From Cyanophora paradoxa CCMP329 (Eukaryota > Plantae > Glaucophyta): a DNA stretch of 64,000 bases. The stretch spans positions 99,275-163,274 of the forward strand of contig QPMI01000642.1 of the NCBI GenBank assembly GCA_004431415.1, written 5' to 3'. The notes under the pieces were generated by a model, which searched no databases, was not told where the DNA came from, and saw nothing but the letters and a program-made list of their open reading frames with translations. Below, piece by piece: positions 1 through 64,000 of the stretch (its first letter is position 1; every line of letters starts with the position of its first letter). A program made the translations under genes and the position numbers.

Positions 1-3000
1 TTGGCGAGGCCGACGTCGACGGAGCGGAGGAACCGCACGACGCGCTCCAGCGGACCGATCTCCCGCTCGTCCCCGCCCGCGCCTTGCCCGCCCGACGTCG
101 ACGGCTGGTGCGCCGAGCGCGAGCGCGGGAGGGGCGACTTGTCGCGGGCGGCGCCGGGCCCGGCGCCGGCGCCGGGCGCGTTGCTGGAGGAGCGGCGGGG
201 CGGGAGGTGGAGGGGCGCGGGGCCCGGGCCCGGGGCGGAGTGGCCCAGGGAGACGCCGTTGGGGGAGAGGCTGAGCCCGTGCACGCCCGACGTGCGGCGC
301 GGGGCGGAGAGCGTCGAGCGCGCCGCCGCGTCGGCGGCCGACGAGTCGCGGCGGGAGCGCGTGGAGCTGCGGCGGCGGGGCTGGGGCGTGGGAGGCCCCA
401 GCGAGTCCCGCCGCCCCGAGAGGGGCGACAGGTCCAGCGCCTCGATCGCGTCCGAGCCGCGCCGCCGCGCCGAGAGCGGCTCCGCGGCGCCCAGCGCGGC
501 GGGCGCCGCCATCGCCCCCGACGAGCGCCGCGCCGCCGCCGTGAGGGCCTCCCGCGCGATCGAGACCCGCCGGGCACGCCGGCGGCCGCGCCCGAGGCCC
601 GCCGCTCGGCCCGCCGGCGGCGGCGACGCGGCGCCAGGGCGGGGCGGCGGGCCGGGGCGGGGGGCCCGGGGCGGGCCGGGGCCGGCCCCGGGCTCATGGG
701 GGGCGAGAGGGCCGTCGCCATGTCCCCGAGGTCCTGCTCCTCCTCCGGGAAGAAGCCCTGCACGGCCCTCAGGAAGAAGGCTCCCAAGGAAGAAAGGGAG
801 GGGACCGCACGCCGGAGGCCCCCCCCGCGCTGAGGCTGCGCGCCGCGAGGCGGAGCGTGCGGTGCACCCCCGCCTCCTGCGACGCCTTCCTCTCCATCGC
901 CACCTGGTCGCGGGGGGTACAGGTGAGGCGGGCCTGGCGGGGGCGGGGCATGGGGCGGCGGAGGGGCACCGATCCGGAGCGCTCGCGGCGGACGAGGCCC
1001 GAGCCGCGCCGCGAGTCGGCCGCCGCCGGGGCCGGGGCCTCCGCCTCCCCGCCCTTCGCCTCCTCTGCGCCGCGGAGTCAGCTTCGCGGGGGGGCGGGGC
1101 GATCGGGGGCCGGCGGCGCGCCGACGACGGTCCACGTCAAGCCGCCGCCGTCGCCGCCGTCGCCGCCGTCGCCGCCGTCGCCGCCGTCGCCGCCGCCGCG
1201 CGGCGAGTCGACCTGCGGGGCGGGGGAGGGCGTCTCGCGCCGGGCGGCTCCGCGCGGGGGGAAGAGAAGGGAAGGGGGCGGGCCTGGAGGGCGAGGCCGG
1301 CGGCGCTGGTCAGGCTCATCGAGCGGGCGCCGCCGAGGGCGCCTGGCGGCGGCTCCGAGGCGACGCTGCCCCGCTTCTGCAGCGCCGCCTCCGGGTTCCT
1401 GCGGGGGCGGTGAGGGCGCGGGGGCGGGCCGCCGAGGGGCCGGGAGGGGGCTCCCGCGCCTGAGGAGGAGGCGCAGCTCGTAGGGCGTCTTGAACGTCTG
1501 GCTCATCTTCCGGAGCCTGCGGGGCGCCGCCGGGATCAGGGGCGGACGAAGGCAGAGGCGAGGGCGAGGGCGAGGGCGCGCCTCAGGTCGCCGAAGGAGA
1601 GGCGGCGGTAGTCGTCTGCCTCGGGGGGCTCCCCCCCGGGGCCCGAGGAGGCCGCGCCGCCGCTGGCGATGGAGGCGCGCGCCGAGCGGGAGGCCTCGGT
1701 GGGGGCCCCCGACATCGCGATGAGCGTGCGCAGCAGGTGCAGGAAGACGTAGTACGGCCTGCGCGGGCGGGCGGGCGGGCGGGGCGGGCGGGGCGTCAGA
1801 GCGCAACGGGACCGGAGCGGAAGTGAGGAGGAGGAAGAAGGGACCGGCGGGAGGAGAAGGGGTCGGGGGAGACGGAGAGGACGGGAACGCCGCCGGCCTC
1901 CGCCAGCCGAATCGCCTCCGAGACCTGGCCCCGCCGCCTCAGCCCCGGCCTGGCAGAGCTGGGGCTGGCAGAGCTGACCAGGACGGACTTGCCGCAGCCG
2001 GCCTCGCCGTGCAGCAGCAGCGCCCCCGCCCCGCCCGGCTTCCACACCGCCTGCGCCCCGCCCGCCCGGCCGCTCAGTCGAAAGAGGCGGGCGGGGCGGG
2101 GCGGGGCGGGCCTGGACGAGGAAGTTGCAGAGTGTGGCGACGGCGTCGTCGCGCCCGCGCACGAGGGCGTCCACCGAGAGCGCCTCCTGCCTGAGGCGCG
2201 CCGCCAGCGAGAGCGCCGTCCGCGGCGGGCCGTACTCCACCGTCACTGAGGGGGGCGAGGCTCAGGGGGAGGGAGGAGGGGGCGGGCCGGCGGGCTCCGG
2301 ACCGGTGGAGCCGTCCCCCGAGTAGGCGGAGCCGCGGCGGTCGCTCCCGCCGGGGGCCCCGGCGCCGGCCTCGCTGGGGGCCAGCAGGTCGTCCGAGGAG
2401 CCCCCCGCCGGCAGCGGCCGGGGCGCGCTCGTCGAGCGCCTCCGCACCAGCTGGCTCACCGCGATCGGCCGGGCCTTGCCCTGCCCTGCCTTCAGCCAGA
2501 GCGCGGGGGAGCGTGGGGCGGGAGGGGGCGCGCCTTGACGGGGATGGGGGCGAGGCGGGAGAGCTCGAAGTGCGCCCCGACCGCCTCCCGCGTCCGCTGC
2601 GCCCGCCCCCGCCTCAGACGCGAGGAAAGGAAGGAAAGAAGGGGCGAGGAGGGGCGGGCGGGCCTCGTCGAGGAGGATGGTGCCGCTGGGCGCCGCCGCG
2701 GCCATCAGCCGCGCCGCCATGTTCACGCTGCCCCGGGCCCCGCTCAGCTTCGGGCCGGCGGGTAGGCGGCGGAGTCGGCGGGGGCGGGGGCACCTGTCGC
2801 CGATGACGTTGAGCTCGCAGCGGAGGTCGGTGCCGAGGAGGCCGCAGAAGACGCGGCCCGTCGCGATCCCGACGGCGATGCGCCCCAGCGCGTCCCGCTC
2901 GAACGCCGCCTTCATCCGCAGCGCCGCCAGGCACGCCCGCTGCGCAGCCGCCCGCTCAGAGGGCGCCCCGCCGGCGTGCGGGCGGGCGGAGGAGGGAAAA

Positions 3001-5040
3001 CAGGGGCGCCTGGGGGTCGTCCTCGTGGGCGGATGAGACGAGGCCCCAGGTCAGCAGCGCCACGAGGCCCTGCGCCGGCGTCAGCTTTCCGAGCTTCCCC
3101 GCGCCCCGCGCCGCCCCGGCGGGCCTTGTCGTCTTTGAATAGGGAGCGGACGACGCCGCCCATGCGGTCCGCCCCCGCCTGCACCGCCTCCGCGCACCGC
3201 TGCACCCGCTCCAGCTGCCGCTGCGGGCGAGGGTGAGGCCGGCCGGGGGCGGGGCGGGGCGGGCGGAGGGGGCGGGCCTGAGGCAGGGGCCCCGTGGCGG
3301 GGACGTCCAGGGCCGGCAGCTGCACGAAGAGCGCCGTGATCACCCGCAGCTGCGCAGGCCGCGTCAGCGGGGGAGCGAAGCCGGCGGGGGGGCGGGGGCG
3401 GGGGCGGGCCTCGGTGAGGAGGTTGGCGCTGCCGGCGACGGCCGCCTGCACGTCCGAGGGCAGCAGGGGGTACAGCCGGGTCCGCAGCGCCTGCGCGGCC
3501 TCCTCGTCGGGGTCGCCGGCGGTCGCCGGCTCGGTGCCCGGCGGTGTCGCCATCGCCGATGTCCGCCGCCGCAGCTGCGTCACCTCGTCCCCATCCGCGC
3601 CCCCCGCCGGCCCCGCCGGCACCTCCGTCAGAAGCAGCCCGAAGCTGCGGGGAGATCAGGATTTGTTTTTGAGAGGGGGGGGGGGGGGGGGGAAGGAAGG
3701 GGGGGAAGCAGTCACCGGGCGTCCATCTCGGTACCCCCGTAGACGAGGAAGCCGTCCTTGTCGCCGGCTCCGAGGAGCCCGGCCAGCTCGCGGCTCGACC
3801 GCAGCAGCGCCGCCGCCTGGCCGAGAGTTCAGAGGGGGGGGGGGAGGAGCTCGGGGGTACGGGCGGACGTGGGGGGCGACGGCGAGCTTGCCCGGGGGCG
3901 CGATGGCGAGGGCGCCGGCGAGGGCGTCCAGCGGCTCGCCTACGAGGGGCACCTCCCAGCGGCCCCGGTGGCCCCCGACCTGGGCGCGCCCCGTCCCCGT
4001 CGGCCCGGGCCCCGGGCGCCCCTCGGCGCCCCCCGGGGCCCCGGCGGACCTTGAGGAGGCTCACGTGGCCGGCGGTGAGGGCGCAGTGGAGCCGCAGCCC
4101 GTCCGCCTCCACGTCCAGCAGCTCCCTGCCCGCCCGGATTCGAACCCGGGCCGCGCGGGGCGGGGCGGGGCGGGGCGGGGCGGGGCGGGGGCACCGGGCG
4201 AGACGGAAGGCGCGGAGGGCGGCGGCGGGAAGGGACGCGGCGTCGGCGGCCGGCAGCAGCACCAGCACCGCGTCGCCCTGCGGCGCCGTGGGCGCCGGCG
4301 GCGGCGCGCGGCCGGCGCGGGGCGCACCAGGAAGCGCATGACGTCGGCCCCGAAGCGCCGACACGTCCGCAGGACCTCCCTGGCCCCGCTGCCGCCTCAG
4401 CGCGGCGCGGCGAGGCGCGGCGACGCGCGGGGCGCACCGGAACATGCCGTTGAGCCTCCGAGAGAACTCGTCTGCGGGGCGGTGAGCGGCGCGCGCCGGC
4501 GCCTCGCCTGCGGGCAGGGCGGGGGCGAGTACCTGTCCCGCGCAGTGCGGCCTCGGTGGGGTCCGCGTCGGCGAGGGGCTCGGCCCCGAGGCCCCGCCCC
4601 TCCAGCAGCGCCCCGGCGAGCTTCACCGAGCCCCTGCGCGCCCCGGCCGCGTTGAGCTGCGCGGCTTGCGGCGAGCGTCGGGGCAGCGCCGCGCACGCAA
4701 TGTCTGCGAGGAGCACGGCGCCGAAGACCGGGAACTGCTGCGGCCCGTCGTCCTCCCCTTCGGTGCGGAGCTCGCCGCTAAGTACGCGCGAGATGACGGA
4801 GTCTGGGAGGAACAGCTCCGGTCTGTCGCGCAGCTGCCTGGAAAGCGCTGCGGTCGATAGCTTCCTCAAGGACATGCTCCTGATGCTCTTCCGCGCGGCG
4901 CCGAACTGGAAAATTTGCGGCGCGGGCGAACCGCCCTCGGCAGCGGCCGCGGGCGGGGCGCCGCGCACGGCGGAGTCCATCTCCAGACTCGGCCGCCCGC
5001 TCTCTCCCGCTATTGCGAGCGGCGGCGCGAGTGACGCCAT
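1..5040 (-). CDS. Soluble adenylyl cyclase-like (ADCY10-type) protein: two class III cyclase domains plus a P-loop ATPase; multi-exon, 3' end beyond the window
   Basis: ATG at 5040. Spliced exons give C1 motifs (GAVLLADIA|GSVKLA, FGADVMRFL|GDAVLVL, LRLHCALTAG, VGEPLDAL), C2 motifs (LRVITALFVQL, FKDDK|G, IAVGIATGRVFCGLLG, VIGD..VNMAARLM, PIPVK|GK) and a Walker A motif LLHGEAGCGKS. Introns are short, GT-AG or GC-AG. Confidence 0.88.
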
Positions 5041-5753
5041 GGCCGCCGGTGGTGCGAGTTACGGGCGGCTGAGCTTAGCTGCCTCCTGCGCATGCATGGG
5101 GTGAGTTGGGTGTCGTCGCGCCTTGCGACTGCCAAGTTGAGCTCGAGGCGGCGCGGTAGCACGACGCCGCGAGCTGCAGCTGCAGCTGGTTGTAGTTGCA
5201 CTTGAAGGAGGGGGGGCCCCGGGCCCCGGGGGGGTGGACGTGATGAAATTTAACAATTAAAGCTATTATAATGTATATATATAATTTGCATTAATTGCAT
5301 GTCTGCATGCATGCAATATATATGATCGACTCTTCAAGCATGCAATCATATATATATGTCTCGTCTGCAACGCCGGCTCAGAGCGATCGACCTGCGCGCA
5401 GTTCGATATATATATATATCGATCGCGATCGATTCGATATAATTTTAATGTTAAAATGCGAGAATTATGTCTTAATCCTCTTACCCCTTTCTTATCTAAC
5501 GTCTACCCCTTTATCTGACGTCTACCCCCCGCTAATCCCGGCTCCCCTGACTCCAGCCTACCCCACATCCGAGTCTCCTCCCCACCAGGGAAAGAGCCAT
5601 GGCCACCATCCCCACCAAGAAAGAGCCATCGATATCGATCCCGCAAGTAGTATACGACGACATGCAAGCGCTACTACCTGCCGGGCGGCCCCACAAGCTC
5701 GGAGCTCGTGGGCGGCCAGGCAGACCGCGCCCGGCGGCCCCCGGCGTGCTCAT

Positions 5754-6259
5754 TAGAGCTGTGCTCGCTGGGGGGGGCCGGGCCCAGCGGCCGCTGAAGC
5801 CCGGCGAGCGGCGCCTGTCGCTGGCCCGTCGCTGAGCTGGGGGTACCGCCAAAACCTGAAGAAAAACTGCTGGAAACCGACCGAAAACCTATCTGTTCCG
5901 TTTAGTTTATTTCGTACAAGCTTCTAAGACGCAAATGCAGATTTAATGCTTGGTTCCGCGAGCCATGCGTCAATTTCTGCGGGATAGAGGCCAGCTGCAG
6001 GCTGCTTTTAGGCGAAGCGGACTCCCCGGGAGCGCCTGAATGCTCGAAAACAGTCGAAATTTAGCAAGATTGCTCGGCCACGCCGAGTCGTCGCCGACCT
6101 ACGTCGACCATCAGATGAGAAAAAAGCGGGATGGAGCTTTTTTTGGCGCCTGTCAGCCATAAAAAACGATGTGCGAGGAGGCGTCGCTGGCGGAAAACGC
6201 CAAGCGTAGCGGCCGCTGGAACCTCGCGAGCGAAGCGACAACCAGCGACCACAGCCCTA
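5754..6259. mobile_element. Non-autonomous hAT-like MITE, copy 1 (~506 bp)
   Basis: Termini TAGAGCTGTG...CACAGCCCTA form an imperfect TIR. Near-identical to 15792..16287. The flanking 8-mers GTGCTCAT and GTCCGAAC fit a GTnnnnA(C/T) hAT-type target pattern. Confidence 0.8.
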
Positions 6260-6539
6260 GTCCGAACACGGTCTGCTGCACATGTACAGCGGCACTACAG
6301 CCACTGAGCCTGCATGGCAGAGCGTTTGGCCCAGACTCCCGGAGTCCGCCGCCCAGTGGCCCGGCGGCGGCGGGGCGCCGGCCCGGCGGCCGGCGCCGGC
6401 GCCTCTAATATGGCCCGCTATAGCGCTAGGCTAAATAATACTGTAGAACTAGAAATATTAAGTGGGCTGCATATTTATAGTACTTAAAAAGTTTTGGGCA
6501 ATTTCCTAAATATTACACGCCCCCAGTGCTGGAGTAGAC

Positions 6540-7190
6540 TAGAGGCTGTGGCCGGTAATTCACCAAAACAAAACATTTCGTAAATATTTCTCGCCTGCTA
6601 AAGCCGAGATTTCTCAGGGGTACTCCTTTCTTCGCCATACAAAAGCCCTGCGAAGACCGACCTACCAATAGCTAAAAAAAAGCTTAGGGCCGCGGGGATG
6701 AACCGGCATAAGCGAAGACCGACCTACCAATGCTACCATTGCTACCAATAGCTAAAAAAAAGCTTAGGGCCGCGGCCCGCGGGGCTGAACCGGTATACAT
6801 GCTAGTACTGCCACTGTACTGGCCGCCGGACCGCGGGCCGCGGCCCGGCGGGCCCGCTAGCGCGCGGCCCGGCTGAACCGGTGAAAAGCGGCCGGGCCGC
6901 CGGGCCGCGGCAAGTTCACTAGCCTAGTACCGTAGCTGGCCCTGCTAGCCTGGCAGTGGCAACTAGTATAAACCAATAGGCTAGCTATATAATATATTAA
7001 TTTGCGATCGCGAGGACGTCGACGTTCCGGGCAACTTCCGGCCCCATTACACCGAAATCTGACGGACGACTCCGAAAGCTAGCGCCCGATAGGCCAGCTT
7101 GACGTCATTGAACGGTTAGAAAAAAGCGAATTCGACAAGGCAATTTCGAAAGCATTTTTTTTTTTGGTGAATTACCGGCCACAGTCTCTA
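6540..7190. mobile_element. TIR element (MITE-like) nested in the composite unit
   Basis: ~29-bp TIR: TAGAGGCTGTGGCCGGTAATTCACCAAAA ... TTTTGGTGAATTACCGGCCACAGTCTCTA. Has internal short duplications. No clean 8-bp TSD. Confidence 0.7.
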
Positions 7191-8032
7191 GACACCAGCA
7201 CTGCGGGGGCTGCCCAGGGGGCATAGAGACAAAATAGCAAAATAACTAAGACAAGAGCACGAAGAAAGATAAGACAAAGAGCCAAAATCGACAATAAAAA
7301 AGGAAAGACACAGAGCTCGAGACAGATCGATTGCGAGAAGAGACGATAAATCGAGCAGATCTAGGGACAGAGGATAACTGACACGAAGAAGAGCCAGAGC
7401 TAGAGGATAACTGACACGAAGAAGAGCCAGAGCTAGAGATACCATCAATATCAGAAGGAATTACATCACTAAGAAGCGGGGGACAAAATTGAGAAAGATA
7501 AATAACAGGAAGAAGACAAGTAAGAGGAACAACAAGACGACATGGAGGCGGAGGCGAAGCAGGACGATGCGAAAGGGCAGAGCTACGGCACGAGGTCGAG
7601 GAGGACACAGGAGGCGGAGCAGGCGGATCAAGAGCAGGCAAAAGAACAGTCAAAGGAATCACTAAAGCCGGCCGGGGTCGAGGCGGGCAATCGAACTGCA
7701 AACGACGGCGAACAACAGGTCGAGCACGAGGACTATAGCTAGTATTGAAACTAACTCTAGCATCAACACTACGATCAGAATCCGAACCAGACCGAACTAA
7801 ACTAGAAGACGAAGAAGTACGCCGGCGCCGGCGGGATACGATCGCGACCAGCGAAGCAGAAGACAAGGACAAAGGCGGTAGTCCGGTATCAAGAACAAAG
7901 GCCGGAGGGTCCGGCCCGGCAAACCGCCGGGGGGAAGTAGAAGGAGCCGCAGGCTCCTTCTACTTCCGAAAGCAACTTCGTCATGATCAGAGATGGACTC
8001 AGATGGTTAATTAGGCCAGCTCCGCGAGGCTC

Positions 8033-8393
8033 GTCACCTGTTTCTTACCGGCAAAGTCCCCCGGCGACTAGTGTAAAACAAATTACAAAGTGGTCCGGTT
8101 AGACTCCGGTAAGTATATACGTATATATATATACCGCCCAACGCGCGTCGGAATTAAGCATGCGAAAACTATTAAAAAAGTACATTTTCCTTCAGTGAAG
8201 TTGACGTGTGTCGTCGACAACTGGCATGAATATATATTCCTTCAGTGAAGTTGACGTGTGTCGTCGACAACTGGCATGAATATATATTCCGTCACCTGTT
8301 TCTTACCGGCAAAGTCCCCCGGCGACTAGTGTAAAACAAATTACAAAGTGGTCCGGTTAGACTCCGGTAAGTTTATACGTATATATATATACC
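8033..8393. repeat. A-B-B-A local duplication: ~100-bp direct repeat enclosing a ~52-bp tandem pair
   Basis: gtcacctgtttcttaccggc...tatatataccg occurs at ~8033 and ~8291. ttccttcagtgaagttgacgtgtgtcgtcgacaactggcatgaatatata occurs twice between them. Confidence 0.8.
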
Positions 8394-9640
8394 GGCCAAC
8401 GCGCGTTCAAGAATTATTGGATGACACGAGCTGTCAGCTTGAGTGATCCGATCGCTAAACACATTAAATTGGGGCAGTTGTACGATCCACAGGATGCACC
8501 AACAGACGTGGCATTCGTAACGTCAACCAATGCGGATCACAGATCTTTCATAACGTCATTGCAACACAGTGGCCAGAGATCCTTATCATCAATGCCGGAG
8601 ATCGAACAATGCCAAATCGTCTTAAACAACTTCCTCTTCATGTGCAGGTGTGCTCATTTGATTGCCGCAAACATGCTAGACCTTTGACATTTGTTTTGCA
8701 ATAAATAGATACCAGGTTTGTTTTGCAATAAATAGATACCGCTAGCGGCGATCGCTCTTGTCCCACTTGGACATTTCAATGCATTCGTGATGATGCAGTG
8801 CGGCACCAATGCTCCTTTTGTGTACCGCTATGACGATATGCGTGATTCCGGAACGGACGGATGCCTCTACCCAGTTGTTCCAACCTTCGCAGCGCTGAAT
8901 GATTCCTTGTCGCCTAGCGAATTCAGCAATGTACATTTCCTTTTCTTTGTGCGCCAAGCTTAACGACAGCAAGCTCGATTCGTACGATTTTTTAACTTAC
9001 TCTATGCTCGACTTTCAAAGCTTTCTTAGGCTTACTGTCTGTTGCTCGATCGCTCAAGCAGTGTCACATGCCAGTGTGTCCTGATTTCGGCTCCATTTTA
9101 AATTTAGTCTGATCCTCCACTTCCAAAGCTTATCTCGAATTTTCGCTGTATGCCATCTTATAAAATAAGTGACTTGCACATTCACTTCTGCCTGCTCTTT
9201 TAATAATGCCGTCAATAGGTGGGGGGGTGCGGGGGGGCTTGCCCCCCTGCTTGTGCATATACTATTGATCCGCGCATGCGCCGCGGCGTCGGCGCGCGGA
9301 AAGTTGTCCGGGACTGTGCAGGATCGAATTTTTGACATCGGGCACCTTCCTGCACTGTTCCGGCTCCGAAAACCGGATATCTGGAGTGCGCAGGCCCTGC
9401 TATGTCTATGCGCGCCAGTACGCATCGAATGCGCGCGTCGGGGGACCGGCCGGAAACGGCAGGATCAAACTTTCGGCCGACTCTTCGGACTGGAGCGTCG
9501 GCGGCGGCCAAAATCGAGGTTGCCGGAGTGCGCGCGCCCTCCGCTCTCATTCTGCATTGCTCTGGGGCGTCTGTGGCGGGCTTTCGTCGCGGGACCGGGC
9601 GGGACCGGGTCCCACTTTTTGGAGTTTCGCGATCGAGGCG

Positions 9641-9950
9641 GGGTATAAATACCAGAATTGATCCTGGAGGGAAATTCGATTTTCGCGCGACGCCCAGGGG
9701 GGAGCGATCGAAAATTTGAAAAATTTGATTGGTGATTTGGACGTGACTGATTCGTGACCATAACGTTACACGGACGTTACATTGATGTCACGTCAGGGTA
9801 TAAATACCAGAATTGATCCTGGAGGGAAATTCGATTTTCGCGCGACGCCCAGGGGGGAGCGATCGAAAATTTGAAAAATTTGATTGGTGATTTGGACGTG
9901 ACTGATTCGTGACCATAACGTTACACGGACGTTACATTGATGTCACGTCA
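9641..9950. repeat. Tandem duplication, 2 x 155 bp
   Basis: The unit gggtataaataccagaattg...gatgtcacgtca starts at 9641 and again at 9796. Confidence 0.9.
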
Positions 9951-12900
9951 TTACGGAGGTTCGTGGAGGTTCAGCGAAAAAAACGCCTGTTCAAATCCGA
10001 CAATAATTTCGGGAGTTGGCCATCGACCTACGGAAGAGGCTTCGCCCGACCTCGAAAACGGCCTCATAGAAAAATTTTGGCTGAAGCGAGGGAACGGGAA
10101 GCAAGGGGGGGAAGACCTTCGGTCTTCTTTTCCCCCCTTGCAATTATACCGTTGCTGTACATGTTCCGGGCCATTTTGTTGCCCTTGGAATTCGCGCCCG
10201 GCCCGGCCTTAAGCTTGACTCCCTTGAGATCTACCGCTGGTCCGCTGCCCCGGCCTGCCCTTAAGCTTCTCCGAGCTCGAGGGCTGCCCAGGCCTGCCCT
10301 TGGTTACCGTAATACAGAATAGTAAGGTACGCACTTTATCATGTCGACCCCAAATTATGTTGCCGAAAAGTGACAGAACGACATAATTTGTGGGCGTCAT
10401 ATTTCGCACAGAGAAGGGCTGGATTTTATAACGACATAAATTTGCCTGTCATAATATTGTGTGTTACGGTAGAATAGCAAGCAATGGGCTCTTAAGCTTG
10501 AATGGATGGCCTTGGAGGCTCGTTTAAAAACAAAGGTCGAAAAACCTTTTTTCGTAAGATGCATATTAGCCGATTCGTTTTTGACTTTTTTAGTCCGCGC
10601 CGGCGGCGCCGGCAAACTTCACATTCAAAAGTAACTTAGCAAAGGCCCCATCGCCCAATACTGGAAAGCTGGACGTACTAGTATCTGGTGTGCGAACTTC
10701 GGACCCGGGAATTCGAAGTTGTCGGTTACCGGTACCGTCGGTACGACTCCCGACAGTCTCCCATACGAGACCGTACGACTTGTCCATGCTGTCATGATCA
10801 TCCAATGATCATCGGGTCGACTCGCCGGCGAGTCGGCGGCGACGACTTGAGTTTGCATGCACTACCCGGTGACCACATGAATGCAGTGCCAATTGCAATA
10901 TGCATGTGCCCGGCGGCCATCACTGCTATGCAGCCCGGAGCCTATGCACACTGCACAGCGATATCGATATCAATAGATTCGATGCACTCCGCAGACAGGA
11001 CCGCAGTTACTGAGTCGGACCGCAGAGTCCGCACTGACTCCGCAGTGCCCCGGTGTGCCCGCAGAGTCGGCGCAGACTGGGGGCCGCAGTCTGGCCCGCA
11101 GACAGCTGCAGTCACCACAGTGCATTGTGCACGTGCGCAAATCGAATCATTGCAGATTGGGGCCCCGAGCGGCCGAGCCCAGTCGCCGGCCCGACTCGGC
11201 GACGCCGGGCCGTCGACGTCGGGGCGCCGGCGCCGGCGGGGCCGGCCGGCCCGGGCCGGGCCCGGCCCTGCGGCCACGCCGGCCAGGCTGCGGGGCTAGC
11301 TGGCTGCGGCCCCTGCCCGCGGCCGGGGCTCATATGCATGATCAACGATCGGATTTTAATTTTAAAGCCTTTGAAGTTCAACGGTTTATATTAAGCGCTA
11401 GCCGGCGGCGCCGGCGCCGGCCGTCAGTTTGATTGGTGAGGTACCGTACCGGTAGTTACCAGTAGGTCCAGTACAGGCTTACAGCACTGAGTCGTGCCAC
11501 TGACAGACACTGGCACTGTAAAGTCAGTGACACTCAGTGTAGACTGCTAATCATGTCTTCTTAACTTGCCAATCAGATTGAATCAGTGGCAATCAGTGTA
11601 CGTACTGGTGCCGAATCACTGCCGATCCGATGATCATGACTCAGTGACTCGTGCGGCGTGCCACGGTGATTCGATTTACGAAGTTCACTGAGTCATGATC
11701 ATCCGCCGCGGGCGGCGGACCGGATGATCGCACTCGATGATTCGCGATCGCGAATTGTCAGTTTTCCCACCCATGATCCGCCGAGTCAGAGACTCGAATC
11801 GTCAGAAAGTAACTAGCTCGGGACCGGAGCCTCGGGACTCGGGAGTCAAAAGACCGTCGGACTCGGAACTCTTCGGGAACTTGTGACTCAGTGACGTGCA
11901 CGAGGGTCGACGTCGGCCGCGGTCGCGGCCGATTCGACGCATGCCGGACCATAGCTAGAGCCGGTCGCGATTGCGACCGGCAATGGCCCGGCATGCATGG
12001 CAAATTATAATTATTAGCAATGATAGCATTGCACTCTGTAAACGTAGGAATTTTCGTTGAGACTTAATGTCGACAAATCCTGAAAATCAGGCCGACGACA
12101 GCATCATATTTTCGTTAGCCCCGCGACTTTGCCATCGACGGGTCAGCCCCTCCGCCGCTGCAGTACTAGTCTGCTGCAGCCTGCATGCTGTAGCTGGTAC
12201 GTATACGACTACCAATATCATGATCCAAAAACAGCCTGAATGCGCATGCGCAGCCGCGAATCGATCTTCGTTGGCGTAACCGATGATCAACAACACGTGA
12301 TCTCGAAGCTTCGAGACGACGTCGACGTCGACAGGCTAGCGCTCGAGTCACCGTGGCTCTGCGATTGCCAAAGTTGCATATGCATACGGCGATTGTACGC
12401 GTACGCACATATAGAGCACTTTATATAATCAATTGCAACGTTGGCCTTGGGTGCTGCTGCAGCTGCTGCTATAAGCTTAAGACTCTGGGAGGCCCTGGGT
12501 GCTGCAGCAGTTACTAATTATATAAGTTCGCTGCTGCAGCCCGCTGCAGCAGCTCCGAATCCTGAATGCATCCGAATTAATCGAAATCGTCTCAGCTGTG
12601 CCGCGACGGCAATCGCGAGGCCGACCCCCTTGAGCTCGTTACAGTTCCGTCATCGACCACGATCGCGACTCTGGTCTCGATGACAACGTCGGCAGATCTA
12701 GAGGACCGCGGAATTGCCGCATTCCTTCAGCAGCAGCTGCAGGAAGCCGTCGCGTCCTCAGCCGCTCTGGATCTCGCGCCGCCCCAGGCCACTGACACCG
12801 GTCGCGAGCCTCACAACGGCGCTGCCGGCACGCGCCTCGATTTCAGCGCCGGCGCCAGCCTACGCGGCGCTAGCTTGATCCCCTTCGGCATGGGCTTCCG

Positions 12901-15791
12901 GTACGGGCTCATGGCTGCCCTTTCAGACCGCGCCTCCACTTCTTCGGCCTCGACTGCCGTCTTGCCTCCGACGGATCCGGATCGGGAACGAGCTGCAGCC
13001 CCTCACCTCCCAGTCTGCAGCTGCCTCTCGGCTTGCGCATGCGGATTTGCGAGTCCCGATCGGGAATCGGACGACGAAGGAGATCGAGACCTTGACGGTC
13101 GACTTTCCGACGAACCGCGGCAACGTTAACGCGCCTGCGAGAAGCAGCTTCCACTGAGCCTCGCCGGGGCAGCTCGAGCTCGAGCTCGACGTTACACTGC
13201 AGCTGGTACATGCCACAGTGCGATCGGCGCTCCGCATCCGGATTCGAGCTCTTCCGCGGCTTCCAGGACCGTCGGGCTTCATCGAAGATCTAGGTGCGTT
13301 CACTGGAAGCGCGATCGCGAGATACACATTTTCGAATGTTATTGTTCACGCACGCACGCTGATAGCACGTCTTGTGATGTCCCTTGCATTAATTGCACGG
13401 CCCGGCGGCAGGCTTGCAGACAATCCACAAGTTCACGTCTTCTAATCGATCCCCGTTCGGAAGATATCATCGATCGGTACAAGGATTCAGTCCGGCGAAA
13501 GAACGTCCTGCAGCTGTGCGACCACGAGACACAGACACGGGGCAATCGGTGTCACACATTAAGCTGCCAGCCTGGCAGGCTGTGACAGCTTCGTCGGTCC
13601 AGGACTCATGATCAGCCGTCGTTGATCATGAGCCCTCGACGGCTCCAAAGACCCTTCGCACGATTGCTCCGCGTCGACGTCGGCATGTGCATCCGCTCAG
13701 CAGCTCTGGCATGAATTATAGTGCGGAACTTTGCTTAAGCCTGTTCTAATCATAATCACGCCGTGACGCTGCCTTCACCGCACCACAACCATTAACATAT
13801 TTGGTCAGGAAACTCGATGACTATAGCTACATTTCATTTCCGGGATCCCCTTCCGACGAAGCGATCGTGCCTCCGATTATATTCACCGATGCTTGCCATT
13901 GAAGACTGGTAAATATATGCTTGCCATGCATGCTAGCTTGTAAGGCAGCCGCAATCTGACAGTTATATGTGCACGTAGACGATGCGATCGATTCGACACG
14001 CGACCCGCGGTCTCCAGTGCCCCATAGACATGCATATGCATCGCAGTTTGAAGCTTGCCACTTCAAGGCTTGAGAATAGAAAGGCCAGGAGGCTCGCCGG
14101 CATACCCTTCGAGTTCGTCTACGTACGTAGATCTACAAATACATTGTTGGCTGATTAAGCGCAAACACATGGATGCATATGGCTGATTAAGCACTATTCT
14201 TCTCTCGCCGGGACGTCGACGTCAACAGGCCGATAGGGCGGGAGCTTAGCTTCGGGCCGCCGGGCTCCAGCGCAGTATACGTAAAGTCCGGCAGCGCCTC
14301 CCGCGCCCGCCCCTCTGCACGCGCCTGTGTGCCGGCGCCGGCGCCGGCGCGCCCAAGTCAAGACGAGGTTAGACCCCAGAGCGCTGAATCCTAGCGGCGG
14401 CGCCGCGGCGCCGGCAGGCTCAGGGAGAGTTAAATCAGGAGATCTAGACTTTCTATGGTTTACTTTTAATTTAATGCTTATGAATGCTAACGACCAGCAT
14501 CGCCACCGTAGTACTAGCTATAGGCTAGTAGGCCTAGTTAAGCGCTAGCTAGCAGGGCGCCACACTTCGCAGTGATTCGAATTCGCGAACTCCAGCGCCA
14601 GGGTGGGAGCCCTAGCGCCAGCGCCAGCTGCAGCATGCGCACCCGGAGGGCAGCGAGGGCGGCCGCCCTGCCCTCGGGCCCCCGCGCCTCGTCCAGCGCC
14701 GCCTGCGCATGCGCATGGGCAGCGGGCTTTAACGTTCGTGGCCATGGCCAGACCTGCAGGTTTGAGGCTCAGGGCAGACCTCGAGGTAGGCGCCGAGGTG
14801 CGCGAACTGCATGGCGACGACCCGCGCCGCGGCCGCCGCGTGGTCGATCGAGCTCGGGCCGGGGCCGGGGCCGGCCACCCCCAGCAGAGCCTGCGGGGCC
14901 GGTTGCAATCACGATATCGATGAAGCGATCAGAGTTTTATCCGGATCCAGAGGCACGTTATATTATTGCAAGGGGGGACGAAGACCGTCGGACCGAAGGG
15001 CTTCTCCCAGCTTGCAAGTTGCCTCCCGTTCCCTCGCTTCAGCCAAAATTTTCTATGAGGCCGTTTGCGAGGTCCAGTATGCAACAAAAATGAGGCTTAT
15101 TCGCGTTCCGATTGGCTCGGTGGACCGGTCAGCCTTCGACTTTCGAGCGTCAAACTCGAGCTCGCGAGAGCTTTCTCGAACTCGCGAAAAGTGGTTTTCG
15201 AGGGGAAAACCAACTTTTCTCTCATACTAAGTTATAACTTATTACTTATGACGCATGCGGACACCCGTAAAAAAACTCAGTTCTCACGGAACGGCCGAGC
15301 CAAAAATCTTCGGTAACTTGATTGAGGTCAGAAAACTTACCTAAGGGTTGTGTCAACGCATATGAGAACACAGTGTGGTATACGGTATATAATTATATAT
15401 AACACCAGATTAAGGAACTGAAATTTTTACTTTCCGCGTTAATATTAGGTACCGCGCTTATTCTCGAAATCCACTGCGAGAACGCCAGATACATTACCCC
15501 CAAGTGAAACTAAATTCAAAATGTCAGCGCGTTAATTTAATAAAAAAACGGCAATTTTGATTTTGCCCCCCCCCGCGGATCGATATCGATCGATCGAAGA
15601 TCAGTTTAGGTTTTAAAGAAATTTTCATGCATGAAGTTCGCAGTCGCAGTGCCTACGCGCGTTCCACGCGCGTGCCGCGCGCGCGCGTCACGGCGTACGT
15701 ACCGGTACGGACCGGGTCGGACCCGGGACCCGTACGGTTACTACGGTACGTGCCACGGTGCGCCGCCACGGACCACGGTGCGCGTCGTGAC

Positions 15792-16287
15792 TAGAGCTGT
15801 GCTCCCTGGGGGGGGCCGGGCCCAGCGGCCGCTGAAGCCCGGCGAGCGGCGCCTGTCGCTGGCCCGTCGCTGAGCTGGGGGTACCGCCAAAACCTGAAGA
15901 AAAACTGCTGAAAACCGACCGAAAACCTATCTGTTCCGTTTAGTTCATTTCGTACAAGCTTTTAAGACGCAAATGCAGATTTAATGCTTGGTTCCGCGAG
16001 CCATGCGTCAATTTCTGCGGGATAGAGGCCAGCTGCAGGCTGCTTTTGGGCGAAGCGGAGCGCCTGGATGCTCGAAAACAGTCGAAATTTAGCAAGATTG
16101 CTCGGCCACGCCGAGTCGTCGCCGACCTACGTCGACCATCAGATGAGAAAAAAGCGGGATGGAGCTTTTTTTGGCGCCTGTCAGCCATAAAAAACGCTGA
16201 GCGAGGAGGCGTCGCTGGCGGAAAACGCCAAGCGTAGCGGCCGCTGGAACCTCGCGAGCGAAGCGACAACCAGCGACCACAGCCCTA
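15792..16287. mobile_element. Non-autonomous hAT-like MITE, copy 2 (~496 bp)
   Basis: Same termini as 5754..6259 and a near-identical body, in the same orientation. Confidence 0.8.
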
Positions 16288-16446
16288 GTGCTCATACGTC
16301 GCGCACGTCAGCTATAGTCAAGGCACTGGCCCGGCCCGATCATTTCGAATTCTGCAATTCGATTTCCTACGGATAGACGCTCGTGACTTGCAGCGCGTTG
16401 ATATCGATATCGATCGACAAATAGCAGTACTAGTGCACCGGTCGAT

Positions 16447-18829
16447 ATGGGCGGCACATCGTCGAAGATCTCATCGTGGAGGGACGAGGCTTCTTGCGTG
16501 GCGAAGGAAACCCCGTTGTACTCTTTAAAGGTAGCGCGGTACGCAGTGGAGAGCGACTTGCTGAATGCTTGCTTGGCAAAGGGCGCAACGTTCGCAAGCG
16601 CCAGCGGCGACACCACCTTGCCTTGCACACAGTGGTCCGCAACCGGCCGCCGCCTCGTGACGCCCGCGGCCTCCTCACGCGCACGCCGCCTCCCGCGTAG
16701 CCCGGCGGTGACGAAAGTGGAGACTTTCAGCGCACCGGACTGCAGCGGCACGTCCCTCTTCACCGCAACGTACAAGGGGGAAGCGCTCTCGGACCAGGAC
16801 CTCTTCACCTCGTGCGGCCGCGGGGCCGCCCTCGGCAAAGTGGGCACCGCGTACTACAAGGCGGCAGCGGGCGACATGGGCGGCACTGAGGCCGCCTGCA
16901 CCAAGTGGTGCGCCCGCCGCCGCGCCCCGGCCCGGCACCGGCGGCCGGCGCCCTGGGGGGCCGCGCGCGGCGCGCGCGAGGCCGACGCGCGGCAGCCCGC
17001 CGGTGACGGGCGTCTTTACGTACACCGACGGCGGCTGCACGAACAAAGGGCCCGCCTCGTACTACTACGGGGCCCTCGCGAAGGGCGCCCCCGCGCTCTC
17101 CGCCGACGAGGCCTGCGACGCGAAGGGCGCCCTCGCCTTCTCCGCCAAGGCCTTCGCCGGCGAGAGCGCCACCCCGATCGTCGGCTGTACCCCCTGGTTC
17201 CCGGACCCCGGTCCCCCCGGTCGACGTCGCGGGGCGTCCCCCCTTACCGCGGCGCGCGCAGCCCGGCGCGGAGCATCGTGCGGGCGTACCCGAGCGGAAA
17301 CTGCACGGCGGGGGCGCGGGACGCGGTGCAGGCCGCGAAGGATGCGCGGCTGTCGGCGCTCCTGGAGAAGAGCCTCGGGATGAGGGGGCTGGAGGAGGTG
17401 CGGGTCGCGCAGGACGCGGCCCTCCAAATGGCGCGCATCGTCGCGGCGTACGGGGGCGTGGAGGCGCTGCAGCAGGCGAGGGGCGCCGCCGTGTCCAAGC
17501 CCGAGGGCAGGACCGCCGCAGACGAGGCCGCGATCAAGGCCTACGACGACTTCACAGCCGCGGTGCGCCCGGGCCGGCGGGGCGGCCCTTGGGCGGGGGC
17601 GGCCCGCCGCGGCGCTGACTCGCGCGGCGCGGCGCGGCGGGGCGGGCGGGGGCAGTCCGTGCGGCACGAGGGCTTGACGGGCGGCCTGACGGAGGCGGAG
17701 GTGGACGAGGCTTTCCGGCTGGCGCTGGACGTGGTGGACGACCCGTACTACGTGAGCGCGACGGAGCGGGTCGTGGACGGGAAGCCGGCCGCCGTCCTCG
17801 CCGCCGTGAAGGAGCTCTGCGAGGGCGGCTTCAAGTACTTCCTCGGCTGGCGCGACGGCGACTCCTCTGCCCTCTCCAACGCCCTCTACGACACCGACAC
17901 CCCCTTCGACGCCACTTTCTCCGTCGCCAAAGGCACCGACCTCGGCCAGGAGATGGAGTGCAGCCCGTGGTGCGTGCCGCCCGCGCCCCGCGCCCGCGCC
18001 CGCGCCCGCGCTGAGCCGCGCCGGTCGCTGCAGCCGCACGCACAAGAAGACGGTGGAATGCATCCGCAACGGCACGAAGGTGTTCGATGCGCAATCGGCA
18101 GACGAGTGCGCACTCCCGCCCCCCCCCCCCCCCCCCCCACCCCACCCCACCCCCCCCACCCCCCCCCTCCCCTCCCCCCTTACATCCCCCTCCCCCTCTC
18201 CTCCTCCTCCCTCGCCTCCCCTCGTATCCCCCCGCGCCCTGGCCGGGTCCGACTCGCGGCGCGCAGGTGCAGGAGCCTGTACGATGGCGTGGATGAGAAC
18301 GAAGCGTATTTCTCGGGTTTGGAGGTCGAATCCCTTACCGTGCGTGCACGCGCCTCGCGCGCCCAGTTATAGGACCGGACCGAGCCGCGGCGGCGGCGGC
18401 GTCCGACCGGCGGCTGGGGTGGGGGCAGATCGAAACCGTCTGCACGCCCTGGGGCGGCTGCGAGGAGTTTAGGGAGCAGTTGTGGGTTTTGCCGCCCTGG
18501 CTCGGCCAGATCTCGCGCGTGGACGAAGCGAGGCAGGTGCGCACGCGCGGCCGGCGCGATCGCGAGCTGGCGCCGCGCCGTGCGCCCCGGCCCGACGCGG
18601 CGCGCGGGCCCCGCAGGAGGCGGAGGGGGGGAGGAGCTGGAGGCCGGCCTCGAGCTGGAGGAGGCCGTCCTCGCCGCCGACCTCCAGCTCGCCGCCTGCT
18701 GCGCCCCGGTGCGCCCCCGCCCCCGCCCCCGCCCCCGCCCCCGAGTCGCCCCCGCTGTGCGGGCGAGCCGCGTCCCCTCCCCCCGGCGCCCAGGACGCGG
18801 AGCTGGCGGAGGGGTTGCTCCCGCAGTGA
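16447..18829 (+). CDS. Multi-exon Cys-module protein of unknown function with an acidic C-terminus; probable distant relative of the 30-43 kb array gene
   Basis: Coding-like exons with GT-AG introns encode VETFSAPDCSGTSLFTATYKGEALSDQDLFTSCG, VFTYTDGGCTNKG, VRAYPSGNCTAG and KTVECIRNGTKVFDAQS, ending DAELAEGLLPQ*. The start MGGTSS fits an N-myristoylation pattern, but the true start is uncertain. There may be a homopolymer frameshift near 18630. Confidence 0.6.
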
Positions 18830-19227
18830 GCCGCCCGCAGCGGAGGGGCCGCGGACCTCGGGGAGCGGAGGGGGGCTGGAGGCAGCCACGCATCCTGCGC
18901 CGTTTCACGCGAGCTAGGCTGCCAGGATTGCCTTCTGATCGGTTGCGAGTCACGCGGGTCCTGGTTGTAAATGCGCTGAATTGTTCAATTATCCGGCGCC
19001 CAGCTATCCTTTAAACTCCTAAGATCTAGATGTAGCCCCTCGGGACCTTCAGCTGTCCACCTCCTCCCAGCCCCGATGGCCGGCGCCACGCCCCCGGCTC
19101 CGGATCCTCCAGCTAAACATTGATCAAACTGCACATATCCTAGCACTAGCTACAAAGCGCTCTGCCGTATTATACACCAGACATTCGCATCCGGGGCTGG
19201 GGCTGCATACGCAGCCCAGCACTCCGC

Positions 19228-20522
19228 CTAGCTCGTCGAGAGATTCGGGGGCGCCTCGCCCGGGGGGTACCGAAGCCGCTTGTACAGTCCCTCTATCCGC
19301 AGGAGGCGAGTCCACCATGGCCGCCTGGAATCGTCCACATACCCCAGCTTCGCGTACACCGCCTTCGCCGTCGCGTTGCTCGACTCCACTGCGGCCCGAC
19401 GGAAGGGAAGGATCGACGGGGCGGAGGGGTACGCGGTCGCGGAGGAGGGTGGGGCCTGGCACCGTGGAGGTACAGCGAATCGATGTCGGGGTCCCGCAGG
19501 CCCACCTCCTCGCAGAAGCGCATCAGCCTGCCGGCCGCCGCTCGGCCCCGGGTGGGAGGGGCCGCGCGGGTGCGAGCTCGAGGGGGGACGGGTACCGCGT
19601 GCCGACGCCGCGGCGGCGGACGTCGCCGCGGACGGCGAGGCAGGAGATGTACAGCGAGTTTCCGCAGACGTGCGCGGCCGGCGGCACCTGCGGGCCACGA
19701 ACGGCCGGCCCCGTCGGCCCCGCGCGCGCCGGTGCGGTTCGGGGGCGGCGGGGCGGACCCAGGAGGAGCGCTCTGTGATGTCGACGCAGCCGAGGACGTC
19801 GCCCGTCCGCTCGTCCTCCGCCACGAACACGTGCTCGATCGTCGAGTCGAACCTGCGTGCGCGGGCGCGCTTCAGCGGGGCGGCCGGGCGCGCCCCGAGA
19901 GCGAGCGCGCGCGCCTGTCGATGACGTCGAGGCTGGTGAAGAAGCCGACGTAGCCGCTCCTCCACGAGCCCGGCGGGGCGGAGAAGAAGCACTCGGCGTG
20001 GAGCGCCGATAGTGCGGCCAGGTCCCAGATCGTCGCCAGGCGGACGCGGATGCCGCCCTCCACGCTCGAGCACTGTTCGATGGGCTTTGGCGGCGGCGGC
20101 CGCAGCATCGAGCGGTCTATGCGCTCCAGCCGGGTGAGCCGCGGGCTGATCTTGAACGCTTCGTCCGAGCGAGCAGGCCGCAGGTCGTTCGGCGCCGACG
20201 CCTGCTCGCAGGAGACCTCGAAGTCGTTCCCAGGACGGGAGGAGCGCATCCTCTGCCCAGCTGGAGCCGCCGACTCGCCGCGCCGCCAGCGGCCGAACGT
20301 CCTTGGCTCGGAAGCCCAGCCCCAGCCGTGCGTGCCGCTAGATGGCACGGCATCATCTGCTCGCGGCCTCAATGGCTGCCGAGGGCCGACAGCCGCGCCG
20401 CGCGCAGACGTCGGTGCGCCGGCGGCCGCTTGGCATGTTCTCGCTCTCGCATCCCCGTCATGCTGCGGCGCTCGCGAGCAACTGGGCGTAGGCGGCAGGG
20501 AACCTACGAAGGCGCAGCTCAT
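19228..20522 (-). CDS. GNAT-family N-acetyltransferase with a putative plastid transit peptide
   Basis: Exons encode IRVRLATIWDLAALSALHAECF, HVFVAEDERTGDVLGCVDI, LYISCLAVRGDVRRRGVG (acetyl-CoA motif A), SLYLH..VESSNATAKAVYAKLGY (motif B). N-terminus is MSCAFVGSLPP. Confidence 0.85.
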
Positions 20523-20683
20523 TGTTCCCGGTCGCCTCTACCCCCCCACCAGGCAGGTTTCTGTAGCGACGGCAGTTCATCACGAGCTCCACTTGCTCAG
20601 AACGTAGCCGAGGAGGTCGAGTCGTCTAGACAGCGACAGAAGCTACCCAATCAGTCCGCACGTGGACCGCAATCGACGCAAAC

Positions 20684-21345
20684 ATGCCATTCTTCGCTTT
20701 CTCTGATTCCGCCGTCGGCCTCGGCCTTATCAGCGTCTCGTGCGTGCCAGCGTTCCTCCGTTGGCGCGGCGCGCGGCGCTTGTTATTGGCGCCGCTTACC
20801 TCGCTTGGCGACAGCGCCGGTCTTCTCGGCATGCTTGCGATGGGCGGCAAGAAGGTTGGCGGCGAGATCAACAACGTGCGCGCCGCCGCGTCCCCGGCCC
20901 GCTCAACCTTATCCCATCCCTCCCCTCACGTGCATCGCGCAACGTCGGCGCAGAAATCCCGCGTCTGCCTGCAGTGCAAGGCAAGCTCTTAGACTCTATT
21001 GCGCGTTGCTTGTTATAGAACGCAGAGCGGCGCAGGGCAAGAAATTCGTTCTCATGCCTTGCAAGTGCTGCCAGGCCACGTGCGTTCTGTCGCGCGCGCG
21101 GCTCGACTGCTCTCTCACGTCGACCCGTGCAGTGGCTACGTCACGCGCGTCGTCGCGGGCCAGGAGACGAAGCGTCGGTGCATACAGCGCACCGCGCCCC
21201 ACCCCCAGCTCCCGTAACGAGTTCTCTGCCCACCAGGTGCCCCGAGTGCGACGGAGAGAAGGGCTTCGCGCAGCCGTGCCCGATCTGCTCGAATGCCTCG
21301 CTGAAGAGCGGGGCGCCGGAGAAGGTCGGCGCTGGCGCCCGCTGA
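20684..21345 (+). CDS. Small protein with an N-terminal hydrophobic segment and a DnaJ-type (CxxCxGxG-like) zinc finger, no J domain
   Basis: Spliced product: MPFFAFSDSAVGLGLISVS|AGLLGMLAMGGKKVGGEINN|KSRVCLQCK|GKKFVLMPCKCCQAT|GYVTRVVAGQETKRR|CPECDGEKGFAQPCPICSNA..., with four CxxC pairs. Confidence 0.78.
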
Positions 21346-21933
21346 GTTCGGCGCGGCGCGCCACTCTCCCTTTCTCCACGACTTTCTTGTGCCATCTTAT
21401 TTTCGTTTGCGCTTTGTGGACTTTGCATCAATAGGCAGACCTGTTGGCTGCCCGCAACGTAGGGCAGCCTGAACGGCTGCCCTGCTTAAGCTTTGGCAGT
21501 AGTCGCCCTCCAGGCTTTCTATCGCTGCAGCTGCGAGTTTTTCGGACAGTAGGAGCTCAGTCTGCTCCTTATGCTATGTTATCTTCTCCTCGATAATTGG
21601 TAGGTGTTAGGCGCCAGCGGTTGTGGGTAGCTCGGCAGCTCTGCGTGTAATCTAATAGAGAATACTTGCATCGGGATCGACAGACTGCGTGTGCAGCGTG
21701 GCAGGACTGCCTGGCAGTGCCTCATGATCAGGGTCCAGGCCCTAGGACTCGCTGCGCCCCCAAGCACGCACGGTGCTTAGCTGGCGATGCGGCGGACGGC
21801 ATAGACAGGGGCCGGCCTCAGAATTAATATTGAAGGTGCGGGTCTCGAATTCGAATTCAAAATTAAAAACGACAGCAGCAAGGGCGTTCATGCAAGGCGG
21901 GGCCCGAGGGCGGATGCATACGATGGAAGCCGC

Positions 21934-23667
21934 CTACGCGGTGGGGGCGCCGTCGCGGACGCCCATCTTGGCGAGCTCCCTCTGGATCGCCCGGTACAGC
22001 GTCTGCGCCTGCGCCGGCCCGACCCCGCGCTCAACCCCCGCAAAGCCCCTCTCCCGCGGCTCCCTCACGCACCTGCTTGGGGTCGAGCTCGCTCTGGCGC
22101 GCGTTCTCCATGTTGATCGTCTCCCAGATGGGGAGGCCCTCGTACTTGGGGAGCACGTGGAAGTGCACCTGCGCGGATTCGACCCCGCGGCGCGGGGCGC
22201 GGGGCGCGTGGCGGGGCGCGGGGCGGGGCGCGGGGCGGACGTGGGGGATGGCGGCGTCGACCATGTTCTGGCCCTCGAGGTCGAGGACCTCGCAGGGGTA
22301 ATCGGGGTGCACCTGCGTCTGCACCAGCACCTGGCACGTGTCCGAGTCCACCACCTTCGCCATCGCCGCCCCGATCTGCCCCCGCCCGCCCCCGATCGCA
22401 CCGCGCGGGACGGAGCGGGGGGGCGGGGCGGGGCGGGGGGCGGGCCTGGGAGGCGACGTAGAAGACGGGCCCGGCGACGTCGTGCGAGAAGTTCTCCAGG
22501 CTCGTGCAGTGGTCCGTCGGGATCACCAGCAGGTGCCTGCCCCCGCCCCCCGCGTCGGCCTCAGCCTCGGCCTCGGCGGCGGCGGCGGCGCGGGCGCTGG
22601 CCGCACCCCTTGCAGATCGGGCGCGGGTCAAGGAACACGGAGACGTCGGCGTTGCCGTAGATCTGGGGCGGGCGGGGAGGGTCGACCGCCGGGGGGTACG
22701 AGGCGCGAGGGCGGGCGGGGGCACCGCCATGCTGCCCTGGATGGAGAGAAGGTCCCCGGCGCGGGAGGCGAGACTGGCGGGGCGTCGGGACGGCTGCGGG
22801 AGCGGAGCGGGAGGGGGGTACGGCGCACTTGACGGGGATCTCCTCGAGGACGCTCTTGCAGACGCGGCTCATCGCCAGGTTCTCCGCGTCGTCCAGGCCC
22901 ACGCCTGTACCCCGGGCCGTCAGCCCCCGGGGTGCGGCGTTACGCGGGAGGGGTACCGCGGGAGAGGAGGTAGAAGATCATCTCCTCGGCGGCGGGCGTC
23001 AGGTAGTACCCCTCCTCCCAGGCCTGGGCCTTGCCCTGGAACGGGTTGCTCATCTGCGGCTGTGTGAGAGGGGCAAGGCCGATCGGGGCGCGGCGCGGCG
23101 CGGCGCGGCGGGCTGGGAGAGGCTGCGCGCCTTCTCCTTGGGGACGCGGTCGGCGGACTGGCAGAAGCAGCACTTGGCCATCGCCTCGCCGGTCATCTCG
23201 TCCTCGCCGACCTCGCGCTCGTTCTGCAGGTTCTTGAAGTACCACTTCGCCGCCCCGGCGAGCACCTCCACGTCGCCCGGCAGCCCTGCGCCGGCCCCGG
23301 GCCCCCTGATCAGCCGCCCGCGCCCCGCCGGCCCGCCGCCCGGCGCCAGCGGCGCACCGATGTCCTCGGGCTTGAGCGGCGGGAGGTGAGAGTTCGGCGA
23401 TTCGTCCGTGGGCAGGCTGCACGACGCCTGCTGCCGCGCGAGGCGGAACTCGGCCGAAGGTGCGCGCGGCTCGAAGCGACGACCCAGGAACTTGCTCTCC
23501 AGCTGCACGCTGCGTTTGCCCCGCCCTTCCGAAGCACTGCCGGTGCGCTGTGCGCCGGCGGCGTGCGCGGGGCAGGTTCCGGCCGCTGGTGCACGAAGAT
23601 CGGCGCTGGACGTCCGCGCGATGGTGAGGGTGCTTGGCTTCACGGCGATACCGATGAAGCCCGTCAT
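21934..23667 (-). CDS. HIT (histidine triad) family nucleotide hydrolase with an N-terminal extension
   Basis: Exons encode CCFC, IYGNADVSVFLDPRPICK|GHLLVIP and the triad IPH|VHFHVLP split by an intron. Stop after RDGAPTA. N-terminus MTGFIG is Ser/Ala/Arg-rich. Confidence 0.85.
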
Positions 23668-23886
23668 TGCTGCCCGGTGGAACGATCGATGCAATGCAGG
23701 CTGGATCGGCCGGGTAGCGATCTGTCACTCGGGACGCGTGCGCTCAAGCGGCGCTGCTAGATCTCCTGATGCTCCTGGCGCCGACGAACGCAGTGAACGG
23801 GGCGCGGCGCCCGCCGAGAACTTCTAGACTGGCTGGAGACGGGTACACACACAAACTCGGTGGCGCTAGGCAAGCAGCGCCCTGCG

Positions 23887-24612
23887 ATGAACTCGGAGCT
23901 GATCAACCCGTCGCCGATCATCTACGAGCCGCAGCACGCGCGCCGGGAGCACGGGAGCGTCAGCCACGGCGACGACGAGGACCGCGATGAGATCGACGCG
24001 TGGGACATTTTCGATATCCTGCACTGCCGCTCACGCCATAGTCGCATGTCTTCCTCTCCCCGCGAACCGCCTTGACCCGCGCACATCTGATCCGCGACAT
24101 CAACGACCCCGAGCACCCCCTGACGCTGGAACAGCTGAACGTCGTGGGGCCCGACCGCATCGACGTGAGCGATGCGAACAGCTACATCATGGTGCGCGGC
24201 GGCCGCGCGCCGATCTTGTGCCGCCCGCCTCCCGCTCACCCGCCGCAGGTGAAGTTCACGCCGACGGTGCCGCACTGCAGCATGGCGACGCTCATTGGCC
24301 TCTCCATGCGCGTCAAGCTCTTGCGCTGCCTTCCCTCGCGCTTCAAGGTCCGGCACATTCCGCCGCTCAGTCGTCGCGGCCGCGCGACGCGGCCTCCCCG
24401 CAGGTGGACATCAAGGTGTCCCCTGGCTCGCATGCGTCCGAGGCGGCCGGTGCGCCCTCCACCGCGCCGCCGCTCGCGCCTGCGCTCGCCGACGGCGCCG
24501 CGCGACAGTCAACAAGCAGCTGAACGACAAGGAGCGGGTCGCCGCGGCGCTCGAGAACAGCCACCTCCTCGACGTCGTCAACCGCTGCTTGAAGAATCGC
24601 ATGGAGCTGTAG
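23887..24612 (+). CDS. CIA2: MIP18 family / CIA2 (FAM96B/AE7-like) cytosolic Fe-S assembly protein
   Basis: Five exons encode [11 protein letters not shown]...IFD|[20 protein letters not shown]...|[24 protein letters not shown]...FK|[15 protein letters not shown]|[17 protein letters not shown]. Confidence 0.95.
24014..24084 (+). other. AT-AC U12-type (minor spliceosome) intron, 71 nt
   Basis: 5' end ATATCCTG, branch-site-like CCTTGAC ending 8 nt before the 3' end, terminal CAC. Removal restores the conserved [14 protein letters not shown]. Confidence 0.88.
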
Positions 24613-25631
24613 CGCCGATACCAAAGCACGCGGCCCGGCGGCTTCGAATTCGAATCTCCTGCGGACATCCTTTCGTTCTTAGAACACATCCGTCGATATC
24701 GCAGAACGCGCGCAAAACAGCCTCAGACAGTCCTAGCCTAGTACTGTAGCTATAGTAGACTTTGAGAGCAGCATGTACAGTTAGGACACTTTCGTGCAGT
24801 TTTAGAAGTTAGCGTTTATAAGAAAGCTATTCTTTACGTGCATCTAATAGTCATGCAGACTCGCAATGCCTTGCAGCTTGCATTTGCATTATCATGATCG
24901 GCCGCTTTCGGTCGGCGGCCCGGCCCTGCGGGATGCGGCCTACGATTTCCTCCGGACATCTTTCTCCTATCATGATCATCTGCCTAAACTCGCCCGAATC
25001 GTCCTGTATGGCCTCGTTGGCCTGGCTTTAGGCTATCGCTAGCGCTGCGGACCTTTCGCCAGCCTTGCAGGCCCTCGCCCCACGTGCACTGCGCCGGTTC
25101 TGAAAGCTAATATAAGCTTAAGGGAGTACAGCGTCGGTTCGAGATCGGTGGCGTGATCAGCGGAGAGACGATGGGCGGTCGATCGAAGCTAAAGAGACGA
25201 AGAAGATGAGGAGACGATATCGATATTGTAGCTATAGATCGGGAACCACGTTCCGAGCTCGAGCTCGACGCGATCGCGACTCCGAGGCTCAGAGCTAAAG
25301 ATGATGATGCTAATTTATAGTGGGAATGTCGACTCGGCCGGGCGAGTCGAATTCGAAGAATGGCCAGTACTAGTGCGCATGCGATCGCGCGGGCATGCGG
25401 GTGTCCGGGGGAGAGGCGTCAACAAGGGGAGGCCCTGAGGACCGGGGAGAGGGGCGGGAACGCGGGCCGGGCCGGGGAGGGAGGGGGTGGAGAAGGGGGA
25501 AGAGGGGTGGCCGGGGCCGGAGGCCCGGACATGCTGGGGGACGAGGCGGTGGGACCCGAAGGTTCGGGGGGTGGGGGGGAGGGGGGGAGGGGAAAGGGGG
25601 GGGAGGGAGACGGTGGCAGGTGAATTGTGCG

Positions 25632-25665
<34 letters not shown>

Positions 25666-27967
25666 CGGGCAAACTGCAACTTGGCAAATTGTCAGAATTC
25701 GAAGGAGGAGCCTCGGAGGCCTAGGCCTAGGGTGGGACTTCGTGACCCGGGGAAGGGGGGGGGGGGAGGGCGGGCGGGGGAAGGAGGCGGGGCGATGAGG
25801 GGAGAACACACCATAAGAACACACCCCTGATTCACTAGTATAGCTCGGGCGGGCCAAAGTGCCTCGATGGCCATGCCATGATGGACAAGGCGAAGGGGGG
25901 GGGGGGGGGGGGACCCGGTCCGATGTCTGAAAGGCTTGTTCCCGTAGGCTCATCTCTCGACTCGACACAGATGGACACATCAGCTCTATCCTTAGCCATT
26001 TGTCTTGGTGTGTGCGAATTCAGAAGCTCTACGGGGGGGGGAGAGAGAAAGGGGGGAAGGGAGGGGTGCAGGCCTAGGGACGGGCGGACCACGGCGCGCG
26101 ATCGCGAGGGTACTGGAAACTTAAAGCCCCCGTCGCACCGTAAACCCGGCGGCCGGCCGGCGCCCCGGCCCGCCGGCCCGGCACGGCGGCCGCGGCCGCG
26201 GGGGACTCCGGGCCGGGAATGCCCGGGGCGGGAATATTAATCCCGCGACTCACTAGCTTCTTTTTTTTCACAAAGCCCATATCAAGGGCGGTGGCGAGTG
26301 TATTTGTCCAGTGACATCATCGTACGCACTACCGGTTCGGACTGGGCCGAACTCTGGGTCAGAGCATAACCTGAGGCCGGAACACAGGGATAGGCGCTTC
26401 GACGCTACGGCTGAGCGTTTCTCTTGTAGGGGAAGCGTGGGAGGGGGTCGTAGGTGTGAGTGTAAGTGTGGGAGTCGTGGCGCCGTGGGGGCCAGGCTTA
26501 TCAGTCACGGAAGAACGGGGCGGGGAGGGAGGGGGGGAGGGGGGCGGCGCGGGCTAGGGTAGCGGGCGCGCCCCCCGATTTTTATTGCGTGCGGGGCCTG
26601 CGCCCCCGCCACGCCCCTCTGTCCCCCGACCCTACTAGGGCGCCCACCCCGCCCGCCACCGCCCGTCCCCGCGGCACACCCGATAAAGCCCCTACCCGGC
26701 CCACACTCACCCCGCGACTCACTAGCTATATATATATAAGCGAGTCCCTGCGGAGCAGGAGTGGCCTTGGGTCTTGGGGCTTCAAGGCGTGAGGGTGGCA
26801 GCTCTTTGTTTTTAAACGGGGGCCCGCAACCGCGCGCGGTTACGGGGGAGGGGGGAGGAGAAACAGGGGGGTCCACTTGGCAAGCTTAAGGGTACACACT
26901 CAAGTGTAAGGGTACAGAATTGTGCCGCAAGGGTACAGAAGTCGATGCGGGGTCCAATCGGCCGCAGTTGTACCCAGCACAGGCCCCGAGGGGCCCATTG
27001 GTCGTTTCAGCTGAATAAAAACGACTTTTCGGCGCTCTTTGGATCGAGGTGGTTGATAATAATCTACGAATCATTTGAATGTAATTCGCAGTAATAAGGC
27101 TCTGTCTAAATTGTTTATTTCAATTAGCTTTGAATCAACGCATCAAATAAATCTAATTCCCACATCGTGGCACACTGCGACCCTGTCTCATACAAATTTG
27201 CTGGCCATGGCCAGCAACGTGGCGCTCCGTTAATTTGGAAATTATTTCCTAGCGAATGGAGTGCGGTCTCTTGAAATTAATAATTTTCAAATTTCGACTT
27301 GGAAGGCCAATGTGATTTGCGCTTTCTATTTTTTTCCGGGAAAATGCTTTTCTGTGCTTTTCGAGGTGCTGTTACTGCCCATTAGAGACCTCTCATAGGA
27401 AAACGGGCCCGGCCATCCGAGTCGCGTTCCCCAGGGTCGAAAATGGGGTAGTAGATCTGTTCATTTATGCGAATTTCGCTTTTTGAAATCCGTCACATCA
27501 AACCAACAGACCTAAGGGCCTCTCCTTTCCCCAAGGCCGATAGTACTGAGTAAATCCAGCCGCAATTGCAAAAGTTTATCCCACATGTACATGTACGTAT
27601 ACGTATATATATACAGTGTTCCGCTGCATGCGCACACATTCCGCTCCGGAATCCAGCTGCAGCTACTAGGCTAGCGCTGATCATGAGGACCAGTTCTCAT
27701 GATCAATTATCATAGTATATTGCAAAACTACTATAAACGTACGAATATCCGCCGCGCAAAACGAATATCCCGGGTCCGCCGTTTTCAAGAAGCTTAATTA
27801 CTAAGTCAAGTACCTCGTTGGTACTGCTAGCAGGCTCTCACCCGCTCTTCTGTCAGTGGGGGTCATGATCACTGGGGGTCCACTGGGGGACCACTGGGGG
27901 TACTACGGTACCTGTTCAACGGTTGGTACTGCATTACTAGTTAGCAGGCTCTTAGTACTACGGTAGC

Positions 27968-28506
27968 TAGGGGTGGGCGTAGTGGGTGTCCGACCCCACT
28001 GAGTCAGTGGCCCCCTCCCACTGGCACCCCACTCAGTGGCGCCAGTGGGAGGGGGGTACTTCTGACTCTGCAGCGAAAAACGACCTAAACTAATTTTTAT
28101 AAGCAAAAAAGCGCCGAGCTTCATGATCAAGGCTTCTAGGCGCTTTCCGCCTTCGATTTTTACTACAGCGAGTTCGGCACCCGTCGGACCCTTCGCCGAG
28201 GAAGGTGTGTAACTTTTTCGCGAAGGTTTAATTTTCAACTCCCGGCGATGCGATAATCGCACCGAATATGGAGAAGATCGGCTCAAAAATGCGAAAATCC
28301 ACACGATGAGCTCGGATCAGGTCGATCTGGCGACATGAGCCTACCCCCACCCCCGCATTTTCCGTCGTTTGTATGGCACTGGGTTTTGTATATATATGTA
28401 GTGGCAAAAATCCCCACTGGGGCCACTGAGTGAGTCCAGTGGCAGGGTCCCACTGGCCACTGGCCCGTGGCCCAGTGGCGCCACTGTCACAGTGTGCCCA
28501 GCCCTA
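27968..28506. mobile_element. hAT-like MITE
   Basis: Termini TAGGGGTGGGC...GCCCAGCCCTA. Degenerate 8-bp TSD ACGGTAGC/ACGGTACT. Subterminal CCACTG/CAGTGG motifs. Confidence 0.6.
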
Positions 28507-28898
28507 ACGGTACTACTGTTACGGTAGCACCGTAAGTCCGTAGCACCTTCAAAGGCTTGCCCGCTCTTCTGGAATCTGGCCATGGACTCTGGGTCGGAGA
28601 CGGGATTCGGAGTCTAACCAGCTACTAGCTATAGTACTAGCTATAGGCTAGCGCCTGTGCCACGGTGATCAATGATGATGTACGATGTGTGGATCAGGGA
28701 TTCAGGGTGCCACGGTGATCGATTATAAGCTTAATTAAGTACCTCGTAGGTACTACTAGCAGGCTCTCACCCGCTCTTATGTCGGTGGGGGTACCGGTTA
28801 TCCGCGCCGTTGGTACTGCTAGGCAGTGCTAGCCGCTGAGCACTGCGGCTAGCTACCAGCAGCCTACCACTGCCTATTATATTGCTAGTTATTTGCTA

Positions 28899-29160
28899 CC
28901 GTGTGGCACTATAATACCGCGCCCACTTAATTACCGCGGTACCAAATTACCGCACCGAGAATTTGTTAAAACGCGGTAATTTGGTACCGCGGTAATAAGC
29001 TGCAGCCAAGTTGCTCCATACAGTACCCCCCACAATTACCGCCCCATACAAGCCTCGAGTTTTTAAAAACGCGGTAATTTGGTACCGCGGTAATTTTGTT
29101 CTAATGGCGGGCCGGAGTTAAACGCGGTAATTAGCGCCGCGGTAATTTCGTGCCACACGG
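28899..29160. mobile_element. Tc1/mariner-like MITE
   Basis: TA|CCGTGTGGCAC...GTGCCACACGG|TA, i.e. a TIR with a TA TSD. Internal AATTACCGCGGTACC motifs occur in both orientations. Confidence 0.7.
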
Positions 29161-29323
29161 TACTAGGCAGTCTAGGCTAGCTATAGGCCATAGCACACTC
29201 AGTGACTGTGACAGGCTACCGTAGTACCGGACCGTCGGACCGTACGCGTAGATCTAGACAACTTGCACTGCGGCAAATCATTGAATGCAGCAGCGGCATG
29301 GGCCCGGCCTCCCTTGGGCGAAT

Positions 29324-29807
29324 TAGGCTTGCGGCTAGCCGCTAGCGGGGTCCCGGGCCGGCTCCGAGGCTCGAGCCAAGCCTAGCCAGCCCGAAAAGCG
29401 GCTCGAGCGGCTAGCTAGTTGGGCTAGCCAGCCTAGCCTCGGCCGCTTTTCGCCGTCCCTAGCCGGCTAGCTAGTTGGCTATAGCTAGCTTCCTTCCCCC
29501 CCCATTTCAAGTTCCGCCCCCCCTCCGCTGGCCGACCTATAGCTAGCGCTAGCCCTGTTGGGCTAGTCCCTCCATGGCCAGCTCAGCCAGCTAGCTGGCG
29601 GCTGGGCCAGGCTCCCGGCTCGCCCCTCCGGCTGGGCTAGCGCTAGCTATAGCCCCTCAGGCTAGCCAGCCGGCTAGCCTCGCCCCGCGCTAGCCGGGCT
29701 TGCGAGCCGGCTCGCCATTCCCAAACGGCGGCTCGAGCCGCCCGCCAAAGTCGACGTCCGCTAGCCTAGCCGGCTTGCTAGTAGGCTAGGCTCGAGCCGC
29801 AAGCCTA
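29324..29807. mobile_element. TIR element (hAT-like ends) rich in GGCTAGCC motifs
   Basis: 13-bp TIR TAGGCTTGCGGCT...AGCCGCAAGCCTA. TSD not preserved. Confidence 0.55.
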
Positions 29808-30095
29808 GTCAAAATTTTCGGTCCACTAATTTCGGACTACGTATACGCTCTACGTACCGTACGCTCTACGGTAGTACGTATACGTGCCGGCTATATATAC
29901 GTAACGTATACGTACAGCTCGTATACGTAACGTATACGTAGTACGTACAGCTCGCGGCTACTATACTAGGCTAAAAGAATTTACACATTGCCACCGGTAC
30001 CTGTGTGACACCGTGGCACGTGCACCAGCTCGCTGCTCGACTTGGCCGCGGGTCACGCGCAATTGCAAGCTCGTTGATCAGTATTAGTTTCGAAG

Positions 30096-33000
30096 ATGGC
30101 CAAACGCGCAACACCGGCCAAGTGTTGGGCCAACGCTGACTGCTCGGAAACCCCGGCGCGAACGATCGACAAGTGCGCGCATGTGACACTGACTCAGTGA
30201 TCATGAGCGGCACGGCGCGATAATCGTGATTCACGATCATCCGGCTGCAGCTCCAAACTGATATCAATCGCGCAGGAGCGGTCTTGTGTCTGACATTTGC
30301 TCGAAATCCACGCACATTGCCGGGATTCAGCGCATGCCCCCCGGGTCGACTGGGAGTGGCACGTGCGTTCCAGCCAAGCTGCTTTGTTACACTTCGACGT
30401 ACGTCCTTTAGGACTAGATCTACTTCAATCACATGCCTAGAGGCTCATGATCATGCGCCGCTGCGCGTATGTTTAATCTGCGCATGCCCGATCAGCGATT
30501 GCTCCGGGACCTACTCTCTGGGAAAAGACCCTGCTTCGGGAAGCTTTGTCAGTCAGTAGTGCGTATATATATGTCTTTGTTTCTTGGATATCACGATCAG
30601 CATTATCAGGAGCACTGATGATACTTATATGCCATGATGCACCAGCCAACCGGAGACGATGTCCGACGCCGAAGCCTTCGCTCGCTGCCCTGTGCGGCTC
30701 TTAACTTTCTGTTGCATCAGATCTCGTATGTTCAGAGCACCTATCATAGTATAAATGACTTGAATCTGTCGTGCGGCGCAGGCCGGCACTTGGAGCTTCA
30801 AGAACGGCGACAGCGCCGTGTGCCACGCCGCTCATCCGTTCATCGAATGCTACAAGAGCCTCGATTGCTCCATGGCCGGCTCGGATCCGGAGTCGGAGCG
30901 CACCTACGTCCTGGGAAACGACCCACCGTGCGACACTGCCTTTCATGCAATAATCCCGCTTCAGCATGGTCGTAATCTGATCGTACATATGCGTGCACGG
31001 GGTATATATACATGTGCAGTTCAAAATGTCCCGACTCAGCGAATTCGTTCACGAAAGGCGGCGATACGACATGCAAGCCAGCCAACCTGCTCTGTTTCGG
31101 CGACTAGTGAGCCCTCGCATTTGCAATTGGCGTCAATTTCCAATAAACTCTGACCACCGCGGCTGACAGCAAATGCGGCGGCACGCCCTCGATTGGCAAA
31201 GACGCCGCGGGCAACGCCGTCGATTTTTAGTGCGTTTCCTTTTTCGATCGCGCACGTCCTTGCAATTGTCTCGAGCAGCAGTGCGCTCGCTAATGTAGTT
31301 GGATGCACATGTGGCCACTTTTCTAGATCTTAAAATCGCCTTAGGGGCGGCGCCGGCCCAGCTGGCGGCGGAATGCGAAGTCCTTCACATATGAATACCT
31401 GATCCTCGAGTTGCGCAGCCAGCCGGAGGGGGTCTCGGACGAGGAAGCCTGGGCCCGCTGTCCGGTGCGTAAACTTGCATATACGTATCGATATCCGCGG
31501 CATTGAAATTGCTATCCTTTGCACGCACGCCGTACATCGATCTTTAATTTTTTGCCTTGCGTATGCATATGAATGTTCTAATTACAAGCCGGTTTTCAGG
31601 GCGGCACGCTCTCTGTCCGGGACGCCGGTTCGAACGAGTGTCGCGCAAATGACGTGCATGAGGGCATTGCCTGGTGCTTTGATTTCCCGTAATCACTGCC
31701 TGTGCTGTGATGCCTTCAAATATGTCTTCAAATATCTATCGCTTTGGTCCTTCGCAGCTTTTCCGATTCGTACTGTAACTCGACCCCAACTTGGGCGTTC
31801 GACGAGTCCAAGTGCCCGGCCGGCACTGTAGCCGTGCGCTTTCCAGACGTCGACCTCCCAGTATTCGTAATTATATAATGTCTGATCATGATCATGATTC
31901 CAACTGTCTGCAGACTAGCGGCAAAATCGTCGATGATTTGGGCAATCTGACGATGGGGAAGTGCGCTGCGACCAGCCTTACCTGGCAAGTCTAAGCCCGG
32001 CGTCCAAATGGCAAGCCGAATGACTCTCGTGCTGAGGCTCGAGCTCGCGATCGGCTGGCGCAGTTTTTGGACCGCTAACTGCGTGGGCCCCACCAAAGTC
32101 ACGAGCTTCGAGAAGTAGTGCGCGCGTTCCGAATCCTATCGCTCGGTTGCTTTTCTCGCAATCGACATAGAGGCCGCTGCTGCGTTCACTTTGGCTGGCG
32201 GCGCAACGCCGTAACGGGAAAGACCTTCAACTTCGAATTCGGTTCCTGATCCTCAGGATGCGCAGCCAGCCGGAGGGGGTCTCGGACGAGGAGGCCTGGG
32301 CCCGCTGTCCGGTGCGTATACGCAGCTGCAGCATTACAATTGCAATTGCCGCAGTGCTTTGGGCTCCAGTGCATTGCATTTGAATGCTCTAATTTTCCGT
32401 TGGGTTTCAGGCCGGTACGATCGCTGTCAAGGAAGCCGGTTCGACCGAGTGCCGCACAGACGGCGTGCATGGGGGCACTGCCTGGTGCCCATGCTTGTGT
32501 TCATGTCTCATTATTTCTCCTTATCGCTGCCCTGTTATCTAATGCCTTCTGATATTTATCGTGTCGGTTTCGCGCAGCTTTAATGATCGGAACTGTAGCA
32601 AGACTCCCGGGAGTCCAACATGGGTGTTCGACAGGTCCAAGTGCCCAGCTGGCACTATGGCCGTACGCGTGCGCAATTTGCAAACATATACACACCAAGC
32701 ATGGCTCTGTAGAGATATCTGCAGCTGCCATCAACATGCATTGTACACACGTACGCAATTCAGGTCGCGTCGAAGGAAACTTTGGGGCAATGCGCGCCGG
32801 CAAAGCTTACTTGGTCAGCCTAGTATGCCGACTGGCGGACTCCTGCGCGCTGAGGTTGGCTCCGCGCAGCTACTCGAGCACCGATTGCCGGGGTGAAGGC
32901 ACGGCCACAAGCTTCGAGAAGTAGTGCGCTCGAGCTCGCGATCCCTTCTCTTAATCTTGCAACTGCGCATGAATGGCCCCTTCAAGGCTTTTCTTGCGAT

Positions 33001-36000
33001 ACACATCGTCATAGGGGCTGCTTCAGCAGCTGTGTTAAAAGTTCACCCCTGGCGGAGCAATGGGCACGACCTTCAATTTCCTGATCCTCGGGTTGCGCAG
33101 CCAGCCGGAGGGGGTCTCGGACGAGGAGGCCTGGGCCCGCTGCCCGGTGCGTTTACGCAGCTGCAGCATTAATTTCAATTGCCGCAGTGATTTGGGTTCC
33201 AGTGCATTGTATTTGGATGATCTAATTTTCCGTTGGGTTTCAGGCCGGTACGATCGCTGTCAAGGAAGCCGGTTCGACCGAGTGTCGCACAAACGGCGTG
33301 CATGGGGGCACTGCCTGGTGCCCATGCTTGTGTTCATGTTTCATGATATCTCCTTATCGCTGCCCTGTTATCTAATGCCTTCCGATATCTATCGTTTCGG
33401 TTTCCCGCAGCTTTATTGATCGGTACTGTAGCAAGACTCCAACATGGGTGTTCGACAAGTCCAAGTGTCCGGCTGGCACTATGGCCGTGCGCAATTTGCA
33501 AACATATACATATTAAGCATGGCTTTGTATAGATTTCTGCAGCTGCCATCAATATGTACACATGTACGCATTTCAGGTCAAGTCGAAGGAGTCTTGGGGG
33601 CGATGCGCGCCGGCAAAGCTTACTTGGTCAGCCTAGTATGCCGACTGGCGGACTCCTGCGCGCTGAGGTTGGCTCCGCGCAGCTATTCGAGCACCGATTG
33701 CCGGGGTGAAGGCACGGCCACAAGCTTCGAGAAGTAGTGCGCTCGAGCTCGCGATCCCTTCTCTTAATCTTGCAACTGCGCATGAATGGCCCCTTCAAGG
33801 CTTTTCTTGCGATACACATCGTCATAGGGGCTGCTTCAGCAGCTGTGTTAAAAGTTCACCCCTGGCGGAGCAATGGGCACGACCTTCAATTTCCTGATCC
33901 TCGGGTTGCGCAGCCAGCCGGAGGGGGTCTCGGACGAGGAGGCCTGGGCCCGCTGCCCGGTGCGTTTACGCAGCTGCAGCATTAATTTCAATTGCCGCAG
34001 TGATTTGGGTTCCAGTGCATTGTATTTGGATGATCTAATTTTCCGTTGGGTTTCAGGCCGGTACGATCGCTGTCAAGGAAGCCGGTTCGACCGAGTGCCG
34101 CACGAACGGCGTGCATGGGGGCACTGCCTGGTGCCCATGCTTGTGTTCATGTTTCATGATATCTCCTTATCGCTGCCCTGTTATCTAATGCCTTAAGCTT
34201 ACGATATCTATCGTTTCGGTTTCCCGCAGCTTTAATGATCGGAACTGTAGCAAGACTCCAACATTGGTGTTCGACAAGTCCAAGTGTCCGGCTGGCACTA
34301 TGTCCGTGCGCAATTTGCAAACATATACACACCAAGCATGGCTCTGTAGAGATATCTGCAGCTGCCATCAACATGAACGCACGTACGCGTACGCATTTCA
34401 GGTCAGGTCGAAGGAAACTGGGGGGCAATGCGCGCCGGCAAAGCTTACTTGGTCAGCCTAGTATGCCGACTGGCGGACTCCTGCGCGCTGAGGTTGGCTC
34501 CGCGCAGCTACTCGGGCATCTATTGCCGGGGTGAAGGCACGACCACAAGCTTCGAGAAGTAGTGCGCTCGAGCTCGCGATCCCTTCTCTTCAGCTTGCAA
34601 CTGCGCATGAATGGCCCCTTCAAGGCTTTTCTTGCGATACACATCGTCATAGGGGCTGCTTCAGCAGCTGTGTTAAAAGTTCACCCCTGGCGGAGCAATG
34701 GGCACGACCTTCAATTTCCTGATCCTCGGGTTGCGCAGCCAGCCGGAGGGGGTCTCGGACGAGGAGGCCTGGGCCCGCTGCCCGGTGCGTTTACGCAGCT
34801 GCAGCATTAATTTCAATTGCCGCAGTGATTTGGGTTCCAGTGCATTGTATTTGGATGATCTAATTTTCCGTTGGGTTTCAGGCCGGTACGATCGCTGTCA
34901 AGGAAGCCGGTTCATCCGAGTGCCGCTCAAACGGCGTGCACGGGGGCATTGCCTGGTGCCCATGCTTGTGTTCATGTTTCATGATATCTCCTTATCGCTG
35001 CCCTGTTATCTAATGCCTTAAGCTTACGATATCTATCGTTTCGGTTTCCCGCAGCTTTAATGATCGGAACTGTAGCAAGACTCCAACATGGGTGTTCGAC
35101 AAGTCCAAGTGTCCGGCTGGTACTATGGCCGTGCGCAATTTGCAAACATAAATTAAACATACCAAGCATGGCTCTTTAGAGATATCTGCAGCTGCCATCA
35201 ACATGTACACACGTACGCATTTCAGGTCGAGTCGAAGGAAACTTGGTGGCAATGCGCGCCGGCAAAGCTTACTTGGTCAGCCTAGTATGCCGACTGGCGG
35301 ACTCCTGCGCGCTGAGGTTGGCTCCGCGCAGCTACTCGAGCACCGATTGCCGGGGTGAAGGCACGGCCACAAGCTTCGAGAAGTAGTGCGCTCGAGCTCG
35401 CGATCCCTTCTCTTAATCTTGCAACTGCGCATGAATGGCCCCTTCAAGGCTTTTCTTGCGATACACATCGTCATAGGGGCTGCTTCAGCAGCTGTGTTAA
35501 AAGTTCACCCCTGGCGGAGCAATGGGCACGACCTTCAATTTCCTGATCCTCGGGTTGCGCAGCCAGCCGGAGGGAGTCTCGGACGAGGAGGCCTGGGCCC
35601 GCTGCCCGGTGCGTTTACGCAGCTGCAGCATTAATTTCAATTGCCGCAGTGATTTGGGCTCCAGTGCATTGTATTTGGATGATCTAATTTTCCGTTGGGT
35701 TTCAGGCCGGTACGATCGCTGTCAAGGAAGCCGGTTCGACCGAGTGTCGCACAAACGGCGTGCATGGGGGCACTGCCTGGTGCCCATGCTTGTGTTCATG
35801 TTTCATGATATCTCCTTATCGCTGCCCTGTTATTTTATGCCTTACGATATCTATCGTGTCGGTTCTCCGTGTACGTAGCTATGAGGATTGGAACTGTAGC
35901 AAGCCTCCAACATGGGTGTTCGACAAGTCCAAGTGTCCGGCCGGAACTACGGCCGTGCGTGTTTTGCAAATGAACATATATATATACCAAGCTTAAGCCT

Positions 36001-39000
36001 GGATCTGTATATATATATATATCTGCCATCAATTCGCGTTTCAGATCAAGTCAAACGACGTTAATCGGGGGTGGTGCACTCCGAACAAGCTTGTCTGGCA
36101 AGCCCGGAATGGCTATCCGATTGTGAACGATCGCGACTCTCATGCTGAGGCTGGGCCTGCACAGCTTTCCGGATAGATACTGCTCGGACGCCGCCACGGT
36201 CACGAGCTTCGAGAAGTAGTGCGCTCGCTCCTATATATATCGCGTGGTTGCTTTTCTTGCAATAGCCATTAGGGGCTGCTGCTGCATCAACCGTCAACGT
36301 TCACCCCCTGGCGGCGCAATGGGCGCAACCACAAACTTCCTGATTTTTGAGTTGCGCAGCCAACCGGAGGGGGTCTCGGACGAGGATGCCTGGGCCCGCT
36401 GCCCGGTGCGTCTACGCAGCATTTATATTGCTTGCTTTCAAGGCTTTGCGCGCACTCCATAGGCATATATCCCTGGGTTCCAGTGCATTGCATGTTGATG
36501 TTCTTATTTTCTGTTGGCCCTGGATTTCGAATTCAGGTCCGTACGATCGCTGTCAAGGAAGCCGGCTCGACCGAGTGCCGCACAAACGGCGTGCATGGGG
36601 GCACTGCCTGGTGCTCTGATTCCCTAATTTCACTGCCCAGTGCTCACATGCGCATGTCCTGGTCCTGCGCAGCTTTTCCACTCCGACATGTAGTAGCGAG
36701 ACTGCGCATGCAACTTGGGTGTTCGACAAGTCAAAGTGCCCGGTCAACACTGTCGCCGTGCGCGTTATGCGAGCACTCAATGCCAAGCACGGCCACGTAA
36801 AATGCTTCCTACATCCCGCGCCGCAGATCAAGTCAAAGGATGTGAATTCGGGGCAGTGCACTCCAAACAAGCTTGTCTGGCAAGCCCGGCATGGCTATCC
36901 GAACGCGTACGGCTCATTCGCTAAAGCTCGGCTTGCGCAGCTTCTCAAACGCGAACTGCTCGGGTGCCGCCACGGTCACGAGCTTCGAGAAGTAGTGCGC
37001 TCGCTCCTATCGCGTGGTCGCTCTTCTCGCAATTGCCATAGGTTCTGCTGCTGCGTTAGCCGTTAACGTCTCCCCCCGCGGCCGGCTGGCGACGCCACGG
37101 GAAAGACCTTCAACTTCGAATTCGGTTCCTGATCCTCGGGATGCGCAGCCAGCCGGAGGGGGTCTCGGACGAGGAGGCCTGGGCCCGCTGTCCGGTGCGC
37201 GTTCCCGTCAATCGATTTCTTGTCGTAGGATCGATATCCGGATCCGGAGGTACTGTTGTTAAGCTTGCTGTTGTTTTTGGATTGTACAGGGCGGTACTGT
37301 TTCGATTCAGGAAGCTGGCTCGGTCTGCAGCTCAAAATTGTATTCTGGGGTTGCCTGGTTCGTGGGTTTAGGGCTGCCGGTGCTCTGATTCCCTAATTTC
37401 ACTGCCCAGTGCTCACATGCGCATGTCCTGGTCCGGATCCTGCGCAGCTTTTCCACTCCGACATGTAGTAGCTCGACTTCGGCGACTTGGGTGTTCGACA
37501 AGTCAAAATGCCCCGCCGACACTGTCGCCGTGCGCATTATGCCATGCGAACACTTAATGCCGATTGCAAGCACGACCAATCACGAAGTTTTATCCGCACC
37601 ACGACAAATGCTTTCTTCATCCCGCAGATCAAGTCGAAGGATATAAATTCGGGAGAGTGCACTCCGAACAAGCTTGTCTGGCAAGCCGGCGCCCGGCATG
37701 GCTATCCGAACGCGTACGGCTCATGCGCTAAAGCTCGGCCTGCGCAGCTTCTCAAACGCGAACTGCTCGGGTGCCGCAACGGTCACGAGCTTCGAGAAGT
37801 AGTGCGCTCGCTCCTATCGCGTGGTCGCTCTTCTCGCACTCGCCATAGGTTCTGCTGCTACGTTAGCCGTTAACGTCTCCCCCCGCGGCCGGCTGGCGAC
37901 GCCACGGGAAAGACGTTCAACTTCGAATTCGGTTCCTGATCCTCGGGTTGCGCAGCCAGCCGGAAGGGGTCTCGGACGAGGAGGCCTGGGCCCGCTGCCC
38001 GGTACGTCTTTAAGTGCTCTCTTTAAATGTTTCTTGGCTCTCTATAGCTTGATTTCGATTTGCGATGCCTTCGAAATTCCGTTCAGTAAACGGCTGATTG
38101 AGGTTTTCATCGATGTATACGTTTACCCTCGTTTTAGGAGGGCACACGATCCGTCAAGGAAGCGCATTCAGGTGATTGCAAAAAAGACATCCATTTCGGC
38201 ACTTACTGGTAACTTTTAGTAATCATATAATCAGCACTTTCATTCATATAGGATCCGCATTAATCCGGAATCCTTCCCACACCATCGCGATCGTGCAGCT
38301 TCTCCAATCCAAACTGCGGAGGCTTCCCTAACTGGGTGTTCGACGCGTCACAGTGCCCGGCAGAGAGTGCTGCTGTGCGAGCCGCGGCCTGCTTTTTCGT
38401 TTCCCGACCGCTGCCCTGATCTCATGATCTCATTATCGCCCTTTCGTTTCGCATTCGATTCTTGCAGATAATCAAGCGAGGCGTGCCCGATGGCACATGC
38501 ACGAGCACCAAACTCACGTGGTATATATATATATATGCCCCATCCACTTTTGCCGTTCCGAGATATCGATACGCCGTGCACAGCTTCTCGAACGGCGACT
38601 GCTCCGGGAAGTCTGCAACAGGCAAAGACCCCGCTTCGGGCAACCCCGTCACTGAGTAGTGCGCAATCACTCGGGCCCCGTGGGCTAATCGATGAACTCG
38701 GGAGGACTTTGCACGGCTTAAGATAGAGCGGGAATATCCGTGAAGTACCAAGGCAAGAGATGCATCAGATCGGCCATCGGGTGCACGTGCACGTGTAGCT
38801 AATTATAATCATACAACACAAAGCTGTCCGATCGAACTGCATGCCCCTTGGCCTAGTACTGATCACAAGCGCACTACCACAGCCAACCGGAATCGATGTC
38901 CGACGCGGATGCGTTCGCCCGCTGCCCTGTGCGGCGTCTTTTTCCGCTCTCTACGTGCAGCTATTTATATAAACCCTCCCTCATTGCTCTTTTGCATTAC

Positions 39001-42000
39001 GCAGACTGGCACACTGAGCTTCAAGAATGGCGGCGCTGCCGAATGTCACGCTGCTCATCCGTTCATTACGTGCTACAAAGATACCAGTTGTCAGGTTCCT
39101 GGAATTTCCGTCTTGGACAGGTCAACGTGTCCGCCCAGCACTCAAGCCGTCCGCGTGCGTTTGGAACGTCGAACGACCTTGAACGATGACGTTGACGTTT
39201 GATTCTCCTCAAGCTAATCTCTGCACATGCGCATGCCGATTTCGCAGACGATATCAGCGCAAAGCCAGAGTTCCTGCGCTCCCTTTTGTCGTGTTGACGA
39301 AGTGCATGGGGAAACTGCCTGGTGCTCAGAGTTTTCAATTTAAGTGCCCAGGGCTCTACTAGTACTGCGCAGGCCTTGTAATATATATAAAGTATACGTA
39401 TACGATATTTCCGAAGCTCTTATAACTAACGTCTTGGTCCTCTGCAGCTTTTCCACTCCGACATGTAGCTCGACTTCGGCGACTTGTGTGTCCGACAAGT
39501 TGAAGTGCCCGGCCGACACTGTAGCCGTGCGTGTTATGCGAGCACCCAGAGCCAAGCGCGGCTTATAGAATGAAGTATTATCCGCCCACGAAAAATGTTT
39601 CCTACATCCCGCGCCGCAGATCAAGTCAAAGGATGTAAATTCGGGGCAGTGCACTCCAAACAAGCTTGTCTGGCAAGCCCGGCATGGCTATCCGAACGCG
39701 TACGGCTTATTCGCTAAAGCTCGGCTTGCGCAGCTTCTCAAACGCGAACTGCTCGGGTGCCGCCACGGTCACGAGCTTCGAGAAGTAGTGCGCTCGCTCC
39801 TATCGCGTGGTCGCTCTTCTCGCACTCGCCATAGGTTCTGCTGCTACGTTAGCCGTTAACGTCTCCCCCCGCGGCCGGCTGGCGACGCCACGGGAAAGAC
39901 GTTCAACTTCGAATTCGGTTCCTGATCCTCGGGATGCGCAGCCAGCCGGAGGGGGTCTCGGACGAGGAGGCCTGGGCCCGCTGTCCGGTGCGCGTTCCCG
40001 GCAATCGATTTCTTGTCGTAGGATCGATATCCGGATCCGGAGGTACTGTTGTTAAGCTTGCTGTTGTTTTTGGATTGTACAGGGCGGTACTGTTTCGATT
40101 CAGGAAGCTGGCTCGGTCGCTTGCAGCTCAGAAGTGTATTCTGGGGCTGCCTGGTTCGTGGGTTTAGTTTGTTTGCGGCTGCTACCGCGTCGACGTCGTT
40201 ATATATAGTTTAACGAACGTTCCTGCGCAGCTTCTCTGGATTGAATGCGGGTTGCGAGCGTGATCCTAAGTGGGTTTTCGACAAGTCGAAATGCCCGGCC
40301 GACACTGTAGCCGTGCGCGTTATGCGAGCACTCAATGCCAAGCACGGCTTATAAAATGAAGTTTTATCCGCCCACAAAAAATGCTTCCTACATCCCGCGC
40401 CGCAGATCAAGTCAAACGACGTTAATCGGGGGTGGTGCACTCCGAACAAGCTTTTATGGCAAGCCCGGCATGGTTTTCCGATCGCGAACGACTTTCATGC
40501 TGAGGCTGCTGGGACTGCACAGCTATCCGGACAAATTCTGCGTGGGCCCCGCCACGGCCACGAGCTTCGAGAAGTAGTGCGCTTGCAATTGCTCCTATCG
40601 CGTGGTCGCTTTTCTTGCAATAGCCATTAGGGGCTGCTGCTGCATTAACCGTTAATTATAACGTTCACCCCTGGCGGCGCGATGGGCACGTCCTTCAACT
40701 TCGAATTCGGTTCCTGATCCTCGGGTTCCGCAGCCAGCCGGAGGGGGTCTCCGATGAGGAGGCCTGGGCCCGCTGCCCGGTACGCAGCATCAATATTGCT
40801 TGCCATTGTGTGCACGCTATAAATCGACCTTAGTATGCGTAACTTGCATTTCAATGCGTACGGTCAAATCCTAATATTAATCAAGCCGGTTACGTTTACA
40901 GGGTGGCACGCGCGCATATCGGGAGGCTGGTTCGACCGAGTGCCGCGCAAACGACGTGCATGCGGGCACCGCATGGTGCATATAATTGCATTCAAAATTC
41001 GTGATTTCGAAATTCCCGTTATCGCTGCGCATGCCCTATACGTATACACTGATGCCTTACAATATCTCTCGCTGGTTCTTCGCAGCTATAAAAATGGGGA
41101 CTGTAACTGGACTTCAACATGGGTGTTCGACAAGTCCAAGTGTCCGGCCGACACTATCGCCGTGCGCATTATGCAAACGAACATATACCAAGCATGGACC
41201 TATCTGCCTTCAACTCGCGTTTCAGATCAAGTCAAAGGACTTTAATCTGGGGGAGTGCACTCCGAACCCGAACAAGCTTGTCTGGCACGCCCGGCATGGC
41301 TATCCGATCGCGAATTCGAACGCCTCTCATGCTGAGGCTGGGACTGCGCAGCTTCTCAAACGCGAACTGCTCGGGTGCCGCAACGGTCACGAGCTTCGAG
41401 AAGTAGTGCGCTCGCTCCTATCGCGTGGTCGCTCTTCTCGCACTCGCCATAGGTTCTGCTGCTACGTTAGCCGTTAACGTCTCCCCCCGCGGCCGGCTGG
41501 CGACGCCACGGGAAAGACGTTCAACTTCGAATTCGGTTCCTGATCCTCGGGATGCGCAGCCAGCCGGAAGGGGTCTCGGACGAGGAGGCCTGGGCCCGCT
41601 GCCCGGTACGCGTTCCAAGCAATCTGGATTTCGAGGTGTTAAGCTTGGTTTTCGTAATTATAAACGTTTTCGGATTGTACAGGGTGGTACCCTTTCGATC
41701 AAGGAAGCTGGCTCAGCCGATTGCAGCTCAAAAGTGTATTTTGGGGCTGCCTGGTTCGCGGAAGTTGTTTTTCTGCTGCCACCGCGCCGCTGTTTTTATT
41801 CGATCGCCCACACCCGCGCACGAACGTCACTTAGTTATAACAAACGTTGCTGCGCAGCTTCCCCAAATACAATGCGGGCTGCCGGCACTTCCTAGCTTCT
41901 TCGTGGGCTTTCGACAAGTCAAAATGCCCCGCCGACACTGTCGCCGTGCGCATTATGCCATGAGAACACTTAATGCCGATTGCAAGCACGACCAATCACG

Positions 42001-43117
42001 AAGTTTTATCCGCCCACGACAAATGCTTTCTTCATCCCGCAGATCAAGTCGAAGGATATAAATTCGGGAGAGTGCACTCCGAACAAGCTTGTCTGGCAAG
42101 CCCGGCATGGCTATCCGAACGCGTACGGCTCATGCGCTAAAGCTCGGCCTGCGCAGCTTCTCAGACGAGAACTGCTCGGCCGCGGGTCGCGTCACGGCCA
42201 CGAACTTTGAGAAGTAGTGCGCTCGCTCCTATCGCGTGGTCGCTTTTCTCGCAATCGCCATAGGAGCCGCTGCTGCCATCACTATAATTATAAGCGTTCA
42301 CCCCTGCTGGCGGCGTCATGGGAAAGACCTTGAACTTCGGTTCCTGATCCTCGAGTTGCGCAGCCAGCCGGAGGGGGTCTCGGACCAGGAGGCCTGGGCC
42401 CGCTGTCCGGTACGTCTTTAAATGCATTGTTTAATGTTTTTTGGTTCTCTAGATCTATAGCTTGATTTCGATCTGTGGCGCCATCCATTCATTGGACGGC
42501 TGATTGAGGGTTTTCATCGATACCATCGTCTTAGGCGGGCACACGAGCCGTCAAGGAAGCGCATTCAGCTGAATGCAAAAAGGACATCCATTTCGGCACT
42601 TCCTGGTAATCGGCACTATCATTCATGTTTGATCCGCATTGATCCGGAATCCTTACCGCACCCTCGCGATCGTACGCGTGCAGCTACTCCGATTTGAACT
42701 GCCAGAAAAATCGAACGTGGGCATTCGACGCGTCGCAGTGCCCGGCAGAGAGTGCAGCTGTGCGAGCCGCGGCCTTGAACGATAACGTTATCGTTTGATT
42801 CTGCAAAAGCTGACCTCTGCACATGCGCATGCGGACCCGGGAATTCGTAGACGATGGCGGTTTCAGGCCCCCTTTCGGGTTCTTGCGTTCCCTTGAGCTC
42901 TCCAATTCTCGACGACGAGATGGCTGTCATCGATATCGATATTGCAGAGGACGCGGCATTCGAAGTCGAGGCTCGCCTTGCGCTTCTAATTTCTTTTGTG
43001 CCGCAGCTGCAGCTGCAGTTCCCTTTCCAAACTCGGCTTACATGTACGTGCACATGTCGCGCATGCGCAGGATCCGGAGCTTGGCTCGGATTACGCCGAA
43101 TTCGAAGCCAGCTCTGA
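30096..43117 (+). CDS. Large micro-exon gene: 15 tandem ~100-aa Cys-rich modules (roughly 1500+ aa), function unknown
   Basis: A 46-nt exon (QPEGVSDEEAWARCP or a variant) starts at 30646, 31419, 32266, 33101, 33914, 34739, 35563, 36360, 37149, 37956, 38883, 39942, 40734, 41560 and 42364. In most units it is followed by four more phase-conserved exons. In the units I translated, spliced exons are stop-free and indels are multiples of 3. The 5' start and final exon are uncertain. Confidence 0.8.
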
Positions 43118-46100
43118 CGCGCTATGCCAAGACAATGCGTATGAGGTGCGGAAATATATTAATTTTATATGACTCGATTCAATGATTTTAACTCGACTTC
43201 TTCAAAGCAGTCTGGCCTCTAGGGTCTTGGAATGCGGATGATCATGAGGCGCGGCCTGCTTGCAATTGGTGCACGCGGAGAGCTCTGGTACATGTGGAAG
43301 GACGTCATCCCACGGCCCGCGGCCACACGCTGTAGCTAATCAGACTATCATACCAAATTGTAAAAAAGATATCAGACTGTACATGTGCACGTGTGAAGGG
43401 GAAGTGCATGCGCAATATTAATGCCGGCGCCGAGGAGGACAGGAGACGGGTTGGCTAGACTGCCGGCTCCTAGCCTCCTATGGGCGCTGGGCGGGGGGGA
43501 GGCGGGGGAGGGGGCAAGGGGGGGGGGGGGGGGGAGGCGGGATCGGGATCGGGAGGAGGAGGCGGGGGGGAATGGGGGGGCGGGATCGGGAGGAGGTGGG
43601 GGGAGGGAAGGGGAGGAAGGGGGTGCGGGGTGCTCGTGGGGGGGGGGGGGGGGGGGGGGGAGGCGGGGGACGACCTGCAGCTGGCCATGGGCCGGGAGGC
43701 CCCCCAGAAAGGGCCCGGGGGTGGCCATGGGTGGCATGGGGCGGGGGGACCGGCACGCGGACGGAGATGAGGGTTTATAATTCAATGATTAAGGCCCACG
43801 GCCAGCCTGGCAGGGGGACCTGGGAGCTCAAGGGGCGCGACTCGGCGATGCAGATCTTTTCTAGCTAGGCAGAGCGGGGGCTTCCTATATATCTTTGGAC
43901 CGTTGTCTTCTCCAAATCTGCGCGGATGGTCCTTAATATTAACTAGCAGACCGCCCCCGGCCATGTGCAAGTGCGGCAAGTGCGGGCCGCGCGCGGAGGT
44001 GCAAGGGGGGGTACTTGTACAAATTCAGGGTTGGAATACAGGGTACAGGGGCGGCGGGTCGGGAAGCAGGCGGACCGGCAGGTGGCGCCGGCGCCGGGCC
44101 CTGCACACAGCCTAGGCCTGCGCAGAGCCGAGGCGTCAGCTTGTCCCGGACAGCGGCGGCGCCGGGGCAAGGCCCAACGGCGGTGGCCGGGTGAGGTGCA
44201 CGTGTGCAGCAGCGGCGGCGGGGCGAACCTGAAGTCGACGAAGCCGAGGCAGCGGGCGGGGCGGCGGAGCTCGCCCCGCCGCGGACAGCGGCGGCGCGGG
44301 GGCGAGGTCCAACCCGGCGCGGAGTACTAGTACTTGGAGCGCGGAGCAGCGCCGCCATCATCTGCTACGGAGCGCCGGCCGCGGGTCAAGACACGCGCGC
44401 GTGGCGCCGAGGCGTGCACGAGGCGCCCGAGCGGGCAAGCGCGTCGTAACCGCGCGGGCAAGCTGAAGCAGCGGGTAGAGCGGAGGGCGGGAGAGCGGCC
44501 ACGGGTGGACAGCCTGCGCAGCGCCGAGGCGTCAGCGCGCCCGCGGCGAGGCCCAGGGCGCGAGGCGGGCCTTGCCGCAACGAGTGCACTTGCGAAGCGA
44601 AGTGCTTGCCCCAACGAGTGCATTTCCCGCCCGGATATCGACTGGCGCCATTCCCCCCTGCTCGAGTCTCGATCCGACGGAAACTCGCCGAGTCGCAGGA
44701 GCTGTTTTTTCCGGCGCCCGGCCCGGTACAACAGGTACGTATACTTGACGCGGCCTAGCGCTAGCGGGCCGCGCGCTGCTTCTCGATCCCAGGTATGTAT
44801 GACAGAGTTTGTAGAGCGCATTGAGAGCAATCAGGAGCACGTGGTCCGGCGCATATAGCGATAGCTGGTGAGGAGCGAGCTGGACATGTTTGCGCAGCCC
44901 CGCCAGTGCATTTTTTTCCGCCGCTCGCAGCGGCTACGATGCGATCACACCTATACGAGAGTGCATGCAAAGAATCGCATCTTACAAAAATTGCTAACAC
45001 AGAAAGTACGCAGCAGCAATTCACCAGGGGAGCAAGGGAGGGGTACCCCCCCTTGCAATTTAACTAGGGGCCCGGCCGCGATTTTCGCGCCGGGGGTGCA
45101 AGGGGGAATCCGGGATCTTGAGAAAGAGTCCTAGTGGCACGCACATGCGTGGGGCAGAACGACCCCGGCCCAGTGCGCGCGGCAGGTTAACGTTGGAAGT
45201 GTAAAGATAAACACAGAGTATGATTGAAAAAATGCTAAGTTATAACTTATTACTTAAGACGCAAGTGGACGTCGACACTTCGAAAAAAACTCAGCTAGCC
45301 GCTAGTAGCACGGCCGCCCGAGCCTCGAGGTCCAAATCCTATTGGCCCGTCCCCGATCTGCGCCATCGCAAATGAGAACACATGTACAAGCAGTCGACTC
45401 GGCGTTCCGCGTTGAGAGTCTTGAGACCGCGCTCGGCGGGCGACGGCGGGGAGGATTTGCATTAGCACACAACAACAACTACTAGGAGTTTCACATCGCT
45501 CAGCTTATCTCTCCGACTAAATAACACTGGGGACCGTCGAGTGCTGTGCTCTGTCTACGATTGGTTGCGAGGTTTTGCTTCTAAGTACCTACCTACTTAC
45601 ACAACCGGCCTAGTTATAATATCATCTATAACTAGGGCTAGATTTGGTAATGAAGGGAGAGAAGGTGAAGTAGAGGGGCTGAGTTGAGAGGGAGAAAGGG
45701 GAAGCTTGATGCGCACGCCGTCGGCCCCCATTGGAGCCGCCGACTCTGGCCGGATTACGCCGGCACGCCTCAGGGCACCAAATCCCCCCCGCCTCCCTCC
45801 GCCTCCAGCCGCCCCAGTCCTCACCCCGCCCCGTCCCCCCTTACCCACCACTGGTTCATGAGCCCGCGGCGGAAACATTGAGGGACTGGCGCTCTGCCAG
45901 CCATCGACGTCATACTGCCTTTGCAGCCTGTCAAGAGCAACTGACAGAAAGCCAATATGCTTTGTCAACGGCACCCAAAGGAAGGTAGAATGGTGTGGTG
46001 GTGCCTTTTAAGGCAAAAGGAAGAAGCCATGCGGGAGCTACTAGTGCTGACCGAGGCAAGAAACTAGTGCAAGGGACTACTCGCTGATCAGAAGGCAAAT

Positions 46101-46177
46101 GGATGAGCAAATCAATGAGTATGAAAACTACAAGAAAGAGAGCTCTGCAGTGCAAGATGCAAGAAGAGACGGTAAAT

Positions 46178-49093
46178 CTAGTGCTGCTGGGCAGAGCTAA
46201 GGATGTGCATGAGGGCCGCCTGCGCGCCGGCGTGGGAGAGAGCGATGGGGGCAGAGAGCATAATCTGAGAGGCATCGAATGGGAATCCTTCTGGGTACAG
46301 GACTGGCTGCATGAAAGCCTGCTGGCCGGGCGCGCGCTGGCGGTGCGGGCCAGCGGCTCCCGGAGCTGCTACGCCGGGGTGGAAGGGGCCCGCCAACCAG
46401 GGCGACTGGCCATGGGCGGGAGCGTAGGCGGTGGGCGGCGCGCCCGCCCACGCGAACGGTGGCGCCTGCTGGAAGAAGTGGGCGGGGGCGTTCGAGGCGG
46501 AGACCGCCTCCGCGTAGGAGGGCCGGGGGCGCTTCGAATTCGAATTCGAGCCCGCAGGCGTGAAGAACTCCTCGCGCGGGTCCGGATCCGGCTCGCTGGC
46601 CCCGCGCTTCGCACTCGCGCGGCCGGCGTTGCCGCCGCCGCCGCCACGCCCGCCGCCGCCCGCTGGCTCCGCGCCTCCACTTGCCTGTCCGGCGCTGGGG
46701 TTGCCGGAGGCGCCGTCCGAACGGCCGCCCGGGCGGCCGCCCGAGCGGCCGCTGGGGCGCTGTTGGGCGCCCCGCGCCGGTCAGGGCATTCTATGTGGCG
46801 GTGCCCGTAGAGGCACGTCATGCGGTGGCGCCAGCAAGCCGGGGCAGGCGGCGGTTGCCGGGCCGCCGGGCGGGGAAGGCACGCCAGAGGGTGTAATCGG
46901 TCGGCTCGAAGCCGTCCGAGCCCAGGAAGGACGCGTTCGACGTCAGAACCGTGTAGCCCTTCGGGGTCGCTGCACTGGCTGCCGGCTCCATGAAGACCTC
47001 CAGTTTCTCCGCCTCCTCGGGCGTGAGACGAAGGCTGAGCATTTCCATGGGGCGCAGAGACGCGCCCAGCTTGAATCCGCAGTGGTGGTACGCGAGGACG
47101 ATGTCGACTGGCATAGCCGACATCACGCGAGCCATCTGAGCAGCATGTCCAGGTCAAGTGGCGCCCTCGCCCGTTCGTCCAGGGCGGCATACCTGGAATT
47201 TTGCCGCTCGTTTGATTGCGAGGGTGAAGACTCGGGTGCCGCTGAAGTCGGGGGCCTCTTCCCGCCGCCACGCAGTGATCGGGCAGGACTGAAAGCGGAG
47301 CTCGAAGATCTCGCTGAGCTCGCACAGCCTGGCGTGGCTTTCGTTCATGTCTGAATATTAATATTCAGCAACTGAACAAGCTCACCGTTTGGCGAGCATC
47401 GGGTTCGCAATGGTGACGTAGAGTCTCGGCGGGTCCACCGCCATCTCGTGGCCTTTTACGGCTCCTGGCGTGCCTGCGCGGCACTTGACAACGAAGCCCA
47501 GAATCATTGCATCAATCTGAATGACGAGCCTCAGACAACCCAATCGTGGCCGCGATCGGACCCAATCAAGTACGGACCATGTCTTCGGAGTAAGGCAGTT
47601 TGCCGGGCGCGATGTCGCGCTCCGCCTGGCGGAGAAGAGCGCGGATGAAATGAATCACCGCCTTGTACGTTTCTTCTGAATAGTTGCCATCTGGCCGGAG
47701 ATCGCCTCGCGAAGAAAAGACGGGGCAGCCGTCGAGAACAATCTGCTCCGCATGATCGGGATCGTGCAGAAGGATCCAGCGGTGTGGTTTCCGCTGCATA
47801 TGCATGCGCGCCGTCAATATACGACTGCTGCGCACGCTACAATTGCAAAGCGGCTAGCGGACCTCGAGCACGGGCCCAAAGCAGGTGATCTTGGTCACCT
47901 CGTGCACTTGCGCTGTGCAAGTCTTGACGTTGAGCCGCCTTTTCATCTCATCGAGCCACTGCCGCACATCAAGTCAGCTTAAGCAAAAGGATCGGAGAAA
48001 GTTTCCAGTGCTCGAGACCGACCTTCTTCGCTGATGAGAAAGTCAGTCCGTCCATGACGTGGGGCGGAGCTTCAATCGCTATGCAGCCCTGGTACGGGCA
48101 GTGCTCCCACAGCTTGGTGCCCGAGCCAGCACCGATTCCACGCTGGTCGAATGTCTGGGGCTTCCGAGTCAGCCGCGCGGCGGCGACATTATGCGCACGC
48201 TGAGGACGGACCTCGAGGAGCATTGCCGTGCGCTCCTCCATCGGCGCTATGGCGCTCCCGTCCCAGTCCGCGGTCTTGCCAGCGTACTTTGGCGGGACGA
48301 GCTCGTCCGGCTTGAAGTAGAGAACGACCTTGTCGTTCGGGCCCAAAGGCACTTCCACGTCCCCTTGCGAGGTAGTCAGCATAAGTAAGCAAGTATCGTG
48401 GTCTTGCGCATTCATCTCGGCACCTGTACCGGCCGATGACTGGCCGGCAGCACTTGCAGATGGGCCTTCGGCCTCCTCGCCGCCCTCAGCGCCGCCCTCG
48501 GCGTACTCCTCATCTCCACCGTAGTCCTCAGCATCTTCGAGAACTTCTTCATCTCTCTGTTGGTTGATTAGCTCGGTTACGCAAAGTGCCATCAGCTACT
48601 CTCACCAGCGGCTGTTCCGGAACTTCGGGAGGCGCCGGAGCAGCGGGATGGACCGGAGCCGCAGCTGCTGCTGCCGGAGCAGGCGGCGCTGCAGCACCAT
48701 GCGCTGGGGGCCGCGCCTGCGGGTTCTACGCGGAAGTCAATCCCACGATTGCAAGATCATCTTCCTAACAAGCGCACCGATGAGGCGGGCGCGGCCGGAG
48801 CAGGATGCTGAGGAGCGTGGGCCTTCGCCCCAGCCTTGATCTACGGATCCGTTGGCCCAGTGGGATCAACTCTCCCGGGAAGGCGTGGGTCCCACGCCAA
48901 TGACCGCACGCTCACCGATGCCGCCGGAGCGGTCGGCTTCGCAGTCTGCGCTGTTGCGGCATGCTTCGCAGGCGCCGCCGGCTTCGCCGCGGCCGCAGCC
49001 GGAGCATGATCAGATGGTGGCGTGAAGGGGAGCCGCCGACGCACTGGCGCCGGCGAGTGAATGCTTCCACTCGATGAGCTCTGCGAATGCCAT
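46178..49093 (-). pseudogene. Degenerate multi-exon gene of unknown function with a C-terminal zinc-knuckle-like motif
   Basis: Protein-like exons (DEEVLEDAEDY...; DVRQWLDEMKRRLNVK; RKPHRWILLHD; MARVMSAMPVDIVLAYHHCGF; C-MTC-LYGH-RHIEC). There is an apparent frameshift near 47970 and a non-AG acceptor near 46822. Boundaries are approximate. Confidence 0.45.
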
Positions 49094-49894
49094 TAAGCGT
49101 TCAGGCCGCGGGCACTCACATCGCGCGGCGAACTCGGAATGGCCGCAGAGAATTCAATTATTGAATCGGCCCATTCGCACGCGCACCATGGTTGCTGGAC
49201 GCAGAAAAAATCAATCGTCACGCTCGGAGGTCGTGGAATCAAGAATGCAGGCTCCTGCGTGTCGGTCGCGCAGTTTTGAAAACATTTCCGCGGAGCAGCG
49301 GCGCGGCTCAAAGCAGGACAGGAAGAGGGGCTTCTGACACCGACAGCAAGGGGAAGAGGGGCTTCCGTAACGATCCAATGCGCCGGGGAGGCGATTCAAG
49401 CATTTTGGCCAAAAATTTAAATTTTTGGCGCCAAAATTCCGCGCGCGCGGCCAGGGGGCCGCGCTGACATCCTACATGCACTAGCACCCCATTTCTCCCC
49501 GCGTGGCGGCGCGCTAGCGTACCTTTCCGGACCGCCTGCTCTTTTTCCCGGGTACCGGAATCTCGGCGGGCGACGGCGGCGAGTCGGCGCTCGCGTCGCC
49601 TCGCGTCGGCTCGCGATCGACCGCGGCCCGCGGGCCGCGAGCTCGATCGCGAGCTCGCGATCGAGGGCTGCCGCCCTCCCTTCCCCCACCCCCCTCCCCT
49701 CAGGGCCTACGCCTCCCTAGGCCTCCCCCTCCGCGTCCCACCCCCCTAGTTGCCTCTCCCCCCTCCTCCCCCGTTCTACGCCCTCCCGGATCCCCCGGGC
49801 ACCCACATACGCACCCGATCCCACTGCCATTCTTCGTGTTCGACTCGCCGAGTCGACATCAATATCCCCACTATTGATTTCGCCTTTAGCTTTG

Positions 49895-50200
49895 GCGCAA
49901 CTTTGGCGGAGTGGATAGAGCGTCGGCTCGCCACTCGTGGGCCACGGGTTCGATTCCGAGGGGAACGAATTTCCGACCGTGAGGGGCGGCTGAACCTGAA
50001 TAAGGTTCAAATCCCGGAAACCGACTTCGAAGGGCTCCGAAATGCCTCGAATCCGGGCGGACCCCATAGCGGCACTCACCTTCGAGGTGTGGGCCGTCCA
50101 GTGCATCATAGTAACGCGCAGAGGGAGCAGGCTGCGGTTAAGGGTCATCATGCCCGTCGTGGCCCGGTCCGATAACCCCGAGAGGGGAGCAAATTTTTTT
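49895..50200 (+). mobile_element. tRNA-derived SINE (~306 bp) with a T-rich tail
   Basis: Pol III A box TGGCGGAGTGG at 49904 and B box GGTTCGATTCC at 49947, followed by a 3' T run. 17-bp TSD TTTCGCCTTTAGCTTTG at 49878-49894 and 50201-50217. Confidence 0.85.
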
Positions 50201-51163
50201 TTTCGCCTTTAGCTTTGAGTCGCGTCGAGCTCGGAACGCGGTCTATCATGATCATTTCGATATCGCTGTCGTATCCGTCTCTCCCCTTACCGCGCCACCG
50301 ATTTCGATTCTACGGTGAACGCCCTTCGTGGACGATTCGACGCGGTGGGGCGAGGGCCTGCAGGCGTAAGTGTCGCGTGCCGCGATTCCCTCGGATTAGG
50401 CTAGCCGGTAGTCTATGCGTAGCCGCTAGCCCTAGTCTAGTGCTATCGAGCGGCTAGCTCTAGCACTCTCTGTATTCTGACTTAGCGCCGGGCGCGACTC
50501 CGTTTGGGGGTACGCGATCCCTGGACGGGTACACTTGTGAATAGACCACTTGTGCTCCCAGCTACAGCCACAGCCCGTGCGTGACCGCACGGACGCTGCA
50601 CCGGGTGGGAATCCTCTCATCCGACAGGCGCCATCTGCTCACGGAGCTAGAACCCCGATCATCAGCGACCCGTCATCAGCAACCGACCCAGCTCGGCGAC
50701 CGCGGCTCAGCCGGCGCGCAGGTAGACCTCAGTAGAGGTCGTGGGTCGCTTCTCGCGCCCCGCCTGCGCCGCTCCGGGCTGATCCGCAGTTGGCGACCGA
50801 ACATTCTGGAAAGAACCAGAACTTAGTCCTGCGGATCCAGGAACGCGCGCGAATACCGAGGGATCCCCGTCCCGATCGGATCGTCGCCGTTTCCTGAGCG
50901 AGCTGCGTGCGAGCCCGTGGGATCATTCCTGATCGGTCGCTAGTCACTCGCCGCGACGCCAGCCTTCTCCGGCTGTTGCGATCGTGCTGGACAAGACGAA
51001 GAGCGATCGGATCGACGGCTGAGGCGTGCGCGCCCGAGCTGTCTCCAGAATCGCTGCAGCCGAGCTTGCTCGCCGCTGCTGTGGACCACGACGGCCTCGG
51101 ATCTCGAGCGAGGCACATTCCCTCACGGACTAGCGTGACTTTACGTCGCCGCTTGACCTGAGA

Positions 51164-52908
51164 ATGTCCTCGGGGACCGGAGCCTCCGCGGAGTTCGTCG
51201 TCCGGGCCGCGCACGCGCGTGGCGCCGCCGACATGGACTCTATGAGCGGATCAAATGTTTTGCAATGGATCCAGAGCCTGCCGAAGCTGCCGCCGGGCAG
51301 CGATCAGCGCACGGTTCAGGACCACCTCCGCCAGTTCGAGAGCTGCGCGAGCATGAGCAAGGACTTGCTCAGTGTCTCGCCGACTGCACACATTGAAGTG
51401 CAGAAGCGAACTGGGTGGGCTCTTCTCGGCACGCTAGATCACGGGCACCCCGTGCGCCAGAACATCTCGCTGTTCCAGAGCGCCGAGCAGATCGACACTC
51501 GCGAGCTCGAGAAGCTGAAGGCGTACCGGGCCGAGCGTGCGCGCACGAGCACGGCGGACCCGCGAGACGTCGCTATCCTCGAGACGCTCGACGAGAAGAT
51601 CGCGCAAGCCGAGGAGGGCTTGCAGCGGACCGCCCTCACGGTCACGTACACCGCGATCAGGCGCCGTCTCGAAGATGACGCCGAGATGCGGAACCCTGAC
51701 CGGTACAAGGCGCTCCTCGACCTGCCGCACGTGGGCGAGGCGCCGGAGGCGTTCTACCGCCGAATCCTCGACTTGAGCATCATCCCGGAGTGCCGCGAGG
51801 CGCACGAGACGCCGCTCATGGCACTCATGCGCCACGCGGGCCAAATGCTCAAGCGCCGCACTCGCAATCAGTGCCGCGATTTCGAAGATTCCGAGATTTC
51901 GGACACCGATCGCCGGCACATGATGACGAACTTCTCCACGGCTCGGAAGATCTACGACGAGCTGTCGCAGAAGATCGCGGACCGCGAGATCACGGGACCC
52001 TCTGCGGTCATCGACCTTGTAACCAAGCGCACCAATGAACTGGGCGCCTGGGACGTCGATATCTCTAAAGTCCCCGGTTCGGCCTTGGTGCTGGGAGCGC
52101 GCGGAACGCCGCTGCAGGCGCCCACGGCTGCCTCGCGCACGCCGCAGAGCGCGCCGCCGATCACGCACACGCCAGCTGTCCCCGCCGTCACCTCGCGCTC
52201 GAACGCGGGCGCCGGCGCGGGCACGCGCATCATGCTCGCGACGACGGTGTCGGAAGCCGAGCTCGCGGAGCTCGAGGCCGCCGCTTACGGATTGGACGCG
52301 GACGACGCCGAGGATCAGACCACTGAGGTCATCTCGTTCCTGCAGTTCATTGCTCAGGACGAACCCCTCGTCGTAGTCCGCGCGCTCTACCCGTCGGCGT
52401 CCGCACCGCCGCCCCGCCTCGACGACCCGGTCTATCAGCAGAAGATCAAAGACTTCCTGAAGGCCCGGGGCCTCCCCGAGAAGCCCCGGCGGCCGTGCCA
52501 CTGCGGCGGGTCGCACTACTCGTTTGAGTGTCAGACCAACCCGCGGCCCCTGCCCGAGTGGTCGGCGATCAACCCGGCCAAGCGCCGCGGGCCAACGGGC
52601 GCGGGCGCCGGTGACCCGAAGCGCCGGTTCTACCCCGCGCCGCAGGGCGGGAACGGCCGCTCGAGCCCCCCGCCTCAGCCGGCCGCAGGAAGCCGGGCGT
52701 GCTACAACTGCGGCAAACCCGGCCACCTGGCCGCGTCTTGCCCGGCCCAGGCGCAGACGCTCGAGGCCGCCGTACGCCGCGCGCTCGCGGACCACGCCGC
52801 CGCCGCGGCCCGCCGCCTGCGACGCCGGCGCCCTGGGCCGACCCCAACGCCTTCATGATCGCGCGCGCCATGCTCGAGCAGGCTGCCCGCGGTGGCGCCG
52901 CAGGCCCG
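51164..52908 (+). mobile_element. gag: Retrotransposon gag-like ORF (CCHC knuckle), interrupted at its 3' end by the next element
   Basis: Intronless 564-aa ORF with CYNCGKPGHLAASC (CX2CX4HX4C) and a second Cys/His cluster CHCGGSHYSFEC. No pol is visible in the window. Confidence 0.72.
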
Positions 52909-55429
52909 TTTACGCCTCGCTTCATTCGAATGCAGAAGACCTAGCTATCTTACGCCTGGCACTACTTAGCTAGATGCACGGGATAGCGCATCGGTTGGGC
53001 CCTGAGGTACGGCAGCTCTATATGGCTGCTTTCCCGGGAACCACGTATCATAATACGTTGGCGATCGACCAGGGCGGATCGCCGTATGCCATTCCGGCCT
53101 CGCCCTTGCGAGTTCCGGAACAAGAACTCTCCGGGGTAAGCGCGCTAGGCGCCTGTACCCCGGGAGGGCCGTTGCGGGCCGAGACGGTGTACCCCGCTCG
53201 GGGTACTCCGCTCGGGCCGTCGCGGGGCCGATCGGGGTACCCCGCTCGGGGTACACTTGATCGGGGCCGCTCTGACGCCGTACCCCTCTCCGGGGTATGC
53301 GTTCGGCCTCGGGCCGCGCCTTGTGGGGCCGGTTGGGGCGAACGGCGTACCCCGGGGAGGGGTACGCGGTTTCTTCCGGGTTCGGGGATCCGAAGCCGGG
53401 TACCGCCGCCGGAGGCCGCGGGGGTGAGCGTAGCGAACGCAGCACGAATGCAGTACCCCCTACCACACGCGTAGCGTGCCCGTCGTCCGCAGACGACCAT
53501 GAGACCAAGGAGTCGTACAACATACGACAACCGCGGCTCATCCAAAAACCAACAGGGTTCCGAATCATGCGCGAAGTCTCCCCCCGCGCCGGGGCGGTAG
53601 ACTCAAAAACCAGCAAGTTACTAAGTTACCGCGGGAAAAACAAAACCGCGTAACGGTCATGCGCGCTGGACCCCGGCTCGGCACCCGCGGGTCCAGAGGA
53701 AAACAGGGTACAACCCAGCGGGAAAAACTCGAGATTCTCCACGAAGCCGCGCGACTGTTTCTTGGGGGCGCGCTGGACCCCGGCCCGGCGCCGGCACAAG
53801 TGGGTCCAGCGGACGCGCGTGGAAACACGAATGACGACCGGTACACCGAGTCTGCGCGGTTCGTGCCCGAATCTTCGACGGAACCATTGCAAATTACCAC
53901 GGATCAGCTGTGCACAACCACGTCCGCGCTGGTGGTCGGCACCGAGCGGGAGTAACATCCGGAACCGTGTGCACAGGAGACGGCAAGGAACCACGTATTA
54001 TAATACCCTCGGCGAACGCTGGCGCTGGTCGCCGTGTGCATCGCCTTTTCGCGCGAACTTTTCGCGGTGCCGGGGCTCGCTGGGTGGCGAGGATCGGCGC
54101 CCCGGAAGGAAAAATCGCGGGGAGGTGGGCGGGAGCGATTTCGCTTCGCCGCTGGTCGCTTCGTGGCCTGGGGCGGCCGCGAGCGAAGCTGGGCGTGAAG
54201 GGAAACCCCGAATCAGCGTACCCCCCCGGAGCTCGGCGGCTTCAAGCCTGCCGGCTCGGCCCAACGGCTAGCTCAGCTAGTTCCTTGCGGGACGCTCGCT
54301 GCAGCCTGCTGCTTATCCCGTGCTCGCCTCGCGCCGCTCCGCGGCTAGCGAGTCGCTCAGCTCTTTCGTGCCTGGCGCTCGGCTTCGGTCTTCTTTGTTC
54401 GCATTCCGTCGGCGCAAAACTCGATTTACGCATTGAGAGCGCAAATCCCGATTTACGCCTCGCTTCATTCGAATGCAGAAGACCTAGCTATCTTACGCCT
54501 GGCACTACTTAGCTAGATGCACGGGATAGCGCATCGGTTGGGCCCTGAGGTACGGCAGCTCTATATGGCTGCTTTCCCGGGAACCACGTATCATAATACG
54601 TTGGCGATCGACCAGGGCGGATCGCCGTATGCCATTCCGGCCTCGCCCTTGCGAGTTCCGGAACAAGAACTCTCCGGGGTAAGCGCGCTAGGCGCCTGTA
54701 CCCCGGGGAGGGCCGTTGCGGGCCGAGACGGTGTACCCCGCTCGGGGGTACTCCGCTCGGGCCGTCGCGGGGCCGATCGGGGTACCCCGCTCGGGGGTAC
54801 ACTTGATCGGGGCCGCTCTGACGCCGTACCCCTCTCCGGGGTATGCGTTCGGCCTCGGGCCGCGCCTTGTGGGGCCGGTTGGGGCGAACGGCGTACCCCG
54901 GGGAGGGGTACGCGGTTTCTTCCGGGTTCGGGGATCCGAAGCCGGGTACCGCCGCCGGAGGCCGCGGGGGTGAGCGTAGCGAACGCAGCACGAATGCAGT
55001 ACCCCCTACCAAACAAGAGTCAGGTCACAGCCAGCCAGAATAGCATACATAGGAACAAAGTGAGCAAGAGGGCGAAGGTTGTTTCGCCCTCCCCCTTCCC
55101 CCCTCTCCTTCCTCCTTCCCTGCCACCCCCGTGTCCCAGACGCTAGGTCTCCCTCTCCCAGCGCACTGCGCTGTAGGAGGAACGGGCAGAGAGCGTGAAT
55201 TCGGACAAACAACATGGGGCCGGGGCAGGCCAAGACGCCCGAGGTAACGAGCCGGCACAGAAGGCTGGGGGTTCTCGCCGTACCCCTGTGGGACAGTCGA
55301 CGAACCGGGGCGGCGCTTGATAGTTGCGCCGCCAGATCCCCGCCGCCGACAAGTCATGCTGGGCGGTGCGGGCCAGGGGCGCGCTTACGGGTGGGGGGCG
55401 GGCAAGGCGGTCGCCCTGCGCGTCGGCGT

Positions 55430-58400
55430 GAAGTCGCGCGAGGCCGTTGCGGACCTCGGGGCCGCGGCGGAATCGAACGCCATCCCAGCCGGTGAGCACC
55501 GAAAGCGAGCCCACCACCGTCCTGCCTGTGCAAGCAGGTTAGGCGGCGGAAGCGCGCCGCGCGGAGTCGTGGGGCCGCGTAAGACCGCGGGAGCGGTCGC
55601 GGGCCTCAGGGCCTGGAGCGCCCGTGGAACGGCACCGCGGGCGAGCCAGCGGTCAGCCCACCCTGCGCCAGCAGGCGAGGCGGCGGCGGCTTGGGGCCGC
55701 GCAAGGGCGTTGCGGACCTCGGGGCGGTGGTGGGGCCATGAGCTCCAGCAGGAGAGCTCTGCTGGCGAGCCAGAGGCCGGCCCGCCCTGCGCAAGCAGGT
55801 TATGCGGCGGCGGCGAGTTCAGTGGCGGCGCGGGGACGCGCGGGGTCGCTGCAGACCTCGGGGCGGGGGTGGAGCCTTGAGCTCCAGTCAGGAAGCGTCG
55901 CGGGCGAGCTAGAGGCCGGCCCGCCCTACGCAAGCTGGGGGAGCGACGGCAGCGGGTCGAGCGGTAGTGTGGGCCGCGCGAGGTCGCTTCAGACCTCGGG
56001 GAGGTGGTGGAGCCTCGAGCTCCAGCCGGGGAGCGCCGCGGGCATGCCGGAGGCCGGTCCGCCTTGCGTACGCAGGTCAGGCGGCGGCGGCGGGCCGAGC
56101 TGTGGCATGGGGCCACGCGAGGTCGCCACGGACCTTGGGGCGGCGGCGGAGCTTTTGAGCTCCAGTAGGAGGCGCTGCGGGCGAGCCAGCGGCCGGCCCG
56201 CCCTGCGCAAGCAGGTCGGGCGGCGGCAGCGAGCCGAGCGGTGGCGCGGGACCACGCGAGGTCGCAGTAGACCTCGGTGTAGCGGCGGGGCCTGGAGCTT
56301 CAGCCAGGGGGCCTTGCGGGCGAGCCAGGGGCCGGCCCGCCCTGCGCAAGCAGGCGAGGCGGCGGCGGTGAGCCGAGCGGCGGCGCGGGGCCGCGCGAGG
56401 CCGTGAGGACCTCGGGGCAGCGGTGGAGCCCTGGGCTCCAGCCGGAGAGCGCGGCAGGCGAGCCAGCGGCCGGCCCGCCCTGCGCAAGCAGGTCAGGCGG
56501 CGGCGGCGGTCGAGCGGCGGCGCGGGACCCGCGCAAGGCCGTGACGGACCTCGGGGCGGAGGCGGAGCCCTGGGCTCCAGCCGGAGAGCGCCGCAGGCGA
56601 GCCAGCGGTCGGCCCGCCCTGCGCAAGCGGTCAGGCGGCGGCGGCGGGTGGCGCGGCGGTGCGGGCCGCGCGAGGTCGGTTTCGGACCTCGGGGCGGAGG
56701 TGGAGCCGTAGGGCTCCAGCCGGAGAGCGCGGCAGGCGAGCCAGCGGCTGGCCCGCCCTGCGCAAGCCGGTCAGGCGGCGGCGGCGGATCGAGCGGCGGC
56801 GCGGGGGCCGCGCGAGGCCGTGAAGGACTTCGGGGCGGCGGTGGGGCCTTGGGCTCCATCCGGAGAGCGCGGCGGACGAGCCAGCGGCCGGCCCGTCCTG
56901 CGCCAGCGGGTCAGGCAGTGGCGGTACGCCGAGCTGCAGCGCGGGGCCGCGCGAGGCCGTGACGGACCTCGGGGCAGCGGTGGAGCCCTGGGCTCCAGCC
57001 GGGGAGCGCTGCATGCGCGCCAGCGGCCGGCCCGCCCTGCGCAAGCAGGTTATGCGGCGGCGGTGGGTCGAGCGGCAGCGCGGGGCCGCGCGAGACCGTG
57101 ACGGACCTCGGGGCGGAGGTAGCGCCCTGGGCTCCAGCCGGGGAGCGCTGTATGCAAGCCAGCGGCCGGCCCGCTCTGCGCAAGCAGGTTACGCGGCAGC
57201 GGCGGGACGAGTGGTGGTGCAGGGCCGCATGAGGCCGTGAACGTACCTCGGGGCGGAGGTGGAGCCCTGGGCCTCGGCCAGGGAGCGCTGCATGCGAGCA
57301 AGCGGCCGGCCCGCCCTGCGCAGGCAGATTACGCGGCGGTGGCGGGACGAGCGGCAGCGCGGGGCCGCGCGAGGCCGTGACGGGCAGCGGGGCGGAGGTG
57401 GGGCCCTGGGCTCCAGCCGGGAAGCGCTGCATGCGAGCCAGCGGCCGGCCCGCCCTGCGCAGGCAGGTCAGGCAGTGGCGGTACGCCGAGCTGCAGCGCG
57501 GGCCGCGCGAGGCCGTGACGGACCTCGGGGCGCAGGTGGGGCCTGGGCTCCAGCCGGGGAGCGCCGCAGGCGAGCCAGCGGCCGGCCCGCCCTGCGCAAG
57601 CAGGGTATGCGGCGGCGGCGGGTCGAGCGGCAGCCCGGGGCCGCGCGAGGCCGTGACGGACCTCGGGGCGGCGGTGGCGCCTTGAGCTCCAGCCGGGGAG
57701 CGCTGCAGGCGAGCCAGCGGCCGGCCCGCCCTGCGCAAGCAGGTGATGCGGCGGCGGCGGGTCGAGCAGCAGCGCGGGGCCGCTCGAGGCCGTGACTGAC
57801 CTCGGGGCGGAGGTGGAGCCCTGAGCTCCGTCCAGGAAGCGTTGCATACGAGCCAGCGGCCAGCCCGCCCTGCGCAAGCAGGGTATGCGGCGGCGGCGAG
57901 TCGAGCGGCAGCGCGGGGCTGGGCGAGGCCGAGACGGACCTCGGGGAGGCGGTGGCGCCTTGAGCTCCAGCCGGGGAGCGCTACGGACGAGCCAGCACCC
58001 TGCCCGCCCTGCGCAAGCAGGTTATGCGGCGGCGGCGGGTCGAGCGGCAGCACAGGGGCGCGCGAGGCCGTGGCGGACCTCGGGGCAGCGGTGGAGCCCT
58101 GGGCTCCAGCCGAGGAGCGCTGCATGCGCGCCAGCGGCCGGCCCTGCGCAGGCAGGTTATGCGGCGGCGGCGGGTCGAGCAGCAGCGCGGGGCCGCGCGA
58201 GGCCGTGACGGACCTCGGGGCGGAGGTGGAGCCCTGGGCTCCAGCCGGGGGCGCTGCATGCGAGCCAGCGGCCGGCCCGCCCTGCGCAAGCAGGTCAGGC
58301 GGCAGCGGCGTGTCGAGCGGCGGCGCGGGGTCGCGCGAAGCCGTGACGGACCTCGGGGCGGAGGTGGAGCCCTGGGCTCCAGCCGGGGAGCGCTGTATGC

Positions 58401-60730
58401 GAGCCAGCGGCCGGCCCGCCCTGCGCAAGCAGGTTTTTCGGCGGCGGCTGGTCGAGCGGCAGTGCGGGGCCGCGCGAGGTCGTTTTCGGACCTCGGGCGG
58501 AGGTGGAGCCCTGGGCTCCAGCGGGGAGCGCCGCAGGCAAGCCAGCGCCGGCCCGCCCTGCGCAAGCAGTTCAGGCGGCGGTGCCACGGTGGCGGGTTGA
58601 GCGGCGGTGCGGGGGCCGCGCGAGGCCGTGACGGACCTCGGGGCAGCGGTGGAGCCCTGGGCTCCAGCCGGAGAGCGCGGCAGGCGAGCCAGCGGCCGGC
58701 CCGCCCTGCGCAAGCAGGTCAGGCGGCGGCGGCGGGTCGAGCGGCGGTGCGGGGGCCGCGCGAGGCCGTGACGGACCTCGGGGCAGCGGTGGAGCCCTGG
58801 GCTCCAGCCGGAGAGCGCGGCAGGCGAGCCAGCGGCCGGCCCGCCCTGCGCCAGCAGGTCAGGCGGCGGCGGCGGGTCGAGCGGCGGCGCGGGGGCCGCG
58901 CGAGGCCGTGACGGACCTCGGGGCGGAGGCGGAGCCCTGGGCTCCAGCCGGAGAGCGCCGCAGGCGAGCCAGCGGTCGGCCCGCCCTGCACCCGTAGGTC
59001 AGGCGGCGGCGGCGGGTGGCGCGGCGGTGCGGGGCCGCGCGAGGTCGTTTTCGGACCTCGGGGCGGAGGTGGAGCCCTGGGCTCCAGACGGGGAGCGCCG
59101 CAGGCGAGCCAGCGGTCGGCCCGCCCTGCGCAAGCAGGTCAGGCGGCGGCGGCGGTTCGAGTGGCAGCGCGGGCCGCGCGAGGCCGTGACGGACCTCTGG
59201 GCGGAGGTGGAGCCCTGGGCTCCAGCCGGAGAGCGCGGCAGGCGAGCCAGCGGCCGGCCCGCCCTGCGCAAGCAGGTCAGGCGGCGGCGGCGGGTCGAGC
59301 GGCGGCGCGGGGGCCGCGCGAGGCCGTGACGGACCTCGGGGCGGAGGCGGAGCCCTTGGCTCCAGCCGGGGAGCGCCGCAGGCGAGCCAGCGGTCGGCCC
59401 GCCCTGCGCAAGCAGGTCAGGCGGCGGCGGCGGGTGCGCGGCGGTGCGGGGCCGCGCGAGGCCGTTTTCGGACCTCGGGACGGAGGTGGAGCCTGGGCTC
59501 CAGCCGGGGAGCGCCGCAGGCGAGCCAGCGGTCGGCCCGCCCTGCGCAAGCAGGTCAGGTGGCGGCGGCGGGTGGCGCGGCGGTGCGGGGCCGCGCGAGG
59601 CCGTTTTCGGACCTCGGGCGGAGGCGGAGCCCTGGGCTCCAGCCGGAGAGCGCCGCAGGCGAGCCAGCGGTCGGCCCGCCCTGCGCAAGCAGGTCAGGCG
59701 GCGGCGGCGGGTGGCGCGGCGGTGCGGGGCCGCGCGAGGCCGTTTTCGGACCTCGGGACGGAGGTGGAGCCCTGGGCTCCAGCCGGGGAGCGCGGCAGGC
59801 GAGCCAGCGGTCGGCCCGCCCTGCGCGAGCAGGTCAGGCGGCGGCGGCGGGTGGCGCGGCGGTGCGGGGCCGCGCGAGGTCGTTTTCGGACCTCGGGACG
59901 GAGGTGGACCCTGGTGGAGCCTTGGGCTCCAGCCGGGGAGCGCTGCGTGCGAGCCAGCGGCCGGCCCGCTCTGCGCAAGCAGGTCCGGCGGCGGCGGCGG
60001 TTCGAGTGGCAGCGCGGGGCCGCGCGAGGCCGTGACGGACCTCTGGGCGGAGGTGGAGCCCTGGGCTCCAGCCGGAGAGCGCGGCAGGCGAGCCAGCGGC
60101 CGGCCCGCCCTGCGCAAGCAGGTCAGGCGGCGGCGGCGGGTCGAGCGGCGGTGCGGGGGCCGCGCAAGGCCGTGACGGACCTCGGGGCGGAGGTGGAGCC
60201 CTGGGCTCCAGCCGGGGAGCGCCGCAGGCGAGCCAGCGGTCGGCCCGCCCTGCGCAAGCAGGTCAGGTGGCGGCGGCGGGTGGCGCGGCGGTGCGGGGCC
60301 GCGCGAGGCCGTTTTCGGACCTCGGGACGGAGGCGGAGCCCTGGGCTCCAGCCGGAGAGCGCCGCAGGCGAGCCAGCGGTCGGCCCGCCCTGCGCAAGCA
60401 GGTCAGGCGGCGGCGGCGGGTGGCGCGGCGGTGCGGGGCCGCGCGAGGCCGTTTTCGGACCTCGGGACGGAGGTGGAGCCCTGGGCTCCAGCCGGGGAGC
60501 GCGGCAGGCGAGCCAGCGGTCGGCCCGCCCTGCGCGAGCAGGTCAGGCGGCGGCGGCGGGTGGCGCGGCGGTGCGGGGCCGCGCGAGGTCGTTTTCGGAC
60601 CTCGGGACGGAGGTGGACCTGGTGGAGCCTTGGGCTCCAGCCGGGGAGCGCTGCGTGCGAGCCAGCGGCCGGCCCGCTCTGCGCAAGCAGGTCCGGCGGC
60701 GGCGGCGAGCCGAGCGGCGGTGCGGGGGTT
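55430..60730. repeat. GC-rich tandem array, ~140-bp unit, about 38 copies
   Basis: cgaggccgtgacggacctcgggg recurs at 58621, 58761, 58901 and onward. Each unit contains the palindrome GGAGCCC-T-GGGCTCC. Confidence 0.93.
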
Positions 60731-61126
60731 GCGCAAGGGCGCGGCGCGGATGCGCGGAAGGTCGCCAGCAGGCCGACTCGCAGCGAGATCTAGAGCGCAA
60801 GCGGGGACCGTAGTCCGCAGCGTAACGCGCCACTGGGGCAGCGGCAGCACTGCGGTAGCGGAAGCGCCAGCCTGGCAGCTGCAGCTGCGGGCGCCGGCTG
60901 ACTCGAGCTCGAGGCTCGAGCTCGCACTGCGGCACTGCGGCTGTACTGCCACTGCAGACTGCGCATGCCGTGCGGCGCCGCAGCGGCGGCAGCGGATCCC
61001 CCGGAAGTGACCGCCTCAGCGGCCTGGCACTGCAGTGCGGCAGTGAGACCGCGCGGCGCCGGCGCGGCCCGCGCGGGACCGCGGGTCCGGCGGCTCCGGC
61101 CGCCGGCCGGTACAACGGGTACGTCC

Positions 61127-61222
61127 GTTGTTTTTTGTTTTTGTTTGTTTTTGTTTTTGTTTTAAGGTCGAGTCAATCCTTGAATCGACTAGAATTGACC
61201 AAAACAAAAAACAAACAAAACA
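61127..61222. repeat. AT-rich inverted repeat (TTTTG)n...ggtc / gacc...(CAAAA)n
   Basis: Complementary T/G-rich and C/A-rich arms surround a ~30-nt spacer, between the two tandem arrays. Confidence 0.7.
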
Positions 61223-61534
61223 CTCTGCGATCGCGATCGATCGCGAGGCTGTACGTATATATACGTAGCAATAGCGGTCGCGCCAGCAGCGCTACCTATA
61301 GCTATAGGGCCAGTATAGGCTACCATAGCCTAGTAGCGCTAGCGGCTAGCTAGTCCGCAGCGAGCTCCGAGGCTCGAGACGCGCCATGGCCAGCGGTGGC
61401 AGTGGGCCGACCAGTACGGACTACGTATAGTCGTCGTATACTCGCAGCGCGCGCGCCAGCGAGAGCTGTAGCCTAGTAGTCCGCAGCGTAAGTTGCTGCG
61501 TAACGCACTCCGGAATCCGGATCCGAGTCCGAGT

Positions 61535-63145
61535 CCGGGGCCCGCAGCGCGCACGCTCGCGGGCCGTCTCGCAGCGGGACGCACGCGAGGTCCGTACTCC
61601 GGCGTGCACGTGAAGCTCTGGGGCCACAGCGAGGCGCACGCGGCCCGAGCTCCGCGCACGGGGGCCCACGGCGACGAACGCTCGCCGGCGCGGGCCCATC
61701 TCACAGCGAGGCGCTCGCGAGATCCGTGCACCTGGTGGAAGCTCGCCGGCCGCGGGTGCGGCCGGGATCCGCCGGGGCGGATCGGGCCACAGCGAGAGTC
61801 GCGCGCGGCCTCCGAACTCCGAGCTCGAGTATATATATATACATATATATACGTACAGGGCCCACAGCGCGCACGCTCGCGGGCCGGCGCCGTCTCGCAG
61901 CGATCGAGGCGCGCACGAGAGCCGTACTCCGGGATCCGGCCGCGGGGTGAAGCTCTGGGGCCACAGCGAGGCGCACGCGGCCCGAGCTCCGCGCACGGGG
62001 GCCCACAGCGACGAACGCTCGCGGGCCCATCTCACAGCGAGGCGCTCGCGAGGCCCGTGCTCCTGGTGGAAGTTCGCCGGCCGCGGGTGCGGCCGGAATC
62101 CGCCGGGGCGGATCGGGCCACAGCGAGAGTCGCGCGCGGCCTCCGAACCCGAGTACAGGGCCCACAGCGCGCACGCTCGCGGGCCGTCTCGCAGCGATCG
62201 AGGCGCACGCGAGAGCCGTACTCCGGGGTGAAGCTCTGGGGCCACAGCGAGACGCACGCGGCCCCGGAGCTCCGCGCACGGGGGCCCACAGCGACGAACG
62301 CTCGCGGGCCCATCTCACAGCGAGGCGCTCGCGAGATCCGTGCACCTGGTGGAAGCTCGCCGGCCGCGGGTGCGGCCGGGATCCGCCGGGGCGGATCGGG
62401 CCACAGCGAGAGTCGCGCGCGGCCTCCGAACTCCGAGTATATATATATACATATATATACGTACAGGGCCCACAGCGCGCACGCTCGCGGGCCGGCGCCG
62501 TCTCGCAGCGATCGAGGCGCGCGCGAGAGCCGTACTCCGGGGTGAAGCTCTGGGGCCACAGCGAGGCGCACGCGGCCCGAGCTCCGCGCACGGGGGTCCA
62601 CAGCGACGAACGCTCGCGGGCCCATCTCACAGCGAGGCGCTCGCGAGACCCGTGCTCCTGGTCGAAGTTCGCCGGCCGCGGGCGCGGCCGGGATCCGCCG
62701 GGGGGCGGAGCGGGCCACAGCGAGAGTCGCGCGCGGCCTCCGAACTCCGAGTAGGGGGCCCACAGCGCGAGGCGCACGCGGGCCGTCCCGCAGCGCGAGG
62801 CGCGCGCGGGAGTCGAATTCGAAGGCCAGGTTGGGAGTTCGCCGGCCGCGGGAGCGGCCGGTGCCGCTGGAGCGGTCCGGGGCCACAGCGGGGCGCACGC
62901 GGCCCCAGAACTCCTTGCACGGGGGCCCACAGCGCCGAGCGCACGCGGGCCCATCTCACAGCGAGGCGCTCGCGAGATCCGTGCTCCTGGTGGAAGTTCG
63001 CCGGCCGTGGTCGCGGCCGGAATCCGCCGGGGCGGATCGGGCCACAGCGAAGGTCGCGCGCGGCCTCCGAACTCCGAGTACGGGGCCCACAGCGCGAGGC
63101 GCACGCGGGCCGCCCCGCAGCGCGAGGCGCACGCGGGAGCCGTAC
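61535..63145. repeat. Tandem array, ~280-340-bp unit, about 5 copies, built from CCACAGCG sub-repeats
   Basis: gtgaagctctggggccacagcga starts at ~61610, 61947, 62228 and 62542, with a degenerate copy near 62870. Confidence 0.88.
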
Positions 63146-64000
63146 TAGTACTCCGTCGCCTCCCCGAGCCGCGCGAGCGGCTGGGCACCGTCCGTCGGTG
63201 GATCACGCGTAAGGCACGATCCAAGCCCCGACTTCGCGGTGGGTCTGCAGCGCGCGCGCCAGCAGGCCGGGGCAGGCCTGCGCGAGCTCCGCCGGCGTGG
63301 CACAGCGGCGGTGTCGACGTCCGGGGCGAGCGCCGAGGAGCTCCGGAGCATGCGCGCAGGAATTGGTCAGGGATCCGGAGGAATCGCGCGGCGGGTCTCA
63401 ATACACGCTTATAGAGTGTATAGGCAAGCCGGCGGCCGCGGACTGACGGTGGGCCCCCGGGATAGCCAGCGGCGCGGGATGCGAGCGTGGCGGGCGGGCC
63501 CGGACGTGAATCCACGTACCGGCACGGCAGTAAGGAACCAGATTCAGCGTGAATCGGGGCCCGAGGCCGATTCCGGGAGGATCGCTGGAACAGGGTTTGC
63601 GCCGGCCAGCCATCGAGCATGCGCAGTTGCTGCCCGGGATCGCGCTCCACTGCAGCTATGGCGAGCCGTGGTGCTGCAGATTGGTCAGCTCTGTGCAATT
63701 GGAGGGACGCCGGGAAGTGCGGCCGCCGGTCCGACAGGGCTGCTTAGGAGTGATTGCAGTGCTGGCTGTGGCGATTTCGCTTCGCCGCTGGTGCTTCGTG
63801 GCCTGGGGCGGCCGCGAGCGAAGCTGGGCGTGAAGGGAAACCCGAATCAGCGTACCCCCGGAGCTCGGCGGCTTCAAGCTGCCGGCTCGGCCCAACGGCT
63901 AGCTCAGCTAGTTCCTTGCGGGACGCTCGCTGCAGCCTGCTGCTTATCCCGTGCTCGCTCGCGCCGCTCCGCGGCTAGCGGAGTCGCTCAGCTCTTTCGT

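What the first reader, a model, noticed from the sequence alone, without database searches (positions are those of the whole stretch)
32266..35930. Codon-focused hypervariability among otherwise near-identical cassettes
Seen: in the youngest block of units, the ~180-nt intron and exon a are almost identical. Yet exon d reads VASKETLGQC / VKSKESWGRC / VRSKETGGQC / VESKETWWQC (codon 2 GCG/AAG/AGG/GAG; codon 7 TTG/TGG/GGG/TGG), exon e reads YSSTDC vs YSGIYC, and exon c reads FNDRNC / FIDRYC / YEDWNC. The changes are mostly non-synonymous, hit the same codons repeatedly and often introduce W or Y. Inference: diversifying selection, or a targeted diversification process, acting on a ligand-binding surface.
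Basis: partly seen in the sequence, partly recalled or inferred. Interest (0 to 1): 0.78.

Follow-up and report, generated by a model that had tools for sequence, protein, structure and literature searches.

The report
Shuffled cysteine-repeat gene in glaucophyte alga
An alga, likely Cyanophora paradoxa, carries a spliced gene predicted to encode about 31 four-cysteine protein modules whose copies are patchworks of one another, likely through DNA exchange between repeats; the variable spots are real, but they change only about as fast as neutral DNA or somewhat faster, so selection for new binding surfaces is possible and unproven.

Summary
The variants are in the sequence as quoted, and the exon d variants recur in independent sequencing runs, so they are not assembly errors. 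The 'cassettes' are consecutive exons of one gene (30096-42759+; 76 exons in frame, 1,651 aa, 129 Cys, no stop), a five-exon, two-module block repeated about 15 times. One low-depth RNA-like run shows spliced junctions. The only true relatives found are two Cyanophora paradoxa proteins; no Pfam family, solved structure or usable fold. Units are recombinant mosaics (p=0.001). The inference of diversifying selection is only partly supported. In the four young units 21 non-synonymous against 10 synonymous changes give dN/dS about 0.67; the intron beside exon d is also highly divergent (17%); 1 of 5 site-model tests reached p<0.05; loop codons run at omega 1.4-2.2 (not significantly above 1) against 0.24-0.29 for the framework. 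Runs dated 2012-2024 show the same variants, which argues against an ongoing targeted mutator. Best reading: an undescribed, lineage-specific cysteine-repeat protein with a conserved framework and tolerant loops, reshuffled by unequal crossover and gene conversion.

The parts
30096..42759 (+). Spliced cysteine-repeat gene, modelled part: 76 exons, 1,651 codons, 129 Cys, about 31 four-Cys modules of 43-62 aa; GT-AG (68) and GC-AG (8) introns of about 56-227 nt
   Evidence: All exons chain in one frame with no stop; GC3 71%; spliced RNA-like contig over three exons; 34% identity over about 900 aa to C. paradoxa P0001 and 49% over 192 columns to P0005
30096..31232 (+). N-terminal exons and unit U1 (older, divergent modules); start ATG at 30096 inferred; no signal peptide
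   Evidence: P0005 aligns from its residue 3 to model residue 5; in-frame stop just upstream; hydropathy scan
31419..32117 (+). Unit U2 (exons a-e)
32266..32923 (+). Young unit U3: exons a 32266-32311, b 32411-32484, c 32578-32662 (9-nt in-frame insertion), d 32764-32813, e 32870-32923
   Evidence: exon d letter at codon 7 seen in 3 of 4 runs
33101..33736 (+). Young unit U4: a 33101-33146, b 33244-33317, c 33411-33486, d 33577-33626, e 33683-33736; divergent tract from the intron before exon d to exon d codon 9
   Evidence: exon d letters seen in 1 of 4 runs
33914..34561 (+). Young unit U5: a 33914-33959, b 34057-34130, c 34230-34305, d 34402-34451, e 34508-34561 (4 replacements, 0 silent changes, three of them at 34515-34523)
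   Evidence: exon e variant not verified in reads
34739..35385 (+). Young unit U6: a 34739-34784, b 34882-34955, c 35055-35130, d 35226-35275, e 35332-35385
   Evidence: exon d held with 0 differences in 4 of 4 runs
35563..36218 (+). Unit U7, a recombinant: exons a-b(-c) of the young type, exon d 96% like U12
   Evidence: a-to-b splice junction and retained b-c intron in the RNA-like run
32786..33284 (+). Homogenised tract (3' half of exon d, short intron, exon e, long intron, exon a and on): exact matches of 239-411 nt between young units
   Evidence: contig depth 3.3-4.0 times single copy in three runs, matching four copies in the assembly
35226..35252 (+). Most variable stretch, exon d codons 1-9 (same offsets at 32764, 33577, 34402): 8 replacements and 1 silent change among U3-U6
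36360..42759 (+). Units U8-U15, older and mosaic (for example U9 is 99% like U12 after exon a, 98-100% like U14 around exon d and 100% like U13 in exon e); U11 is irregular, with a fused b+c exon at 39005-39154
   Evidence: RNA-like contig joins 41560-41604, 41682-41752 and 41857-41943
42851..43222 (+). Probable acidic C-terminal exons (42851-?, 43071-43145, short last exon); borders unresolved; no membrane helix in any candidate chain
   Evidence: 1,389 candidate chains, highest 19-residue hydropathy 1.43; inference only, no RNA cover

Best explanation
The region is the youngest part of one long spliced gene, likely of Cyanophora paradoxa, predicted to encode a chain of about 31 four-cysteine modules whose framework is conserved and whose loops vary, and whose units are patchworks likely made by unequal crossover and gene conversion. 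Shown: the exon chain, three to four splice junctions, the mosaic units, purifying selection on the framework, and the exon d variants in reads. Inferred mechanism: a five-exon, two-module block was duplicated head to tail; misaligned copies keep exchanging tracts, most often across the conserved stretch from the end of exon d through exon e and exon a, which stays 99-100% identical; the stretch from exon c to the first half of exon d has been overwritten less recently and keeps older differences in intron and exon alike; replacements there survive because they fall in tolerant loops near the second to fourth cysteines (omega about 1, perhaps up to 2). Inferred function, low confidence (about 0.4): a disulfide-bonded, beads-on-a-string secreted or surface protein (coat, flagellar hair or mucocyst content) that binds or adheres through many slightly different modules.
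For: 76 exons in frame without a stop, 129 Cys in a regular four-per-module pattern; spliced contig; same two-module pattern in two C. paradoxa proteins. Nearest neighbour switches along almost every unit, PHI-like test p=0.001 on 12 units and 114 informative columns, exact tracts up to 411 nt. Intron divergence among U3-U6 runs 0.07, 0.09, 0.17, 0.00, 0.01 along the unit, highest next to the variable codons. Pairwise pN/pS 0.41-1.02 over 6 pairs; M0 omega 0.42 (all units) and 0.69 (young); 4 of 5 site tests not significant; the observed M1a-M2a statistic 2.6 lies in the simulated null range 0-5.0 and below 7 of 8 simulations with 10% of sites at omega 3. Same variants in runs dated 2012-2024. 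Purifying but relaxed horizontal evolution of protein repeats is the general rule (PMC5120217, abstract and section 8 read).
Against: M8a-M8 on all units gives 3.98 (p=0.023; 0 of 6 null simulations reached it), with about 9% of sites at omega 2; loop-class omega is 1.35 and 2.19; 8 of 21 replacements cluster in 8 codons; U5 exon e has 4 replacements and no silent change inside an almost invariant tract. Raised intron divergence beside a selected site is also what selection against conversion would leave (recalled theory). Gapped loop columns and three poorly alignable exon rows were dropped before the tests, which may hide signal. The secreted-protein step conflicts with the lack of a signal peptide in the model and in P0001 and P0005.
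Confidence: 0.6

Rival explanations
1. Diversifying selection on binding loops: exchange homogenises the scaffold while selection keeps and adds differences at a few exposed codons, as in fungal NWD WD40 repeats, giving the alga a repertoire of binders for microbes, viruses or mates.
For: Loop omega 1.35 and 2.19 against framework 0.24 and 0.29; M8a-M8 p=0.023; exon c codon 8 posterior 0.95 over all units and exon d codon 2 posterior 0.95 in the young block (naive Bayes under non-significant models); clustering p=0.006-0.04; U5 exon e; a second gene copy at single-copy depth with yet another exon d letter.
Against: 4 of 5 site tests not significant; power 7 of 8 for 10% of sites at omega 3; whole-unit dN/dS 0.67; exon d replacement rate not significantly above its own silent sites plus flanking introns (8/39 vs 16/158, p=0.10); W/Y gain p=0.11; no signalling domain, signal peptide or membrane helix found.
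Confidence: 0.28
2. The units are alternatively spliced cassettes (Dscam-like), so that each transcript uses a subset and the variable exons diversify isoforms.
For: Exon phases repeat (0-2, 2-0, 0-2, 2-2, 2-0), so skipping a whole unit or module would keep the frame; one RNA-like contig retains an intron.
Against: Like exons are not clustered side by side; they alternate a-b-c-d-e, and the one multi-exon contig joins neighbouring exons in genomic order, including the previous unit's exon e.
Confidence: 0.05
3. A targeted mutator or programmed rearrangement (DGR-like, somatic-hypermutation-like or VLR-like) rewrites the variable codons in living cultures.
For: 11 of 21 replacements start from A (expected 25-30%, p=0.007-0.024).
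Against: The excess falls to p=0.055 when only columns that vary in older units are counted and is absent from introns (6 of 32, expected 19%). Of 7 variant places listed in four runs dated 2012-2024, 6 are letters of the window's own units and the seventh is shared by 4 of 4 runs on a contig of the second gene copy. No reverse transcriptase family among 24 long ORFs scanned (spliced genes could be missed).
Confidence: 0.03
4. The differences are long-read assembly errors or a mis-expanded repeat.
For: The published C. paradoxa assembly is from PacBio RSII reads (PMC6704402, passages); whether this window is that assembly is not known. The U5 exon e variant was not seen in contigs.
Against: All four exon d versions are found in short-read contigs at single-copy depth; depth of the shared tract is 3.3-4.0 times single copy; every change keeps the frame and no stop arises.
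Confidence: 0.03

Closest known systems
Fungal NWD/HNWD NLRs with high-internal-conservation WD40 repeats (Podospora het-d/e/r; PMC1805685 and PMC13449251, passages read)
   Same: Near-identical tandem repeats within one gene, homogenised by unequal crossover or conversion, with variation concentrated at a few positions; paralogs that may exchange repeats.
   Different: There, four codons are under strong, significant positive selection in 69 repeats and the repeats sit behind a NACHT ATPase and a death domain. Here selection is at most weak, the repeat is a four-cysteine module split over five exons, introns are exchanged along with exons, and no signalling domain was found.
Ectocarpus ROCO-LRR and NB-ARC-TPR genes with exon shuffling (PMC3341825, passages read)
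   Same: Algal gene, repeats encoded by short exons, shuffled, variable residues proposed as ligand contacts.
   Different: One exon per repeat, spare and inverted repeats in introns, known LRR/TPR folds and GTPase or NB-ARC domains there; here five exons per two modules, no inverted copy among the array's self-matches, unknown fold, no such domain.
Generic internally repetitive proteins evolving horizontally (PMC5120217, abstract and section 8 read)
   Same: New repeat copies diverge under relaxed purifying selection with some positive selection; dN/dS between repeats below 1.
   Different: The module itself matches no Pfam family, PDB sequence or ESM Atlas cluster and was found only in C. 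paradoxa.
Cys-rich CPxG-repeat surface proteins of protists and algae (ephrin-receptor-like/GCC2-GCC3 repeats, Chlamydomonas mastigoneme protein MST1; recalled, from no call)
   Same: Long chains of small cysteine modules that begin with Cys-Pro-x-Gly.
   Different: Cysteine spacing differs, and Pfam finds no such family in P0001 or P0005; those proteins have signal peptides. A lead only.

Membership tests
HIC-repeat NLRs (NWD type) | Repeats 80-100% identical, exchanged between copies | tested here: met
   U3-U6 85-100% identical by segment; mosaic units, p=0.001
HIC-repeat NLRs (NWD type) | A few codons under significant positive selection | tested here: inconclusive
   1 of 5 site tests p<0.05; loop omega 1.35 and 2.19, p about 0.06-0.07
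HIC-repeat NLRs (NWD type) | NACHT or NB-ARC ATPase plus N-terminal effector domain | tested here: not met
   The 1,651-aa model is cysteine modules from end to end; no Pfam family in 6 exon pieces or in P0001 and P0005
HIC-repeat NLRs (NWD type) | Repeat-number polymorphism between wild strains | not testable with these tools
   The runs laid match the window without differences in unique parts and are short-read contigs
Ectocarpus-type exon-shuffled LRR/TPR receptors | One exon per repeat, LRR or TPR fold, ROCO or NB-ARC domain | tested here: not met
   Five exons per two modules; no LRR, TPR, GTPase or NB-ARC hit
Ectocarpus-type exon-shuffled LRR/TPR receptors | Shuffling of repeat-coding exons | tested here: met
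   Nearest neighbour changes from exon to exon
Diversity-generating retroelements | Reverse transcriptase and an invariant template repeat beside the target | tested here: not met
   No RT family in 24 long ORFs; no copy of the module outside the gene in the window by tblastn
Diversity-generating retroelements | Changes almost only at adenines | tested here: not met
   11 of 21 replacements, 2 of 10 silent changes and 6 of 32 intron changes start from A
Dscam-type mutually exclusive exon arrays | Clusters of like exons of which one is used per transcript | tested here: not met
   Exons alternate a-e; the RNA-like contig joins neighbours in order; one contig only
Secreted or surface disulfide-repeat proteins | Signal peptide and/or membrane anchor | tested here: inconclusive
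   None in the model, P0001 or P0005 or in 1,389 candidate C-terminal chains; gene ends have no RNA cover, so a leader exon could be missing
Secreted or surface disulfide-repeat proteins | Cysteines paired as disulfides in a compact module | tested here: inconclusive
   Cys invariant in aligned exons; folds pLDDT 30 and 59

The most novel reading that the evidence does not exclude
Cyanophora has its own germline binder repertoire: a small family of genes built from a new four-cysteine module, in which exchange of exon blocks within and between paralogs reshuffles loops that are under diversifying selection, giving a glaucophyte counterpart of fungal HIC-repeat and brown-algal exon-shuffled recognition proteins on an unrelated scaffold.
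Probability: 0.2. Interest if true: 0.7.

Novelty: new member of a known kind. Interest (0 to 1): 0.33.

Why it matters
The evolutionary pattern (conserved scaffold, variable loops, exchange between repeats) is well known, so the likely reading is of modest interest: an undescribed, lineage-specific cysteine module and a clean example of exon-and-intron block exchange in a glaucophyte. If the loops prove to be under diversifying selection and to bind microbes, viruses or partner cells, it would be a first candidate recognition repertoire in glaucophytes and a new small disulfide scaffold with natural variable positions; both can be tested with long reads from a few strains and one expressed two-module unit.

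Tried and rejected
Whole-genome look-up: no genome is held for this window, so paralogs could not be counted. Word-based protein searches: fused exon 39005-39154 against longer proteins, 0 of 10 candidates; P0001 found only itself among 7,994 candidates; P0005 against longer proteins, 0 of 864. Profile search of 1.84 billion representatives gave 8 hits; 6 were dropped as unrelated repeat proteins (LRR, Ig-like, HYR-like). Pfam: 0 families for 6 exon pieces. ESM Atlas: no usable hit in two calls. PDB sequences: 0 hits at E<=1. Viral contigs: 0 of 24 pattern matches confirmed. AlphaFold2: P0001 alone pLDDT 30; one 50-aa exon with an 8-row alignment pLDDT 59; fold searches on that model found nothing, so variable sites could not be mapped on a structure. 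Mixed exon alignments were misaligned by MAFFT and not used; A3, used for the profile search, has the second half of two rows misplaced. The first gene model had wrong borders at irregular exons (fixed in 13), and 14 exon-e-type donors were moved by 3 nt by analogy with one junction seen in the RNA-like run. Exon a as a special silent-site 'anchor': dS 0.94 against 1.5-2.5 for the other exons on 10 units but 2.4 against 2.1-4.3 on all rows, so only weakly supported. No run on record as RNA was listed as holder; X20 is a guess with depth 2-6. Absence of the U4 letters in 3 of 4 runs was not read as a deletion, because contigs drop bubbles and shared-tract depth stays near four copies. The supplement of PMC6704402 could not be read; it may hold an annotation of these genes.
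Full report
What is there. Self-comparison shows an array of roughly 830-nt units from about 30600 to 42800. Splice-site and motif scanning resolves it into short exons that chain in one frame: 76 exons from an ATG at 30096 to 42759, 68 GT and 8 GC donors, 1,651 codons, no stop, 129 cysteines, GC3 71%. One run guessed to be RNA holds a 216-nt contig that joins 41560-41604, 41682-41752 and 41857-41943, within 1-2 nt of the predicted exons, with a loose end from the previous exon e; a second contig joins exon a to exon b at 35705 and retains the next intron; two contigs of depth 2 are unspliced (5 records laid). The loose end placed the exon e donor 3 nt further on, and I applied that to 14 like donors by analogy. 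Neither gene end has RNA cover.

Source and relatives. No genome is held. A profile of six exon pieces against 1.84 billion representatives gave 8 hits; 2 of 8 are true relatives, both Cyanophora paradoxa EukProt proteins without functional names: P0001 (908 aa, 72 Cys, 34% identical to the model over about 900 columns) and P0005 (186 aa, 49% to the N-terminus). Earlier scan notes on other pieces of this genome name the same alga. The species is reported as probably haploid, with many short introns (PMC6704402, passages read). Three DNA runs carry, beside the window's own sequence, a second diverged copy at equal depth, which is then likely a paralog rather than an allele. No Pfam family, PDB sequence, Atlas cluster or viral relative was found. 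Searches for Cyanophora with cysteine-rich and tandem repeat (2 papers), with immune, receptor and repeat terms (18 papers, 12 listed) and with cell-covering terms (64 papers, 12 listed) listed no title or abstract on such a gene; only listings were seen, and the supplement of PMC6704402 was unreadable.

The observation. All quoted codons and peptides are correct. Among U3-U6, exon a is 98.9% and the long intron 99.4% identical. Short-read contigs confirm exon d: U6 with 0 differences in 4 of 4 runs, the U3 letter in 3 of 4, a piece with U5's four differences in 4 of 4, the U4 letters in 1 of 4, each at single-copy depth. The shared tract has 3.3-4.0 times single-copy depth in three runs, as four copies predict. 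The U5 exon e variant was seen in 0 of 4 runs, but contigs drop bubbles; exon c was not checked.

Is it more than chance? Over 100 codons of U3-U6 the minimum count is 21 replacements on 228 sites and 10 silent changes on 72 sites: ratio 0.67; six pairwise ratios 0.41-1.02; exons d plus e 12 against 2, ratio 1.95, p=0.29. Introns are very uneven: 7/97, 8/93, 15/90, 0/56 and 2/177, the highest lying directly before the variable codons. Eight replacements fall in an 8-codon window (p=0.006, 0.018 or 0.041 by null model); a triple-hit codon has chance 0.11-0.35; W or Y gains are 3 of 21, p=0.11. Codon models (my own implementation, one tree per exon, gapped columns and three unalignable exon rows left out) give omega 0.42 over 12-14 units, M1a-M2a p=0.28, M7-M8 p=0.07, M8a-M8 p=0.023 with 9% of sites at omega 2.0; in the young block omega 0.69, M1a-M2a p=0.36, M8a-M8 p=0.08. 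Simulations detected 10% of sites at omega 3 in 7 of 8 runs and at omega 6 in 8 of 8, with 0 of 8 false positives; 0 of 6 null runs reached the observed M8a-M8 value. A loop class drawn by position after seeing the data has omega 1.35 (all) and 2.19 (young) against 0.24 and 0.29 for the rest; tests against 1 give 3.25 and 3.61 on one degree of freedom. So strong array-wide positive selection is unlikely, and weak or recent selection is open. Exchange within exons can inflate these tests. The sharpest local signal is U5 exon e: 4 replacements and none silent in a tract otherwise 99.4% identical to U6 (p=0.001, post hoc); three lie within 7 nt and could be one short conversion from a paralog.

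How it most likely works. Units are mosaics: U7 is young-type in exons a-b and 96% like U12 in exon d; U8 is young-type in exon b and 98-100% like U11 in exons d-e; U9 follows U12, then U14, then U13; an incompatibility test on 12 units gives p=0.001; exact tracts reach 411 nt. This is shown. Inferred: head-to-tail duplication followed by unequal crossover and conversion, which most recently overwrote the stretch from late exon d through exon a and left the stretch from exon c to early exon d older. The framework (cysteines, exon a, the ends of exons c and e) is held by purifying selection, and the loops near the second to fourth cysteines accept replacements and small indels. A targeted mutator is unlikely (0.03): of 7 variant places in runs dated 2012, 2019 and 2024, 6 are the window's own letters and one belongs to the second copy in all four runs; an excess of changes from A (11 of 21) fades when variable columns are the baseline (p=0.055) and is absent from introns. 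Rare variants cannot be seen in contigs.

Function. Regular cysteine spacing without CxxC pairs and 13 N-glycosylation sequons suggest a disulfide-bonded secreted or surface protein; the alga has mucocysts and two kinds of flagellar hairs (PMC6704402, passages), which are candidate sites. Against this, no signal peptide was found in the model, P0001 or P0005, no convincing leader exon upstream, and no membrane helix in any candidate C-terminus. Folding failed, so 'ligand-binding surface' is untested.

Comparison. It works most like the concerted, loop-variable repeats of fungal NWD NLRs (PMC1805685 and PMC13449251, passages) and the exon-shuffled repeats of Ectocarpus (PMC3341825, passages), but it belongs to neither: no ATPase, GTPase, LRR, TPR or WD40 domain, and no clear positive selection. 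Relaxed purifying selection among repeats with some positive selection is the general pattern (PMC5120217, abstract and section 8). It is not a DGR target and not a Dscam-type array on the tests above.

Verdict. Observation partly confirmed; interpretation partly supported. A new member of a known kind: an undescribed glaucophyte cysteine-repeat family evolving by repeat exchange. Interest 0.33. The boldest reading not excluded, a selected binder repertoire on a new scaffold, has probability about 0.2 and would deserve 0.7.

Noticed in passing
window 30009-43000, contigs of runs X1, X3, X8 and X2, X19: A second, diverged copy of this gene is present at single-copy depth in every DNA run laid; its exons align while many introns do not, and it has an exon d letter absent from the window. 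Likely a paralog and a possible donor of conversion tracts.
   Followed up: partly
window 55683-60727: GC-rich tandem array, 139-nt period, 36 copies, 86% matches; long ORFs over it have no Pfam hit.
   Followed up: no
window 51134-55011: 574-codon ORF with a zinc knuckle (PF00098, E 1.7e-6) followed by two 99% identical 560-nt direct repeats at 52905-53465 and 54447-55011; 54135-54369 recurs at 63771-64000. Looks like a gag-like retroelement remnant.
   Followed up: no
window 5754-6261 and 15792-16289: 508-nt direct repeats, 96% identical, 10 kb apart, LTR-like; four long ORFs between them had no Pfam hit.
   Followed up: no
window 38883-39526 and 30646-30927: Unit U11 carries an exon a and a fused b+c exon of the same type as the first unit U1, plus an extra exon with two additional cysteines: the array seems to restart here, as if two gene copies had been joined.
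   Followed up: partly
window 31914-42095, donors after exon d: Eight GC-AG introns, all after exon d, inherited with the repeat; the young units U3-U6 have GT at the same place.
   Followed up: no
window 9641-9950, 8032-8406, 61522-63146: Exact 155-nt tandem duplication, short AT-rich duplications and a complex imperfect repeat cluster.
   Followed up: no
window 33412-33429 and 36166-36183: Exon c of U4 and exon e of U7 reach the same four-residue loop ending (Asp-Arg-Tyr-Cys) with different codons, at homologous positions of the two module types; possible convergence, one case only.
   Followed up: no

Follow-up and report, generated by a model that had tools for sequence, protein, structure and literature searches.

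A satellite-like array in Cyanophora paradoxa reads as a gene of about 78 exons for a chain of four-cysteine modules

Within a 64,000-nucleotide stretch of the Cyanophora paradoxa CCMP329 genome (hereafter the window), a tandem array at 30.1-43.2 kb with a period of ca. 790-850 nt resembles repetitive DNA but is, with splicing deduced from the sequence and from a paralog, one intact gene of ca. 78 tiny exons. It belongs to an already known kind, the tandem cysteine-rich repeat protein under concerted evolution, though with an undescribed module. As our best explanation, to which we assign a probability of only around 0.4, we propose that its product acts outside the cytosol as a multivalent binder, in the form of an extended chain whose small domains are pinned by disulfides and differ in their loops. 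The case illustrates how, in an algal genome rich in introns, a large intact gene that is apparently missing from protein databases can lie concealed in satellite-like DNA, and it defines a small cysteine module without a described family.

Gene model and splicing

Joined from the ATG at 30096, which has an in-frame stop a short way 5' of it, 76 exons (30096-42759; Table 1) give 4,947 nt or 1,649 codons with 129 cysteines and not a single stop, and the other spliced frames of this model contain 14-60 stops each. The exon scan, for which an AG on one side, a GT or GC on the other and the right phase served as criterion, recovered all exon classes, and exons a to e with their splice sites and phases lie where a preliminary description of this DNA had placed them. 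The 15 five-exon cassettes of that description hold for most units, but unit 1 has only four exons (b and c are fused and its other introns shifted), unit 11 has six, and unit 15 is limited to exons a to c. Similarly, the splice sites that had been called conserved are canonical throughout except that eight donors are GC instead of GT, all of them on exon d, which leaves 67 GT-AG and 8 GC-AG introns; the 75 acceptors comprise 72 CAG and 3 TAG. Introns measure 56-224 nt (median 95), in agreement with the short and dense introns published for C. paradoxa, whose genome has 9.2 introns per gene with a mean of 86 bp (PMC6704402). As had been noticed before, exonic indels come in multiples of three and intronic ones do not: all 11 distinct non-modal exon lengths are off the mode of their class by multiples of three, which is true of only 12 of the 38 intron lengths (Fisher p = 4.6e-5). 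The 76 exons contain no stop, frameshift or broken splice site, with units up to ca. 29% apart at amino-acid-changing sites.

Every junction between exons e and a cuts a Tyr codon as TA/C (e.g., 32922-32924), and an unspliced reading there meets a TAG immediately. More generally, retention of 71 of the 75 introns would truncate the chain or shift its frame, and intron retention could yield shorter chains.

Beyond the 76 exons, one to three more that code for an acidic tail bring the total to ca. 78 and the protein to ca. 1,730 aa. The gene had been thought to end at 43117, but a stop is met there only if the probable intron at 42998-43070 is read through, and a last exon starting at 43071 scores better. 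Tail endings judged by codon log-odds and hydropathy put the stop near 43170, or near 43220 with one further intron, and the three candidate endings give proteins of 1,726-1,737 aa.

Table 1. Coordinates in the window of the array gene and of a separate gene with four-cysteine repeats
Feature	Position	Strand	Remarks
Separate annotated gene tig00021501_g21957.t1 (P0014) with its own four-cysteine repeats	16447..18829	+	EukProt model match, one exon 100% identical
Three 5' exons	30096-30172, 30276-30398, 30496-30558	+	Start ATG, module 0, beginning of module 1
Unit 1, divergent paralog-like type, four exons	30646-30691, 30782-30927 (b+c fused), 31020-31106, 31170-31229	+	
Unit 2, five exons	31419..32117	+	Exon d with GC donor
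Units 3-6, youngest block	32266..35385	+	
Unit 4, example exons	a 33101-33146, b 33244-33317, c 33411-33486, d 33577-33626, e 33683-33736	+	
Units 7-9, five-exon mosaic cassettes	35563..37801	+	Exon d with GC donors
Units 10-11, divergent block	37956..39787	+	Unit 11 of six exons and three modules
Unit 11, fused b+c exon	39005-39148	+	
Unit 11, chimeric exon	39248-39321	+	5' part and preceding intron like the terminal intron/exon junction
Units 12-14, five-exon mosaic cassettes	39942..42216	+	
Unit 15, exons a, b and c only	42364..42759	+	Nearest to unit 10
Tail	42851..43171	+	Exon from 42851, probable intron 42998-43070, acidic last exon from 43071 (splice-site scores)

Architecture of the protein

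Cut by the rule of a cysteine followed by an aromatic residue, the predicted protein falls into 32 four-cysteine modules of 42-64 aa, in which a long type (exons e+a+b, 56-64 aa) alternates with a short type (exons c+d, 42-53 aa) that is homologous to it (hhalign probability 95, E 3e-8). Two four-cysteine half-modules per unit had been described, and such modules are indeed present, but in the register e+a+b / c+d and with three of them in unit 11. Each module follows the pattern C-[FYW]-x4-6-C ... C-P ... C with gaps of 6, 13-33 and 14-23 residues between its cysteines, and none contains a CxxC pair; 30 of the 32 are distinct in sequence, and all nine loop sequences given in the preliminary description are present. 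The last module obtains its fourth cysteine from the exon at 42851, after which the acidic tail begins. Cysteine makes up 7.8% of the protein, and its 13 N-glycosylation sequons are about as many as composition predicts. The eight conserved cysteines per unit that had been noted earlier stand insofar as the four-cysteine scaffold is kept, but two modules, both in unit 11, carry a fifth. One of these, at 39448-39526, has also lost the conserved Trp and Phe; the other is the chimeric module that precedes it.

Relatives of the module

With the fused exon at 30782 as query, an exhaustive search over 1.84 billion cluster representatives returned one true relative, the 186-aa C. paradoxa protein tig00020563_g11214.t1 (P0005; EukProt EP00741), annotated elsewhere in the same genome. 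We rejected the other seven of its eight matches, to a bacterial Ig-like protein, fish factor H, beta-propellers and further repeat proteins, since their scores are sums over weak matches to repeats of an unrelated kind. No near-identical protein was found among these representatives with that exon as query, which is why the array gene seems to be missing from the collection and to be unannotated. P0005 is identical to residues 5-196 of the array model at 95 of 192 positions (49%, E 2e-62) and, from P0005 residue 3, colinear with it over the first six predicted junctions; the homology starts at the start codon in both genes. This colinearity supports the splice model and the start site, with the qualification that P0005, too, is a predicted gene model rather than a transcript. 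The two genes share the module, its order and the leaderless start position, but P0005 begins with Gly2, is annotated with three modules plus a partial fourth, and is an uncharacterised prediction rather than a member of a described family.

The module had not been recognised as one of a known family, and our searches agree: Pfam and NCBIfam (queried with single exons and P0005) and the ESM Atlas gave no match, PDB sequences no significant one, and metagenome, viral and prokaryote contigs as well as viral structures none either. A word-based homolog search was blank with exon c5-intron-d5 as query and with P0005 found only P0005 itself. No relatives beyond Cyanophora appeared with these short or single-sequence queries, which remote kin may escape, and the module thus seems so far to be Cyanophora-specific and without a described family.

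Four-cysteine repeats also occur in the window in P0014, which is 41% identical to its paralog P0015 (tig00021035_g17243.t1). It has a Gly2/Ser6/Lys7 start, three four-cysteine repeats that end in CxxCP, a helical middle part and no Pfam match. The likeness of P0014/P0015 repeats to the array module is borderline (10-12 bits, E 0.07 within the window; hhalign probability 1.3), and P0014 is possibly a distant relative of it. The acidic tail and the end of P0015 look alike, but not significantly so (p 0.28-0.82).

Fold and cysteine pairing

While AlphaFold on the single sequence of P0005 reached a pLDDT of only 32, one short P0005 module supplied with a 14-row alignment of natural pieces gave a model of four strands (pLDDT 65.6, pTM 0.43). 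The CC chemokine fold pairs its cysteines 1-3/2-4, as predicted for the module, and has a C-terminal helix which the module lacks; a sequence-profile match to CCL13 over 27 residues (E 0.12) is not significant, and we discarded this candidate as no chemokine reached Z 2 in a wide structure search. GCC2/GCC3 (Ephrin_rec_like) or TNFR-like repeats such as those of Chlamydomonas MST1 likewise form a long algal tandem cysteine-rich region, with C-P-x-G-T ... G-x-x-x-C, but the array gene lacks their CxxC, Pfam match, signal peptide and Ig or polyproline parts.

The structural neighbour ranked first by two programs is residues 28-79 of properdin, found in six of seven Foldseek rows (E 4-10, for a model of pLDDT 66) and in the top four rows of a VIA search over 48,161 chains (Z 2.4-2.5, 45 residues, rmsd 3.5-3.7); with Z at 2.4-2.6 overall, the match lies within noise. 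This segment is a short TB domain with bridges 32-56, 43-72/73 and 57-75 (PMC6713926). It shares with the module an aromatic residue after the first cysteine, and the modal spacing of the short type (13 residues from the second to the third cysteine, 16-17 from the third to the fourth) agrees with properdin 43-56 and 56-72 (PMC6713926), and the four cysteines would correspond to the pairs 1-3 and 2-6. If the alignment ends are taken as ungapped, the first and fourth cysteines fall on properdin 32 and 72, and the module would retain two TB bridges and lack both cysteines of the third. On the other hand, TB (8-Cys) domains have six to eight cysteines, and their central helix bears a CC or CCC motif (PMC3306419, PMC2724076), whereas the module has four and a single C-P in place of this defining motif; proteins with TB domains are moreover secreted, of animals, and interspersed with EGF or TSR domains (PMC3306419, PMC6713926). 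No TB domain of fibrillin, LTBP or follistatin reached Z 2, and P0005 and single exons found no TB profile match in Pfam or PDB. We give roughly even odds to a TB-like fold, as a lead on how the module may fold and not as a claim of membership; by the same weak structural analogy, each module may form disulfides 1-3 and 2-4. More speculatively, the cysteine pattern of P0014 would fit TB bridges 2-6 and 4-7 and in this way complement those of the array (1-3 and 2-6).

Selection and recombination in the array

Across the 11 regular units, pairwise dN/dS is 0.24-0.90 in 52 of 55 pairs and ca. 1 in three pairs of the youngest block. Exon a is nearly frozen (0.03 nonsynonymous vs. 0.69 synonymous changes per site) and the stretch before the third cysteine is constrained (0.37 vs. 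1.57), whereas the loops between the first two cysteines change at about the synonymous rate (1.43 vs. 1.48 and 1.50 vs. 2.27). By these rates the scaffold is under purifying selection, in keeping with the constant cysteine scaffold and variable loops of the preliminary description. Its further notion of diversified loops fits their variety, with selection as the cause finding no statistical support in the array at large: over all 11 units the loops show no significant replacement excess (binomial p = 0.78), and synonymous change is raised in them as well.

Some signs of such selection come from units 3-6, whose members 4-6 are pairwise 95-96% identical over the whole unit. Variable sites are rare in their introns d (0 of 56) and e (2 of 177) and more frequent in exons d (8 of 50) and e (5 of 54), and one codon specifies four amino acids in the four copies. 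Replacement to synonymous changes number 14:1 in the loops and 7:9 elsewhere (p = 0.006, for a region picked after seeing the data), the excess ranging over p = 0.006-0.016 in post hoc tests, and changes do not cluster significantly by codon (p = 0.15). These post hoc signs suggest diversifying selection on the loops of the youngest copies.

Units are mosaics in which the nearest neighbour switches within a unit at 96-100% identity. Unit 9, for instance, is closest to unit 12 in intron a (99%), to unit 14 in intron c and exon d (98-100%) and to unit 13 in exon e (100%), and unit 11 harbours a second, internal version of the terminal intron-exon junction, joined to a b exon. From this we infer that unequal crossing-over and gene conversion, acting on blocks of exons with their introns, made the array grow and keep reshuffling it; owing to the constant phase of each exon class, such shuffling keeps the frame and gives new loop combinations. 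A collapsed or duplicated assembly is unlikely, with no two units more than 96% identical over their whole length. Abalone VERL, in which unequal crossing-over or gene conversion homogenises the tandem modules and terminal units are divergent (PMC2704960), and similar concertedly evolving arrays resemble the array gene in both respects. VERL is unrelated in sequence, though, and in the array gene five introns interrupt each repeat and the mosaic units combine several subtypes.

N-terminus and location

The surface location that had been suggested, or a secreted one, is not borne out by targeting signals. The array protein has no signal peptide (N-terminal hydropathy maximum 0.27), no convincing hydrophobic start exon lies within 4 kb upstream of 30096, and the three tail models, all hydrophilic, contain no membrane span or GPI signal (maximum 19-residue hydropathy 1.1-1.2). 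What the paralog offers instead is a start that resembles a myristoylation site. The N-myristoylation consensus has Gly2 and Lys7 and, at position 6, a small residue, and the starts of P0005, P0014 and P0015 share all three. The glycine is required for this modification, which comes with membrane enrichment (PMC6460961). The array gene has Ala2 in place of Gly2, and deleting the six bases after its first four yields a Gly2 start like that of P0005; this copy may have lost such an anchor through a 6-nt insertion after the ATG.

Possible function

In our preferred reading as a multivalent binder, the product would be a beads-on-a-string protein of ca. 1,730 aa made of 32 small beta-rich modules and an acidic tail, each module being held by its two predicted disulfides like a stripped-down TB domain. 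The loop after the first strand and the hairpin before the fourth cysteine would contact variable partners such as microbes, viruses, predators or other cells, and an oxidising destination, either the cell surface or an extrusome, would be reached by a leaderless route. Export without a leader is the main difficulty of this proposal; Leishmania HASPB sets a precedent for acylation-directed export of a leaderless protein (PMC8182054), but the array copy lacks the Gly2. This obstacle would disappear if the protein were an ordinary secreted cysteine-rich repeat protein whose upstream signal-peptide exon has been missed both here and in the annotation of the paralog. An AG immediately precedes the ATG at 30096, and tiny exons are common in the C. 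paradoxa genome (PMC6704402), but that AG belongs to an AAG, used by none of the 75 acceptors, and the 4 kb upstream as well as the P0005 homology beginning at both start codons speak against it, making a hidden leader quite improbable. The absent leader is taken at face value if the protein is cytosolic or attached to the inner membrane, its cysteines binding zinc or another metal or buffering redox, in a family that is anchored by myristoyl groups and has lost the anchor here through the insertion. The Gly2 starts of P0005, P0014 and P0015, and that obtained here by the removal of six bases, fit such an internal protein, which we nonetheless regard as rather unlikely. Cysteine gaps like those of the module are unusual for zinc sites, CxxC pairs are absent, the cysteine content is far under that of metallothioneins, and the structural neighbours are disulfide domains.

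Alternatively, the chain might be a structural rod or filament, be it mucocyst content, a flagellar hair or a periplast-associated element, in which nothing but disulfide scaffold and length matters and the variety of loops reflects drift and patchy gene conversion. Loop dN/dS near 1 with raised synonymous change is what such a filament would predict, mucocysts are present in C. paradoxa along with mastigonemes of two kinds (PMC6704402), and the MST1 filaments of Chlamydomonas are polymerised by a long cysteine-rich domain (PMC11015965). We still find a filament somewhat doubtful, given that the signal peptide, Ig domains and polyproline helix of MST1 are all absent from the array protein and that amino-acid-changing differences in the exons of units 3-6 exceed the differences in their flanking introns. 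That the array is a silent or decaying satellite-like pseudogene seems very improbable: although no database protein corresponds to it and one module of unit 11 lacks some conserved residues, 76 exons have stayed free of stops, frameshifts and broken splice sites despite the divergence of their units at amino-acid-changing sites.

For the multivalent binder, a fuller version would see in it a glaucophyte family of leaderless, normally myristoylated proteins built from a minimal two-disulfide TB-like domain that is not animal-only, here as a 32-mer whose binding loops owe their diversity to selection and their new combinations to phase-symmetric shuffling of exon cassettes, and which, exported with no signal peptide, serves the alga in variable, multivalent recognition; taken as a whole, we judge this version distinctly unlikely. 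If the loops do bind variable partners, the gene would be a candidate recognition or defence protein of glaucophytes, a lineage poor in molecular immunity data, and its module a two-disulfide scaffold already varied by nature. A module of the disulfide type in a leaderless protein would indicate non-classical export or an unusual compartment in Cyanophora, and the TB resemblance, if true, would mean that this fold predates animals.

Neighbouring features

On the 5' side of the array, palindrome-rich DNA at 28897-29807 contains short inverted repeats (28929-28953/29071-29095, 100%, and 29324-29363/29768-29807) that are possibly small mobile elements. Further upstream lie a spliced gene at 24072-24749 (+) with a weak FeS_assembly_P match (E 0.001) that is MIP18/CIA2-like, a gene at 21934-22730 (-) in which a HIT-like His motif is visible by eye (its unspliced piece gave no Pfam match), and a GC-rich spliced gene at 1-5040 (-) with class III nucleotide-cyclase-like motifs, again recognised by eye (Pfam was blank on unspliced pieces). 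On the other side of the array, 51164-52858 (+) encodes a gag-like 564-aa ORF with a CCHC zinc knuckle (Pfam E 1.7e-6) that is followed by repeated sequence at ca. 53-55 kb, and 55683-60727 is a tandem array of 36 copies of 139 bp with ca. 79% GC.
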